Shown here: positions 1 to 47,102 of the stretch, in pieces
Layout of the letters: each line of letters opens with the position of its first letter
Numbering within the stretch: the first letter of the stretch is position 1
From: a virus
Strand: one strand, 5' to 3'
IMG/VR virus record: IMGVR_UViG_3300034025_000034
Location: 1 to 47,102 of that record
Length of the DNA stretch: 47,102 nucleotides
Notes under the pieces: generated by a model
Seen by the model: the letters and a program-made list of their open reading frames with translations, nothing else
The model's database searches: none
Told to the model about the DNA's origin: nothing
Made by a program: the position numbers and the translations under genes

Positions 1-127
1 CCGAGCAACATAGTCAGCCGTCTGGCTCCCATAATTCCTGGGGTCCGTGCCGCCAATATACTGTCTCACAGCCCCTTCCATGCTGCCTGTGCGCTGCATG
101 CCTTCTTTCAGCAGCACTGCTGCGCCC
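1..127. repeat. Terminal overlap: bases 1-127 are identical to 46976-47102, so the contig closes into a 46,975-bp circle
   Basis: Read directly. The window starts ccgagcaacatagtcagccg, and the same string restarts at 46976 and runs to the last base. The length is exactly 127. Confidence 0.95.
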
Positions 128-759
128 TTGGCCTTATTAGCATCACTGCTCAGCGGATCAAAGCCGTACTTCTTCTGGATCAGGCCGCGCGTCGTAGGCG
201 TGAACTGATACACGCTCTGCGCGCCAGCCGAGCTAACCTGCCCCTCGTTACTCCGCTCACCGCGCAGCCGAATACCGGCCAAGGCGCCTGCAGGCAAGCC
301 CGCATCACGCTCGGCAACAGCCTCAATGCTGTCCCAGCGTGGGTCCTTATAGCTGGTCAACGGACCCTGTGGCGCAGCAGTCTTCGGCCCAGTAAATGCC
401 GCAGCCTTCTTGCGCGCATCTCGGTCGATCGGCCGATCCGTGTAGGCTGAGAACATCTGCCCGATGGCACCAGGAATAGCGCCAATGGTTGCAGGCACGC
501 CCTTTGCACGCTCCAGCATCTTGGCATCATCACCGTTGGCAAAGCTGCTGAGCAACCCGGCCACACCCTTGCGAAGGCCAGCAGTCATATCCGGCTCTTG
601 ATATCCCTGCGGCGCAAACGGGTTCAGCGGAATAACCGTGGTGTTTTCAGGCGTTTGCCCCTGCGTCCAGGCCATCTTGCCCATGCGCTGCTGATAGCCG
701 AGCTGGCTTTCCCCCTGCTTCCGGGGGTTCATTGCCATAAGTTCTGCGAGCGTTGCCAT
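1..759 (-). CDS. Internal virion (ejection) protein with an SLT-like lytic transglycosylase domain, N-terminal part. The gene wraps the contig junction: join(45812..46975,1..759), 640 aa
   Basis: The minus frame is open from the ATG at 759 (3 nt after the stop of 763..1758) down to base 1, with no tta/cta/tca triplet. It is in frame with ORF 45812..47092 across the overlap. The N-terminus reads MATLAELMAMNPRK. An SLT-type motif GERSNEGQVSSAGAQSVYQFTPTT is encoded at about 190-262. Confidence 0.8.
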   Translation of the reverse strand, partial: MATLAELMAMNPRKQGESQLGYQQRMGKMAWTQGQTPENTTVIPLNPFAPQGYQEPDMTAGLRKGVAGLLSSFANGDDAKMLERAKGVPATIGAIPGAIGQMFSAYTDRPIDRDARKKAAAFTGPKTAAPQGPLTSYKDPRWDSIEAVAERDAGLPAGALAGIRLRGERSNEGQVSSAGAQSVYQFTPTTRGLIQKKYGFDPLSSDANKAKGAAVLLKEGMQRTGSMEGAVRQYIGGTDPRNYGSQTADYVAR

Positions 760-762
760 CGC

Positions 763-1758
763 TTACTTCTTCCCGCCAAAGAGGCTGCCGAGCAGACTGC
801 TGCCCAGCGTTGCCGCACCAGGTCCGCCCATTGGCATGCTGCCGATCATGCTCGCCGCACCCAGCACGCCCTGCATTACGTTGCCCAGGCCGCTGCTGCT
901 TGTAGTCTGCGTGTTGGTGCCCTGGCTGTTCGTTGTGCCGTAGTTGCCGCTGAGCTGCGCCAGCAGGTTGCTTGCAATATCCAGGCCCGCAAACGGCTGC
1001 GTGTAGGCATACTGGTCCTTGGCCAGCGCATTGTTGATGCCCTGCTGCTCCTGCTGCACACCCAGCTGATTGGCCACGTCGAACAGGCTGCCAGCACCGC
1101 CCTGCTGCTTAATAATCTGGTCAAACAAAGCGGGCAGGCTATTCGTCTGGTTCAGCTGCATGGTGTTGTTGAACTTGGCAGCATCTAGCGCATTGCCCTG
1201 ATCGGTCTGATAGCCCGTCAGCCTGCGCTGCTCCATATCGTTGTAATTCTGATAACCGATCTGTGCGGCCAGCCTCTGGGCTTGCTCTGCCGCCTCGCCG
1301 ATCACCTGCCCTGGCACCACGCTCATGGCCCGATCGCCACTATACGCTCCGCTCTCAAGCGCGCTGCTGCGGATGCCAGGCATGGTCTGCTTGTTCAGCT
1401 GATCCCAGATCGGCGCGGTCGCTGCCTGCACGACAGGGTTGATGTCAAAGGCGGCACCAGGATTGTACGTTCCAGTGCTGACCGGGTTCATGCTGCTTAG
1501 GCCCATAGCCGCAGCCTGCAAAATCTTGCTCAGGTCCATGCTGCTTCCGGCTGCAGTCTTGTACGCATCTTGCGACTGGCCGGTTAACCCCGCATCCCCC
1601 TGCGCCACAAAGTCACCAGCATATCCAGCTTTGGGCAAGCTGTTGAGCGCCGTTGTCACCCGGCCGCTGACGTCCGAGATGCCGGGCATCGTCCAGCTAG
1701 GAGGTGCAACCGTCCGCGTCTCGTTGGTCTTGGTCTCGACCTTCTTCTTAGTGCCCAT
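763..1758 (-). CDS. Putative internal virion/ejection protein (331 aa)
   Basis: SD GAGGGAA lies upstream of the ATG at 1758. The protein is Q/N/G/S-rich with a Gly-rich hydrophobic C-terminus, GSMPMGGPGAATLGSSLLGSLFGGKK. It lies directly upstream of the SLT protein and the 1356-aa protein, like the T7 gp14-16 block. Confidence 0.55.
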   Translation of the reverse strand: MGTKKKVETKTNETRTVAPPSWTMPGISDVSGRVTTALNSLPKAGYAGDFVAQGDAGLTGQSQDAYKTAAGSSMDLSKILQAAAMGLSSMNPVSTGTYNPGAAFDINPVVQAATAPIWDQLNKQTMPGIRSSALESGAYSGDRAMSVVPGQVIGEAAEQAQRLAAQIGYQNYNDMEQRRLTGYQTDQGNALDAAKFNNTMQLNQTNSLPALFDQIIKQQGGAGSLFDVANQLGVQQEQQGINNALAKDQYAYTQPFAGLDIASNLLAQLSGNYGTTNSQGTNTQTTSSSGLGNVMQGVLGAASMIGSMPMGGPGAATLGSSLLGSLFGGKK

Positions 1759-2137
1759 TGCTCATTCCCTCAACCTGCCAAGTCAACGTCCAGCTTTCGA
1801 CCTGACCCCGCATGCGCATCATAGCCTTAGCCATTCGCTCGTCAAACACGGTTGTCTCTACCGTGTCACACATGAAGTCAGTCGCAAGCCTGTCAACCAC
1901 GTCCCGCATGGCCTGGAGATAGCCATGAAAGCGTGAGGCGGTGAAGCTAGTCACCAGCATCCTGTTGCCTTGCTTGCACACAGCCAGCGTTCCGCCGTCC
2001 CAGCCATAGGCTTGCCAGTTGCCACTCAACAGCTTTTCAGCCACGTCCAACTCCGTCCAGCCTCCAGGCGCAGCCCCACGCACTAGGGAGTTAAACTCAC
2101 TGTCACTTAGCTGTTGTGGGGGCAGCCAGCGCAGCAT
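1748..2137 (-). CDS. Hypothetical virion-module protein (129 aa)
   Basis: The start overlaps the tail fibre stop (TAATG at 2135-2139). It sits inside the co-directional structural operon. I see no recognisable motif. Confidence 0.5.
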   Translation of the reverse strand: MLRWLPPQQLSDSEFNSLVRGAAPGGWTELDVAEKLLSGNWQAYGWDGGTLAVCKQGNRMLVTSFTASRFHGYLQAMRDVVDRLATDFMCDTVETTVFDERMAKAMMRMRGQVESWTLTWQVEGMSNGH

Positions 2138-4083
2138 TACTGCTCGACAGTGCTAAGTTGCAAAATGTTGCTGCTAATATTTCCAAGCGCCTGACTGTCC
2201 GCCAACCTATAAATCGCCCCACGCGTAAGCCAGACATAAGCGTCATTTACAGCTCCGACAATCCAGGATGATGTGCGCGTCGAGCTGTTACCAACCCGAT
2301 GCCTCCATGCAAACCGTCCCATAGGCTCAGGCCCAGTTGACATACCCAAAAACTCCCAGGCGCTGGTGCTAGTAACATCCTCAGTCCAAACCGCCAGAGC
2401 AGTAACAGGTCCATTAATGCGGAAGGCTTCCAGTGTATAGCTGGTACGATACACCATATGCTGTGCTGCAAATGGATCAGCTTCCTGCGGAGGATCGTTT
2501 TGGCTTCCCAAGTACTCAGCGCCAGTCGCCAAAATAGCTCCCCAACTCTGTGTAGAGGTCACGCTAATGGGACCACCTGCAGAAGCAAATGGCCCGAGTG
2601 GAAACTGTGTAGCACTTGCCAGCGTCGTACGGCCGCTATTGCTAATTACGCCTGCACTGAGCGTTCCACCAAAATAAGCACTGCCGTCTGTGCGTAGATA
2701 CACCGTACCATTAGCTTCCGAGCAAGTGGTGACACTGGCTTGTGCCGGACCATACCACAGGAAAAATTGGTTGGTATTGCCAAAGCCATTACCAATGATT
2801 AGCTGCGAGCCGCCAACGGTAAATACAAACCTGCCACCTGCGACATTGATGATAGCGTCAAGCAAACCTGAGCTGAGCTTTCCAACGGTTAACTCAGCAA
2901 CTTTGGCGCTGGTGATTTGAGCGTCGCCGATCTTGGCGTTGTTGATCGCAGCATCCTGGATAAGCGCTGTGGTGATCGCAGCATTATCAATCTGCGCCGT
3001 TCCAATAGCTGCATTGGCGATCAGCGCACGTCCGATGGCTGCTCCGCCAATATACGTGCTGATGTTGCCAGACGTAAGATAGCTCACCGCAGCCAAACTG
3101 CCAAACCCTGCCGTGCGGCTAATGTCCACAGCGCCGCTTATGCGCGAAGCAAAGTCCAGCAGCCCTGTGCTTTGTGCTGCAATGTCGATTACATTCTGCA
3201 GCGCCAGCGCGCCAAACCCGGTAGTGTTGCCTGGGGCAATTACGTTGAGCAGTGCCAGGGCACCAAGCCCGGTGATGCTATTGACACCGAGCGCTCCGAT
3301 TACCTGCGTCGCAAGGTTGACCTTTGAGCCGCTGCCAAACGCCACCGACCCGTCAGGGTTATAAATGGTGATGTTCGTGCCTTCGATGCTGCCGTCCTTT
3401 AGCAGCGCCCAGCCAGCCTTAGTCGCAGGATTGTAGCTATAGCTGCTGATCACATTGCCAATCTTGGCATCCGTGATCGCAGCATCCTGGATATGCGCCA
3501 CGCCCACAGCAAGATTAGCGATCTTCCCGCTCGTCACCGCTAGGTTTGCAATCTTGGTGTTGTTGACCGCCAAGTCTGCAATCTTGGCCTCTACGATCTG
3601 GGCCTCGCCAATCTTTGCAGTGACAATCGCTGCGTCGCCGATCTTAGCCGTGACCACAGCCAGGTCTTGCATCTTTGCAGTACCCACCGCAAGGTCTTTA
3701 ATCTTAGCCTCGGTTACGGCTAGCGCCGCCAGCTTCTGCGTACCCACAGCCCCGTCAAATATCTTGTCGAACTCAACTGCACCATCACGGATTTTCTGCA
3801 CAGTGATGGCAGCTTCAGCAATCTGCGAGGTGTCAATCTGAAACAGGTCAGCAGCGGTGGGTGGATCGAACGCAGGATTGCCAAGATAAAGCTCAGCCTC
3901 TTCTTGGCTAAGCCACACAGGCGAGTAGCCGTCGGGCACGTACTGCTGCGGAGGGATAACGATGCCATTGCTACTGCCAGCAACCACACGCGTGGGATCA
4001 ACGTCAGCTTCCGCCAACGCTTGCACAAGCACCCTGGCATACTCTTGCCAGCTCTTGTAGTTGTCGGGATCAGGAAGAGCCAT
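2137..4083 (-). CDS. Tail fibre protein (648 aa) with two blocks of decapeptide repeats
   Basis: About 12 repeats of a 10-aa unit (for example AVGTAKMQDL, AVVTAKIGDA, AIVTAKIGEA) span aa 91-210. About 5 more (AAIGTAQIDN, AAITTALIQD, AAINNAKIGD) span aa 347-400. The C-terminal half is non-repetitive. The start overlaps the stop of the upstream gene (TAATG). Confidence 0.7.
   Translation of the reverse strand: MALPDPDNYKSWQEYARVLVQALAEADVDPTRVVAGSSNGIVIPPQQYVPDGYSPVWLSQEEAELYLGNPAFDPPTAADLFQIDTSQIAEAAITVQKIRDGAVEFDKIFDGAVGTQKLAALAVTEAKIKDLAVGTAKMQDLAVVTAKIGDAAIVTAKIGEAQIVEAKIADLAVNNTKIANLAVTSGKIANLAVGVAHIQDAAITDAKIGNVISSYSYNPATKAGWALLKDGSIEGTNITIYNPDGSVAFGSGSKVNLATQVIGALGVNSITGLGALALLNVIAPGNTTGFGALALQNVIDIAAQSTGLLDFASRISGAVDISRTAGFGSLAAVSYLTSGNISTYIGGAAIGRALIANAAIGTAQIDNAAITTALIQDAAINNAKIGDAQITSAKVAELTVGKLSSGLLDAIINVAGGRFVFTVGGSQLIIGNGFGNTNQFFLWYGPAQASVTTCSEANGTVYLRTDGSAYFGGTLSAGVISNSGRTTLASATQFPLGPFASAGGPISVTSTQSWGAILATGAEYLGSQNDPPQEADPFAAQHMVYRTSYTLEAFRINGPVTALAVWTEDVTSTSAWEFLGMSTGPEPMGRFAWRHRVGNSSTRTSSWIVGAVNDAYVWLTRGAIYRLADSQALGNISSNILQLSTVEQ
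2884..3045 (-). repeat. Coding tandem repeat block 2 of the tail fibre (10-aa period, about 5 units)
   Basis: Covers aa 347-400. It shares the 19-mer gatcgcagcatcctggata (2944-2962) with block 1 (3475-3493). Confidence 0.65.
3454..3813 (-). repeat. Coding tandem repeat block 1 of the tail fibre (30-nt / 10-aa period, about 12 units)
   Basis: The periodicity is visible in the translation at aa 91-210 and in recurring atcttggc/gatcgc strings in the DNA. Confidence 0.7.
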
Positions 4084-5546
4084 TAGTCCCGCTTCGTCCC
4101 TTCAATGCTGCCATAAAGCATGAACCCCTGGAGGTCCATAACCCAGGTGGCTGCTGTGCTCTGAAACTCGAGCTTCCAGTACACGCCATCAGCTGGCCAA
4201 TCAGGGCCACGCTTATACGTTGTGCTGTTAGGCAAGACATTGACCCAGGGTCCAGTGGCCCACGGCCCGTCACTCTGCTGGCTGCTAAGCAACCTGAACT
4301 GCACATTGGCCGAGGCTTTCATCAGCAGCTCAACCTCATCCACGATAGCCGTCAGATGGCTATCGGTCAGTCCACTCTCGCTGTTGACCTGCATAAGCAA
4401 CGGACGTGTACGCAGGGTCAGTGGTGCAGACAAGCCTGGATGATCCTGGTCCCGTTGCACCAGCCCGGTGCTTAAACCCATTACAGGTTTGTTGAACAGC
4501 CGCCGCTCGTCTTTGATGCTAAACGCCGGAATAGGGCTCCAGCCTCCGGTACGCGGATCGAAGCTCCAAGCCTCGTTGCACTCTAGACTGCCCAGCAGCG
4601 GAAAGCTGAACTCATAACAACCTGTATAGTCATTACGGCAGGCAGTGATCTTGCTTCCTTGGCTCCAATTTACATTATCTTGCAGATAGTCGTGCAAGTA
4701 ACCCTCGTCTATGTACCGATAGCTCAGGCCATCAGTCCACCACACACCGCCGCGTCCCACGCCATAGTTGCTCTTACCGTCGCTGGCCACCGAGAACTTA
4801 CCAATGGCCCCAATCCCATCCAGCGCCATACGCTGTCCGAAATAAAACGGAGCACCGACGTAGTTGACCAACGCCATTTGATCCTCAGCATAGACAGCCA
4901 TGCTGCCACCGAGACTCACCGCTGTCTTAATCCTGGTGTCCATGTCATCAATAGTGAGCGAACCGGCAAGGTTCGTCTGGCTGGCAGTCCAGCTCTCAAT
5001 ATTGTCAGCATCCGACCAGCCTACGCGCGTCCCTCGCTCGCCATAGCCAAACGCCAGAATAAAGTTCTGACGCTTACGAAAGATCGCAACATTCTGCGGA
5101 GCATCACCAAACGTCGAGAAGCTGATATTAGGCTTGTGCAGCAGTGCTGGCCCTGTACTGCTGTTCACCAGCGTCCAGTCACCAAAATGCGTGAAGTCCA
5201 CAAAGCCTGCAGGCTTCAACGAGTTCTCGTCCAGCTGCAAAGATGCGGCGAGGTTCAAATCCTCAGGCGCTGGGCCGTACCAGCGATAGAGCAAGCTGTC
5301 GTCGAAAGCTGCCCAGAGCCAACGCACGCCGTTGGTAGCTTGCTGCTGGCTTATGCCGCGCACTTTCCGTCCAGGAGCACTGAAGATAAGACTTGGCGGC
5401 ACTCGCCGCTTCACCCGCCCCGCAGCAAAAGTGACATTGCTCGCCGCTTCCCACAGCAAAGAAAGCAGCGGATGCAAATCTGGCTGCAACCCGCTGCTCA
5501 CCCTCTGAGGGTCCGCTGCAATGAAGATCGGTGCTCGACGCAGCAT
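4083..5546 (-). CDS. Putative tail hub/nozzle protein (487 aa)
   Basis: This large structural ORF lies between the lysis genes and the tail fibre. Its size and beta-rich repetitive blade-like segments (for example VSLGGSMAVYAEDQMALVNYVGAPFYFGQ) recall P22 gp10-type hub proteins. The assignment is by position and general resemblance only. Confidence 0.4.
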   Translation of the reverse strand: MLRRAPIFIAADPQRVSSGLQPDLHPLLSLLWEAASNVTFAAGRVKRRVPPSLIFSAPGRKVRGISQQQATNGVRWLWAAFDDSLLYRWYGPAPEDLNLAASLQLDENSLKPAGFVDFTHFGDWTLVNSSTGPALLHKPNISFSTFGDAPQNVAIFRKRQNFILAFGYGERGTRVGWSDADNIESWTASQTNLAGSLTIDDMDTRIKTAVSLGGSMAVYAEDQMALVNYVGAPFYFGQRMALDGIGAIGKFSVASDGKSNYGVGRGGVWWTDGLSYRYIDEGYLHDYLQDNVNWSQGSKITACRNDYTGCYEFSFPLLGSLECNEAWSFDPRTGGWSPIPAFSIKDERRLFNKPVMGLSTGLVQRDQDHPGLSAPLTLRTRPLLMQVNSESGLTDSHLTAIVDEVELLMKASANVQFRLLSSQQSDGPWATGPWVNVLPNSTTYKRGPDWPADGVYWKLEFQSTAATWVMDLQGFMLYGSIEGTKRD

Positions 5547-5549
5547 AGT

Positions 5550-6203
5550 CTACCCTTTTAGTGCAAGCCCCAGCTTGAACCGCTGCTGAACGCCAGCCGC
5601 TGCTTCTGCCTTGGTGATGACGCGATCCTTGTTCAGGTCCAGACCGCTGTTCTGTTTATACGCCAGCTGCCCATAGGCCCAGGGCATCGGCCAGCTCAGC
5701 GGCTTGCCGATGGCCTTCGGGAACAGGATGGCCATGTAAATGTCCTCCAGGCTCCAGGCCGTCAGGTCCTTACCAAAGGTGCGGAAGTAGTAATAGACGA
5801 AGCTGAGCTGCTGCACGTCGCTGAGCTGCGCAAGGGCCTCGTGCGTCGGTGCCAGCTTAGCCAGGTTCGGATACTGCTTGATCATGCCAGCATGCGTTGC
5901 GCGCATGAACTGTATCAGCCCAGTGCCGCTGCTACCTGCAGCATTGCGCACCTTGGCGCTGAACGTTCCGCCGGTCTCGAACGCCATGCAAGCCATCAGC
6001 TTGTTAGCATCCAAGCCCAGCTGCTCCTCGATCCAAAGCACGCCCTGCTTGAACTCCGCACTGACCTTCTGCCCGTAGATGATCGTGCGACCAGCAGCAG
6101 AAGCTACTACCGGCGCCTCTGCAACCTCGTCGAGGTCCAGCAGCAGATCATCCAGCTCTTCACGCAGGCTTTGCAGCCGCAGCTTTATGCCCGAAACATC
6201 CAT
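5550..6203 (-). CDS. Endolysin, SLT-like lytic transglycosylase/muramidase (217 aa)
   Basis: SD GGAGG lies 7 nt upstream of the ATG at 6203. The motif MAFETGGTFSAKVRNAAGSSGTGLIQFMRAT fits the E-(S/T) ... GxGLxQ ... T signature of SLT-type enzymes. Small membrane proteins lie immediately upstream. Confidence 0.65.
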   Translation of the reverse strand: MDVSGIKLRLQSLREELDDLLLDLDEVAEAPVVASAAGRTIIYGQKVSAEFKQGVLWIEEQLGLDANKLMACMAFETGGTFSAKVRNAAGSSGTGLIQFMRATHAGMIKQYPNLAKLAPTHEALAQLSDVQQLSFVYYYFRTFGKDLTAWSLEDIYMAILFPKAIGKPLSWPMPWAYGQLAYKQNSGLDLNKDRVITKAEAAAGVQQRFKLGLALKG

Positions 6204-6538
6204 GACGGAACCTCCACTTCGTCAAGCGTGTCTTCGATGCGCTCGAGGACTGCAGGTGAAGGATAGATAATGGCTTCAGTGATCTGCTGGGGTTCGTTAT
6301 GCAGCGCAGCTGTTTTAGCCGTGCCGACGACCTTTGGAGCCTGCTCCTGACGCAAGCGACTGACCAGCGCCCACAAGTCGCCCATGCCGCCAATCAAGCT
6401 GACTACGGTTTGGCTTGCGGCTTCCAAATCCTCCGTCGCTACGTTTGCCACTAGGCCACTGAGCACCAGGGCCTTACACAACAGCGACACAGCGATCCCC
6501 ACCGCTATGTTACTTTTGTACCAAGGAATTGCTTGCAT
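6185..6538 (-). CDS. Putative holin (117 aa, two hydrophobic segments)
   Basis: A strong SD AAGGAG precedes the ATG at 6538. Predicted TM segments are IAVGIAVSLLCKALVLSGLV and TVVSLIGGMGDLWALV. The gene overlaps the endolysin start by 19 nt. Confidence 0.5.
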   Translation of the reverse strand: MQAIPWYKSNIAVGIAVSLLCKALVLSGLVANVATEDLEAASQTVVSLIGGMGDLWALVSRLRQEQAPKVVGTAKTAALHNEPQQITEAIIYPSPAVLERIEDTLDEVEVPSWMFRA

Positions 6539-6550
6539 CGTCTTGCTCCT

Positions 6551-6745
6551 TTAGTGTATAGTCAGCTTGTCCAGCAGCGCGCGCATCTCGGGATCGGCCT
6601 CCACGACTTCTGCTGGTGCAAAGGTCCGACGCAGCACGGTGCCCACCGCCCAAAACACGCTGGCTCCCTCCACCAATCTGGGCGAGGGAGCCATTGCCAT
6701 GACACCTATGACCATCATCAGACTTGAGATCATCATATCAATCAT
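6551..6745 (-). CDS. Small membrane protein (64 aa), a holin/antiholin or lysis accessory candidate
   Basis: The hydrophobic N-terminus reads MIDMMISSLMMVIGVMAMA, and a second hydrophobic stretch reads ASVFWAVGTVL. It lies within the lysis cluster. Confidence 0.4.
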   Translation of the reverse strand: MIDMMISSLMMVIGVMAMAPSPRLVEGASVFWAVGTVLRRTFAPAEVVEADPEMRALLDKLTIH

Positions 6746-6746
6746 C

Positions 6747-7028
6747 CTATTGACCTGTCCTGCGCTGCTCCTGCGCGGCTGCTTGCTGCACCAAGAAATC
6801 GAGCTTGGCCTCGTTACGCACGCCTCTCAGATTAAGATCGCGAAGCTCGGTGCTCCGCGCTGTGTTCTCGACCTCTAGCTTCGTCACCCGATCCACCGTG
6901 GTCTGTACGCGATTTGTTACCACTCCGCCCTGGTAGATAATACCAGCTATTGCCAACATAAAGCCCGCGTAGGGCAGCCAAGCTGGGCCACCAGTTCCTG
7001 GTGTGCCGCGACCTCTAGGTAGGTTCAC
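6747..7028 (-). CDS. Putative i-spanin-like protein (93 aa; N-terminal TM plus coiled coil)
   Basis: The GTG start overlaps the upstream stop (GTGA). The TM segment WLPYAGFMLAIAGIIYQGGVV is followed by a charged helical region, VDRVTKLEVENTARSTELRDLNLRG. Confidence 0.4.
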   Translation of the reverse strand: MNLPRGRGTPGTGGPAWLPYAGFMLAIAGIIYQGGVVTNRVQTTVDRVTKLEVENTARSTELRDLNLRGVRNEAKLDFLVQQAAAQEQRRTGQ

Positions 7029-7720
7029 CGAGGATACCTCTCCATGAGCCGATTATTGTCCGCCTGGTGCATGGTCATTTCCACGCCCTCCCACTCAAGC
7101 TCGTTGCTGAAGATCGCAATGCTCTGCAAATCCTGCCCCAGCATGCTGCTGAACGCTTGATACGCCTCCATCTTGCGAAGCTCCATGGCCAGGCGCACGC
7201 ACGTATAGGTATGGATCAGGTCTTCCATGTCGGCCAGCATCCAGGCCTCGGTCGCCTCATCTATCTGCATGCTCTGGAAATAGATTTGCAACCTGGTGTC
7301 ATGGCCGGTCACGAAGCTGGGCACAGCGTTGTTGATCTTCAGCAGCAAGCCCTGCACCCAGTAATGCGTTGCTAGGCCAACAGTGGTGTTCAACCCGCCG
7401 CTGACGGCATCTGCTCTCGTTGGCATCACAAAGCTCTCGCGCCGATGCAGCGGATCACTCCAGCTTGCAGGCACGTTTGCCTCATACTCCACCCAACGGA
7501 CTTGCAACAGCCTCTTGTAGCTGGCGGGCATGCCAAAGCTGCTGGCGCCAGGCACCGCAGACAACTCGAGCATTTGAATACTTTTGGGAAAGTTGTAATC
7601 GCGCAGCAGGCGTTTCATAACCCTGCGCACAGCAGCCGGAATCGTGACAGCATCATAATCTGCACTGATCGCCAAGGCTTGCCGGATGCTGGGAACTAGC
7701 TCGGCAACAGTTGTAACCAT
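7025..7720 (-). CDS. Putative head-tail adaptor / tail tubular-A-like protein (231 aa)
   Basis: SD AAGGAG precedes the ATG at 7720. It is the first gene after the capsid gene. The assignment is by position only. Confidence 0.35.
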   Translation of the reverse strand: MVTTVAELVPSIRQALAISADYDAVTIPAAVRRVMKRLLRDYNFPKSIQMLELSAVPGASSFGMPASYKRLLQVRWVEYEANVPASWSDPLHRRESFVMPTRADAVSGGLNTTVGLATHYWVQGLLLKINNAVPSFVTGHDTRLQIYFQSMQIDEATEAWMLADMEDLIHTYTCVRLAMELRKMEAYQAFSSMLGQDLQSIAIFSNELEWEGVEMTMHQADNNRLMERYPR

Positions 7721-7745
7721 GTTCTAGCTCCTTTCAGCAGTAGAA

Positions 7746-7778
7746 GGAGGCGGCGCTGCTTCCGACAACGCCGCCTCC
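7746..7778 (-). terminator. GC-rich hairpin downstream of the capsid gene (10-bp perfect stem); attenuator or mRNA-stabilising 3' structure
   Basis: ggaggcggcg (7746-7755) pairs with cgccgcctcc (7769-7778) around a 13-nt loop. On the minus-strand RNA it is followed by UUCU, not a full U tract. Confidence 0.45.
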
Positions 7779-7796
7779 AGCATCTCTCGCCAGAGA

Positions 7797-8990
7797 TTAG
7801 TTATCCACTGCCGCCGACTTGAAGCCGCGCAGGAGGAAGTGGGTGATGCCGTGATGCACCTCGAGACCGCACTCGGTCAGGTACTCGTCGGTGCGGCCAT
7901 CGGTGCCACGGTCCTGACGATCCTTGAGGTAGATCGTGTCCTGCACATAGCGATAGCGCAGGTTCTCGGTATCGAGGATCAGAAGGTCCTCCGCGAGGAA
8001 TTGACCAGCCTGCCCGAACAGCGGATGCTCGGTCAGAACCAGCGTGCCGGCCGGAGTACGGAAACGGGTAACGTCCATCCCGTACTCCTTGCCACCCGGC
8101 TCCCACTGGTAGCTGGTGTTCTTGCGGACGATCTGGTTGAGGATCGTCATGGTCTTGACGCTGCCCCAAGCCAGCTTCTCCTTGCTGCCGTAAGCGAAGA
8201 TGGCGGCGAAGTAGCTTTCCAGCTCATCCATGTCGACACCGCCGGCAGTCACAGTCAGCATGTTGCTGGCCGGGATGAAGCTGAGGAGCCCGTCCGTGAA
8301 GCGGAGCGGCTGACCGGCTTCCAGCGTCTCGTAACGCTGGCCGAGGAACATCGCGCGCTCGATGCCCATGGCATGCTTGTGCAGCGCACGACGCTTATCT
8401 TCCGCCTCGGGGTTGCCGGTGATGTACGTCGTCTGCATCGCAGTCCGAGTCCACTCGATGGGATCACGGAAAATCTGCGTCACGTTGTCCTTCTGCGAAG
8501 GATTGTAGCTGACGCCGATCGAGCGCGGCGCGCCCTCGCGATAGGCCGACCCGATGTAGAGCATCTTGCCATTGGCCGCAGTGGCCGCTGCCGCGGTGCC
8601 GGCTGCCTTACCCGCTGCGCCGACTGCGCGCTGCACGGTGATGCTGGTGTCCGACACGATGCTGACGATGCGCATGGCCTCGAGCGTTGCGCTGACAAGC
8701 AGCATGTCCCCAGGCTTCAGCTTGGTGGCGCCGGTGCCGAGCACGTTGTCGATCGGGATCGTCGTCACAGCGTTGCTGATGTCTGCGCCCAGCTGGAAGC
8801 CGAACATCTGCGCATCTTCTTCCCACCACTTGAAGTTGGGGTCGGAGGTCTTTTCGCTCTTCATCATGCTGGTGAGAGCGAAAAGAGGCGCATTGCTGCG
8901 GGGCGACCGACGCAGGATACCTGCGCGGAAGTTCTTGGGTCGTTCGTCAACACCGAAATCTGCGGTGCTCTTCATGCCTGGAAGTGCCAT
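7797..8990 (-). CDS. Major capsid protein (397 aa)
   Basis: SD AGGA lies upstream. It follows the Ala/Pro-rich scaffold gene. Its size and beta/alpha-rich composition fit a capsid protein, and a hairpin follows its stop. This is the canonical portal-scaffold-capsid order. Confidence 0.7.
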   Translation of the reverse strand: MALPGMKSTADFGVDERPKNFRAGILRRSPRSNAPLFALTSMMKSEKTSDPNFKWWEEDAQMFGFQLGADISNAVTTIPIDNVLGTGATKLKPGDMLLVSATLEAMRIVSIVSDTSITVQRAVGAAGKAAGTAAAATAANGKMLYIGSAYREGAPRSIGVSYNPSQKDNVTQIFRDPIEWTRTAMQTTYITGNPEAEDKRRALHKHAMGIERAMFLGQRYETLEAGQPLRFTDGLLSFIPASNMLTVTAGGVDMDELESYFAAIFAYGSKEKLAWGSVKTMTILNQIVRKNTSYQWEPGGKEYGMDVTRFRTPAGTLVLTEHPLFGQAGQFLAEDLLILDTENLRYRYVQDTIYLKDRQDRGTDGRTDEYLTECGLEVHHGITHFLLRGFKSAAVDN

Positions 8991-9021
8991 CGTCCTGTCG
9001 TCCTATGTTGTAGGCGAGCAG

Positions 9022-10026
9022 CTAGTTGTCGAAACCGCCGCCGCCCATGATGTCGGCAATTTGATCCTCGATGCTTTCGGCAGTCTGTCCACCCTGCTGT
9101 TGACGAGTTCCTGCAGCCACAAAAGCGGCTGGACGAGCGGCGGGGGTAGGCGCTGAAGCGGGCGTAGCAGGGGCAGCCGGAGCTGCAATTCCTGCCAAAG
9201 CTGCTATCTTTGCCTGTGCCCGAGCAGCCATTGCTGCCCGATAGTTTTGGTCCCATGCAGCGTTCGGCTGCTCAGCACTTAACTCTCGCGCTGCCTCGAC
9301 TACAATAGTCTTGGCGAGCGGGTTGTTGAGTGCCGGGAACTCCCCGTAGAACTCATCCTGCATGGCCTTGGCTGTTTGGGCCTCAGTCTGCTGTGCAGTT
9401 TCCTGCTGGCGGCGCTCATCGCGCTGCTGCAAGGTCGTCTTCAGCGTGGTTTCGTATTCCGCTTTCACGCGCGTATGGATCGTGGATGCCAGCCCTCGGA
9501 CCAGCACGTTCATGGCCGAAGCGGCCTGTGCTGCATCTTCCGAGAAGATGGCGCTGGTCAGCTGTTCCGGGAGCACAAGCTCGTCATAAGACACCGGGAC
9601 GACAGTCTCCGGCTTAGCAGGTTCCTGGGCGGCTGGGGTTGGGGCTGCAGGAGCGGCAGCAGGTGCTGCTGAACGCGCCATAAGCTGGTCGAACTGCTCT
9701 TGGGTCAGTACAACCTGACCGGGAGCAGGTGCAGCGGGTGCTGCTGGGGTCGGAGCAGGTGCCGGCGCAGCAGGTGCGGGTTGCACCACAGGAGCTGCGG
9801 GTGCCGGTTCTGCGCCCACCTGGGGCGAAGGAGCTTCCAGAGGCCCATCGAGCGTCTGTGCGGCTGGTACGGGAGCGGAGGAAGGAGCATCAACCCCCGC
9901 TCCCGGCTGCGCTGCAGGTTCGGTGGGGGCACCTTGGCCTGCAGCAGCAACTTCGGCAGGAAGCTCGAAGACGGATGCCATCTGAGCTTCTTGATCTGCG
10001 ATAGTTTCCGGCGAGAAATCAACCAT
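9022..10026 (-). CDS. Scaffolding protein (334 aa from ATG 10026; the ORF track starts at 10062)
   Basis: It has an acidic N-terminus, a long Ala/Pro low-complexity linker (PAPAAPVVQPAPAAPAPAPTPAAPAAPAPG) and a helical charged C-terminal half. It lies between portal and capsid. I preferred MVDFSPE (ATG 10026, SD GGAAGGAG upstream), which overlaps the upstream stop by 8 nt. Confidence 0.65.
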   Translation of the reverse strand: MVDFSPETIADQEAQMASVFELPAEVAAAGQGAPTEPAAQPGAGVDAPSSAPVPAAQTLDGPLEAPSPQVGAEPAPAAPVVQPAPAAPAPAPTPAAPAAPAPGQVVLTQEQFDQLMARSAAPAAAPAAPTPAAQEPAKPETVVPVSYDELVLPEQLTSAIFSEDAAQAASAMNVLVRGLASTIHTRVKAEYETTLKTTLQQRDERRQQETAQQTEAQTAKAMQDEFYGEFPALNNPLAKTIVVEAARELSAEQPNAAWDQNYRAAMAARAQAKIAALAGIAAPAAPATPASAPTPAARPAAFVAAGTRQQQGGQTAESIEDQIADIMGGGGFDN

Positions 10027-10336
10027 TCGAGTTATCCTTTGCTCCTTCCGCTGCTTGCGCAACGTGGCTCTGTTCTAACAGCGTATCCCGCAAGAGATCA
10101 ATGCCTTGCGCGCGTCCTTGTAACACGGACGCCTGGGCCACTGCGCTTGGCGAGTTAAGCGGCGTGTTGGAGAGCGACACAAAGATTGCCTGCCGTGAAC
10201 CGAGCATGAGGCTAAGCAGCGCACCCATGCCTGGGTGTCCAAGGAGCTTCAACAGCTCCACGCGCTCTACATCGTCCAGCTCAGCTTTTGGCGGCTGGCT
10301 CTCTAGCCAGGCTTGCGCGCTTGAATAGTCTGTCAT
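10019..10336 (-). CDS. Hypothetical head-module protein (105 aa)
   Basis: SD GGAG precedes the ATG at 10336. It lies between portal and scaffold. Confidence 0.5.
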   Translation of the reverse strand: MTDYSSAQAWLESQPPKAELDDVERVELLKLLGHPGMGALLSLMLGSRQAIFVSLSNTPLNSPSAVAQASVLQGRAQGIDLLRDTLLEQSHVAQAAEGAKDNSNG

Positions 10337-10355
10337 GAGGTGCTCCTATTTGAGA

Positions 10356-10390
10356 ATGTACCACATTTCGTTGAACGGAATGTAACACAT
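10356..10390 (-). promoter_or_regulatory. Copy A of the conserved 35-bp quasi-palindrome (minus-strand orientation)
   Basis: The reverse complement atgtgttacattccgttcaacgaaatgtggtacat matches copy B (22001-22035) at 32/35 positions. It lies between the portal stop (10400) and the next start (10336). Confidence 0.8.
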
Positions 10391-10399
10391 AGCTGTTGT

Positions 10400-12478
10400 C
10401 TAGCCGCTGAAGCTGCTTCCAAGCATCAGAGGCCCTGCGGGTGCGGCAGGTCCGATCGGCACAAGGTTCGGGTCCTGGCTGGGATCGGCCATCGCACCTG
10501 CTTGCATTGGCGGCTGCTGTTGCTTGCGGAACGCATCAATGTTCTTTGCTCCGCCCAACACCGCAGTCTCCCCGAAGATTTTACCGATGTCGAACTGTTG
10601 GCGCAGCTCAGGGTCCTGCGCTACGCCCATCATGATCTCTTTCCAGACCTCGACCAGCGCCATCTTGTCGAACGGCAGCGTGCCATCGCTGACTTGATAG
10701 TTGAAGCTGCCGCAGAGCATGTCCGGCGTCAGCAGTTGACTTTGCTGCTTCTCATCACCGCTCACTTCCGCCCACATCTCATCAGGCATGAACTGCTGCG
10801 TGTTGCTGATCATCTGCTCGACCATGGGATGATACCCCTGAGCGCTGATGCGCACAGCATGCTGACTCAGCCGTCCGCCACCATTCTGCATAGCAATACG
10901 GGCCTCCGTCGCCGACCTGCGCCCACCAGCCGTCTGGATGCCGCGCATGTTGTCGTTAACACCTGTGATCGTATCCGCCAGTACGCGCATGTTCTGCATG
11001 TCACTCAGATGCCCCATGGTCACGTCCTGCACCATAAGCTGCATGATCGCATCTTTGACCGGCATGCCCATAGCCGTCTGCTTCAGCCGAATGATGCGGC
11101 CGATCGCACTGCTTCTGATGTCGCCCACGTCAATCCTCGCAGGGTCCACAGCAAAGCTGTTCTGTATGCTGCTGCGCACGTTTTCCATGCGCGAGCTAAC
11201 AAGCCAGCTGAGGATGTCCTGGAAGTTGCCGATCATGTCGCTCATGCTCAGCGACATAAAGTCGTGCCCGAAGGTCGTAGGCTCAGGCGCAATGTACGGA
11301 TGCTGATTGTGGATCATGCCAAGCGGTTCAGCCTGCATGATCTGCCCGCCTTCAAACCAGCTGAACTTCCACAGCGCGCTATCCTCTTCGCTGCCCAAGC
11401 CCCATTCCTTGGGCACCAGCCGAACGGTGCCTTCCGCAAGCAAGTGAAAACCTGTGACGTTGACAGGCTTGTTCTCGATGCTGACGCCTTGACCGATCCG
11501 CACACGCCTGTTGCTGTCGCCAACAACCTGATTGCGTTGGCCGCTCTTGACCCACTTGATGCCCTCTTCGACCCAGCTCAGCTGATTGCCGCGCGCCATG
11601 TCCTTCAGCACCGTTTCGCTGATCGACATCTCGCTGAACATGAAGTCGCCGCGCACGTTGCACTGGTGGATCGGCACGCGCGGGTCAGGGAAGAAGCTGT
11701 ACGGATCGACCGCCGAGACCACGTTGCCTGCGAAGGTCGTCGAGGTCATCAGCTCCCGGCGTCCGCCAGTCCAGCGAATGGCTTGTCCAGTACGCTCCTC
11801 CCAGGTAATCCGCGCTGGACCAAACCCGTAGTTGAGGCTGTCCCAGATGCCTTGCCACAGCGTCTCATATGCGCGGCTTGCGTCCAGCTGGCTCTGGATC
11901 GCAGTCTCCATATAGCGGCTGGCATCTGCCTGAGTGCCCCGCGTTGCCAGCAGCGGAAAGATGGGCTTGCGGCCCAAGAGCACGGTTGCGATGAAGGTGG
12001 CAGCTGCATGCAAGGTGGCATAGCTGTACGGCACGATGACCTTGAAGGGCTCAGGCGGGCTGGCCCCCTTCTGCTGCAAGTTGTTGACCACTGCCTCGTA
12101 GTCGTTCAGATACGTGTAGGCCTGCACCTTCTGCTCGTTGAGGTTCCACCTGTTATAGTGGTTGCTCATCTTCCCCTTGCTGAAGCGCAGCATGGCGTCC
12201 AGCTTGCCTCGCACGGTGTTATGCAGGTCAGAGCCGGGCTTGAGACGGTCGATCGCGGGGGTCGGCGGCTTGGGCGGTTCGGACCCGCCGAACATGTCGG
12301 ATAGGGCACCGGGAAGGGGGGTAGTGGGCACCGTGGCGGGCGATCCTAGGCCGGGAGTAGGGACCGGCCCCGCCATCGTCCCCATCGCCCCACCGGCCCC
12401 CACGGACGGCCCGCTAGGTGCCATTGCGCTCAGGTCGCCACCCTCAAACGGATTAAATGCCATCAGCCTGTTATCCAT
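10400..12478 (-). CDS. Portal protein (T7-type head-to-tail connector; about 692 aa from ATG 12478)
   Basis: It lies immediately downstream of the large terminase. Size and motifs fit podovirus connectors (VPYSYATLHAAATF, DPYSFFPDPRVP). The start is uncertain: TTG 12517, ATG 12478 or ATG 12463. Confidence 0.8.
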   Translation of the reverse strand: MDNRLMAFNPFEGGDLSAMAPSGPSVGAGGAMGTMAGPVPTPGLGSPATVPTTPLPGALSDMFGGSEPPKPPTPAIDRLKPGSDLHNTVRGKLDAMLRFSKGKMSNHYNRWNLNEQKVQAYTYLNDYEAVVNNLQQKGASPPEPFKVIVPYSYATLHAAATFIATVLLGRKPIFPLLATRGTQADASRYMETAIQSQLDASRAYETLWQGIWDSLNYGFGPARITWEERTGQAIRWTGGRRELMTSTTFAGNVVSAVDPYSFFPDPRVPIHQCNVRGDFMFSEMSISETVLKDMARGNQLSWVEEGIKWVKSGQRNQVVGDSNRRVRIGQGVSIENKPVNVTGFHLLAEGTVRLVPKEWGLGSEEDSALWKFSWFEGGQIMQAEPLGMIHNQHPYIAPEPTTFGHDFMSLSMSDMIGNFQDILSWLVSSRMENVRSSIQNSFAVDPARIDVGDIRSSAIGRIIRLKQTAMGMPVKDAIMQLMVQDVTMGHLSDMQNMRVLADTITGVNDNMRGIQTAGGRRSATEARIAMQNGGGRLSQHAVRISAQGYHPMVEQMISNTQQFMPDEMWAEVSGDEKQQSQLLTPDMLCGSFNYQVSDGTLPFDKMALVEVWKEIMMGVAQDPELRQQFDIGKIFGETAVLGGAKNIDAFRKQQQPPMQAGAMADPSQDPNLVPIGPAAPAGPLMLGSSFSG

Positions 12479-14180
12479 ATCTGCCAGAGGCCAGAGGAGA
12501 CGCAGCCCCTCCCACAATGTAGTTCCCTACCATTTGGTACGAGTCAGGCAATGCCGCCGCAACCGGGGCGTAGTCCCCAAGGTCTCGCCGCTCCTCGGGA
12601 ATGCTCAGCATCTGCGTCTCACCAAGAAGCGTCAGGGCCATAGCTGCGGCGTCAGGATAATCCTTCTTGCCGTTTGGCCAGTCGGCTAAGTTGCCCTCGA
12701 GCCCCGGTAGCGGCCGCAGATGCCTGATGACGCCAGCCTGGTAACGCGGGCTAAGCATGCCGACAATGCGCACCTCCTTCTTGGTATCCGTTCCCTGCGT
12801 AATGGCAGTGATCGGGAAGAAGTAACCCTTGCGCCCCATTTCCTCCTTCATCAGGAAGATCAGCGATGCTTGGTACGCCACAGCTTCAATGCCATTATGC
12901 GTGGTCTGCCATTTCCTGTGCATGTCAAAGAAAGCATCTATTTTGTCTCTAGGCGTCTTGCCTACTCCTCCCCACTCGTCGAGGAACCAGATAGCGCCGT
13001 CAGTTGCTCGGCGACCTGCGACAACGATGGTGGCATGGTCCGCTCCAGCTTTAGCGCTGATTGCAGGGTCGAGCGCCTGCGCGACGTGGACAAGATCGCT
13101 CCGCGAAGTAGGCTGGTAGATGAACTGCGACGGGAAGATGGCATCGTCAGTCACCCTGATGGAGGAGTCGATCTCACGAGTGAAGAAGCTGAGCTTGCCG
13201 ATGCTCCTATGGCGCTCGCGGTTGGCCTTGTACTTGGCATAGGGCATCTTGTACGCCCAGAGCATCTGCTGGTCATCCTCGTCCAGCAGATTGAGCTTCG
13301 CGCCAAACTTCACAGTGTTAAATTTTGGGTCCTTGTTCAGCGTCATCATCAGGCACTCGACACCCAAGAGCGTGCCAAGGTTGGTGATCTGCAGGGGCTG
13401 CTGCGCCCATTCCTCGCCAATCGCCCCATCCATATCCTGGCCCGCTTTTTCCACAGCACTGTAGAACCAGTTCTCGGTCTTCGTGCGTTCGGTGGGCGAG
13501 TCAGCCGTATCGTCATCCTCCACATCATCCAGGATTATGCGGTTCGGTCGTCTGGCATCGAAGTTAAGGCCTCGGACCTGCCCACCCCGTCCTCGAGCCA
13601 CAAGAATAGCCCCGTTCTTCAGCTGCAGCTGGTCGCTTTGCCACTTCTCGACATCGCTGCGAGTAGGTACAACATTCCCGTAAGCTGCGCGAAGAAGCTG
13701 GTTCCCTTCAAGCTGCATACGAATGTTTCCGAGCTGCGTCTCGCTATGAGGGCTAGACTTGGAGATATAGACGCAGAAGATCGTGCCATCAGTTATGACC
13801 TCGTACAGGTTTGCAGCATTAAGCAGCGTGGTCTTCGAGAAGCCCCTGGGTACAATGATGTTGTTATGGTCTCCTGCAACCAGCGCAATGCGCCCGTCAG
13901 CCGCTTTGACAAACGCATTGATCGGCGGCAGCTGATGGCCCGTCAGCGGGTCCTTCTCAGGATTTTGATAAACGAAGTAGCTGAGCAAGAAATCGTGCGC
14001 GTACTCGTACTCCGTCAGAAACTGCACCTTGCGCGTAATCAGCGCCAACAAGCCCAGGTGGAACGGCGGCATCTGGCTTGGGAACCAGTGACTGAGAAAG
14101 AAGCGGCAGAAATAAGCTGGGTCCCAGCTGCTACGCTCCACCGCTTGCTTCAGCAGCTCATTGTCTTGCGCCTTGCTCAT
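12471..14180 (-). CDS. terL: Terminase large subunit (569 aa)
   Basis: It has an N-terminal ATPase with a Walker-B-like IILDDVEDDD and a C-terminal nuclease-type region (ALDPAISAKAGADHATIVVAG). It lies directly upstream of the portal. Confidence 0.85.
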   Translation of the reverse strand: MSKAQDNELLKQAVERSSWDPAYFCRFFLSHWFPSQMPPFHLGLLALITRKVQFLTEYEYAHDFLLSYFVYQNPEKDPLTGHQLPPINAFVKAADGRIALVAGDHNNIIVPRGFSKTTLLNAANLYEVITDGTIFCVYISKSSPHSETQLGNIRMQLEGNQLLRAAYGNVVPTRSDVEKWQSDQLQLKNGAILVARGRGGQVRGLNFDARRPNRIILDDVEDDDTADSPTERTKTENWFYSAVEKAGQDMDGAIGEEWAQQPLQITNLGTLLGVECLMMTLNKDPKFNTVKFGAKLNLLDEDDQQMLWAYKMPYAKYKANRERHRSIGKLSFFTREIDSSIRVTDDAIFPSQFIYQPTSRSDLVHVAQALDPAISAKAGADHATIVVAGRRATDGAIWFLDEWGGVGKTPRDKIDAFFDMHRKWQTTHNGIEAVAYQASLIFLMKEEMGRKGYFFPITAITQGTDTKKEVRIVGMLSPRYQAGVIRHLRPLPGLEGNLADWPNGKKDYPDAAAMALTLLGETQMLSIPEERRDLGDYAPVAAALPDSYQMVGNYIVGGAASPLASGRYG

Positions 14181-14656
14181 GGCACGAGCAACGTAGGCGT
14201 AGGATCGCTGGCCAGCCAGCCGAGGGGCAGCAGCAGCCCGGCCATGCTCTTGATCGGCTCATGCTTCAGGCCCCGCACATTGCCCACCAACATCAGCGGA
14301 AACGTGCGCACGCCGAAGGCTGAGCTAACAATGGGCAGATACTCGTCGAGCAGCTTTCTATCTCGGCCGCTCTCCCAGTTCTTCTTTACCTCGATCACAA
14401 GGGCAATCTTCCTGTCAGCTTGAACAAGAACCGCATCAGGCGAACGCAGCTTCGCTTTTCCCGCTGTGTGGAACCAGGGCTCAACATACAACTTCCATTC
14501 GGGCAGGGACAAAGCACAATGAAGTTTGAGCAGCTTGTAGATGCGCCGATGGTATCGGATACCTGCTTCGATGGCACTGTTCGTCGCCTTCTTAGTGTTG
14601 GTACTCGCGCCCATCAGGGCCTTCTCGCTATGATACCACTGCTCAGCGCTACGCAT
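14177..14656 (-). CDS. PD-(D/E)XK-type nuclease (159 aa from ATG 14656)
   Basis: The motif is SPDAVLVQADRKIALVIEVKKN (PD ... E-V-K). Its start overlaps the small-terminase stop by 8 nt, and its stop overlaps the terL start (ATGA at 14177-14180). Confidence 0.6.
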   Translation of the reverse strand: MRSAEQWYHSEKALMGASTNTKKATNSAIEAGIRYHRRIYKLLKLHCALSLPEWKLYVEPWFHTAGKAKLRSPDAVLVQADRKIALVIEVKKNWESGRDRKLLDEYLPIVSSAFGVRTFPLMLVGNVRGLKHEPIKSMAGLLLPLGWLASDPTPTLLVP

Positions 14657-15302
14657 CCTTGGGCGCCTCGAGCACGCGCTGCTTAGCTTGCTCAAGCGGA
14701 ATGAGCAGCTCTCGGCTACCTGCACGCGCCTTCTGATTGAGCTCCTGGATGCGCGCATGGTCGATCAGGTGATGTTCCTCGACCACCTTGCTGGTGCTCT
14801 GCGGACCGTGGCCGCTGCGGTCCAGGCCCAGCTTCGCAATGCCGATCAGCTCGTTGACATCTTCGATGCTGTCGATCTTGTCGCTGAGCTTTTCAAGCGC
14901 TCGACCGCCGACCGTCCGCAGCCGTTCACCGATGACCTGCGCTGCACTGCCGTGCTGCAGCCGATACATTTCGATCAGCTCTTTCATAGCAGGATTGTTC
15001 AGCAACACACTAAGATACGGTGCTGTGTAGCCTGTGATCGTGGCGACCAGCTCCTGCTGCAAGCCCTGAGCCAGCAGCCGCGCAACGCTGTGGTGCTTCT
15101 CTTTGATCTTCTTCAGGTTGCCGGGGTCGTCCAGCTCCTGAATAGCTGCACTTGGCATCGGCGCATGCTCGTCCCCAGCCTCTTGCCCCCCACCGAGCAA
15201 GCTGGCCAGGTCTTCTGCCTCCAAAATGCCCTCAACCGTACAGGTGACAATAGTGCCGATCGGCCCCACCGCGTCCAGGTCTAGGTTATGCAGCCCGCTC
15301 AT
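14649..15302 (-). CDS. Putative terminase small subunit (217 aa from ATG 15302)
   Basis: SD AAGGAG precedes the ATG at 15302 (MSGLHNLDL). It has an HTH-like segment, HHSVARLLAQGLQQELVATITGYTAPYLSVLL. It is the first gene of the packaging operon. The longer ORF to 15521 lacks an SD and would run through a hairpin and promoter. Confidence 0.55.
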   Translation of the reverse strand: MSGLHNLDLDAVGPIGTIVTCTVEGILEAEDLASLLGGGQEAGDEHAPMPSAAIQELDDPGNLKKIKEKHHSVARLLAQGLQQELVATITGYTAPYLSVLLNNPAMKELIEMYRLQHGSAAQVIGERLRTVGGRALEKLSDKIDSIEDVNELIGIAKLGLDRSGHGPQSTSKVVEEHHLIDHARIQELNQKARAGSRELLIPLEQAKQRVLEAPKDA

Positions 15303-15323
15303 GTCTTGCTCCTTTACTCCGCC

Positions 15324-15352
15324 ACTTTGCCCAGACCCGGTAAAGTTGTCAA
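15324..15352 (-). promoter_or_regulatory. Candidate sigma70-type promoter for the terminase/structural operon
   Basis: The minus strand reads TTGACA (15352-15347), a 17-nt spacer, then CAAAGT (15329-15324). The -35 is perfect and the -10 is weak. It lies about 20 nt upstream of the small-terminase SD. Confidence 0.4.
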
Positions 15353-15390
15353 GCCTTTTGTTTGCGCCCCTAGTGCCCGGCAACAGCTTA

Positions 15391-15419
15391 GCCCCTGCAA
15401 AGTCTGGCTCTGCAGGGGC
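15391..15419 (-). terminator. Hairpin downstream of the 797-aa gene (9-bp stem)
   Basis: gcccctgca (15391-15399) pairs with tgcaggggc (15411-15419) around an 11-nt loop. There is no clear U tract. Confidence 0.4.
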
Positions 15420-15430
15420 GCTGCTTGTAT

Positions 15431-17824
15431 TTAGTACCTCGAAGCTGCTCCCGCCTTTACGTCCAGCAGTGCCTGAAGGCCGTAAGCCGGGTCCTCGCCC
15501 TGGTAGGACTGCAGCCCCCACTGGTAGACGAAGAAGGGATTGCCCTCAGTGTCGCCATACTGCATGTAGAGGTCGCCGTAGTTCACCTTCCAGTAGTTAA
15601 GATGCGCGTACATCATCTTATAGTAGCTGATGCTGGTGCGGAAGGCCAGGATTTCACCAGGACTCAGCGCCGACTTGTCGACGTTCTGGAAGGCAAAGTC
15701 TGCCGCACCCTCGTAGCATATGCATCTGTGCCCGTTGGCCTTTGCCCGAGTAAAGGTACCCGAGAGGTTCTGCAGGATTTGCACGCTGCGCGGAACATAG
15801 ATGGTTTCCAGCGAGGCTGGCAGCTTATTCGGTAGCGCCAGGATTTCAGCCTTCGTGCACTGAATGTACGGAGCAACGGCGATAGCGTGAATGTTGCTCG
15901 GGCCGATCTGCGAGATAGCCATGTCATAGCTGCCCCCGCCCAGCGACGTAGCCATTACAAAAACAATGCGCCCGTTCCAGTTAGGTGCAGTGGCCTTGAT
16001 GCAGTTAGCCATGCGATTGTACTGGAACGCATGCTCTTTGTATCCCTGCTCGACGCCACCGTTGCCGTCACCCAGCTCTGTTTCGCCTGTGCGCGCAGCA
16101 TACCTTGCACGATCCTGCCGGAACACGCTAAAGCCTGCGTTCCAAGTTTCGTTGCTGCGCTCGAAGTACCACTTGAGCCCGAGCGACAAACCATTACTCC
16201 AGGGCTTGCCTTGCGACAGGTTTGCGCCCGTTGTGATGGCAATGGTGAGCTGCTCGACATAGTCGTTTGTCGCATTGGCTGGGATAGGCATCCACATATC
16301 GCGCCCTGTAGCGTTACAGAACTCGATGCAGAACTCGATCGCCATGCCGTCCAGGCCAGGATACACCTTGTCAGGCGTGGTTCGCATAGCCCACGTAAGC
16401 TCGGTGTTGTTGTTGTTAATGAACCTCACATCCATGAAGCGCGCAGCACCATTGTACCCGTTCGCGGGCTGGTGCATGTTAAGGTAGCTGGGCGCCCAGC
16501 TGGAGTTGCGATCCTCACCAAAGGTGTAGAGCTTGATGTTCTTGGGGTAGTTCACGCTGGTAGGATTGAGCACCATCGAAGCGCGCGGCAGGTTGTTGAA
16601 GTCCACAGTGACGTTGCGCGAGAAGCTCTCGTTCCAGCTAATTACGTTGGGGCTCTCAACGGTGAGGTTGGTTAGCCCTGGCACACTAAGCGTTGCCAAG
16701 GTGCCGTCGCCTTCCCAGGTAAGGACGCGCTTTGTCCCCTCCCCGTCGCCGAGGCCGATGTACTTCTTGATGCCGCTGACCGTTGGATAGCCTTGAGCAT
16801 CCAACTCGCCCGCAGTCAGCGCTGAGTTGTCCGACGCATGGAACACTCCATCCTGCGTGACCCTGTAACCATTGGCGATGCGCCTGAACTGTGTGGACGA
16901 GTCCACATTCATCAGATTGGCGCCGAACGCCGGGAGAGCAGCGGGCATATCAAGCGTCACTGGCACGCTATAGCCAGACTCCACGTTGTTGATGATCTCG
17001 TATAGGCGGGCAACGACTTTGGTGCCGAACTGCGCAGAGGTGTACGTGGAAGCGGCTACAGCCCTCAACTTAGTCGGCGTCAGCTGTGTCACGGTGGCAG
17101 GTAGCTTCGCGCTGAGCGGCGTGCCGTCGACCTGAAACAACTGCATGTTGTAGCCAGTGTGGTTCGGGCCTGTGTAGTTGAACTCGACCGCAGGACGGAA
17201 GCTGTTATCCAGCGAGGAGGCAGTCACAGAGATCGCCACTGCATTGCCTTGCGCGCGCAAATTGCTCAGGTTTGAACCTAGCGCCGTGCCGCTGATGTCG
17301 CCGTGCATCGACACGAAAGTGCCTGCTGAGGCAAACTGCGCAGCGAAGCGCGAGTTCATGTCAGACGCACTGTTGCTGATGAGGACTGTGCCGTCACTTA
17401 CGCGCGAGGCAGATAGCGACTTATCGACGCCTATGGTGATGATGCAAGGCGTGCCAGCCGTCGGGGTAAACGCATAAGCGATCGTCCTGCTGGCAGTGGT
17501 TTCTACTCCATCCGTCCAGCGCGCAAGCGATACCTGAGTGCCGCCAAAGCGTATCTTAATAGCGTTGCCGGTCGGCGGCCATAGCTGTGCGCCGTCAGTC
17601 CGCAGCATCAAGATGTCGAACGTGTTGCCGTTTCCTGTAGGCCAGTCGAACAGGAATGATTGAGCGACACTCTCCGTGTCATAGGGGAAGAAGTTCTTGC
17701 CTGAGCGCAAACCGCTGATCTTTGGCACAGGGCCATCAAGAATAGTGATCGCTCCAGGCAACACTACTCCCGCACGCAAACGCGACAGCGCCTGACCGCG
17801 CGCACGAGGACCAACGAAACTCAT
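15431..17824 (-). CDS. Virion-associated polysaccharide depolymerase candidate (797 aa): N-terminal beta-rich region plus a C-terminal clan GH-A-like glycoside hydrolase domain
   Basis: The C-terminal ~340 aa show TIM-barrel glycosidase hallmarks, including LKWYFERSNETWN. The Asn-Glu pair is at codons 16148-16153, as in the acid/base NE motif of clan GH-A. The segment GMAIEFCIEFCNATGRDMWMPIP also fits. The gene is ATGA-coupled to the upstream glycine-rich protein. Confidence 0.55.
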   Translation of the reverse strand: MSFVGPRARGQALSRLRAGVVLPGAITILDGPVPKISGLRSGKNFFPYDTESVAQSFLFDWPTGNGNTFDILMLRTDGAQLWPPTGNAIKIRFGGTQVSLARWTDGVETTASRTIAYAFTPTAGTPCIITIGVDKSLSASRVSDGTVLISNSASDMNSRFAAQFASAGTFVSMHGDISGTALGSNLSNLRAQGNAVAISVTASSLDNSFRPAVEFNYTGPNHTGYNMQLFQVDGTPLSAKLPATVTQLTPTKLRAVAASTYTSAQFGTKVVARLYEIINNVESGYSVPVTLDMPAALPAFGANLMNVDSSTQFRRIANGYRVTQDGVFHASDNSALTAGELDAQGYPTVSGIKKYIGLGDGEGTKRVLTWEGDGTLATLSVPGLTNLTVESPNVISWNESFSRNVTVDFNNLPRASMVLNPTSVNYPKNIKLYTFGEDRNSSWAPSYLNMHQPANGYNGAARFMDVRFINNNNTELTWAMRTTPDKVYPGLDGMAIEFCIEFCNATGRDMWMPIPANATNDYVEQLTIAITTGANLSQGKPWSNGLSLGLKWYFERSNETWNAGFSVFRQDRARYAARTGETELGDGNGGVEQGYKEHAFQYNRMANCIKATAPNWNGRIVFVMATSLGGGSYDMAISQIGPSNIHAIAVAPYIQCTKAEILALPNKLPASLETIYVPRSVQILQNLSGTFTRAKANGHRCICYEGAADFAFQNVDKSALSPGEILAFRTSISYYKMMYAHLNYWKVNYGDLYMQYGDTEGNPFFVYQWGLQSYQGEDPAYGLQALLDVKAGAASRY

Positions 17825-18699
17825 ACGAAATACTCCAAGATGATGCCGCCGTTGCCGGCCGCTGCTCCGGTAGCGTTGATGCCGCCGCCCGAACCGGCAC
17901 CAAAGCCTGTGACCACGCCGCCGGGACTTGTGCCCTGCCGACTACCGCCGCCCGAGCCCGAGCCTGGACCCCGCTTGGTGCCCCCATCCAGCGCATAGAT
18001 GCCGTCCGTGGAGCCAGCACCACCTGAGCCCCCAGCAACATCGCCAGCACCAGAACCGCCGCCACCATTCGAGCCCGCGTTGCCGTTCGCGACTCCTGCT
18101 TGTGAAGCGCCTCCGCCTGTCCCTAAGCGGTTATTACCGCCTGCGCCGGGGTTGGCGACGTTGCCAGCTGAACCGTTTGTGCCGCCGTTTGTACCACCTC
18201 CGCCACCTGCACCCGCACCGCTTGAGGCTCCGCCGCTTCCGCCGTTTCCGTTTGGGCCCGCTGCCGCGCCACCGCCGCAACCTGGTCGACCGATCGCGCT
18301 GGTGAACCCGCCCGCACCGCCGCTGAACACCACGTCGCCCACCGACGATGCAGCTAGCCCCGCAACGCCGCCAACAGTCGTGCTGTTGGTTCCATTCAGC
18401 CCTGCCTTAGCCAGCACTGTCGCCGTGCTATCGAACCAGCTGTCTAGACCTGAACCCTCAGCGCCAATCTGATAAGCGACCGTTTGGCCCGCTGCCGCAA
18501 GAAAGACAGTTTTTTGCGCATAGGCACCACCCCCACCGCCCGCATAGGCGAGGTTAGTTGCCGTGCTGGTGAAGCCCCGTCCCCCAGGCCCATGCACATG
18601 TATCTTGCCTGTGCCCGGCCAGTCTGCGGGCATGACGAAGCTGGTCGCCCCAAGCGGCACCTCCACGAAACGCGTGGTCGGCACCCGAGGCTTGCTCAT
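17821..18699 (-). CDS. Glycine-rich-domain protein (292 aa from ATG 18699), phage fibre/receptor-binding-associated type
   Basis: The N-terminus is MSKPRVPTTRFVEVPLGATSFVMPADWPGTGKIHVHGPGGRG, followed by AYAGGGGGAYAQ and long GGxGG tracts, and it ends GGIILEYFV. The upstream part of the ORF (18700-18957) overlaps the preceding gene and is not protein-like. Confidence 0.6.
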   Translation of the reverse strand: MSKPRVPTTRFVEVPLGATSFVMPADWPGTGKIHVHGPGGRGFTSTATNLAYAGGGGGAYAQKTVFLAAAGQTVAYQIGAEGSGLDSWFDSTATVLAKAGLNGTNSTTVGGVAGLAASSVGDVVFSGGAGGFTSAIGRPGCGGGAAAGPNGNGGSGGASSGAGAGGGGGTNGGTNGSAGNVANPGAGGNNRLGTGGGASQAGVANGNAGSNGGGGSGAGDVAGGSGGAGSTDGIYALDGGTKRGPGSGSGGGSRQGTSPGGVVTGFGAGSGGGINATGAAAGNGGIILEYFV

Positions 18700-18736
18700 C
18701 AGCTGGTTGCGTCGCGCGCCCGCCCGCAACACTGGC

Positions 18737-19390
18737 TTAGTCCCGGAAGACTTCGAGGCGCACGCTGTACGTCGCGCCCGAGGTAACAGTGATGGCACTG
18801 CGTGCTTCGAGCAAGCCGTAAATGAGCTTGCTGCCGGCAACAACCGGATTGGTCGTGGCAGACAGCGTGTGGAAGTTGATCTCGCCGCCCAAGCGGGGAA
18901 CAGCAATGCCGCCGACGCCATCGGAGAACAAGCTGTCGAGCGTGCCCTCGAGCGCACCCATGTAGAGCGCCGTTAGGCCGTTGACCGAGAACGCCCCGCT
19001 GTCCCCATTCGCAACCACCGGCGAGTTACGGAACAGATGCAGCCGCACAGCTGCGTTGATATCCGTCAGAGCTGAGGAGAAAATGCGTGCTCGGCGGATG
19101 CTGCCGGTGCCGCCCTCGACGCGCGCCACCTCGAAGTTCATCGGCACGACGCTGCCAGCAGTTGCCGAGTTGGCAATCAGATCGCCAGCCGCATAGTTGT
19201 TCGTATCTGCTGGCCGCTGATAGGGCGAAGGCAGCTGCGGCACGACTGCGGACAGGCCGACAACCGCAGCAGGCGTTGCGTCTTGCAGCGCCGCCTTGAT
19301 TGCAACCAGTTCATTCTTCTCCGCGAGATAGAGGGCCTGCATTTCTTGCGCTGTGAGCAGGTCTACGCCGGCGACGGGGCTCCAAGTCAT
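18737..19390 (-). CDS. Hypothetical virion-cassette protein (217 aa from ATG 19390)
   Basis: It has an ATGA overlap with the stop of 19387..20196. The composition is beta-rich. I see no recognisable motif. Confidence 0.5.
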   Translation of the reverse strand: MTWSPVAGVDLLTAQEMQALYLAEKNELVAIKAALQDATPAAVVGLSAVVPQLPSPYQRPADTNNYAAGDLIANSATAGSVVPMNFEVARVEGGTGSIRRARIFSSALTDINAAVRLHLFRNSPVVANGDSGAFSVNGLTALYMGALEGTLDSLFSDGVGGIAVPRLGGEINFHTLSATTNPVVAGSKLIYGLLEARSAITVTSGATYSVRLEVFRD

Positions 19391-20196
19391 ATCATTGCAC
19401 TCCAATAAGACCCGAGTTGGGCGAGGGTCGGTCCAGTATCGTCGTTGGTAATCGTACCTGAGGTAACAACAGTGTTCAGTCCGGCTGCTGTGACCGTCAG
19501 CGTGACTCCCTCATCGGGCTCCACAAACGTATCGCCGGACACCAGGGCAATGATGCTCTTGCTGGTTTCGCCTGGGGCAAAGGTGCCGCTGCCCGCAGGC
19601 AACGTGCCGCCAAAGTCTGCAGCATCGGCCGTACCTGTGATGGCCCAGCTATACGCATAGCTTGCTGACGACCCGTTGCGCGTCAGGGTCAGGGTCCAGG
19701 CCAGCGCCGTGGTGCCGCTGTTGCCCTCACCAATGACCTGCGCCTGGGAGATCGACAGCGACGGGGCCACAAGATCATCATTCGTGATCTCGCCGGTTGC
19801 CGCCGCATTGCCCAGCACGCAGATGCCAGGCACGCTGATAGTAACCGTGAAGCCCTCAGTTAGCTCGGCACCGACATCAGGCTGAATCGGGATAATGATG
19901 TTCTTCGAGATCACGTTGATGCCGAAGATGATCGAGCCGCTGGGGAAGACGTTGCCCACGAAGTCCGAGGCGCTAGCTGGGTTCAGCCCTGAGGGCGTAA
20001 CTTGGTAGTCAACCTGGTCCAGGCGGGTCAGCGCCGCAGTCCTGCTAACAGGAAAGTTGATGTTGGTCGTGCCGCTGTCGCCCTCTACCGCACTTTGAGC
20101 TGTGGGCGCTAGGGAGATAACAGGCACCAAGGCGTCCAGGCGTGCATTGAACTCGGCTGCAAGGACGCTTACGGGGCGATTATAGTTGACTGCCAT
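19387..20196 (-). CDS. Protein with two Calx-beta-like domains (269 aa)
   Basis: SD GAGGAG lies upstream. Two units fit the Calx-beta pattern: VEGDSGTTNINFPVSRT...ASDFVGNVFPSGSIIF...ELTEGFTVTIS and IGEGNSGTTALAWTLTLTRNG...GTADAADFGGTLPAGSGTFAPGETSKSIIALVSGDTFVEPDEGVTLTVT. Confidence 0.6.
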   Translation of the reverse strand: MAVNYNRPVSVLAAEFNARLDALVPVISLAPTAQSAVEGDSGTTNINFPVSRTAALTRLDQVDYQVTPSGLNPASASDFVGNVFPSGSIIFGINVISKNIIIPIQPDVGAELTEGFTVTISVPGICVLGNAAATGEITNDDLVAPSLSISQAQVIGEGNSGTTALAWTLTLTRNGSSASYAYSWAITGTADAADFGGTLPAGSGTFAPGETSKSIIALVSGDTFVEPDEGVTLTVTAAGLNTVVTSGTITNDDTGPTLAQLGSYWSAMI

Positions 20197-20207
20197 GCTA
20201 TCGCTCC

Positions 20208-20396
20208 TCAGACGCCCACGGCCGTCAGGCGCATGTCAAGCGCGTCGAACAGCCCGGCAAAGCCTTGCACCTCGGAGGCCAGCACGTTGCTGCTTGCCAG
20301 GGTGTCGTTTACTGTGACGTCAGCTCGCGTCACAGGCAGGCTGACAGGTTGCGAAAACCTGTAGCGCCCGAAACGTAGCTTCAGCCCCAGGTTCAT
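20208..20396 (-). CDS. Hypothetical protein (62 aa)
   Basis: It has an ATGA overlap with the upstream gene and belongs to the co-directional cassette. Confidence 0.4.
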   Translation of the reverse strand: MNLGLKLRFGRYRFSQPVSLPVTRADVTVNDTLASSNVLASEVQGFAGLFDALDMRLTAVGV

Positions 20397-20719
20397 GCGA
20401 GCGGCCCAACCATCAGCTTCCAGTCAACAGCTAAGCTGCGATCGGGCAGCATAAAGTCCAGCTGCTGCCCGGTGCCCAGCACAATGCTCTTGACATCCGC
20501 GCTGCTTGCTGCGGTGGGGTCGTCCAGCGCGTTGATACGCACTGCGCAGGGATCAGCAAAGTTCGTGATCGTGTACAGCGTGCTGCCCTTGGCGAGCAAC
20601 ACCGTGGCCGCCGCTGCGACTCGGTCCACGCGGACAGGAGGCATTTCGACCAGCTGGCCGCGCTGTCCCGGTGCGCGTCCAAGGCCCACAAACTGGGCTA
20701 GCTGAACACTGATTGCCAT
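20393..20719 (-). CDS. Hypothetical protein (108 aa), first gene of the leftward arm
   Basis: SD GGAG lies 7 nt upstream of the ATG at 20719. It follows the candidate leftward promoter. Confidence 0.5.
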   Translation of the reverse strand: MAISVQLAQFVGLGRAPGQRGQLVEMPPVRVDRVAAAATVLLAKGSTLYTITNFADPCAVRINALDDPTAASSADVKSIVLGTGQQLDFMLPDRSLAVDWKLMVGPLA

Positions 20720-20763
20720 GTGCAGGCTCCAAAGTCTTTGCGCCTTCTGGCGCGTGTAGGCTG

Positions 20764-20792
20764 ACCTTAGCCAGTGTATGGCGACTGGGCAA
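20764..20792 (-). promoter_or_regulatory. Candidate leftward promoter
   Basis: The minus strand reads TTGCCC (20792-20787), a 17-nt spacer, then TAAGGT (20769-20764). It lies about 45 nt upstream of the ATG at 20719. Confidence 0.3.
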
Positions 20793-20998
20793 CGGGGCGC
20801 TTGACGCCGTGTGGCACTGCTTTGGCAGCTCCAGGCTGTTGTGCTGTTTGCAGGCTCGGTGGCTGCACGTAGGCTGAAATCTTGTGGGGAAATCCGCGCT
20901 TGTGCCTCCGAGGGGGCACGGCATCGCGCAGGGGAGGAAGGGGGGTAGGAGGCATGGGTGCCCTAGCTGAGCAACACACCATGCGATGTTATAACCTC

Positions 20999-21071
20999 AC
21001 GCATGTTGTGCAGGTGCGAACGCTTACGCATGCTCTAGACGCAAGCAACGCATGCAATCTGAGCACGCATG
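20999..21071. promoter_or_regulatory. Array of four ACGCATG boxes (operator-like) in the divergent control region
   Basis: ACGCATG occurs at 20999-21005, 21026-21032, 21048-21054 and 21065-21071. The outer two read CACGCATGTT. The inner two contain the palindrome GCATGC. An inverted CATGCG lies at 20980-20985. Confidence 0.5.
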
Positions 21072-21073
21072 TT

Positions 21074-21103
21074 TCTGCATTTAGGTATTGCAAGTGGTAC
21101 ACT
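21074..21103 (+). promoter_or_regulatory. Candidate extended -10 promoter for gene 21134..21760
   Basis: TGgTACACT at 21095-21103 gives TG plus a TACACT hexamer. The -35 is weak (tctgca) and overlaps ACGCATG box 4. It lies about 30 nt upstream of the ATG at 21134. Confidence 0.35.
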
Positions 21104-21133
21104 TTGAGCCCACATAGGGGGTGCGGCAAGGGA

Positions 21134-21760
21134 ATGGCCCCGAGTCGCAAAGCAAAGGCAAAGCACATGTTTGAAGTCACCATTTCGCTGCCCGCAACGA
21201 TCACCGTCCCCTTGGGCGATACGGGGAAGTCGACCGAGGTTGCGATCCAGTCGATTGCCCGCAATCCTGACGTGCTTCGCTTCGCACTGCTTAACGGGTT
21301 CATGGGCGCGCTGAACAACATCAGCCGCGGCAAGGACGAAGCCAGCGGCAAGCCGAACAGCGACGACGTCTGGGCCGCAGCCCGCGCTAAGAAGGTCGAC
21401 ACGTGGCTTGCGGGCGAGTGGGCAGCACGCGCATCGGGCGGCGAGCGCCAGAGCAGCATGATCCGTGAAGCCTATGTTGACTTTGTCAAGCGCGAGACCA
21501 AGGCGACGCAGGGGCAAGTGGATGCGAGTATTAAGGCTCTTGTGGTCGAGATGTTCGGCAAGGATGAGAGCGCCACGTTTGCCCGGTTCATGGATGCCTG
21601 GGCGCTAAAGCGTGCGCGCAAGGACGGCGACGACAGCGAGCAGAACATCGCAACGGTCCGCGAAGCCTTCGAGAGTAAGTTCCGTAAGATGGCAGAGGCA
21701 GCAGCCGCAAGTCGTGCCAAGGCCGCAAGCAAGCTCGACCTTAGCGACTTGGATATCTAA
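21134..21760 (+). CDS. Hypothetical protein, a stand-alone transcription unit (208 aa; alternative start at 21167)
   Basis: The ORF is in frame from 20882, but the region upstream of 21134 carries the operator array and promoter. The N-terminus MAPSRKAKAKH is Lys-rich and the C-terminus is Ala-rich and helical. A canonical terminator follows. Confidence 0.6.
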   Translation: MAPSRKAKAKHMFEVTISLPATITVPLGDTGKSTEVAIQSIARNPDVLRFALLNGFMGALNNISRGKDEASGKPNSDDVWAAARAKKVDTWLAGEWAARASGGERQSSMIREAYVDFVKRETKATQGQVDASIKALVVEMFGKDESATFARFMDAWALKRARKDGDDSEQNIATVREAFESKFRKMAEAAAASRAKAASKLDLSDLDI

Positions 21761-21788
21761 CCTGCACGACCCCGTCGGCACCTACCAG

Positions 21789-21819
21789 CCCCCGCCCAGC
21801 AAGCGGGGGTTTTTCTTTG
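21789..21819 (+). terminator. Rho-independent terminator
   Basis: cccccgc (21789-21795), loop ccagcaa, gcggggg (21803-21809), then tttttcttt. Confidence 0.8.
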
Positions 21820-22000
21820 AGTAGAGCAGATGCCAAGGCTGCATGGCCGGGGAACGAGATATGCCATTGGCGCGCTGCAGAAATCTTTGTCAGCTACGGC
21901 TAACAAGGCTTGCACGACTAGCAAGGCAGACACGAATTGGAGGCATACCCATACAGCTGAGCGCACGTATGACAGACTTTGAGCGCCTGACCGATTGCGC

Positions 22001-22035
22001 GTGTGTTACATTCCGTTCGCCGAAATGTGGTACAT
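22001..22035 (+). promoter_or_regulatory. Copy B of the conserved 35-bp quasi-palindrome
   Basis: The sequence is gtgtgttacattccgttcgccgaaatgtggtacat. It lies in the non-coding stretch between the terminator at 21819 and the first early gene. Confidence 0.8.
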
Positions 22036-22104
22036 AGCCAATGCTTCAGGCTGCACGACTATACGTAGGCTCCTCAACGTGTGAGTGGCAATCTGGGTGT
22101 ATTA

Positions 22105-22152
22105 CCTACTCTACTCTTTAAATTTTTTTTTTTTCTGAAGGTAGGGAGTAGG
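22105..22152. other. T12 homopolymer (22123-22134) in an AT-rich patch flanked by an imperfect inverted repeat
   Basis: cctactctactc (22105-22116) and gtagggagtagg (22141-22152) flank tttaaattttttttttttctgaag. This is the only long homopolymer I noticed while reading the window. Confidence 0.6.
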
Positions 22153-22192
22153 GGAATGGAGCATCGGACATAGCACTGGAGCGTCAGTGGGT

Positions 22193-22204
22193 ATGTAACA
22201 CATA
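22193..22204 (-). promoter_or_regulatory. Isolated half-site of the 35-bp element
   Basis: atgtaacacata is identical to the 12 nt at 10379-10390 plus 10391 of copy A. It lies 80 nt upstream of the first early gene. Confidence 0.4.
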
Positions 22205-22283
22205 CGTCCAACTGCACGGGTGGCCCTCCAATTCGTTTATGCCATACTTGCTATCTTACCCATGCAAGCAATAGGAGCGCACC

Positions 22284-22898
22284 ATGTCTTTACCTCCCCA
22301 ACTAACCCTTTACGCTCAGCGCCTGCAACCCTTGCTGCCTGCCTTTCTAGAGGACCTAGCTGCAGACGCCCTCTACACGCCAGTCGGCCATCCTACACGG
22401 CGCAGGGGCAAAGTGCAGCAGCTAGCCGCAATCGTGGGACTCAATGATCCCATCAGCCTCCGCACAGTTAACAGGCTCATAGACATGCTGCTGCCTGAAG
22501 CTGAAGCAGTGCGCGAGGACATGACGTGGAGTCAGCTGCTCGTGCTGCTCAATAGTATGCACAAGGAAACAACCAAAGAGCGCAAGACCAAGGCTAAAGA
22601 GCGGCCGCCCAAGAGCACACCTCGCGGGCCGCGTGGAGCCTATAAGCCTCGCCTTGGCACTCTTATCAAACAGGCGCGTCAGCTGCCGCAAATCGGCACA
22701 GGCGTGCAATACGCACAAGGCCCAGTCAAGCTGCCGCCAATCACAGACGAGCAACCAACAGTTGACTATGCTGCAGGCATGAAGCTCTACGGAGTCAAGA
22801 ACAGCATGACGGCTGAGGAGACGCAAGCCGAGCTTGAGAAGGCGCGGCTTGAGAAAGAGGCTTTGGAAGCGCAAGCCGGAACCAGCATGTTCGGGTAA
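22284..22898 (+). CDS. Early protein with an HTH-like segment and a basic central region (204 aa)
   Basis: SD AGGAG lies upstream. The HTH-like stretch is QQLAAIVGLNDPISLRTVNRLI, followed by the K/R-rich KETTKERKTKAKERPPKSTPRGPRG. Confidence 0.6.
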   Translation: MSLPPQLTLYAQRLQPLLPAFLEDLAADALYTPVGHPTRRRGKVQQLAAIVGLNDPISLRTVNRLIDMLLPEAEAVREDMTWSQLLVLLNSMHKETTKERKTKAKERPPKSTPRGPRGAYKPRLGTLIKQARQLPQIGTGVQYAQGPVKLPPITDEQPTVDYAAGMKLYGVKNSMTAEETQAELEKARLEKEALEAQAGTSMFG

Positions 22899-22912
22899 CG
22901 CTTGCAACACGC

Positions 22913-22948
22913 GCGGCCAGGCATCTACCGCACTTGACTCCTGGCCGC
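22913..22948 (+). terminator. Hairpin after the first early gene (9-bp perfect GC-rich stem, 18-nt loop)
   Basis: gcggccagg (22913-22921) pairs with cctggccgc (22940-22948). There is no U tract. Confidence 0.35.
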
Positions 22949-22961
22949 GAATGTGTATGCT
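22934..22961 (+). promoter_or_regulatory. Candidate sigma70-type promoter
   Basis: TTGACT (22934-22939), a 16-nt spacer, then TATGCT (22956-22961). It lies 30 nt upstream of the ATG at 22991. Confidence 0.4.
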
Positions 22962-22990
22962 GATGAGGCAACGCAACGAAAGACAAAGCA

Positions 22991-23215
22991 ATGACGCATC
23001 GAGTAACCGTTCCCGACGAGGCAGTCGCAGTCATCCTCAGCCGCGACGCAGCACACGCGCTTAACAGCCTTCTCTGCTCGCTGTCGGTCGGCAGTCGCAA
23101 GAACAAGACAGGTCGCGTGCAAGTCAGCATTGGACAAAGCGATCGCCTCGCAATCGGCGAGTTCGTCACTGAGTACGGCAACGCTTGCACCGAGAGCAAC
23201 CATGACCGCAGCTAA
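22991..23215 (+). CDS. Hypothetical early protein (74 aa)
   Basis: It is the ATG ORF downstream of the candidate promoter and the first of a chain of coupled small ORFs. Confidence 0.45.
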   Translation: MTHRVTVPDEAVAVILSRDAAHALNSLLCSLSVGSRKNKTGRVQVSIGQSDRLAIGEFVTEYGNACTESNHDRS

Positions 23216-23438
23216 CCCATTTCGCGACCCAGCCACAGCCGCACCACCCAGCGCAGTCGAGGGCACGCAGCTCACACCCGCTGACCATGAGTTCAACATT
23301 GGCTGGGAAAATCCGCCGATCCCCGCAGCCGCTGGCTGGTACTGGGCAGACAACTATGGCGAGCTCAGCCTCAGCGGCCCCTACAACACCTTACAAGCTG
23401 CATACGATGATGCAGTGGAGACTCTGGACAATGACTAA
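23202..23438 (+). CDS. Hypothetical early protein (78 aa, MTAANPFRDP...)
   Basis: An internal ATG with GAGAG upstream overlaps the preceding stop by 14 nt. The region upstream of the ORF track start is Ser/Ala low-complexity. Confidence 0.45.
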   Translation: MTAANPFRDPATAAPPSAVEGTQLTPADHEFNIGWENPPIPAAAGWYWADNYGELSLSGPYNTLQAAYDDAVETLDND

Positions 23439-23634
23439 GCTCATTAGCTGCATAGTCACAAGCGAGTCTGGCGACCAACTCCGCGTCGCGGACTTCGGCG
23501 ACGAGCGTGTGTTCATGGACATAAGCTGCGTAGACATCGACGATCGTGCCAGCATCGACCTGCCCAAAAGCAGCGTGCGCGCCCTCGCAGCTTTCCTCAA
23601 CGACTTCCTCGAAAGGCATCCCGACAATGGCTAA
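23431..23634 (+). CDS. Hypothetical early protein (67 aa)
   Basis: The ATG at 23431 overlaps the end of the preceding gene (its TAA stop is at 23436-23438). The protein is acidic. Confidence 0.45.
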   Translation: MTKLISCIVTSESGDQLRVADFGDERVFMDISCVDIDDRASIDLPKSSVRALAAFLNDFLERHPDNG

Positions 23635-23824
23635 GCCTCAGCTGCCCAACATTGAGCAGGTCTTCACCCTGTTTCAAAACTTTCAAAGCGCGCAAGCGAT
23701 GGTCATGCGCACTCGCACTCCCGGTCAGTGGACTGCCGGTATGGCTGAGCAGCGTGACATAGTCAAGCAGCAGTTCGAGGCTATCGGTCTCGCACAGCAC
23801 ATCGACTGGAGTGACCCAGCATGA
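23627..23824 (+). CDS. Hypothetical early protein (65 aa)
   Basis: The ATG at 23627 overlaps the preceding stop by 8 nt. Confidence 0.45.
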   Translation: MAKPQLPNIEQVFTLFQNFQSAQAMVMRTRTPGQWTAGMAEQRDIVKQQFEAIGLAQHIDWSDPA

Positions 23825-24123
23825 CTAAGCCTCGCTACACCATCCAGCCCCAACGCTACGGCGAAAACGGCTGGGCCTTCTGCTCGCCCTTCCGCGCCAC
23901 CGCGCACGCAGTCGTCAACGCTGGCAGCGGCAAGGTGCTCTTCCGGTACGAAACCATTCGAGCAGCCAAGGAGCAGCTAGCCCGCCTTAACAGGCTCAGC
24001 CGCCGAGCGCCACACCTGCTGCCACAGCCCGGCACGCGCTTAGACATGCCGCGCAGCGAGCAGCCCATCGCACGCAGCCTCACCCGCGCAGAGTACGCCA
24101 AGCTGAAAGGACTAGACGCATGA
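23821..24123 (+). CDS. Hypothetical early protein (100 aa), basic C-terminal half
   Basis: It has an ATGA overlap with the upstream stop. Confidence 0.5.
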   Translation: MTKPRYTIQPQRYGENGWAFCSPFRATAHAVVNAGSGKVLFRYETIRAAKEQLARLNRLSRRAPHLLPQPGTRLDMPRSEQPIARSLTRAEYAKLKGLDA

Positions 24124-24338
24124 GCACGCAGCAGCCTCATACGCGCACCATTATCGCCGAAGACAACTGGCGCTTTGACGATACAGATAGTATCGAAGCC
24201 TTAATCGAGGCAGGCTTTCGCGCCACTTTTGGCTCACGCTTTCCACATCACGCTAAAGTGCGAGTCGTGCTCACGACCGATAGCCAGAACCCTGAGGTAG
24301 ACATTCACGTCACTACAACTGAAAGGCAAACACTGTGA
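24120..24338 (+). CDS. Hypothetical early protein (72 aa)
   Basis: It has an ATGA overlap with the upstream stop. Confidence 0.5.
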   Translation: MSTQQPHTRTIIAEDNWRFDDTDSIEALIEAGFRATFGSRFPHHAKVRVVLTTDSQNPEVDIHVTTTERQTL

Positions 24339-24688
24339 AAGAGCTGAGCATTAGCAACATCGCCGCAGCCGCAGAAGCTGCCTTCGTACATTTCGAGGCG
24401 AAGCCTGAAACATGGATCTGCGGCAGCATGAGCAGCTACGACCCAGCTACCCCGCACCTCCATTGCTTTGCAGGGCAAATGGCCGCAGAGCTGGGTGCAA
24501 CAACTGCGGGCCAGATAGCTGCCATCGGCTATCAGCTGGACGAGTTCTGCGATGACAACCTTAGCGTTTACATCTCGCGCGTCAACGACGGCATGTCCCC
24601 AGCCGGCAGTCGCACCGCACATTGGCTCAACGTGCAAGCAGCCATCTGGCAGCACATCGTTGCCCCCTTGCAGAAGCTGGCAAAGTGA
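24335..24688 (+). CDS. Hypothetical early protein (117 aa)
   Basis: The GTG start overlaps the upstream stop (GTGA). Confidence 0.5.
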   Translation: MKELSISNIAAAAEAAFVHFEAKPETWICGSMSSYDPATPHLHCFAGQMAAELGATTAGQIAAIGYQLDEFCDDNLSVYISRVNDGMSPAGSRTAHWLNVQAAIWQHIVAPLQKLAK

Positions 24689-24975
24689 GCCCCGCCATGC
24701 ACACTAAGCTGCCCACCAGCCTACAGGGCATCATCGACGTGATCGAGCGCGATTTCCCCGGCTGCGAATGGCTAGTGAGCAACTGCGCCAACCACTGCGG
24801 TCAGCATGTAGCAGGCATCAGGCAGGTGCAGAGCATCGGCCACAGCATCGACCTTGCAACAGGCGAAACCCGCGAGCTCGGTCGAGTGCTGTGGGAAGCC
24901 AATGCGCACGCAGCTGGCCCGTATCACGCGCTTGTTGGCTGCTACGCGGAAGCCCTGGAGAAGTTCGATAGCTAA
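24685..24975 (+). CDS. Hypothetical early protein (about 92-96 aa) with a Cys/His cluster
   Basis: The start is either GTG 24685 (GTGA overlap) or ATG 24697. The cluster PGCEWLVSNCANHCGQH looks like a possible metal-binding site. Confidence 0.45.
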   Translation: MSPAMHTKLPTSLQGIIDVIERDFPGCEWLVSNCANHCGQHVAGIRQVQSIGHSIDLATGETRELGRVLWEANAHAAGPYHALVGCYAEALEKFDS

Positions 24976-25366
24976 CCGAGCATGGCTCGCAGCTTGGGGT
25001 GGCCTATGCACGCTGGCCGCCATCAGTTACTGCGTCCCTGACCCCAACGCAGAGATCGAGATCAGCTCGCCGCGTGTGCTCGACGGCGACACCTTCGAGC
25101 AAGCCGGGCAACGCTATCGGCTGGCACGCGTCGATGCACCCGAGCTTCCAGGCCACTGCCGTCCAGGCCGTGCATGCGTCCCCGGCGATCCCTGGGCAGC
25201 ACAGGTTGAGCTACAAAAGCTGTTGGCTCAACGCGCCACTTGCCTTCTGGGCCGCCGGGACTACTATAACCGAGTGCTGGTGGAATGCCGCACGCGCGAT
25301 GATCAGAACATAGGCGACGCCCTGCTGACAGGCGGCTATGTGCAACTATATAAAAGGAGCAAGTAA
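24902..25366 (+). CDS. Staphylococcal-nuclease (SNase)-like nuclease with an N-terminal hydrophobic anchor (about 154 aa)
   Basis: The segment VLDGDTFEQAGQRYRLARVDAPE matches the SNase/thermonuclease core (DGDT ... R ... G-x-DAPE). The hydrophobic stretch AWLAAWGGLCTLAAISY precedes it. The start is uncertain: ATG 24902, or TTG 24931/24934. It overlaps the preceding gene. Confidence 0.6.
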   Translation: MRTQLARITRLLAATRKPWRSSIANRAWLAAWGGLCTLAAISYCVPDPNAEIEISSPRVLDGDTFEQAGQRYRLARVDAPELPGHCRPGRACVPGDPWAAQVELQKLLAQRATCLLGRRDYYNRVLVECRTRDDQNIGDALLTGGYVQLYKRSK

Positions 25367-25367
25367 G

Positions 25368-25592
25368 ATGGCACATGAGCTTGAACAGGTCTCACAAGAC
25401 CTAGCGCAGATGTTTTTGGATAAGCGCATCAGCGAGCCTACAGATTTTCAGGCGTCACAGACAGTCACGCTGCACAGTATCGCCATCAGCCTCAAGCGCA
25501 TCGCCGACGTGCTGGACAATCAGCTTAACCAGCGTGCTGGTCCCCATAACATCCACGACATCCTGCAGCAAATTGGAGCAAACGGACAATGA
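25368..25592 (+). CDS. Hypothetical protein (74 aa)
   Basis: SD AAGGAG lies 7 nt upstream of the ATG at 25368. It is ATGA-coupled to the helicase gene. Confidence 0.55.
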   Translation: MAHELEQVSQDLAQMFLDKRISEPTDFQASQTVTLHSIAISLKRIADVLDNQLNQRAGPHNIHDILQQIGANGQ

Positions 25593-27289
25593 CCCCGACC
25601 CCCGAGCAGCAAGCAATCTTCGCAGCCTGCAAAAACACCGACTCGCATCTCATCGTGGACGCCAAGGCCGGCAGCGGTAAGACGACTACGCTCATCGAAG
25701 CCCTGCCCCTGTTGCGCGGCAGCATCAGCCTCCAGGCGTTCAACAAAAGCATAGCTGAGGAGCTAAAGGCGCGCGTCTCGCAGCTCGGCATCATGACCTT
25801 CTCGCGCACCAGCGTCTCGACTGTGCACGCTCACGGCCTCAACAGCTTCCGCATGGCCCAGCGGAAACCTGTGGTGCAAGGCGGCAAGCTCAGCTTCATG
25901 ATGAAGGACCAGATGAGCAACTACCCGGATCATGATCCAGTGCGCAAGAACTCGCGGCACATCACGCGGCTCGTAGGCATGGCCAAGGCTGCAGGCTTTG
26001 GCCTGGGCAAGCAGCTGAACACGCCGCAAAAGTATCCAGCTATCGATGACGCAAGCGAATGGCAGCTGCTCATCGATTGGTTCAACCTCGAGCTAGAGTT
26101 CGAGGGCCAGATCAGCTGCGAGCAGGTGATCGAAGAAGCCCAGGAGCTGCTGAAAGCTAGCAACCGGCGCGAGGCTATGATCGACTTCGACGACATGGTC
26201 TACCTGCCGCTGCTGCTCGGGCTCCCCATCAAACGCTACGACAACGTCCTCTTGGACGAAGCTCAGGACATCAACGCCACTCGGCGCGAGCTAGCCTTCC
26301 AGTCGCTGGCTCCTGGCGCGCGCATGATCGCAGTGGGCGATGCGCGTCAGGCCATCTACGGCTTCACCGGTGCGGCAGCTGACGGCATGACGCGCATCGC
26401 ACAGCGGCTGGGCAGCGCAAAGCACCTGCCCCTTAGCATCTGCTGGCGCTGCGATGACGCGATCCTGGACGAGGCACGCAAGATCGTCCCAGGCATCCAG
26501 ACCGCTCCGCATAAGCTGGGCAAGGGCCTTGTGCGCAGTATCCCGTTCCGTGCAGAAGCTGGTCAGCAGTACGCTGCAGCGGACTTCCTGGCAATGCCCA
26601 AGGCAGGCGACGCAATCCTGTGCCGCCTAAACAAGCCCAACGTCGCTGTCGCCCTTGGTCTCCTGCGACGTGGCACGCCAGCCAAGATCGAGGGGCGCGA
26701 CATCGGCAAGAAGCTCTTGGACCACGCACGCAAGGCCACAGAAGCCTATGGCTTGCAGCCCCTAGGCGAGACTCGACTGGAGCTCGACGACTACAAAGCG
26801 CGGGAAATCTATAAGCTCATCCAACGCGAGCGCGAAAGTGCAGCCGCTCTACTTAACGACGAGGTCGAGGCCTGTCAGCTGCTCATCGACCGCGTGCTAG
26901 AAACCATGCCCACCAAGATCAGCGGCGAATGGCCTCAGCTGGAAGCTCTCGTCAACGAGCTCTTTGGCGACGACATCTCGCCGCGCAGCACCGTGACGCT
27001 CTCAAGCGTCCATAAGGCCAAGGGCCGCGAGTGGCCCCGCGTCTTCCTTCTCGGCCGCAGCGACTACATGCCATTCTTCAAGGCCGAGCTGCAATGGGAG
27101 ATCGAGCAGGAAATGAACCTGATCTATGTCGCTATCACGCGCGCAGAGAAGGAGCTGGTGTATGTGACTGGCGTGGCCAGTGCGCTGGACAAGGGACTGC
27201 ATCGTGAGGCTGCGTTGGCAGCGCCAGTCGTCATCGACCCTCTTAACCTCGCGGCCGATCGCGATATGCTCGAAGCATCTTACGATTGA
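25589..27289 (+). CDS. UvrD/PcrA-like superfamily-1 DNA helicase (566 aa)
   Basis: It has Walker A AKAGSGKTTTL, Walker B VLLDEAQD, AVGDARQAIYGFTGA, VHKAKGREWPRVFLL and NLIYVAITRAEKEL. Confidence 0.9.
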   Translation: MTPTPEQQAIFAACKNTDSHLIVDAKAGSGKTTTLIEALPLLRGSISLQAFNKSIAEELKARVSQLGIMTFSRTSVSTVHAHGLNSFRMAQRKPVVQGGKLSFMMKDQMSNYPDHDPVRKNSRHITRLVGMAKAAGFGLGKQLNTPQKYPAIDDASEWQLLIDWFNLELEFEGQISCEQVIEEAQELLKASNRREAMIDFDDMVYLPLLLGLPIKRYDNVLLDEAQDINATRRELAFQSLAPGARMIAVGDARQAIYGFTGAAADGMTRIAQRLGSAKHLPLSICWRCDDAILDEARKIVPGIQTAPHKLGKGLVRSIPFRAEAGQQYAAADFLAMPKAGDAILCRLNKPNVAVALGLLRRGTPAKIEGRDIGKKLLDHARKATEAYGLQPLGETRLELDDYKAREIYKLIQRERESAAALLNDEVEACQLLIDRVLETMPTKISGEWPQLEALVNELFGDDISPRSTVTLSSVHKAKGREWPRVFLLGRSDYMPFFKAELQWEIEQEMNLIYVAITRAEKELVYVTGVASALDKGLHREAALAAPVVIDPLNLAADRDMLEASYD

Positions 27290-27297
27290 CAGGTTGG

Positions 27298-27349
27298 GGC
27301 GGGTGTGCCATGTATTACATTCCGTCGAACGGAACGTGGTACACCCGCC
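27298..27349 (+). promoter_or_regulatory. Copy C of the 35-bp element (core 27310-27344) embedded in an extended 52-nt hairpin
   Basis: The core is atgtattacattccgtcgaacggaacgtggtacac. It is flanked by ggcgggtgt (27298-27306) and acacccgcc (27341-27349), which are perfect reverse complements. Confidence 0.8.
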
Positions 27350-27376
27350 ACGCCACAGCATCTGAAAGGCAAACAC

Positions 27377-27589
27377 ATGGCACAGGCATTTTGGGACCTA
27401 GAGCGCGAAGACGCTGACGGCGATAGCAGCACCGTCGAGCTATTCATCAACTACACAGTCCACCATGACGGCTATATCGAGATCAACAGCGTGTCCACCG
27501 AGGACGGCGACGAGCCTACGCTTACGCCTCTCGAGGAGTCCAAGCTGATGGACTACCTCAAGGATACGCAAGCCCCTTTCGCAGACTGA
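27377..27589 (+). CDS. Hypothetical acidic protein (70 aa)
   Basis: The ATG at 27377 has GAAAGG upstream. It lies just downstream of copy C. Confidence 0.5.
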   Translation: MAQAFWDLEREDADGDSSTVELFINYTVHHDGYIEINSVSTEDGDEPTLTPLEESKLMDYLKDTQAPFAD

Positions 27590-27616
27590 CCTCATCCCAT
27601 GCAAGGAGCATCTAGC

Positions 27617-28003
27617 ATGACCACGTTCGACCCCACGCAGCTGAGCGACGAGCAGCTTGTCGCAGCCGCCAATGAATACATCCAGCGCACCGTCAAGCGC
27701 ATGCGCGAGCTAGGTATGGATGATACAATGTACTTCAGCATCTCTAACTATGTTTGGAAGCATGAGGACAAGTACACTATCAATCATCAGCTACATTACA
27801 AACCTAACGGCGGCAAGGAGTTGCAGCTTGAAGGGGGCAACCTCTTTCAGCTGGTCAACAAGCATGCAGCCATCCTCGATCTGCCTATCGACCCGCCGCA
27901 TGCTGTGGCCCCCATGCTTCCCGCACCTCCACCGCCTAGCGAGCCCGACAGCGGCTATGCTGAATTCACAGAAGTCGACGACGAGGATGACGTGCCTTTC
28001 TAG
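27617..28003 (+). CDS. Small protein with an SSB-like architecture: folded N-domain, Pro-rich linker and acidic tip DDEDDVPF (128 aa)
   Basis: SD AAGGAG lies 8 nt upstream of the ATG at 27617. The C-terminus reads ...PPHAVAPMLPAPPPPSEPDSGYAEFTEVDDEDDVPF. Bacterial SSB ends in DDDIPF. Confidence 0.6.
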   Translation: MTTFDPTQLSDEQLVAAANEYIQRTVKRMRELGMDDTMYFSISNYVWKHEDKYTINHQLHYKPNGGKELQLEGGNLFQLVNKHAAILDLPIDPPHAVAPMLPAPPPPSEPDSGYAEFTEVDDEDDVPF

Positions 28004-28028
28004 GCGTCCCCGTTAAGTAATACATGCT

Positions 28029-28056
28029 GGGGCATAGGCTATAGCTCCTATGCCCC
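28029..28056 (+). terminator. Strong hairpin (10-bp perfect stem) after gene 27617..28003
   Basis: ggggcatagg (28029-28038), loop ctatagct, cctatgcccc (28047-28056). There is no U tract. Confidence 0.4.
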
Positions 28057-28115
28057 GGCTGCGCTATCTTAGCCTTGCAGCGCCTTTGCTGCACAGCAAC
28101 AAGGACTCCCATGTC

Positions 28116-28496
28116 ATGGCCGACAAAGCGCCCACCACCTCGACCCCCACGCCTTCTGCTTCCACTGTCACGCCCGCGATCGAGGGCCTCAAGCTCGATC
28201 CGCTTGCCGTGCGCGAGCAGGAGGCGGGCACCCGCCGAGCCGATGGCGGCGGCACGCTCCAGTACGAGCCGAAGCCGGAAGACTATCCCGCAGCCGCGAA
28301 GATCACGCCCCCGGCCGAGCAGCTCAACGGCAGCCTGTCGCAGGCTGTCAGCCAGGCAAGCGACAGCAAGCTCAGCGCACAGCTGGGCACTGCCGCTGAA
28401 GAGGCACAGGCGACGATCGACGCTGCCATCGAGGCTACTGACAAGCGTTTCGAACAGGAGCGCAAGGCTAAGGTAGCCGCACAGCTCGCGAGCTAA
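28116..28496 (+). CDS. Hypothetical protein (126 aa), Ala/Thr/Pro-rich
   Basis: The ATG at 28116 is in frame within ORF 28050..28496. It lies downstream of the hairpin. Confidence 0.45.
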   Translation: MADKAPTTSTPTPSASTVTPAIEGLKLDPLAVREQEAGTRRADGGGTLQYEPKPEDYPAAAKITPPAEQLNGSLSQAVSQASDSKLSAQLGTAAEEAQATIDAAIEATDKRFEQERKAKVAAQLAS

Positions 28497-28529
28497 ACTC
28501 GCGCCTTCTCTCGCCAGAGGTACCAACCT

Positions 28530-28622
28530 ATGTTCTCTCCTGACACCACCGTGGGCTTGGTGATGCTGCTAGCGTTTAGCTTGCTTATCCTTGCTCACCT
28601 CGTCAAGCGTCCGCGCACATGA
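28530..28622 (+). CDS. Micro-ORF encoding a 30-aa single-TM peptide (MFSPDTTVGLVMLLAFSLLILAHLVKRPRT)
   Basis: It is below the size cutoff of the ORF track. AGAGG lies about 8 nt upstream, and its stop overlaps the next start (ATGA at 28619-28622). Confidence 0.35.
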   Translation: MFSPDTTVGLVMLLAFSLLILAHLVKRPRT

Positions 28623-29068
28623 GCAAGCCCAGCAGCAAACCCTGGCCGAAGCCCTATGTGCTCAGCCTCTACACCGCAGCCGTCGAACACGGCTATATCT
28701 GGGCCAAGCCCATTGCCGAAGCTGACGCCCTGTCGCTGCGGCAGAGCTTCTATCGCATGCAGCGCAAGGACAGCAGCGAACTGCTCACGCCTGAGATGTT
28801 CATGGTCGTCGTCGGCGACTGGGAGCCGGGCGATGGCAGCGGTCAGCTGCCCTTCATCTACAGCGCGCTGCCCGATGGCAACAGCCTTCCCAGCATCGTA
28901 GCAGCTTCCGGCCAGCAGCAGTCCATGCGCCCGCTACCTGCACCGCCGATCGACTTTCCCGACCAGCTGCTGCCCAGCGTACAAGCCGAGCCAGCTGAGC
29001 TAGACATCCCGGACATCAGCAGCTATGTCTCGCGCATGCGGGCCAACGTGGAGCAAGCGGATGACTAA
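28619..29068 (+). CDS. Hypothetical protein (149 aa)
   Basis: It is an ATG ORF coupled on both sides. Confidence 0.5.
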   Translation: MSKPSSKPWPKPYVLSLYTAAVEHGYIWAKPIAEADALSLRQSFYRMQRKDSSELLTPEMFMVVVGDWEPGDGSGQLPFIYSALPDGNSLPSIVAASGQQQSMRPLPAPPIDFPDQLLPSVQAEPAELDIPDISSYVSRMRANVEQADD

Positions 29069-29426
29069 CCCGCACCTCGAGCACGAGCAGCAGCTGCGAG
29101 CGGACTTTGAGGCGCTCGGCCCGCATATGGAAGAGATGTACAAGCGCGCAGCCAGCATGGTCTTTCCCTCTACCCCACAGCTATGGAAGCTCAGCAGTGG
29201 TCCTTGGTCTGCCATTGTCATGCAGGTCATGGTATGGATGGAGCGCGAAGTTGATTGCAACGATCAAGCCTATGAAGTATTGCAGTTTCAAGAGCGCATC
29301 CGAGCATACTGGGACAGCATCTCGGCCGATGCCAAGGCCAACACCAGCTACCAGCTTAGTGGCGACAACAAACAGCGTGCTGCCGCTACCCGCAAACTCA
29401 TAGATGAACTGGACCTAGAGCTATGA
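29061..29426 (+). CDS. Hypothetical protein (121 aa)
   Basis: The ATG at 29061 overlaps the upstream stop by 8 nt. Confidence 0.5.
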   Translation: MTNPHLEHEQQLRADFEALGPHMEEMYKRAASMVFPSTPQLWKLSSGPWSAIVMQVMVWMEREVDCNDQAYEVLQFQERIRAYWDSISADAKANTSYQLSGDNKQRAAATRKLIDELDLEL

Positions 29427-29764
29427 TCCGTGTTGTTGTCGAGTCGCCCTGCTCCGGCATGTGGGAGCGTAACCAAGATTACCTCAAGCGCTGCTTGCAA
29501 GACTGCATTGAGCGCGGTGAAGCCCCCATTGCCTCGCACGGCTTGCTAGCCTTCAGCAATGTGCTGGATGATTACAACAACGCTGAGCGTCAGAAGGGTA
29601 TGGAAGCAGGCTGGGCTTGGCTACCAGTCGCTAACAAGCTGGTTGCCTACCTGGACTATGGCATCAGCGACGGCATGGCTCTCGGCGCAGCACAGGCAGA
29701 CAAGCTGGGCATCCCCGTCGAAGTGCGGCACATCGGCCCCAACCCCGAACCGATTGCAAAATAA
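29423..29764 (+). CDS. Nucleoside 2-deoxyribosyltransferase-like (DUF4406/DUF7768-type) protein (113 aa)
   Basis: It is ATGA-coupled. The pattern VVVESPCSG ... GEAPIASH ... DYGISDGMALG resembles the SPYxG / PxxPH / GIS-GM signature of this Rossmann-like family, recalled from memory. Confidence 0.35.
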   Translation: MIRVVVESPCSGMWERNQDYLKRCLQDCIERGEAPIASHGLLAFSNVLDDYNNAERQKGMEAGWAWLPVANKLVAYLDYGISDGMALGAAQADKLGIPVEVRHIGPNPEPIAK

Positions 29765-29872
29765 ACAGGCCCAGACGAATAAACATGTTGCAAAAGCGTA
29801 TTGCTTGCCCTACACCATTCTAGTCATCACCGAATGGGCAACCCCGCCCCACCAACCTAAGGAGCATGACAC

Positions 29873-30445
29873 ATGGACGTTTCCAACTCCCCGCGCACCG
29901 AGCGCACGATCAACGGTTTCAAGGTTCAGGTCGCAGCACCCTATGCCGAGGGCCAGCCGCTGACCGCCGCGATGGCTGCGATGCTCAACCAGACCTTCGC
30001 CGAGAACATCAGCAACAACACCCGCGCGCAGCTCAAGGCTGGCTTCGTTGCCAGCGAGGGTGCCGAGGCGACGCCCTACACTGACGAGACTGCACAGGCG
30101 CTCATCGACAAGTACGTCGCAGAATACGAGCCCGGCGTTCGTCGTGGCGGCGGCGGCGAAGCTCGCGTCACCGATCCGATCGAGCGCGAAGCCCGCAAGA
30201 TCGCCAGCACCGCGGCCCTTGACATCCTGAAGCAGCGCGGCCTGAAGCGCAACGAGGTCAACTTCTCGGAGCTGGTCGACAAGGTGTTCGCGAAGAACAC
30301 GGACAAGCTGATGGCCGAGGGCAAGAAGATCGTCAAGGCGCAGGAAGCCGCCAAGAAGGCGACCAGCGCAGACAACGGCTTCGACCTGGGCGACATCGAC
30401 GTCACCAGCAAGCCCGCCGAAGCGCCGGCCGAGGCGACCGTCTAA
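29873..30445 (+). CDS. Hypothetical protein (190 aa), a probably well-expressed stand-alone unit
   Basis: SD AAGGAG lies upstream. It is flanked by 108 nt and 170 nt of non-coding DNA, and a 13-bp-stem hairpin follows. The C-terminus is Lys/Ala-rich. Confidence 0.6.
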   Translation: MDVSNSPRTERTINGFKVQVAAPYAEGQPLTAAMAAMLNQTFAENISNNTRAQLKAGFVASEGAEATPYTDETAQALIDKYVAEYEPGVRRGGGGEARVTDPIEREARKIASTAALDILKQRGLKRNEVNFSELVDKVFAKNTDKLMAEGKKIVKAQEAAKKATSADNGFDLGDIDVTSKPAEAPAEATV

Positions 30446-30494
30446 CGGCACAAGGGCAGGGGAGCTGGCCGCACAAGCCCTCCCCCGCTTTGAT

Positions 30495-30536
30495 GGCAGC
30501 AGCTAGGGGTTATTTGCCTTTCACCTAGTTGCTGCC
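30495..30536 (+). terminator. Hairpin terminator candidate (13-bp stem with one G-U)
   Basis: ggcagcagctagg (30495-30507) pairs with cctagttgctgcc (30524-30536) around a 16-nt loop, followed by tt. Confidence 0.5.
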
Positions 30537-30547
30537 TTCCAAGCGAT

Positions 30548-30598
30548 CTTGCACCCAGTCATTCCCTGGTCCCCACCGCATGACTGGCTGGGTGCAAG
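30548..30598 (+). promoter_or_regulatory. Long inverted repeat immediately upstream of the 30616 operon (operator or 5'-UTR structure)
   Basis: cttgcacccagtcat (30548-30562) pairs with atgactgg-ctgg-gtgcaag (30580-30598). The arms are 15 bp with a 4-nt bulge. The SD AAAGGAG follows at 30603-30609. Confidence 0.5.
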
Positions 30599-30615
30599 AC
30601 AGAAAGGAGCACCAT

Positions 30616-30873
30616 ATGCCTAAACTTCAGGCTGGCCCCCACTTCGATGCAGTCGCCGTGCTTCAAGTCGTCGGCGAGCAGGAGACTGGGCTGCAAGTCA
30701 GCACCAATAATCCTGAGCGGTTCCGCGCCATCCTCTACGAGACCATGCGCGCGCATCCACTCTTGCGCTGCTTCATCTACGCATGGCCTAGGACGACTAA
30801 CCGCTTCGCCCTCTTGCGCAAGCAAATCCCCGGTGCCGCCCAGCTACAGGAGCCAAGCGATGGCAACCTCTAA
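30616..30873 (+). CDS. Hypothetical small protein (85 aa)
   Basis: SD AAGGAG lies 6 nt upstream of the ATG at 30616. It overlaps the RHH gene by 14 nt. Confidence 0.55.
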   Translation: MPKLQAGPHFDAVAVLQVVGEQETGLQVSTNNPERFRAILYETMRAHPLLRCFIYAWPRTTNRFALLRKQIPGAAQLQEPSDGNL

Positions 30874-31096
30874 CGCCGACACATGCCACACGATCCGCTT
30901 GCCAGCCGGCATGGCAGATCAAATACGCATTGCCAGCGGTCAGCCGCTTAGCAAGCTGCTGCGCTACATGTGCCGCCAATACCTGCAGCTTGAGACCAAC
31001 AAGCGGGCACAGGCTGCCGGCCGCATGGCCCTGACCCCCAGCGAGCAGCTGGAGGCAGACATCGCGGACATCAAGCTGCCGGGAGAAGAAGCATGA
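30860..31096 (+). CDS. Putative ribbon-helix-helix (CopG/Arc-like) DNA-binding protein (78 aa)
   Basis: CHTIRLPAGMADQIRIASGQPLSKLLRYMCRQYL fits a beta-strand/helix/helix RHH layout. Confidence 0.45.
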   Translation: MATSNADTCHTIRLPAGMADQIRIASGQPLSKLLRYMCRQYLQLETNKRAQAAGRMALTPSEQLEADIADIKLPGEEA

Positions 31097-31179
31097 GAAA
31101 TCTGTGGCACAAGTGGCTCGCCTATCGGGCGGACTATCGGCGTTGGATGCAGCACGTCGGCATGGATCAAGAAGCATGA
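31093..31179 (+). CDS. Micro-ORF (28 aa, MRNLWHKWLAYRADYRRWMQHVGMDQEA), ATGA-coupled on both sides
   Basis: The ATG at 31093 overlaps the stop of the RHH gene. Its TGA (31177-31179) overlaps the ATG at 31176 of the next gene. Confidence 0.3.
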   Translation: MRNLWHKWLAYRADYRRWMQHVGMDQEA

Positions 31180-31832
31180 GCGATCAGATCAGAGAAGGCG
31201 GGGTAGAGATACCCGCCGGTATGAAGCTGGTGCCGATCGAGCCGACCGAGCAAATGTATTCCGCGGGCTACGACGCGACACGTCTTGCAGATGGCACGCC
31301 GCAGTTCGCGGACGCCGGGTTCTGCTTAGGCCACGCAGGCAACGTCTACCGCGCCATGCTCGCCGCCTACACCCCGACCCCTTCTCCCGAGATAGCCGAA
31401 CAGCCGATGGGGGAGCATGAGGCGCAGACGGTTGAGCGCATACCGGGTGCGCCGGGTGAGCTTTACGGCAAGATCGGCGTGGCGATGTTCTGCGGCGATG
31501 CGGGCGGTTTGCGGATCGACCACAAGATCAACCTCGTCGGCAACGCGGCTTACGAGTTCTTCGCCCCCACCCCCAAGCCCGCCGGTTCTACGTCCGTAGC
31601 GGGGGAGCGGATAAGCGAGGTGGTGGGCCGGGTTCGCGACGCGGTTGCCGAGTTTATCGAGGTAGCGCGATTGCGAGGCGACAACGATCTGCCGCACCCG
31701 TGCGATGATCCGAAGCTGTGGACGGCACGCATGATCGACGCTTGGGGGGAATTGGAAGCAATCGCCGACGAAGACCCGCTCGCAGCCCTCGCCACCAACG
31801 CGCCCGATGCCGCCAAGCGGGAGAGGCTGTGA
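31176..31832 (+). CDS. Hypothetical protein (218 aa) in a CpG-richer segment
   Basis: The ATG at 31176 is in frame within ORF 31104..31832. Confidence 0.5.
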   Translation: MSDQIREGGVEIPAGMKLVPIEPTEQMYSAGYDATRLADGTPQFADAGFCLGHAGNVYRAMLAAYTPTPSPEIAEQPMGEHEAQTVERIPGAPGELYGKIGVAMFCGDAGGLRIDHKINLVGNAAYEFFAPTPKPAGSTSVAGERISEVVGRVRDAVAEFIEVARLRGDNDLPHPCDDPKLWTARMIDAWGELEAIADEDPLAALATNAPDAAKRERL

Positions 31833-32020
31833 TGGCGGTCAACGATATCGCTGACGACGAGCTTTTGCGACGTGCGGTAGCGGCTCAGCAGCGAGGCAGC
31901 GGGCGTGGAAAGGTCCCGCTGTGGGCGAAGGTGTCAGCCACCTTTTCTCTTGGGTCGACTTATTCGGCGCAGCTTTGTCGGCGGTTTGGTTTTGATCCCA
32001 ACAAACAGGTGAAATCATGA
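31832..32020 (+). CDS. Small HTH-like protein (62 aa)
   Basis: It is TGATG-coupled. The segment VSATFSLGSTYSAQLCRRFGFDP looks like a helix-turn-helix. Confidence 0.4.
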   Translation: MAVNDIADDELLRRAVAAQQRGSGRGKVPLWAKVSATFSLGSTYSAQLCRRFGFDPNKQVKS

Positions 32021-32262
32021 CCGATCCAGCCAATGCCGCGAGCCGTGAAGCGCGGGCAGCGATCGACCGTGCAGCACGCTTCGCCAAGGGCCTTAACACG
32101 ACACCCGAGGAACACGACGACATCATGGTCGCGGTTGACCTTGCGCGCGCGGCCCTCGCCGACGAAGCCGCCAGCCAGTCGCGGGAGGGGGCGTGCCGTA
32201 GCGAAATCGCAAAAGCAATTTGCGAGGCGATGGGCGACGATCCCGCGCGGGAGGGGCCGTAG
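32017..32262 (+). CDS. Hypothetical protein (81 aa)
   Basis: It is ATGA-coupled. Confidence 0.45.
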   Translation: MTDPANAASREARAAIDRAARFAKGLNTTPEEHDDIMVAVDLARAALADEAASQSREGACRSEIAKAICEAMGDDPAREGP

Positions 32263-32359
32263 CAAGACTGGTTTGGCGGTAGCTTATATGCCGTCGCAGC
32301 CGATCGCGTTCTAGCCCTCCACGACACAGCCCCGGCCGATCAGGCGCAGGAGACCACAG

Positions 32360-32653
32360 ATGACTGACAACCTTCCCTCCATCACCGAACTGGCTTCCGA
32401 GCCCCTGCCCGACTTCGCCCCCGTCGACGCCTACGAGCTGCTCAGCAAGCCGACGCTCGAACTCACGGACACCGAGGTCGACATCGTGATCCACGACCTC
32501 CGCCAGCGCCGTGCGCGTTGGGTCAACAGCGGTCAGAAGGCGCCGGACAAACCCAAGGCTGCGAAGGCTAAAGCGGCCAAAGAGAAGCCGACGGATGCCC
32601 TCCGTGCTGCAGCAACGCAGAGCTTGCTCGCCGACCTGAACCTGGACCTTTAG
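32360..32653 (+). CDS. Hypothetical protein (97 aa), acidic N-terminus and Lys-rich centre
   Basis: SD AGGAG lies upstream of the ATG at 32360. Confidence 0.5.
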   Translation: MTDNLPSITELASEPLPDFAPVDAYELLSKPTLELTDTEVDIVIHDLRQRRARWVNSGQKAPDKPKAAKAKAAKEKPTDALRAAATQSLLADLNLDL

Positions 32654-32654
32654 C

Positions 32655-33662
32655 ATGAGCATGGACCATGTACTGCCGGCCAGCGCTGCGCAGCCTGACT
32701 CGCAGTTCCTCCCCAGCACCAAGGTACAGTACGCCTGGGACAGCGTGTCACTGACCAACATCCTTGCCTGTCCGCGCCGCTACAAGTACAGCATCATCGA
32801 GGGCTATGTGCCAAAGGCTCCCGCCTTTGCCATTGCGCTGGTCTTCGGCATATTGTTCCACAAAGGACTGGAGTTCTATCATGTGGCCAGGGCTAAGGGT
32901 GCTGATCACGACGAGGCTATTAAGCTGGCTGTGACGCAAGTCGCTGCTCTCCCGGCCACCGTCACTCTCCCCACGGACGATGACGTGGACGAGATGGCGG
33001 CTGCGCATGATCCTGACGAGGACTCCCCGATCACGTTGCGTAACTCTAAGGTTCGGACGCGATATTATCTGTTTCGTGCTTTGGTATGGTACATGGAGCA
33101 TTACCGTGACGACCCTGTCACCACGCTCATCGGCGTCACCGGCTCCCCCGCCTGCGAGCTGAGCTTCCGCATCCCACTTGAGCTGCCGGGCATCGAGCAT
33201 CCCATCTTGCTCTGCGGGCACATCGACCGAGGCGTTGAGTTTCAAGGAAGCCTTTATGCGAGCGACTACAAGACGAGCAAGGCTCTTGACCGCAGCTTCT
33301 TCGACAGCTTTGAGCTCAGCCACCAGATGTCCGGCTACATCGTCGCCGGTTCGGTTATCTTTGACAGACCCGTCTCAGGTGCTCTCATTGATGGAGTCGC
33401 GTTACAGGTGGGCGGCGTCAAACTGGGGCGCGCTACTACGCGGCGAACTCCCGGACAGGTGGGTGAATACCTACGGACTCTCACCTACGCGGCGAAGCAA
33501 GCCAAGCAGCATCACGACGAAGACAACTATCCCATGAACACCTCAGCTTGCTTCTTCTGCGAGTTCAAGGAGGTGTGCAAGCAAGCGCCAGAGTACAGGC
33601 AGCGCACTCTGGAAATGCTCTATGAACGCAAGCGCGGCTGGAACCCACTGGAGAACAGATGA
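32655..33662 (+). CDS. Cas4/RecB-like PD-(D/E)XK exonuclease with a Cys cluster (335 aa)
   Basis: The nuclease core is GHIDRGVEFQGSLYASDYKTSK (D ... D/E-x-K). The N-terminal Cys (ILACPRRY) plus the C-terminal CFFCEFKEVC are typical of the 4-Cys Fe-S arrangement in Cas4-family nucleases. Confidence 0.75.
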   Translation: MSMDHVLPASAAQPDSQFLPSTKVQYAWDSVSLTNILACPRRYKYSIIEGYVPKAPAFAIALVFGILFHKGLEFYHVARAKGADHDEAIKLAVTQVAALPATVTLPTDDDVDEMAAAHDPDEDSPITLRNSKVRTRYYLFRALVWYMEHYRDDPVTTLIGVTGSPACELSFRIPLELPGIEHPILLCGHIDRGVEFQGSLYASDYKTSKALDRSFFDSFELSHQMSGYIVAGSVIFDRPVSGALIDGVALQVGGVKLGRATTRRTPGQVGEYLRTLTYAAKQAKQHHDEDNYPMNTSACFFCEFKEVCKQAPEYRQRTLEMLYERKRGWNPLENR

Positions 33663-34018
33663 TGTTGTTCGCAGCTTATGGGCTCGACATTCGAGACTTT
33701 CACGACAACATCACCCAGGAAGATTTAGAGCGCTCAGGATATGGGCAAGACTATGACTACTGGGAAGATGTTAGGCAATCCGAGACGAAGGCTGCCGCCC
33801 GGATATATAACCCGCAGCCAAAGGAATATCACATGGCAGATGCACAGCAGGAAAACACTTATCTCGTCAACGAGCTGAACACCAAGGACGATCCCTTCGA
33901 GGTCGTTGCCGCCAAGGTCGAGCACAGCGAGCAGAGCGGCCGGATCATCTTCACCGATCTGGCTGGCGAGATCGTGGCCAGCTTCATCAATGCAACCTTC
34001 CGCAAGCTGCTCAAGTAG
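33659..34018 (+). CDS. Hypothetical protein (119 aa)
   Basis: It is ATGA-coupled to the nuclease gene. Confidence 0.45.
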   Translation: MMLFAAYGLDIRDFHDNITQEDLERSGYGQDYDYWEDVRQSETKAAARIYNPQPKEYHMADAQQENTYLVNELNTKDDPFEVVAAKVEHSEQSGRIIFTDLAGEIVASFINATFRKLLK

Positions 34019-34050
34019 CAGTAAGCGCACTCTCGCCGGAGACCCAGCCT

Positions 34051-34608
34051 ATGACTTCCCCTGCAATGCTCAAGGCGCTTGAGCTTCACACGCCCAAGGG
34101 CGAGCTGCCCGCTAACGCAGAGCCTGAGCAGATCGCTCTCTTCCGCCAGGCCAACCAGCTGCGCGCTTCGCTGCTCGACGACAGCTGGCCTAAGAAGGTC
34201 GCAGCCTTCCGCCGCCTCTATCTGCTCAGCGAGCACAACAATCCCAGCCCTGCCGTACTCAGCACCTCGCGCCAAATGCTACATCGCGCCATGCTCGATG
34301 AGGAGCGTGACGAGACCTTCTATGCTGCGGGCGCGGGCGATCTGAGTGGCACGGTTGACGGGTTGCTTGACTTGATCTATGTTGCCCTTGGTTGGCTGCT
34401 GGAGCTTGGCTTCACGCCGCAGCAGATCGACTTGCTCATGGAAGAGGTCCACGCCAGCAACATGACGAAGACTGACGACCACGGCGCGCCTGTGTTCGAC
34501 ACCAACGGCAAGGTGCTCAAGGGCGACAACTATGTGCGCGAGTCGCTACTCAAGATGGTTGCAGCCTTCAGCGTTGGCTTGAGTGTGGGGGACATCGAGC
34601 ATGGATGA
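34051..34608 (+). CDS. MazG-like all-alpha NTP pyrophosphohydrolase (185 aa)
   Basis: The acidic helix pair reads MLDEERDETFYA ... DGLLDLIYVALGWLLELG ... LMEEVHASNMTK, which fits an EExxE...D-type metal-binding layout. Confidence 0.5.
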   Translation: MTSPAMLKALELHTPKGELPANAEPEQIALFRQANQLRASLLDDSWPKKVAAFRRLYLLSEHNNPSPAVLSTSRQMLHRAMLDEERDETFYAAGAGDLSGTVDGLLDLIYVALGWLLELGFTPQQIDLLMEEVHASNMTKTDDHGAPVFDTNGKVLKGDNYVRESLLKMVAAFSVGLSVGDIEHG

Positions 34609-34738
34609 GGACGAGCTTCGCACGCTGGTTGGGCGTTTAATCCCAGACGCAGTCATCTTCGCCGAAAAGGTGGAGCATGTTGAAGATTTACGCCGTCGAG
34701 CATTGGACATTCTTCGTCCGCTGCTTGGCGCCGCTTAG
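34601..34738 (+). CDS. Small helical protein (45 aa, MDEDELRTLVGRLIPDAVIFAEKVEHVEDLRRRALDILRPLLGAA)
   Basis: The ATG at 34601 overlaps the MazG-like stop. The sequence is far more protein-like than the overlapping 5' end of ORF 34677..35537. Confidence 0.4.
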   Translation: MDEDELRTLVGRLIPDAVIFAEKVEHVEDLRRRALDILRPLLGAA

Positions 34739-34751
34739 AAGGAACTTCCCT

Positions 34752-35537
34752 TTGCCAACCCTTGACCAGCACCCCAGCAACGACATCGTAAAGCTCATGA
34801 ACTGCGCTGACTCCGGTGCAGGTAAGAGCGGCGCATTGGCTTCCCTGCTCGACGAAGGCCTACAGGTCCGTGTCTTGGACTTCGACAACGGCCTGTCCAC
34901 AGTGGCAGGCTATGTCAAGGACAAGAGCAAGCTCAAGAACCTGACCTATGTCACCCTGCAGGACAAACTCAAGCTCACCGGCAGTATCGTGGGTATCCAG
35001 AAAGCCTCCGCCTTCCAGCGCGGCATGGATGCTCTCGACGGCAAGGCAGATGCTTGGGACGGCATCACGCTGCCAGCCGTCACAGAGTGGACACCCGAGC
35101 ACGTGCTTGTGCTCGACACGCTTTCGATGGCTGGCCGTGCCAGCTTGCAGATGGTCATGCAGATGAACGGTAAGGGCTTCTCGGCCCCCGAGCTTCAGCA
35201 CTATGGCACGGCTATGGAGAACATCGAGAAGTTGGTGGCGATCCTCACCAGCTCTGCCGTCAACTGCCACGTCATCATCAACACGCATCTGACCAGCGTG
35301 GAGGGTACGGCCAAGCTCTACCCCGAGGCGCTGGGCAGCAAGCTCGGCCCCAAGCTGGGCAAATATTTCGACAACATGATTACCCTCGGGGTCACTGGCG
35401 GCTCGCGCACGTTCAAGACGGTCAAGGACGGCCTGTTTGCGTGCAAGACCGCCAAGCCCCTGAAGGACACCTATCCCCTGGAGACTGGCCTCGCTAGCAT
35501 CTTCAAGGATTTGACCGGCAAGCAGAAGCTAGTCTAA
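34752..35537 (+). CDS. Sak4-like RecA-fold ATPase (single-strand annealing/recombination accessory; about 261 aa)
   Basis: It has Walker A NCADSGAGKSG and Walker B HVLVLDTLS. I preferred the TTG at 34752 with AAGGAA 8 nt upstream. The alternative is the ATG at 34677. Confidence 0.65.
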   Translation: MPTLDQHPSNDIVKLMNCADSGAGKSGALASLLDEGLQVRVLDFDNGLSTVAGYVKDKSKLKNLTYVTLQDKLKLTGSIVGIQKASAFQRGMDALDGKADAWDGITLPAVTEWTPEHVLVLDTLSMAGRASLQMVMQMNGKGFSAPELQHYGTAMENIEKLVAILTSSAVNCHVIINTHLTSVEGTAKLYPEALGSKLGPKLGKYFDNMITLGVTGGSRTFKTVKDGLFACKTAKPLKDTYPLETGLASIFKDLTGKQKLV

Positions 35538-35588
35538 ACCGATCTTGCGCAAGCAAGCTGCGCCACCGGACGCTTTCCGGCACATCTG

Positions 35589-35630
35589 TGCACCTGCACC
35601 TCTGCACCTGCACCTATTAAGAAAGCACCT
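35589..35630 (+). repeat. TGCACC hexamer array (4 tandem copies plus 1 nearby GCACCT)
   Basis: TGCACC occurs at 35589, 35595, 35603 and 35609, so the 14-mer tgcacctgcacct(c) is duplicated. GCACCT occurs at 35625. The array lies directly upstream of the ATG at 35634. Confidence 0.7.
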
Positions 35631-35633
35631 ATC

Positions 35634-36083
35634 ATGGGTATTTTTGACGATCTCGCCAACACCAAGCTCAACGACGTCGAGCGCCCGAAGAACATTCCCG
35701 AGGGCCACTATCTGGCGATGTTCGGCGGCATGTGGGCCGAGAACAAGGCGAAGACTGGCAACGTCAGCGCACGTTTCCCCTTGCGTCTCGTAGCGCCGCA
35801 GGACGATGTGGACGCCGAGGAGCTAGCCCAGGCTGGCGGCTTGCCGGCTCAGGACAAGCAGAAGTACACGTTCGACTTCTGGCTGAGCCCTGAGAGCCTC
35901 TATCGCTTCACCGAGTTCGCCAAGGCGATGGGCGTGCCGGACAGCATGAACCTCGTCGAGGCGCTCGAGCATGTCGGCACCAGCGGTGACACCTTCGTCA
36001 TCACTGTCAAGCACCGGCCTGACCCGAGGAACCCCGAGAACGTCTATCTGGACTTCTCGCAGCCGGTGCCTGAGGCGAACTAA
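35634..36083 (+). CDS. DUF669-like protein (149 aa), a putative ssDNA-binding partner of Sak4
   Basis: The N-terminal pattern is ...ERPKNIPEGHYLAMFGGMWAENKAKTGNVSARFPLRLV. It lies immediately after the Sak4-like gene, which is a common phage arrangement. Confidence 0.5.
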   Translation: MGIFDDLANTKLNDVERPKNIPEGHYLAMFGGMWAENKAKTGNVSARFPLRLVAPQDDVDAEELAQAGGLPAQDKQKYTFDFWLSPESLYRFTEFAKAMGVPDSMNLVEALEHVGTSGDTFVITVKHRPDPRNPENVYLDFSQPVPEAN

Positions 36084-36116
36084 CTTGGCCTGGGCCGCAA
36101 GGCCCTAGCTACCGGA

Positions 36117-36144
36117 GGCAGGGGATGCCTATCATGCCCCTGCC
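36117..36144 (+). terminator. GC-rich hairpin after the DUF669-like gene
   Basis: ggcagggg (36117-36124) pairs with cccctgcc (36137-36144). A smaller gggcc-gcaa-ggccc hairpin lies at 36092-36105. There is no U tract. Confidence 0.3.
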
Positions 36145-36172
36145 CGAGGATAGCTACTAAGGAGCCTTTTGC

Positions 36173-37624
36173 ATGTCGCATGATTTCCCCGTTCGTCTGT
36201 GGCCGGTCGCCGAGGTCCTGATCCCTGAAGCGCGGCAGCGCACCAAGGCTGAGGCGGATGCCTCGCTGGTCGCCAGCATTGAGCGCGATGGTCTGATCAA
36301 CCCGATCCTTATCCATCAGGACGGAACCTTGGTCGCGGGCGAGCGCCGGCTGGACGCGCATCGCAAGCTGCAGCTGCCCAACATTCGCGTCACCATCATG
36401 GAGCAGCTACCGGCGGACACTGCCTTCCGCCTTGAGTTGGTCGAGAACCTAGCGCGCAAGCAGCTGCCTTGGCAAGACGAGGTTGCTGCGCTGGCAGCTT
36501 ATCACAAGCTGCGCATGGAGACTGTCGGCCCAGCATGGACGCAGAAGGGCACGGCCAATGATCTGGGCGTCGGTGACAGTAAGATCAGCGAAGCCTTGCA
36601 GATCGCAGCACAGCTAGATGATGCGGACGTGCGGGCCTGTCCGACGCAGACCGGCGCGCTGAACCTTATCCGCGGGCGAGCCGAGCGCGCGCTGATTGCA
36701 GCCAAGAGTCGAGGGCTTGTAGTCTCGGCCTCTGTGATGGAAAGCCTTGTGCCCAGCCTTCCGGCTAACGCCACCAAGGAGGAGCGCACGAAGGCTATGC
36801 TCGACAGCATTGACCTGGGCGAAGACATTGAGCAAGTGGTCAGCGAAGCAGACAAAATCGACCAGCTGCTGGAAGCTGGGGCGGAAGCTATGGCTTTGCT
36901 CAATGCGGATCACGCCGCATCAGCCGTCAACGACTTGGTCATCAACGCAGACTTTCTGGAGTGGGCAAGTGAATATACTGGACCAAAATTTGACGTGCTG
37001 CACATCGACTTCCCTTACGGCAAGGGGTATAGCGGGAGTAACACTCGCAGGACAGGCTCCGCCCATATCAATCCTACCTACCTGGACGACCCGGATATAT
37101 ACTTCCAGCTGGTCGACGGTCTCATGGCGGTACAAGATAACGTGGCCTTTCCTGCCGCCCATTGCATATTCTGGTTTGACATGCAATACTACCAATGGAC
37201 TGTTGATCGCTTCACAGCATCAGGATGGAGTTTGGTTCAGCCTTACCCTCTCCTCTGGACTAAGGGTTATACCGGCGTGGCTGCAGATACCCGACGCCGC
37301 CCTCGTCACTGCTATGAGACTGCCCTCATGTTCGCTCGCGGAGACCGCAAGATCAGCAAGCTGCAGAACGATCACGTCGAGTGCGCGCTCGAAGACACCA
37401 AGCTCCACATTAGTCAGAAGCCGGTTGCTATGCTCAAGCATTTCCTCCAGCTGGTGGTCGATGAGCACACGGCAATCCTGGACCCCACGTGTGGCTCTGG
37501 TAGCGCCTTGGCAGCTGCGATACAGCTCAAAGCCGCTCGCGTATTGGGTATCGAGCTAGACGCGAACAATGCGGAAGTCGCTCGCTTTCTGATCCAGCGT
37601 AAGGGGCAAGCAGATGCAGCGTGA
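36173..37624 (+). CDS. ParB-like nuclease domain fused to a DNA methyltransferase (probable N6-adenine; N4-cytosine not excluded) (483 aa)
   Basis: SD TAAGGAG lies upstream. The N-terminus has the ParB/Srx motif LINPILIHQDGTLVAGERRLDAHRKL. The C-terminus has motif IV HIDFPYG followed later by motif I ILDPTCGSGSA, which is the beta-class order. Confidence 0.85.
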   Translation: MSHDFPVRLWPVAEVLIPEARQRTKAEADASLVASIERDGLINPILIHQDGTLVAGERRLDAHRKLQLPNIRVTIMEQLPADTAFRLELVENLARKQLPWQDEVAALAAYHKLRMETVGPAWTQKGTANDLGVGDSKISEALQIAAQLDDADVRACPTQTGALNLIRGRAERALIAAKSRGLVVSASVMESLVPSLPANATKEERTKAMLDSIDLGEDIEQVVSEADKIDQLLEAGAEAMALLNADHAASAVNDLVINADFLEWASEYTGPKFDVLHIDFPYGKGYSGSNTRRTGSAHINPTYLDDPDIYFQLVDGLMAVQDNVAFPAAHCIFWFDMQYYQWTVDRFTASGWSLVQPYPLLWTKGYTGVAADTRRRPRHCYETALMFARGDRKISKLQNDHVECALEDTKLHISQKPVAMLKHFLQLVVDEHTAILDPTCGSGSALAAAIQLKAARVLGIELDANNAEVARFLIQRKGQADAA

Positions 37625-37922
37625 TGCCATCAACCCCTCGCACTACCGAGACCATCCATCAGGTGTCGAGTGCATAACCATTACGGAGCACATGGGCTTC
37701 CTGCTTGGCAACGCTGTGAAGTACATCTGGCGTGCTGGGCAGAAAGGAGATTACATCGAGGACCTCAAGAAGGCTCGATGGTATCTCGACCGTGAGATCA
37801 GCAACGTAGAAAAGAAGCGAGCAGAACATGCCCCCATCTCTTCCCTGGCCGATGTACAGTCCCGCAGAGAACAGCTCTGGACCCAAACTTGTGCTGCTTG
37901 GCGAAGCGCCTGGAGAAGATGA
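37614..37922 (+). CDS. DUF3310-family protein (102 aa)
   Basis: The sequence INPSHYRDHPSGVECITITEHMGFLLGNAVKYIWRAGQKGDYIEDLKKARWYLDREI matches the NPxHY ... GNAxKY ... DLxKAxxY signature. The 3' 95 nt overlap the next gene. Confidence 0.7.
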   Translation: MQRDAINPSHYRDHPSGVECITITEHMGFLLGNAVKYIWRAGQKGDYIEDLKKARWYLDREISNVEKKRAEHAPISSLADVQSRREQLWTQTCAAWRSAWRR

Positions 37923-38910
37923 AGACAAGGCTGGCGTTCCCTTCGTGGGCGCCAGCGGTCGGTTGCTCAAGCGTGACCTGATGCCCAGCGCTGGGCTGGA
38001 CCCCTCTGATTGGCACATGCTCAATGTCTTTACGTCTCGTCCCCCCAACAACGACCTCAAGCTCTGGACGGCCAACAAGACTGAGCTCAAAAAGCTGGGT
38101 CAAGTCCCGCAGGGCGATCCTCTCAACAAGCGGTTCCTGTTGGCTGAGCATCGCCACCATCTTGCAGAGCTCGACGCACGCTTACGACAGCTTGCGCCTG
38201 ACCTTATTCTCTGCCTTGGGGGTACTGCGCTCTGGGCCATTAGCGGTGATGGCGCAATTGGCACTCACAGGGGTACGTTCTTTCGGTCCAGATACGGTCT
38301 GGCTATCGCAACCTACCACCCCGCTGCAATACTTCGTCAATGGAGCAACAAACCTGTCGCATGGGCAGATATGCGAAAAGTGGCTGCGCATCTAGACGGC
38401 ACGCTAACGCCGCCCCTGCGCCGGCGGTTCTATGTCAACCCAAGCTGGCAGGAGATTGCAGAGGTCTATAGCATCTTTGCGGCCAATCCCAGCTGGATGC
38501 TGGGTGTCGACATTGAGACCTGCCCAGGCATCGACCAGATCACCACCATCAGCTTCTGCACTCCGACGCTCGGCATCTGCATCCCGATTTGGGACAAGAA
38601 CAACGTCAGCGGGGGACACAACTATTGGGCCACTGTGAGCGACGAACGCAAGGCTTGGCGCTGGATCAACCGCTTCGCACAGCTGGCTAATCCCAAGGTT
38701 CTGCAAAATGGGCTGTACGATAGCCAGTACCTACTGGACGCACCTATTGACATTCGTCTCAGACATTGGCAAGATGACGACGCGATTTTGCATCACGCTC
38801 TGCAGCCCGAGTTGCAGAAGTCGCTGGGGTTCCTATCTAGCATCTACCTGAATGAGCCAAGCTGGAAGCAGATGAGAACCTCAAACAAGGACGCGAAAGC
38901 GGACGAATAG
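37828..38910 (+). CDS. DNA polymerase I, N-terminal fragment: family-4 UDG-like domain plus 3'-5' exonuclease motifs Exo I and Exo II (360 aa)
   Basis: The UDG-4 motifs are LLGEAPGEDEDKAGVPFVG and TYHPAAILRQ. Exo I is GVDIETC and Exo II is LQNGLYDSQYLL. The ORF ends at TAG 38908-38910. An alternative start is the ATG at 37852. Confidence 0.85.
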   Translation: MPPSLPWPMYSPAENSSGPKLVLLGEAPGEDEDKAGVPFVGASGRLLKRDLMPSAGLDPSDWHMLNVFTSRPPNNDLKLWTANKTELKKLGQVPQGDPLNKRFLLAEHRHHLAELDARLRQLAPDLILCLGGTALWAISGDGAIGTHRGTFFRSRYGLAIATYHPAAILRQWSNKPVAWADMRKVAAHLDGTLTPPLRRRFYVNPSWQEIAEVYSIFAANPSWMLGVDIETCPGIDQITTISFCTPTLGICIPIWDKNNVSGGHNYWATVSDERKAWRWINRFAQLANPKVLQNGLYDSQYLLDAPIDIRLRHWQDDDAILHHALQPELQKSLGFLSSIYLNEPSWKQMRTSNKDAKADE

Positions 38911-38925
38911 GAGCACAGGGGGCAC

Positions 38926-40479
38926 ATGCCTTACATCGAAATAGAGGGTGAAATCCCCCAAGGTCTCGACAGCTATACAAACTATCAGGTTTATAATTGT
39001 CTAGACTCGGCTATCACCGCACAACTTCTTCCTGTCCTTAAAAGCAATCTCAACGCTGCAACCGCCACGGTCTACAACCGTGAGATGCGGGTGCTGGCGC
39101 TGTGCCTTGAGATGTCCACGAAAGGATTTCCCGTTGACCAGATGTGCCTGTCCAGTTTGCTGTTTGATCTCCAGCGGGATGCTGCCCGAGCGCTTGCTGT
39201 CTTACATAGGCTCTGTGCCGCAGTCGACTTCCGACCGATTAATCCACGAAGCAGTGTCGACGTTCCTGATCTCTTCTACCGCCACTTGGCCTTGCCTGAG
39301 ATTTGGGAGTTCGACCGGAAGACAAACCAGCGCAAGCTCAGCGCTGACATCAAAGCCCTAGAGAAGCTGCAGCATAACTATCCCATTGCTCGCCCGTTCG
39401 TGAACGCGATCATCAGCTATCGCGAGAGCAGCAAGATGGCCAGTGTCTTCAGCCGCGGGCTAGAGCCTGTGACGGGTAACTTGCGCTGCAACTTCAGCCC
39501 GAGCGGCACAGAGACCGGCCGCTTGAGCAGCCAACAAAACCCCTACCAGCGAGGCACCAATGGGCAGAACATTACGGACCGCATCCGGCAAGTTGTTACC
39601 GCCCCTCCCGGCTTTGCCATACTCAACTTCGACCTTAAAACAGCTGAGTCGGTTGCCGTGGGCTATATCTCTGGAGATCGAGCGTACATTGACGCTTGCG
39701 AAGGAGGCGACCTCCACACAGGGGTCTGTAAACTGGTGTGGCCTCACATGGACTGGACCGGAGATAGAAAGGTTGACAAAGCTATTGCAGAGTCACCTTT
39801 CTACCGTCATTTCAGCTATCGGGACCAAGCTAAGCGCGGGGGACACGGCAGCAACTATTATGGACAACCCTCAACAATTGCAGGAATTATCAACGTACCT
39901 ACAAAGTTTGTTGAAGACTTTCAGCGAAACTACTTTGACGCCTTCCCCGGCATCCCTGAGTGGCACCTAAACGTTATCGCCCAGGTCCAACGCTTCGGCA
40001 CCATTACCACGCAGCTCAAGCGTGAGCGGCGCTTTTGGGGCCGGCCTGATGACAAGGCCACATGGCGCGAGGCAATTGCGTTCGAGCCGCAATCTCTCGT
40101 CGGGGATATTATGAATGAAGGGCTCATCCAAGTCCAGCAGTGGATCAAGCAGCAGCTGCCCGAGGCAAAGACGCTGCTCGGCCGCGGCAAGCGCCTCCTC
40201 GAGTTTAACCCACGCGTCCCTGATCTTCGAGCGCAGATACATGATGCCGGGGTGTTCATCGTGCCCCTTGATGGTATTGCTGAGATCGCTCGAGAGCTGA
40301 CGCAGCGCCTTCAGTATCCCATCCACTTCCCAGGCGTAGGCGACATGCTTATCAAGAACGACGTGCTGATCGGCAAGCGGTGGAACAAGGCTCACAAGGG
40401 CGAGACCCACAGGTTCCTGAAGCAAGGGCTCCGTGACTATGAGCCTGGTGACGACGTCAGCTGGTTGCGTGAAGCATGA
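38926..40479 (+). CDS. DNA polymerase I, C-terminal fragment: Exo III motif plus the polymerase domain (517 aa)
   Basis: Exo III is YQVYNCLDSAITAQLL. Motif A is ILNFDLKTAESVAV, motif B is RDQAKRGGHGSNYYGQP and motif C is QIHDAGVF. It is in the same reading frame as 37828..38910. Confidence 0.9.
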   Translation: MPYIEIEGEIPQGLDSYTNYQVYNCLDSAITAQLLPVLKSNLNAATATVYNREMRVLALCLEMSTKGFPVDQMCLSSLLFDLQRDAARALAVLHRLCAAVDFRPINPRSSVDVPDLFYRHLALPEIWEFDRKTNQRKLSADIKALEKLQHNYPIARPFVNAIISYRESSKMASVFSRGLEPVTGNLRCNFSPSGTETGRLSSQQNPYQRGTNGQNITDRIRQVVTAPPGFAILNFDLKTAESVAVGYISGDRAYIDACEGGDLHTGVCKLVWPHMDWTGDRKVDKAIAESPFYRHFSYRDQAKRGGHGSNYYGQPSTIAGIINVPTKFVEDFQRNYFDAFPGIPEWHLNVIAQVQRFGTITTQLKRERRFWGRPDDKATWREAIAFEPQSLVGDIMNEGLIQVQQWIKQQLPEAKTLLGRGKRLLEFNPRVPDLRAQIHDAGVFIVPLDGIAEIARELTQRLQYPIHFPGVGDMLIKNDVLIGKRWNKAHKGETHRFLKQGLRDYEPGDDVSWLREA

Positions 40480-41708
40480 GTGCAGCCCTAGGCCAAAGGC
40501 GGCTGCCCAACTTCCTGCACAGCTTCGTAGACTTCGCAGCAACTTATAGCACTACGCCGTTGTTCAGCAAATATGCCGCCCTATGGATGATCGGCACTGC
40601 TGTCACGCGCGCAGTGGGCATGAAGGCTCGTGGTAACGACCTGCACCCCAACTTCTTCTTCCAGCTTGTGGGCGGGCCAGGTACTGGCAAATCACAGGCG
40701 GTGAAGGCTACGCGCGAAATCCTCTTGCCGGCTACGAAGATGAGCCTTATTCCTGCGTCCATTACCCGCGCGGGACTTGAGGATTACATGAAGGGTAACG
40801 TGCAAACCAACAGGAAGAGCCCAGATGGCGGTATCATCATCAGCAATGAGTGCATTGGCCTCTCAGAGGAAATGCAAGGCATACTCCCAGATCAGGACCT
40901 CGGGCACCTTACGCTCTATAACATTCTGTATGACTTGCCCAATCTACACGTCGCTGTCACACGCACACACGGAGAGGTCAGGCTTGAGTCCCCTTATTGC
41001 AGCATCCTTACTGGCGCACAACCAGCCTTCCTCGCAACCACCATGCCCGAGCAAGCGTGGGGTATGGGATTTATGTCTCGTAGCGTTATGGTGTTTGACG
41101 TACCTCGTACTCGCACCAGCATGTTTCTTAATATCCAAGTTGACCACAAGCTCAAAGCGGACCTGATCCACGACCTGCGGATGATCCACAACTTGCACGG
41201 CTGGATGACCTGGACCAAGCAAGCAGTGGACCTGTATGACGAGTGGTATGTCAAGCACGGCGGGAATCCGATCCCTCAGGCTAAGCGACTGGCGATGGGC
41301 TACAACGCGCGTCGCGAGTTGCACATGGTCAAGCTGGCTATGGCGATGAGCATTGCACGCGGGAACGACCTCATCGTGCAGCTAGACGACGTGGCAGATG
41401 CCATCGAGCTGCTGCTGCTGACCGAGGACCGCATGCGCATGGTGTTCACGGAGATGTCGAACACTGGCAGCATGGTGGCGATCGAAGACATGCTGGACGT
41501 GGTGCGGGCCAATACAGCAGAGGGCGTGTTCACGGCCGAGGCAGTGCTTATTGAGATGGCAATGCAACGCTTTCCCTCCACGCAGGTCCATCATGTTATT
41601 GAGAACCTGGTGTCCTCTCAGGCCCTCAAGGTGCATACAGGGCCTGGCTCTATCAATGCTCGGGGGATGCGGCAGTTCTTGTCAGGGAACAAAGCCAGCC
41701 CAATGTAA
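40476..41708 (+). CDS. DUF3987-like P-loop NTPase, a putative replicative helicase/primase-associated ATPase (410 aa)
   Basis: It is ATGA-coupled to the polymerase gene. Walker A is QLVGGPGTGKSQAV, preceded by the typical N-terminal region (LPNFLHSFVDFAA...). Confidence 0.5.
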   Translation: MSAALGQRRLPNFLHSFVDFAATYSTTPLFSKYAALWMIGTAVTRAVGMKARGNDLHPNFFFQLVGGPGTGKSQAVKATREILLPATKMSLIPASITRAGLEDYMKGNVQTNRKSPDGGIIISNECIGLSEEMQGILPDQDLGHLTLYNILYDLPNLHVAVTRTHGEVRLESPYCSILTGAQPAFLATTMPEQAWGMGFMSRSVMVFDVPRTRTSMFLNIQVDHKLKADLIHDLRMIHNLHGWMTWTKQAVDLYDEWYVKHGGNPIPQAKRLAMGYNARRELHMVKLAMAMSIARGNDLIVQLDDVADAIELLLLTEDRMRMVFTEMSNTGSMVAIEDMLDVVRANTAEGVFTAEAVLIEMAMQRFPSTQVHHVIENLVSSQALKVHTGPGSINARGMRQFLSGNKASPM

Positions 41709-41737
41709 TACATTCCGTTAGACGAAATGTAACACAC
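41703..41737 (+). promoter_or_regulatory. Copy D of the 35-bp quasi-palindrome, filling the gap between the convergent arms
   Basis: The sequence is atgtaatacattccgttagacgaaatgtaacacac. It overlaps the TAA at 41706-41708 and ends 3 nt before the minus-strand stop at 41740-41742. Confidence 0.8.
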
Positions 41738-41739
41738 AG

Positions 41740-44700
41740 CTACTCGTCGAGCGCTGTGCTGCCGATCCCCACCCGAGCATATGGTTCCACCTTGCCTGCC
41801 TTGAAGCGGCTGAACAAGTCGCCCTTCTCTTCGCGCCGCGTCGTGGCAGCTGCTGACTTGATCACGCTGCTCACAGGCACCATCTTCATCACCGCCCTAT
41901 CGAGCACGTTCTGCATTTCATCATAGTCATCATGCTGCATGGCATCAGCGTAGATTTTGCCCAGCGACTGCACCGTAGTCTTCGTAGCCTCCTGGTCCTT
42001 GTACAGCTCCCGAGCCGCTACTTGCTCGCGTTCGACTTCAAGCTGATTGAGTCCGAGTGCATGCAGTACGCGAGTACTTGGTCCGAGTCCGCGCACCTGC
42101 GGAGCCCCTGTTCCCATGGACTTAATGTAGTCACCTTCTGCGGCCGAAAACGCACGGAAGATTGCTCGTGGTGCAATGGCACCGAGTAGCTGATCGCGAA
42201 CGTTTGGGTTCCTGAGCGCATTAACATCCCCTTCTCTGCCTATGTCCCATGCCGTGCCCACTGCCTTGCCCAGCTGCTTCATCTTCTCGAGGAACACAAA
42301 GTTCGTCAGCGAGCTTAGTTCGTTGCGCACGTCCGTGCCCGGTATGGTGCTGCTTGCCTGCAGGCTTGCGCCGAAGAACGCCGGCAGCCCGAAGTAGATT
42401 TCGTCCGCTGCCCCGCTCCAGTTTTCCTTCATCCACTGGAAGCTGCTGGGCGAGTCGCTGTTCCACTTGGCCAGTCCATCGGCCAGCCCCAGCAACGGCG
42501 TAGCGCCTAGGCCGCCGAGCGCCAACGCACTAGCCCCCTGCCACATGAACGGCCCCCACACGCCCTCGCGCATGCCGACCCCAGCATATTGCATCATCTG
42601 TCCGATGAAGTTGAACTGCCAGTTTTTGAACAAGCCGAAAGTGCTGCCCACAGGACCAGTAAATATTCTGCTGCGATCAACAACGCCATAACCATAGTTA
42701 GTAACATGGACACCACGCTGCATGAACCGATAGAGTTGATCACCCTCCAGTCCAAAGCCATGCTTCCCAGCACGATACATTGCAGCAGCAGAAACCATGC
42801 GGCTAAACTGCTCCGACTTCTCGGCCATGAAAGTCGACAGGTGCTTGATGCCATTCCACGCTCCTACCTCGAACTGCTCCTTGATGCTGCTGCCAGCGGC
42901 GCTATGCGGCCCAAGCCACTCGTCGACTTGGCTATGCTGCAGTGTGCCGTCTGTCGTGGCGCGCTCCAAAAACTGCTTTAGCTCCGGGCTTGCGTTGCGC
43001 AGATCGCTGACGCTTTGGCCCAGCACCTTGATCGGCGACAGGAACCCGCCAATGCCCCTTGGCTTGCCATCGCTGCCCATGCGCGGCAGCACATGATACC
43101 ACGCTTCGATCTCCTTCGCAGGAGCCTTGTTCAGATACGCAAGCGCAGGCAGCACGGTTTGCAGAGGCTGCAACACGTTGAGCAAGGCAAACGTCGGGTT
43201 CGCGATCGCCAGGTTCCAGTTGTACATCAGCGCATTGGTGCCCTGTGCAATCCGCGTCGCCGCCTTGCCACCCAGCGCCGTACCGAAGATGGGCTCCAGT
43301 GCCTTGTTCAGTGCATTGGTGATCCCGCCCTCAATGCCCATGAACTGATTGCCCTTGCGCATCAGGTCATTGTACAGGTGCTTGTCAGTCTTGCCCAGGT
43401 TGAACGCCTCTTGGCCCCACCGCTGCTTCCACGTGTGGAACCCAGCAAAGCGTAGGAGCTTCCTATAGTGTTCTTCGCTCTGCTTGATAACATCGTCCAG
43501 CGTATACTCGTGTGTGTCGGCTGAGCCGCGCAAGCCAGTACGCTCCTTGCTCATGGCTGCCGGTGCTCGCACACTGCCGGGCACCCTGCCGCTCTTGGCC
43601 GCGTCGATCTTCCGCAGTGCGCTTTGCACGATGTCTTGCGTATCAGCGCCCTTGCCGATGCTTGCGCTGACCAAGTCGCTGATGTGCCCCAGCCCACCCT
43701 CGTCAAACTCTGCGGCTTGCTTCGCTCCCTTGGCGTACTCCTCGCCAATCTTCCACTGGTGCCCGCGAGCAGCTGCCTCGTCGATGACCGCTTGGGCTTC
43801 CTTCTGCGCCGCCGACCCATTCTTGCCAGCAGCCAGCCACTTCGTCTGCTCGCGCTCATCAACCACCTTGCTGAAGAAGTCGCCCTTGAACACGCGAGGC
43901 ATGATGTACCCATCGAGCAGGCGGAAGCTGCCTTCCAGCTCGCTGTCCTTGAAGGCCGGCAACACCAGCTTCTCAAGCACGCTCGCATTAATATCCTGCA
44001 GCTCCTTGACGGCCGCAGTCGCAGAGGGGGACACGACCCCATCCGTCGTCAGCTTGGCAAGGTCATCCGCCGGAGTCTGCGTGTTGTTCGCCCGCACAAC
44101 AAGCTGGCGCTCTTCTTTGCTCAGCTTATTCCACAGCTGGCTGATGGGCGTGAAGCCCTCATAGCCGCTGACGTAGTCCGTGCCGCCCATGACGCTGCGA
44201 GCCGGGCTGCCCTTAAACTCAGCCTTGCCCTTGATCAGCTTGCTAACGTACTCATCAGCCGTCTGAATGTTCCCACGCAGCATGCCGAAGAGGCGACCGA
44301 ACACAGGGTTCTTGGCCTCCTTGAACATCGTAGGAGCAAAGATGTCGTGCAGCCCTGCCGCAGTGTCACGCAAGATTTTGCTATCTGCTAGACCCGTAGC
44401 TTCCCCCGCTGCTTTGCTCATCTTTGCAGCCATGGCGCTCACCCAGGTTTCCTTAGGCATAGTGCGCAGCGCAGCATAGTCTGTGTGCGTCATGCTATTG
44501 ATCAGCAAGTCGGTGTTCTTGTTGAACACGTCACTGCGCAGGGTCGGCTGAAACGCCTCGCGGAACCTGGCCCAGTTGCTCACATTCGCTTCAGCTGCGC
44601 TGTGCGCCTTCGGAGCAAAGTACTGCGGCTTGTCCGTCTTCAGCAAAAGCCACTTATCGCCCTCAGCAATTTGCGCAGCACCGAACCGCTTGGGAGCAAC

Positions 44701-45810
44701 AACAGAACCGTCAGCAGCAGTTGCCGCCGGACCCGCCTCAATGCGCTTGGCGACAACAAAAAGGCCACTGTCAGCTTCCCTTCCCATCAGTACGCCATCG
44801 TCAACATACTGCAGCGCGCTGCTCTCGTCTAGCGCCTTAGCCAGCGTACCAGCAGCCTTGTAGCTTCGCACCTCAAGTTCGCGCGGGTACTTGACCACAG
44901 CAGCCAAATCGTCGATGCTGGCAATATCAGGATGGTTGATCGCGCCGATGATCCGCTGCTGCCCGCCGGGATCAAGCGTGCGCAAGTTGGTCTCCGGCCC
45001 TTCCGTCAGTAACCGCTTGTTAAGCCCTGTCAGCGTCTCCTGCTCAGCGCGCTTGACATTGAACAAGCTGTTAACCAGCCGGTCACTCTCAGGATTACCG
45101 TTCTCCAGGTTGTGCACATAGCTGCTCTGCACGCCCTTGGTAATGTTGTCCGTGGGCCGCTCGAGTAAGACCTCTTGCGCCTTGCGCTGAATGAAGTCTG
45201 CCTTGTCCGCCCCGCCCTCAATCACGGCATCCGGCGTCTTTGCCATGCGCAGCTCGAACGTGGGCGCTAGGGCGGGCTCACTGCCGACGACTTTGCCCGC
45301 CTTGGGCAGCAGCTTGCCACCGGCCTTGAAATAGCCCCCTATGCCCCCGAACCCGCCCGCTAGGACGGTCGATAGGCCCACGTCCGCGAACAGATCGCCC
45401 CAGTTTTCTTGCGGTGCCGTAGCAAGCCCCACGCCCAACCGGCCTAGCTCGAAGGGCGCATACCGCACGGCTTCCCGCACAGCGCCTTGAGCAAAGCCTG
45501 CTTCCAGGCCCGTCTTGGCCACCACGCGCTCTAGGGCTGCAGCCGCTTTGGGCAGCGTGCTGAGCTTGAAAGCTGCCGTGTAGGGAATGATTACTGGCAG
45601 GATTTCGGAGGCAACACCGGCTATCGGGTTCTGCTCGCGAAACGTCTGCGCAGTCTCAGTCGGACTTTGCCCAACCATCTCGAACAGGCTGCTGCCAGCA
45701 CTGGCGAGAAAGCCGCCAATGGGCCCAGCGTCTAGCTTGTACGGGTCTGGCTGATTAGCTGCTGCCGCTTTGTCTGCCCCATCCCAAAGCTGCTGCCACT
45801 TGTCAGCCAT
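41740..45810 (-). CDS. Giant internal virion / DNA-ejection protein (1356 aa)
   Basis: It is the last gene of the leftward arm. Its size and position after the SLT-domain protein parallel T7 gp16. The start follows the upstream stop (TAAcATG at 45808-45814). Confidence 0.65.
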   Translation of the reverse strand: MADKWQQLWDGADKAAAANQPDPYKLDAGPIGGFLASAGSSLFEMVGQSPTETAQTFREQNPIAGVASEILPVIIPYTAAFKLSTLPKAAAALERVVAKTGLEAGFAQGAVREAVRYAPFELGRLGVGLATAPQENWGDLFADVGLSTVLAGGFGGIGGYFKAGGKLLPKAGKVVGSEPALAPTFELRMAKTPDAVIEGGADKADFIQRKAQEVLLERPTDNITKGVQSSYVHNLENGNPESDRLVNSLFNVKRAEQETLTGLNKRLLTEGPETNLRTLDPGGQQRIIGAINHPDIASIDDLAAVVKYPRELEVRSYKAAGTLAKALDESSALQYVDDGVLMGREADSGLFVVAKRIEAGPAATAADGSVVAPKRFGAAQIAEGDKWLLLKTDKPQYFAPKAHSAAEANVSNWARFREAFQPTLRSDVFNKNTDLLINSMTHTDYAALRTMPKETWVSAMAAKMSKAAGEATGLADSKILRDTAAGLHDIFAPTMFKEAKNPVFGRLFGMLRGNIQTADEYVSKLIKGKAEFKGSPARSVMGGTDYVSGYEGFTPISQLWNKLSKEERQLVVRANNTQTPADDLAKLTTDGVVSPSATAAVKELQDINASVLEKLVLPAFKDSELEGSFRLLDGYIMPRVFKGDFFSKVVDEREQTKWLAAGKNGSAAQKEAQAVIDEAAARGHQWKIGEEYAKGAKQAAEFDEGGLGHISDLVSASIGKGADTQDIVQSALRKIDAAKSGRVPGSVRAPAAMSKERTGLRGSADTHEYTLDDVIKQSEEHYRKLLRFAGFHTWKQRWGQEAFNLGKTDKHLYNDLMRKGNQFMGIEGGITNALNKALEPIFGTALGGKAATRIAQGTNALMYNWNLAIANPTFALLNVLQPLQTVLPALAYLNKAPAKEIEAWYHVLPRMGSDGKPRGIGGFLSPIKVLGQSVSDLRNASPELKQFLERATTDGTLQHSQVDEWLGPHSAAGSSIKEQFEVGAWNGIKHLSTFMAEKSEQFSRMVSAAAMYRAGKHGFGLEGDQLYRFMQRGVHVTNYGYGVVDRSRIFTGPVGSTFGLFKNWQFNFIGQMMQYAGVGMREGVWGPFMWQGASALALGGLGATPLLGLADGLAKWNSDSPSSFQWMKENWSGAADEIYFGLPAFFGASLQASSTIPGTDVRNELSSLTNFVFLEKMKQLGKAVGTAWDIGREGDVNALRNPNVRDQLLGAIAPRAIFRAFSAAEGDYIKSMGTGAPQVRGLGPSTRVLHALGLNQLEVEREQVAARELYKDQEATKTTVQSLGKIYADAMQHDDYDEMQNVLDRAVMKMVPVSSVIKSAAATTRREEKGDLFSRFKAGKVEPYARVGIGSTALDE

Positions 45811-45811
45811 G

Positions 45812-47102
45812 TTACCTGTACTCCGTCCGAGTTGTGGTGCCGCGAGGGCCTACCGTTGTCGTCTGCTTCTGGTCGTTGCGCTGAGCGGCCACTCTTGCTG
45901 CTGTGGCTGCGCCGCCCGCGTTCATCAGCTGCTCGCGGAACTTGGGGTTTGTCAGCGCAGCGGCCGTCAAGCGCTCTGTCATCGCCCGCTGGTAGGCCTC
46001 AGGATAACCTGTAGTGCCTTCGCGCAGCCCCATCTGTCCCAAGCTGCTGACTACATCGGTTTGCAGAGCCTTGAACGCTTCGTCCTTGCCCTGGAACATG
46101 GCACTGACCCGACCTGTGCTGACCACATCACCGGCCACCGTAGCAGTACCCAGGACCATGCCGCCCGCACCAGCCTCAGGGTCCTGCTGCGCCATCTGAG
46201 CCGCTTGAGTCGCCGCCGTCACCACCAGCGAGTTGTGCAGCTGCGCCACATTCTGGCTGGCGCTGTTCGCTTGGCTTGCCATGCTCTCCATCACGCCAGC
46301 TCGTCGAGTAGCAAACACCGCTGACACTGCCCCGCTGATCGGCGTGCGAGTCGTAATCAGCTTATCGCCCTGCCTCCGCGTCGTAATCACGCTGTCGCCC
46401 TGCACGGTCAAATCATGCTCCTGGTTCCACTGGTCCGTGGCAACCTTGAAGTTGGTCAGCGCATACTGGTTCGCAGTCTGCGCATTGTGCGTCATAGTCT
46501 CTTGCAGGCTCTTGGCCTTGGTCATCTCATTATTGGCAACCGCCGAGTTGTACCTGACCATGTCGTCATCGAACTTGTCCTTGCGCGCACGCAGCTCATC
46601 GTTCGCACGCCCGACGCCTTGCATTGCTCCACCACCGACAGCCGCCAGCACCTTGCCCAGGCTGGCCCCGTCTTCCAGGTTGCTAAGCGCCGCGCCCAGC
46701 CCCTTGAACCACCCGTTACGGCGCGTCTCAAGCTCGTCCTTCTCAGCCATCTCATGTGGCTTGAGCTTCTCGAGCGCAGCGTCCACCTTCGAGAAATCAG
46801 TTGCAACTTCCATCTCAGGTGCTGCAAGCTCGGGCCGATCGCTGACATCTTGCACAAAGCTCTGCGGGCGCAAGGCAGCTGCCTCACCCCTGTTAAGCTC
46901 CCCGATAGCGGCTTGCCCCATACGAGGATCGAAGCCGGAAGCCAAGCCACCAGCCTCCTGCACGTCGCCCATCACCCGAGCAACATAGTCAGCCGTCTGG
47001 CTCCCATAATTCCTGGGGTCCGTGCCGCCAATATACTGTCTCACAGCCCCTTCCATGCTGCCTGTGCGCTGCATGCCTTCTTTCAGCAGCACTGCTGCGC
47101 CC
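45812..47102 (-). CDS. C-terminal part of the SLT-domain internal virion protein (continues into 1..759 across the circular junction)
   Basis: The ORF runs off the right edge. Bases 46976-47102 duplicate 1-127. The frame is continuous (47090-46975=115, the same codon phase as base 1). Confidence 0.8.
   Translation of the reverse strand, partial: GAAVLLKEGMQRTGSMEGAVRQYIGGTDPRNYGSQTADYVARVMGDVQEAGGLASGFDPRMGQAAIGELNRGEAAALRPQSFVQDVSDRPELAAPEMEVATDFSKVDAALEKLKPHEMAEKDELETRRNGWFKGLGAALSNLEDGASLGKVLAAVGGGAMQGVGRANDELRARKDKFDDDMVRYNSAVANNEMTKAKSLQETMTHNAQTANQYALTNFKVATDQWNQEHDLTVQGDSVITTRRQGDKLITTRTPISGAVSAVFATRRAGVMESMASQANSASQNVAQLHNSLVVTAATQAAQMAQQDPEAGAGGMVLGTATVAGDVVSTGRVSAMFQGKDEAFKALQTDVVSSLGQMGLREGTTGYPEAYQRAMTERLTAAALTNPKFREQLMNAGGAATAARVAAQRNDQKQTTTVGPRGTTTRTEYR
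46976..47102. repeat. Second copy of the 127-bp terminal overlap
   Basis: It is identical to 1-127. Confidence 0.95.

Follow-up and report, generated by a model that had tools for sequence, protein, structure and literature searches.

A conserved 33-bp bipartite palindrome at gene-block junctions of uncultured podovirus-like phages, a candidate protein-binding site

In Cluster A mycobacteriophages such as L5 and Bxb1, elongating RNA polymerase is stopped by a phage protein that is bound at sites known as stoperators (PMC9283540, PMC6550527). Stoperators are the closest analogue of the element described here, which is carried by IMG/VR virus record IMGVR_UViG_3300034025_000034 (47,102 nt, the whole stretch that was analyzed and is called the window below), but the element is not a member of the stoperator family. 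Both are short conserved sites that are repeated over the phage genome, lie in short intergenic gaps, are oriented with transcription and have a sequence that co-varies with the phage. However, stoperators are asymmetric, 13-14 bp long, present in 20-30 copies and bound by the monomeric immunity repressor of temperate phages, while the element is bipartite, palindromic, 33 bp long and present in 2-5 copies, and its binding and blocking are putative.

Conserved imperfect hairpins with an internal loop are found in T7-like phages, where the RNase III sites (R0.3 to R18.5) are located between the genes of polycistronic units and are syntenic in relatives. These sites span about 50-60 nt and lie within transcribed regions; each has two stems of about 10 bp, and it is their structure that is conserved. 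The element resembles them as an imperfect hairpin with an internal loop at syntenic intergenic positions, but its stems reach 12-14 bp at most, seven of its cores do not pair, a G·U bias is absent and one copy is apparently untranscribed. RHH operators, such as the MetJ met-boxes, those of Arc/Mnt, the omega heptads and the NikR site (GTATGA-N16-TCATAC), are built from short palindromic or repeated units in direct or inverted arrangement and are bound by cooperating dimers; the two half-operators of NikR are about two helical turns apart. Short units that are usable in direct or inverted orientation are common to these operators and the element, whereas none of them has an exact counterpart of the element's 24-bp distance between units or of its conserved asymmetric centre. 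REP/BIME sequences are imperfect palindromes of about 35 bp with a conserved mismatch that are extragenic, at operon ends or between genes, and the element is alike in length, imperfect symmetry, extragenic location and conserved mismatch. REPs form host-chromosome families of hundreds of copies, are GC-rich and are linked to RAYT transposases, in contrast to the element, which is phage-borne, AT-rich and found in few copies at syntenic positions. The hairpin promoters of the N4 virion RNA polymerase have 5-7-bp stems and 3-nt loops and are clustered at the early genome end. They share with the element that they are conserved inverted repeats of a podovirus genome and possible DNA hairpins, but no virion or other phage RNA polymerase was detectable in the window genome. 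Because the structural genes of the window are SU10/phiEco32-like, the gp36 sigma promoters of these phages were also compared with the element. In phiEco32, these promoters carry AATGTA centred at -11.5 and 6-8 nt upstream of the transcription start site, with -12T and -11G being critical (PMC12276001; PMC4281155). The likeness consists of a related structural module and an AATGTA-like hexamer with invariant G and T, while the element differs in being palindromic, in having a copy at a convergent junction and in belonging to a phage in which no gp36 homologue was detected.

The window is a complete podovirus-like genome. Since its two ends overlap by 127 bp, the assembly is circular and the genome measures about 46,975 bp. 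The phage is also present in the runs SRR10954383 and ERZ27253112. The encoded proteins include an SU10-type portal, a major capsid protein and an adaptor (Pfam families), a large terminase, a UvrD-like helicase, a ParB-methyltransferase fusion, a DUF3987 primase/helicase, a UDG-like protein and a family-A DNA polymerase. A 1356-aa protein resembles an ejection protein and a 797-aa protein resembles a fibre-like protein. No RNA polymerase or sigma domain was detected among the window proteins in the Pfam and PHROGs scans, and no integrase or repressor domain was found among the window proteins scanned. The tRNA scan of the window was negative, and no Rfam family reached its gathering threshold anywhere in the window. 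The closest cultured relative was Caulobacter phage Kuura, with a portal identity of 35%; megablast of 10 kb against cultured phages gave no match, and a portal profile search found no prophage. Homologues of the portal, primase and helicase led to a large uncultured family, with 252 portal homologues at E < 1e-50 and longest contigs of about 43-48 kb.

The original prediction described a 35-bp quasi-palindrome in four intergenic copies, at 10356-10390 on the minus strand (copy A) and at 22001-22035, 27310-27344 and 41703-41737 on the plus strand (copies B, C and D). All four copies were confirmed, and a recount gave the same 22 invariant positions of 35 and the same 32/35 agreement between copies A and B. 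The palindrome exists as described, but the conserved core comprises 33 bp, the outermost positions of the 35-mer being variable. The PWM scan that had been proposed gave 48-55 bits for the four copies and at most 12 bits for the rest of the window. A degenerate 33-nt pattern (up to three mismatches) retrieved four sites in the window and none in 100 dinucleotide-preserving shuffles; each site was matched on both strands since the sites are palindromic. The 12-nt half-site at 22193-22204 and the TGGTACACT at 21095-21103, both noticed earlier, were also found.

Copy A (core 10357-10389, minus strand) starts 10 nt past the stop codon of the portal gene and ends 9 nt ahead of the AGGAG of the gene at 10019-10336. 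Copy B (22002-22034, plus strand) lies within a 520-nt non-coding hub (21761-22283) between gene p197 and the early genes. Copy C (27311-27343, plus strand) starts 21 nt past the helicase stop codon and ends 33 nt ahead of the ATG at 27377 of a gene for a 70-aa protein. Copy D (41704-41736) occupies a gap of 31 nt, on one side of which the primase gene ends (stop at 41708) and on the other the convergent gene of the 1356-aa virion protein (stop at 41740); its overlap with the primase stop codon amounts to 6 nt, and 3 nt separate its end from the stop of the convergent gene.

Loci were retrieved from 12 related uncultured genomes whose portal identity to the window was 57-70%. A covariance model was built from the first 19 copies and then used to search the related loci. 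A helicase-anchored scan of IMG/VR picked up too many generic UvrD motifs, gave no relative with more than 39% identity and was replaced by exact-protein look-ups. In total, 29 elements were detected in 13 genomes, and every one of them was intergenic, syntenic and exactly 33 bp long, with no indel. The expectation that the motif should occur at the equivalent junctions of related phages was thus borne out in the 12 relatives. The element is real, ancient within the clade and functionally constrained.

The near-universal sites were the convergent junction and the origin-like non-coding hub. A D-type copy was present at the convergent junction of every relative in which that junction was sampled, and a B-type copy in the gap between p197 and the early genes was found in six relatives (L008, L009, L020, L028, L137 and L142). 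The optional sites follow the portal gene, the helicase cluster and, in a single genome, the capsid gene. The post-portal (A-type) copy occurred in six relatives and was missing where the portal gene and the next gene abut (g20, k119 and n142). The C-type copy, 5' of the homologue of the 70-aa gene, occurred in three relatives (L133, L052 and, in degenerate form, L132) and was not found in L134. No copy was present in the gap upstream of the whole structural arm in any genome. Kuura and other distant loci had no motif, and the convergent gap of Kuura holds a canonical terminator in place of the element. An IMG/VR scan with the inner core (TACATTCCG-N5-CGRAAYGT) returned seven loci, none of which had outer units or related genes, and these were judged consistent with chance.

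The main alignment contained 22 elements from 10 genomes and was made before the last three genomes were retrieved. Its invariant columns were T3, A7, C8, A9, G26, T27, A31 and C32, while T1 and G2 were conserved in at least 90%. These columns form two 9-bp YGT-N3-ACA units that are 24 bp apart from centre to centre, and the seven later elements match the pattern YGT-N3-ACR. The spacing corresponds to about 2.3 helical turns, and the two units are therefore not on the same face of the helix. In full, the element consists of two mini-palindromes of 9-11 bp, (A)YGT-N3-ACA(T), around a partly palindromic and slightly asymmetric core, WTTYC...GMAAW, in which a pyrimidine mismatch close to the stem top is found repeatedly among the genomes. 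With 24-52% GC, the elements are AT-rich compared with their genomes (about 59% GC).

Of the 29 elements, 11 had inverted N3 cores in their two units, seven had direct and 11 had unrelated ones. Direct and inverted arrangements occurred together in one genome (n142), and the direct ones included the convergent-junction copies of g20 and s335. A direct arrangement cannot pair. The type of the unit, taken up to reverse complement, was specific to the genome, since 63 of 104 within-genome pairs between elements matched as compared with 22.9 +/- 6.5 after shuffling, and 0 of 5000 shuffles reached 63. Such agreement within genomes could also reflect gene conversion between copies instead of co-evolution with a binder. 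The symmetry of the arms covaried as well: 78.5% of the cells paired versus 68.5% in shuffles, 36 cells versus 18 were changed on both sides, and the covariation exceeded both the shuffled and the slid-partner controls. Arm covariation and perfect N3 complementarity in 11 elements would be predicted by a hairpin, too.

The orientation of the element was said to follow local transcription. The call of orientation is based only on the asymmetric centre of a near-palindrome. The centre pointed the same way as the flanking genes in the window and in most of the relatives, the one exception being the B copy of g9. Copy D, moreover, folds far better on the opposite strand. It had further been argued that a mismatch conserved at the same stem position indicates an oriented function; this holds for the centre, but the outer arms are orientation-agnostic units and not one oriented stem.

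Copy B was thought to precede the early genes at the divergence of the two arms. It is actually located 3' of p197 and its terminator, within the origin-like hub. The gene p197 (21167-21760, plus strand) is a real gene with homologues in at least eight relatives, and the short minus-strand ORFs at 20989-21966 were rejected as genes by codon usage, public gene calls of the same phage and homology. The AlphaFold model of p197 had a pLDDT of 48 and was unusable. A canonical terminator, a GC-rich hairpin plus T-run, follows p197 at 21787-21820 (plus strand) and is conserved in five genomes. Ordinary intrinsic terminators are thus used in this phage family.

The order of the hub was shared by six genomes including the window: p197 and its terminator, a conserved block GCCGCCGGGG...GGGAAATTT, an iteron-like cluster, the 33-bp element, a single unit, a T12-25 tract, a second single unit, an inverted iteron cluster, and the early promoter and genes. 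The iteron-like repeats are genome-specific and form two inverted clusters flanking the T-tract. The T-tract of the window (22122-22135, plus strand), which belongs to the context of copy B and lies outside the motif, is kept in all relatives examined. Isolated single units were present at conserved spots around it in at least five genomes. In the window, one such unit, ATGTAACACAT (22193-22203), lies about 60 nt downstream of the T13 tract and has equivalents in L020, L028, L137 and L142. A degenerate unit, TGTATTACC (22098-22106), lies just upstream of the tract, with the counterparts TGTTACC in L020 and GTAATACC in L009. The early promoter of L008 is a consensus sigma-70 promoter (TTGACA-17-TATAAT). 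The hub thus resembles an origin of replication together with a region for early regulation.

Every copy lies just 3' of a same-strand gene, including the post-capsid copy of one relative and the copies at the 3' ends of both arms, which would suit an RNA hairpin punctuating polycistronic mRNAs, that is, a site of RNase III/E-type processing and/or one that stabilises 3' ends or causes factor-dependent termination, and that could serve both strands at the convergent junction. We consider this explanation unlikely. It is consistent with several convergent-junction copies being perfect Watson-Crick palindromes of 12-14 bp, with compensatory N3 changes among the convergent-junction copies (GGG/CCC, AAT/ATT, GTT/AAC and ATG/CAT), with covariation above the shuffled and slid-partner controls, with the recurrence of the stem-top pyrimidine mismatch among genomes, and with the element taking the slot of Kuura's canonical terminator. 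However, seven of 29 elements have direct N3 cores that cannot form a stem, and the family is defined by invariant bases and not by pairing, Y25 being kept even when it breaks the pair with A9. Single units would be unable to form a hairpin at all, and there is no Rfam match. With the strand set by the orientation of the core, symmetric positions included 23 G·T against 43 A·C combinations, so there is no sign of a wobble tolerance specific to the sense transcript. The stems are AT-rich and lack a U-tract, and the sense-strand RNA folds were weak: z-scores ranged from -1.2 to -2.8, and copies A, B and D had energies of -8 to -13 kcal/mol with z-scores of -1.2 to -2.7. Fold quality was about equal on both strands except for copy D, which reached -18.1 kcal/mol on the minus strand versus -8.4 on the plus strand. 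The extent of the paired arms and the apparent loop vary while the total length stays at 33 bp, and such fixed spacing suits a protein-DNA geometry better than a hairpin. Copy B, moreover, is probably untranscribed because it lies 3' of a strong canonical terminator and 5' of what is, in relatives, a sigma-70 early promoter. The G·T and A·C counts, the weak folds, the AT-richness, the fixed length and the probable lack of transcription of copy B together favour recognition of double-stranded DNA, and we favour a protein that would read each 9-bp unit regardless of its polarity. An intrinsic terminator was also considered and rejected, as the terminator scan called 0/4 copies and the sense folds are weak with no T-run.

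DNA recognition could also be that of a middle or late promoter specific to the phage, used by the host RNA polymerase with a phage sigma-like or accessory factor, with the left unit near -35 and the right arm (A-W-Y-G-T-N) acting as the AATGTA of the phiEco32/SU10 gp36 promoters. Portal, MCP and adaptor belong to an SU10/phiEco32-like structural module (Pfam families), and in most copies positions 23-28 of the element match AATGTA fully or with one difference, G26 and T27 never varying. In that register, +1 would fall 4 nt past the element. At the C copies this is 29-36 nt ahead of the start codon, and at the post-portal copies it immediately precedes the Shine-Dalgarno sequence, except in L025, in which the predicted +1 falls inside that sequence. 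An additional promoter would be useful for the capsid and middle gene blocks, and it is these that the optional copies precede. Nevertheless, such a promoter seems quite unlikely. The best-conserved copy of every genome lies between convergent stop codons and would yield antisense RNA only, and all genomes lack a copy in the main gap that precedes the structural arm. Neither phmmer against all window ORFs (E > 1) nor hhalign of gp36 against 16 window protein families (probability at most 1.1%) detected a gp36 homologue, and the Pfam and PHROGs scans gave no sigma domain. The phiEco32 promoters are non-palindromic and have no upstream TGT-N3-ACA unit, and the right unit of the element may be flipped or C-rich (GTCCCACA). 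Other promoter and operator classes were tried and rejected. Reading the arms as sigma-70 hexamers (GTTACA ... TGGTACATT) gives a spacing of 19-20 bp and a -10-like hexamer that ends in C in nearly all family members; the consensus sequences of sigma-54, ECF, CRP, LexA, the DnaA box, IHF, TyrR and P2 Ogr (TGT-N12-ACA), compared by eye, did not fit the invariant positions; and an N4-type hairpin promoter was dismissed as no RNA polymerase domain was detected among the window proteins. A site for replication or genome maintenance, read by an origin, terminus or architectural protein or extruded as a cruciform, with copy B at the origin and copy D where the forks converge, would account for the origin-like hub of copy B with its two inverted iteron-like clusters around the T12-25 tract. 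The near-universal B and D copies are roughly opposite on the circle (19.7 and 27.3 kb apart), and transcription of both gene arms proceeds from the B side towards D, which would make replication and transcription co-directional. This explanation is improbable, as it leaves the optional copies in the portal/scaffold gap, after the capsid gene and after the helicase cluster unexplained, the repeats specific to the hub are iterons and not the 33-bp element, and no homology or experiment ties a replication protein to the motif. A variant of it invokes gyrase or REP-like sites at junctions where supercoils accumulate. The 33-nt pattern of the window, however, had no exact match in 185,579 species-representative bacterial and archaeal genomes, which speaks against a host REP family at least among these genomes.

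The explanation that we tentatively prefer, at a little less than even chances, is a bipartite double-stranded DNA site for a sequence-specific phage-encoded protein that would mark the boundaries of transcription units. Among the roles listed in the original prediction, an operator or roadblock is thus the one favoured by the comparative data, while an RNA hairpin and a simple promoter are weakened. The sites might act as operators or as transcription roadblocks, loosely in the manner of stoperators. At the convergent junction, the bound protein would form a two-way barrier to RNA polymerase in the slot held by the canonical terminator of Kuura. The internal copies (post-portal, after the helicase cluster and, in one relative, post-capsid) may gate or insulate read-through into the next gene block, and the element of the hub, together with the single units around the T-tract, may control or insulate early transcription and/or the origin. 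A barrier at copy A, with the scaffold and capsid genes immediately following, is difficult to explain except as a partial or timed one or as one that is also a promoter. The space between the element and the Shine-Dalgarno sequence is 2-10 nt, in which no promoter fits.

A conserved 78-aa RHH-like protein (30860-31096, plus strand) is put forward, purely as a hypothesis, as the candidate binder of the element. Wherever the region was sampled in a motif-bearing genome, even in the most distant of these, the protein was present, and it had no match in the motif-less Kuura; this co-occurrence of protein and motif is confounded with clade membership. In the protein, an invariant T-[IV]-R-L-P strand, the putative DNA contact, precedes two helices. 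In the model, the helices span residues 18-26 and 30-53, and the sequence pattern is strand-helix-turn-helix. Pfam RHH_1 was hit at E = 0.073 by just one homologue, a search of PDB sequences gave no match, and the low-confidence single-sequence AlphaFold model (pLDDT 64) had no Foldseek match. Both this protein and the HTH protein at 22284 (p204) had been named as possible binders. The former stays a candidate owing to its conservation across the motif-bearing genomes, although its fold assignment is weak, whereas p204 is a poor candidate because it is not conserved in the relatives.

Going further, a lytic freshwater-type podovirus clade may have swapped the intrinsic terminator of its convergent junction for a self-encoded punctuation, consisting of a co-evolving RHH-like protein and a 33-bp site with genome-specific N3 cores. 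This would be a bidirectional and possibly timed insulator that ties an origin-like hub to the boundaries of gene blocks. We regard this scenario as speculative and unlikely; if true, it would place stoperator-like logic outside the actinobacteriophages and make it independent of lysogeny. Should the element be a protein roadblock or insulator, stoperator-type regulation would be extended to lytic phages of Gram-negative hosts, and small orthogonal insulator parts might become available, each genome having its own unit type. If it turns out to be ordinary, such as a late promoter or a processing hairpin, the boundaries of transcription units would still be annotated throughout the clade. For this large uncultured family of phages of about 43-48 kb (more than 250 portal homologues in public metagenomes), the element provides a compact handle on the expression programme: each genome offers 2-5 sites at defined boundaries, in which the invariant bases are clear and of which natural variants exist. 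The element also marks the probable origin region.

The unit sequence itself was over-represented in the window. TGT-N3-ACA occurred 18 times, as compared with 8.1 +/- 2.7 expected, and eight of these occurrences were parts of the four copies or of the single unit in the hub. Seven of the eight were located in the non-coding 4.8% of the genome, and the eighth was the left unit of copy D, which overlaps the primase stop codon.

The origin-like non-coding hub, which extends from the end of p197, the plus-strand 197-aa gene upstream of it, to the early genes (21761-22283 in the window), was conserved throughout the clade. Counterparts were located in the related uncultured genomes L008 (1950-2800), L009 (660-1570), L020 (2350-3100), L028 (100-945), L137 (280-880) and L142 (5150-5990). 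In each hub, a tract of 12-25 T residues lies between two inverted clusters of iteron-like repeats, and the repeats themselves are genome-specific. The clusters of the window hub are at about 21900-21927 and about 22245-22270, and its T-tract is at 22122-22135. In the relatives, a consensus sigma-70 promoter is found immediately downstream of the hub.

The region 21095-21820 is an isolated host-type transcription unit. It is composed of the extended -10-like sequence TGGTACACT (21095-21103), the conserved gene p197 (21167-21760, plus strand) and a canonical terminator with a GC-hairpin and T-run (21787-21820), the last of which was kept in five genomes. Codon usage indicated that the minus-strand ORFs drawn across this region are non-coding. 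Another non-coding block, G(T/G)GGGGAAAT(T/C)TT, was likewise conserved, often with GCCGCCGGGG ahead of it. It occurs in two to three copies per genome, all in one orientation, with one site upstream of p197, where the genes diverge across a gap, and one past the p197 terminator (20882-20895 and 21875-21889 in the window; about 6440-6470 in L133; about 2670-2760 in L132).

An additional copy of the 33-bp bipartite palindromic element was detected in one relative, L142 (SRR29654728_15382), at 14642-14674, where it separates the major capsid gene from its neighbour downstream; the window has no element at this junction. A degenerate single unit, i.e., an isolated version of one of the two 9-bp units of the element, was noted in the window at 28016-28024 (AGTAATACA) and may represent a weak site or one that has decayed. 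It is located in the 46-nt gap that separates the genes at 27599-28003 and 28050-28496. The distant relative Caulobacter phage Kuura shares the two-arm architecture of the window but has neither the 33-bp element nor the RHH-like protein, and its convergent junction (23560-23610) carries a canonical terminator with a GC hairpin and T5.

The window is a complete, circularly assembled genome of about 46,975 bp. Its two ends have an exact 127-bp overlap in common (1-127 and 46976-47102), and the minus-strand gene arm crosses their junction.

Within the 149-aa ORF at 30647-31096, an internal start at 30860 gives the conserved 78-aa RHH-like protein, and the part upstream of this start is probably not coding. 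The DNA polymerase (37828-40479) appears to be split: a 360-aa protein with a UDG-superfamily domain and a further match to a phage polymerase profile, in the N-terminal part of the latter, comes first, and a family-A polymerase domain of 517 aa comes next. The 648-aa tail gene, which gave a weak Phage_Tail_Tip match, contains internal imperfect repeats with a 30-nt period (2896-3023 and 3457-3524), and the 378-aa ORF at 17821-18957 is glycine-rich.

Follow-up and report, generated by a model that had tools for sequence, protein, structure and literature searches.

The window analyzed here, a 47,102-nucleotide stretch of viral DNA (IMG/VR record IMGVR_UViG_3300034025_000034), contains two adjacent genes whose products bear the motifs of a family A DNA polymerase, its 3'-5' exonuclease, and a uracil-DNA glycosylase (UDG)-like domain. 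The features of the locus, in the order in which they occur, are as follows.

37828..38910, + strand, gene 1 (putative subunit 1), 360 aa, with TAG at 38908-38910
37900-37914, UDG motif A, GEAPG, in gene 1
38509-38520, + strand, Exo I, DIET, in gene 1; catalytic D228-I-E230 at 38509..38517
38704-38721, + strand, Exo II, QNGLYD (N294, D298), in gene 1
38908..38910, + strand, TAG stop codon of subunit 1, overlapping the Shine-Dalgarno (SD) string TAGGAG
38909..38913, + strand, AGGAG, SD-like string 12 nt upstream of ATG 38926
38911..38925, + strand, untranslated spacer of 15 nt, containing AGGGGG (38917-38922), a second SD-like string
38926..40479, + strand, gene 2 (putative subunit 2), 517 aa, with ATG at 38926; C-terminal part of the exonuclease (Exo III helix) and family A polymerase domain
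38992-39006, + strand, Exo III, YNCLD (Y23, D27 of subunit 2), in gene 2
39631-39651, + strand, Pol A, DLKTAES, in gene 2
39820-39861, + strand, Pol B, in gene 2
40234-40248, + strand, Pol C, QIHDA, in gene 2
40476..41708, + strand, DUF3987 gene, downstream of gene 2

Genes 1 and 2 share a frame, and between them lie only the TAG and the 15 nt of GAGCACAGGGGGCAC (EHRGH). An initial annotation, made from the sequence alone, had described two same-frame ORFs separated by TAG and five codons, the first carrying Exo I and Exo II, the second Exo III and polymerase motifs A, B, and C. Coordinates and motif positions were re-derived and agree with that description, and the break, which had been placed inside the exonuclease fold, was located between Exo II and Exo III. 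Both ATG 37828 and GTG 37891 are used by gene callers as the start of subunit 1, with conservation of an N-terminal W.MY.P stretch in relatives of this protein favoring ATG 37828. Downstream, the ATG of the DUF3987 gene overlaps the polymerase stop codon (ATGA), indicating that the gene is part of the same, tightly packed replication operon; this gene order, with the DUF3987 gene downstream, is also found in Kuura, Mel-JY34, and MW202489.

Domain identity and catalytic residues of the two products

Using Pfam, gene 1 was identified as PF03167 (UDG; E = 1e-20) and gene 2 as PF00476 (DNA_pol_A; E = 4.7e-30). Searches of PDB sequences matched gene 1 to family-4 UDG structures (1ui0; E = 1.5e-15) and gene 2 to Taq and Klenow. 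The exonuclease model PF01612 had no match on gene 1 at E <= 0.01 in Pfam; assignment of the exonuclease part of this protein is thus based on its motifs, on its alignment to fused homologues that do match PF01612, and on the structure model described below.

All three proofreading motifs, Exo I (DxE), Exo II (NxxxD), and Exo III (YxxxD), are present, spread over the two ORFs. In the homologue alignment, the catalytic D228-I-E230 of Exo I, the Q, N, Y, and D of Exo II, and the Y, N, and D of Exo III were invariant in all 35 aligned split and fused sequences, as were the Pol A, B, and C residues D236, R299, K303, H307, N310, Y311, H439, and D440 (35/35). Within the split clade the UDG motifs GEAPG and HPAA are kept, and relatives conserve the chain 1 tail as well as the chain 2 head.

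AF2 modeling of the concatenated chains, with an alignment that took in full-length fused homologues, gave a pLDDT of 92 and a pTM of 0.90, the input being an artificially joined chain whose pLDDT was only 33 when no alignment was supplied. Compared with the Klenow fragment (exonuclease and polymerase), the model had a target-normalised TM-score of 0.74 to 0.78 and a Foldseek E value of 2e-28. Low confidence (57 to 76) was confined to the region around the junction (residues 341 to 380), with Exo III falling in a predicted helix (residues 376 to 399 of the concatenated model) and pLDDT reaching at least 95 from residue 381 onwards. As a prediction made on a joined chain, the model shows compatibility of the two parts with one fold, not the formation of a complex.

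Conservation of the break among relatives

A megablast search with the locus, run on 50,697 phage records, returned no match, and relatives were found at the protein level only; a search of genome contigs matched only one short MAG contig, which gave no indication of a host or prophage. Among 51 distinct related loci for which DNA context was available (31 to 84% identity), the break was at the same aligned residue in every case. The stop codon at the break was TGA in 24 loci, TAG in 20, and TAA in 7, and gene 2 lay in frame 0, 1, or 2 relative to gene 1 in 20, 12, and 19 loci, respectively. Spacers ranged from -4 nt (an overlap) to 1734 nt, with inserted ORFs common, and only 3 of the 13 loci with short spacers were in frame, two relatives (L055 and L058) having an in-frame spacer of 9 nt. 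In the related loci, gene 1 and gene 2 always occurred together, as neighbors.

The best 120 homologues of gene 1 (53 to 100% identity) are all 328 to 406 aa long and have the same end point. When gene 1 was compared with representatives of 50%-identity clusters, 478 had E values below 1e-30, and approximately 146 of the 150 best (34 to 61% identity; mostly 300 to 400 aa, some being truncated fragments) were of split-form length and ended with the match. Of these 150, three had extra length at the N-terminus alone, and P0192, an outlier of 512 aa, extended 178 aa beyond the match. For gene 2, 118 of the best 120 homologues have lengths of 455 to 541 aa and cover 87 to 100% of the query (98 to 100% for 115 of them), with the N-termini of gene 2 relatives reading MP(Y/I/F)I.. 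or MKIFDT... The same break was identified in the cultured Caulobacter phage Kuura, in which two ORFs lie between the halves; the paper describing Kuura makes no mention of a polymerase split.

The nearest fused relatives of the enzyme are of the Mel-JY34 type; fused relatives with 25 to 30% identity to it, such as Mel-JY34 and MW202489, lie in the same gene neighborhood. A further 120 fused database proteins of 761 to 937 aa (117 of them below 860 aa) were identified. At the site of the break, these fused proteins carry a 17-aa loop (WKDEGKEWD.....EDQLW.YNC.D). In the split form, chain 1 has approximately 13 extra aa at the junction and chain 2 approximately 22. In a neighbor-joining tree of the polymerase region, 33 split taxa formed one clan, apart from the 100 fused taxa.

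Stop, spacer, and start signals at the junction

In the near clade, TAGGAGCAG is kept after the stop codon and precedes either the polymerase start, at a spacing of 6 to 7 nt, or that of an inserted ORF. Start signals in relatives consist of TAGGAGCAG followed by 2 to 3 nt and then ATG or TTG, with ATGA, TGATG, or TAATG overlaps as other arrangements. The initial annotation had proposed that a comparison with relatives would be decisive; that comparison revealed a break shared by close and distant relatives, each with start signals of its own, and so supports one of the four options it had listed, a two-subunit polymerase re-initiated at ATG 38926, over readthrough or suppression, a nonsense mutation, and a base-call error, none of which was upheld.

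The window and three assemblies of the same phage from other samples (ENA ERZ27253105, ENA ERZ27253112, and JGI 3300034008) share an identical TAG. A G run at 38918-38922 has five G in the window (G5) and six (G6) in two sibling assemblies of the same phage, this indel being the sole difference between the window and those assemblies in 4554 nt. With G6 the spacer is 16 nt and the ORFs are out of frame, and both proteins are identical to those of the window. Given these out-of-frame siblings and the distribution of frames among the 51 loci, the shared frame in the window is a coincidence of the 15-nt spacer, no more than expected by chance. Since the break is conserved with varied stops, frames, and spacers, the TAG recurs in independent assemblies, and the spacer tolerates an indel of 1 nt, the earlier view of the locus as a single interrupted gene is not supported.

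Scanning the junction identified no promoter-like or terminator-like site. Judged by length, a split intein or a self-splicing intron is improbable there, the spacer having 15 nt and the extra peptides on the two chains not being of intein-like length, and no endonuclease gene lies between the halves in the window. In relatives, the junction hosts HNH endonuclease ORFs as well as unrelated small cassettes. The inserted ORF of one locus (L020) matches PF13392, and those of two others (L045 and L061) match phrog_3377 (E = 2e-48 and 6e-35), annotated as HNH endonucleases in PHROGs, while several small inserted ORFs had no Pfam match.

A probable two-subunit polymerase arising from gene fission

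The locus is very probably explained by two adjacent genes that arose through an ancient fission and are separated by an ordinary TAG stop, with products that most likely form one two-subunit enzyme. The TAG at 38908-38910 would be a normal stop that ends the first of two co-transcribed genes, both derived from a gene encoding a UDG-exonuclease-polymerase of family A. Gene 1 would supply the UDG-like domain plus the exonuclease portion in which Exo I and Exo II lie. Gene 2 would be translated from an independent start at ATG 38926, probably served by the AGGAG overlapping the stop codon and by AGGGGG, to supply the polymerase domain in full together with the Exo III helix. The resulting polypeptides of approximately 40 and 58 kDa would most likely assemble as one enzyme. 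Its proofreading site would be a composite one, with Asp/Glu/Asp metal ligands from chain 1 and the Tyr and Asp of Exo III from chain 2. Such an arrangement is likely because both chains carry invariant catalytic residues of the exonuclease; the physical assembly and activity of the two chains are what we infer from it.

The two products might instead act separately and form no heterodimer, one as a stand-alone UDG that retains a degenerate remnant of the exonuclease, the other as a polymerase deficient in exonuclease. Other genes do lie between the halves in many relatives, and strict coupling of expression is thus not required. We consider this improbable, as the motifs on chain 1 (Exo I and Exo II) and chain 2 (Exo III) are all invariant, which is hard to explain without one active site, and the genes are constant neighbors. 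Moreover, the model of the concatenated chains is a single compact exonuclease-polymerase fold like that of Klenow. Family A polymerases are stated to need their exonuclease domain for stability, and the split exonuclease and polymerase products of S-SBP1 form a complex according to AF2 prediction (PMC10201439).

Programmed readthrough or suppression of the TAG, which would make an 883-aa UDG-Exo-Pol fusion the functional enzyme, was suggested by the common frame of the two ORFs, with only TAG and five codons between them, and by the in-frame 9-nt spacers of L055 and L058. It is highly improbable as the way in which the locus works, given the lack of any frame preference among relatives, the use of all three stop codons, the many loci in which the genes overlap or are separated by inserted ORFs (up to 1.7 kb), and the out-of-frame siblings of the same phage. 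A tRNA scan of the window found no tRNA gene, and hence no suppressor, and the RNA around the TAG was predicted to fold with nothing unusual and no stimulatory structure (z = -0.22). In agreement with the initial annotation, which had regarded TAG as a genuine terminator elsewhere in this genome, 14 of the 52 greedily chosen ORFs in the window end with TAG, including ORFs of 705 and 1356 aa. Sequence alone leaves room for incidental, low-level readthrough of the TAG in the G5 variant.

A recent nonsense mutation in a decaying pseudogene, which a lone stop in a catalytic domain resembles if no relatives are compared, has a negligible probability, as the same break occurs down to 31% identity and in nearly all of the best cluster representatives, catalytic residues are invariant on either side of the stop, and the chain 1 tail and chain 2 head are themselves conserved. 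A TAG created by a base-call or assembly error, plausible beforehand and with a homopolymer G run nearby, is scarcely credible with the same codon in four assemblies and a stop at the same residue in all 51 loci.

Beyond its origin, the fission itself may be adaptive. Proofreading would be tied to subunit stoichiometry, so that fidelity could be tuned, for example, via translation of the polymerase subunit, with the tail and head peptides acting as a docking element; this is an unlikely, speculative reading. As a separate observation on the same stretch, the SD-proximal G5/G6 run is the sole polymorphism seen in 4.5 kb.

Comparison with known split and fused polymerases

Split family A polymerase genes have been described in T7-like, S-SBP1-like cyanophages (Czernecki et al. 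2023, PMC10201439). Like the locus in the window, S-SBP1-like phages and LUZ24-like Pseudomonas phages have a two-gene family A polymerase produced by fission, with no recoding and with re-association of the products expected. In LUZ24 these are gp25 (the "exonuclease subunit") and gp34 ("part II"), with small ORFs between them, as in some relatives of the window locus. However, gp25 carries Exo I, II, and III (YCLQD), whereas Exo III of the window enzyme is on the second gene, and the S-SBP1 arrangement is described as a separation of exonuclease and polymerase domains (PMC10201439), whereas the break in the window is within the exonuclease domain. The window enzyme also differs from both in its extra N-terminal UDG domain and its polymerase lineage.

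UDG-PolA fusions of N4-like (cluster 17), SPO1-like, and SP15-like phages (PMC10201439; bioRxiv 10.1101/2025.03.26.645540) and the Mel-JY34-type proteins have the same domain order as the two window products combined, namely family-4 UDG-like, 3'-5' exonuclease, and family A polymerase. Their length is also similar (roughly 800 to 900 aa, against 877 aa in total for the window). The described fusions are single polypeptides, whereas the window encodes two, and the UDG catalytic residues lost in N4-like phages contrast with the GEAPG and HPAA of the window clade. In SCCmec, the family A chain of CCPol-MP keeps only the last exonuclease helices and is complemented by a separate protein (PMC10201439), as would be the case here. 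However, the complementary exonuclease fragment is absent from CCPol, to which the unrelated MP binds, while the window encodes the missing part just upstream with its catalytic motifs intact.

Phage genes in pieces are also known where free-standing homing endonucleases have created or come to occupy the break, with nrdA of Aeromonas phage Aeh1 split by mobE and gp43 split in some T4-like phages. In the MEP401-type OM43 phage, the polymerase is split by a small ORF (PMC10580990). The junction is likewise an insertion slot in relatives of the window, but the window itself has a 15-nt spacer with no endonuclease, and endonucleases are sporadic among the relatives.

The split family A polymerases checked for break position are divided between the exonuclease and polymerase domains, and a UDG-polymerase split between Exo II and Exo III thus looks like an undescribed variant. 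Split polymerase genes as such are already documented, and no new principle is involved. Annotators should leave the TAG as it stands, without any "repair," the locus being neither a pseudogene nor a recoding site. Many metagenome records label the upstream gene "uracil-DNA glycosylase," and in Kuura it is a "hypothetical protein"; it would be better described as subunit 1 of the replicative polymerase. The locus represents a natural, widespread family A polymerase with a proofreading site that would span two polypeptides, in addition to a UDG domain. It could be used to test the tolerance of the exonuclease fold to fission and the coordination of UDG, exonuclease, and polymerase across subunits, and possibly also to engineer split polymerases. 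The group sharing this break comprises a large set of uncultured phages together with the cultured Kuura.

Organization of the polymerase locus

The initial annotation had described a family A polymerase broken by an in-frame TAG, and a check of sequence, motifs and Pfam domains returned the same ORF coordinates, common frame and motif placement.

Features of the polymerase locus
37828..38910, +, first ORF, 360 aa, TAG stop at 38908-38910
37900-37914 (GEAPG) and 38317-38328 (HPAA), +, family-4 UDG-like domain in the first ORF (PF03167, E 1e-20)
38509-38520, +, Exo I (DIET), first ORF
38704-38721, +, Exo II (QNGLYD), first ORF
38909-38913, +, AGGAG, 12 nt ahead of ATG 38926
38917-38922, +, AGGGGG, 3 nt ahead of ATG 38926
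38926..40479, +, second ORF, 517 aa, ATG start, same frame as the first ORF
38992-39006, +, Exo III (YNCLD), second ORF
Second ORF, +, family A polymerase domain with motifs A, B and C (PF00476, E 5e-30)

The 15 nt between the TAG and ATG 38926 are GAGCACAGGGGGCAC. With Exo I and II on one ORF and Exo III on the other, the break falls within the exonuclease domain and not between domains, as had been noted. TAG was also confirmed as a genuine terminator elsewhere in the window, ending 14 of 52 greedily picked ORFs, those of 705 and 1356 aa among them, and a scan of the window found no tRNA gene. Gene callers were split on the first-ORF product (360 aa, or 339 aa from GTG 37891); the W.MY.P N-terminus kept in relatives favours the 360-aa form. 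A 102-aa ORF in another frame (37614-37922), with a strong match to DUF3310 and the PHROG 'nucleotide kinase' (phrog_236, E 2e-30; PF11753), overlaps the gene from its putative ATG 37828 start by 95 nt (37828-37922).

Conservation of the break across relatives

For the first ORF, the best 120 homologues (53-100% identity) were without exception 328-406 aa. When 1.84 billion cluster representatives were searched with HMMER without filters, 478 matched with E < 1e-30, and approximately 146 of the best 150 (34-61% identity) were of split-form length, mostly 300-400 aa plus some truncated fragments, with the protein ending where the match ended. Three others were longer on the N-terminal side only, and a single outlier (P0192, 512 aa) extended 178 aa beyond the match. 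For the second ORF, 118 of the best 120 homologues were 455-541 aa, with query coverage of 87-100% (98-100% in 115).

DNA of relatives was taken from IMG/VR, JGI metagenomes and GenBank phages, and junctions were analysed by script at 51 distinct loci, in which the first protein was 31-84% identical to that of the window. The first gene stopped at one aligned residue (...WK(Q/F)MR....K.DE*) in all 51, using TGA (24), TAG (20) or TAA (7), while the second gene lay in frame 0 in 20, +1 in 12 and +2 in 19 loci, and the spacer varied between a 4-nt overlap (ATGA) and 1734 nt. Two subgroups of the split-form relatives, a near and a distant clade, each had a conserved second-gene N-terminus, MP(Y/I/F)I(D/E).(E/Q)G in the former and MKIFDT.. 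in the latter. The only cultured relative was Caulobacter phage Kuura, in which two small ORFs separate the halves; the Kuura paper does not mention a split polymerase. In Kuura the UDG-exonuclease subunit of the polymerase is Kuura_029 (L001 2207-3316), labelled 'hypothetical protein', and many metagenome records label first-gene homologues only 'uracil-DNA glycosylase'.

Start signals

In the near clade the first-gene stop lies within TAGGAGCAG, and the stop codon thus overlaps an AGGAG Shine-Dalgarno string. At short-spacer loci AGGAG is positioned 6-7 nt ahead of the polymerase-gene ATG or TTG; at loci with an inserted small ORF, this string is used by the insert, whose end overlaps the polymerase start as TGATG or TAATG. 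Close and distant relatives with the same break and their own start signals, which the initial annotation had put forward as the mark of a stable two-gene arrangement, were found. No unusual RNA structure (z = -0.22) and, by scan, no promoter-like or terminator-like site was found at the window junction. The polymerase stop TGA shares ATGA with the DUF3987-gene ATG (40476-40479), an overlap that indicates putative translational coupling along the replication operon.

Place of the break in the protein fold

Fused relatives, carrying UDG, exonuclease and polymerase on a single chain, include those of Microcystis phage Mel-JY34 (810 aa) and MW202489 (779 aa), which have the flanking DUF3987 gene in common with the window. 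The Mel-JY34 enzyme as query identified at least 120 fused proteins (761-937 aa; 117 were shorter than 860 aa); PF03167 and PF00476 occurred in every one of the 120 listed, and PF01612 in 86. Where the split forms break, a 17-aa loop (WKDEGKEWD.....EDQLW.YNC.D) is conserved in the fused proteins. In the split forms its place is taken by 13 aa at the end of chain 1 and by 22 aa that precede the Exo III helix at the start of chain 2. D228/E230 (Exo I), N294/D298 (Exo II) and chain 2 Y23/D27 (Exo III) were invariant in 35 of 35 aligned sequences, as were the polymerase motif residues. In a neighbor-joining tree of the polymerase region, a branch of length 0.165 separated a single clan of 33 split sequences from 100 fused ones, a pattern consistent with one ancient fission.

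An AF2 model of the two chains joined artificially head to tail, built on an alignment including full-length fused homologues, had a mean pLDDT of 92 and a pTM of 0.90, with lower confidence (57-76) only at junction residues 341-380; the Exo III helix spans residues 376-399. Foldseek aligned it to the Klenow fragment over approximately 680 columns (target-normalised TM-score 0.74-0.78). The model shows both chains to be compatible with one canonical exonuclease-polymerase fold; as the chains were artificially joined, it is no proof of complex formation.

The near clade keeps GEAPG and HPAA of the UDG domain intact; in the distant clade, GEAWG and loss of the His are frequent. UDG activity may be retained in some split lineages and lost in others, as is reported for N4-like enzymes. 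In P0355 (813 aa) and P0345 (821 aa), two polymerase-subunit homologues outside the window, Pol motif B itself is interrupted in frame by approximately 288 aa (..KKGGHA, then the insert CVTGDHEVL..., then TNYYGQ..); the insert has Cys first and Thr after, as in an intein, and no Pfam match.

A two-gene polymerase and alternative explanations

Comparative sequence analysis demonstrated two genes with a genuine stop, independent initiation and catalytic residues conserved on both chains. A stable two-gene polymerase is supported, and the two-subunit option raised initially stood in this respect; as to assembly, we infer that the chains would form a UDG-exonuclease-polymerase heterodimer whose proofreading site is built from both. 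That the products instead act separately, without assembly, is disfavoured, as none of the three Exo motifs varies, the two genes are always neighbours, and according to published work family A polymerases depend on the exonuclease domain for stability (PMC10201439).

The same phage was located in other samples by exact-protein look-up, and TAG was kept in all assemblies found. The ENA ERZ27253112 contig was identical to the window across 4554 nt (100%, G5); ENA ERZ27253105 and JGI 3300034008 differed by a single base across 4554 nt, G6 for G5 in the spacer, giving a 16-nt spacer and ORFs out of frame with both proteins unaltered. As this frameshifting indel is the only polymorphism, the spacer does not encode a segment of a single fused protein. 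Programmed readthrough or suppression of the TAG was rejected on this out-of-frame variant, the 20/12/19 distribution of frames and the three stop codons. A recent nonsense mutation is incompatible with a break at the same residue in 51 of 51 loci. A base-call error at the TAG was ruled out, since the assemblies share it and differ only by the spacer indel. The G run (38918-38922) sits in the SD-like AGGGGG just ahead of the polymerase start, and the G5/G6 difference may reflect homopolymer noise in sequencing or a genuine length polymorphism affecting translation initiation.

Comparison with known polymerases

Described UDG-PolA fusions (N4-like, SPO1-like and SP15-like) are all single chains (PMC10201439; bioRxiv 10.1101/2025.03.26.645540), whereas that of the window is two. 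Split family A polymerase genes have also been described for LUZ24-like phages, one cyanophage lineage and MEP401-type OM43 phages (PMC10580990). Direct inspection of the LUZ24 gp25 exonuclease subunit found Exo I, II and III all present, placing the LUZ24 break at a domain boundary, in contrast to the break inside the exonuclease domain here. No report of such an intra-exonuclease split was found in the literature searched, the coverage of which was incomplete; split polymerase genes are already known, and the variant in the window appears to be undescribed. As a recoding candidate the locus is ordinary; its interest, which is moderate, lies in a widespread split within the exonuclease domain of a UDG-PolA.

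Junction cargo and neighbouring genes

In relatives the junction serves as an insertion slot, with unrelated cassettes lying between the polymerase halves. A DUF1937 gene directly precedes the polymerase gene at most loci of the distant clade (DUF1937 junction ORFs in L018, L019, L022-L026, L028, L030, L031, L035 and L036), MazG-like and deoxyribosyltransferase-like genes occur at some junctions, and there are small ORFs, among them one for a mini P-loop protein and several of no known function. HNH endonuclease ORFs were found at three.

HNH endonuclease ORFs at the junction
L020 5677-6153, PF13392
L045 1059-1487, phrog_3377, E 2e-48
L061 715-1065, phrog_3377, E 6e-35

This cargo resembles that of homing-endonuclease 'genes in pieces'; however, the endonucleases are sporadic among relatives and absent from the window.

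Just upstream of the polymerase genes, a 483-aa protein (36173-37624) has both a ParB N-terminal domain and an N6/N4 DNA methylase domain; a methylase is also upstream in Mel-JY34 and MW202489. ORFs of 1356 aa (41740-45810, -) and 426 aa (45812-47092, -), neither with a Pfam match, converge on the replication operon, and Kuura_021 (approximately 1358 aa) is like the former in size and relative position.
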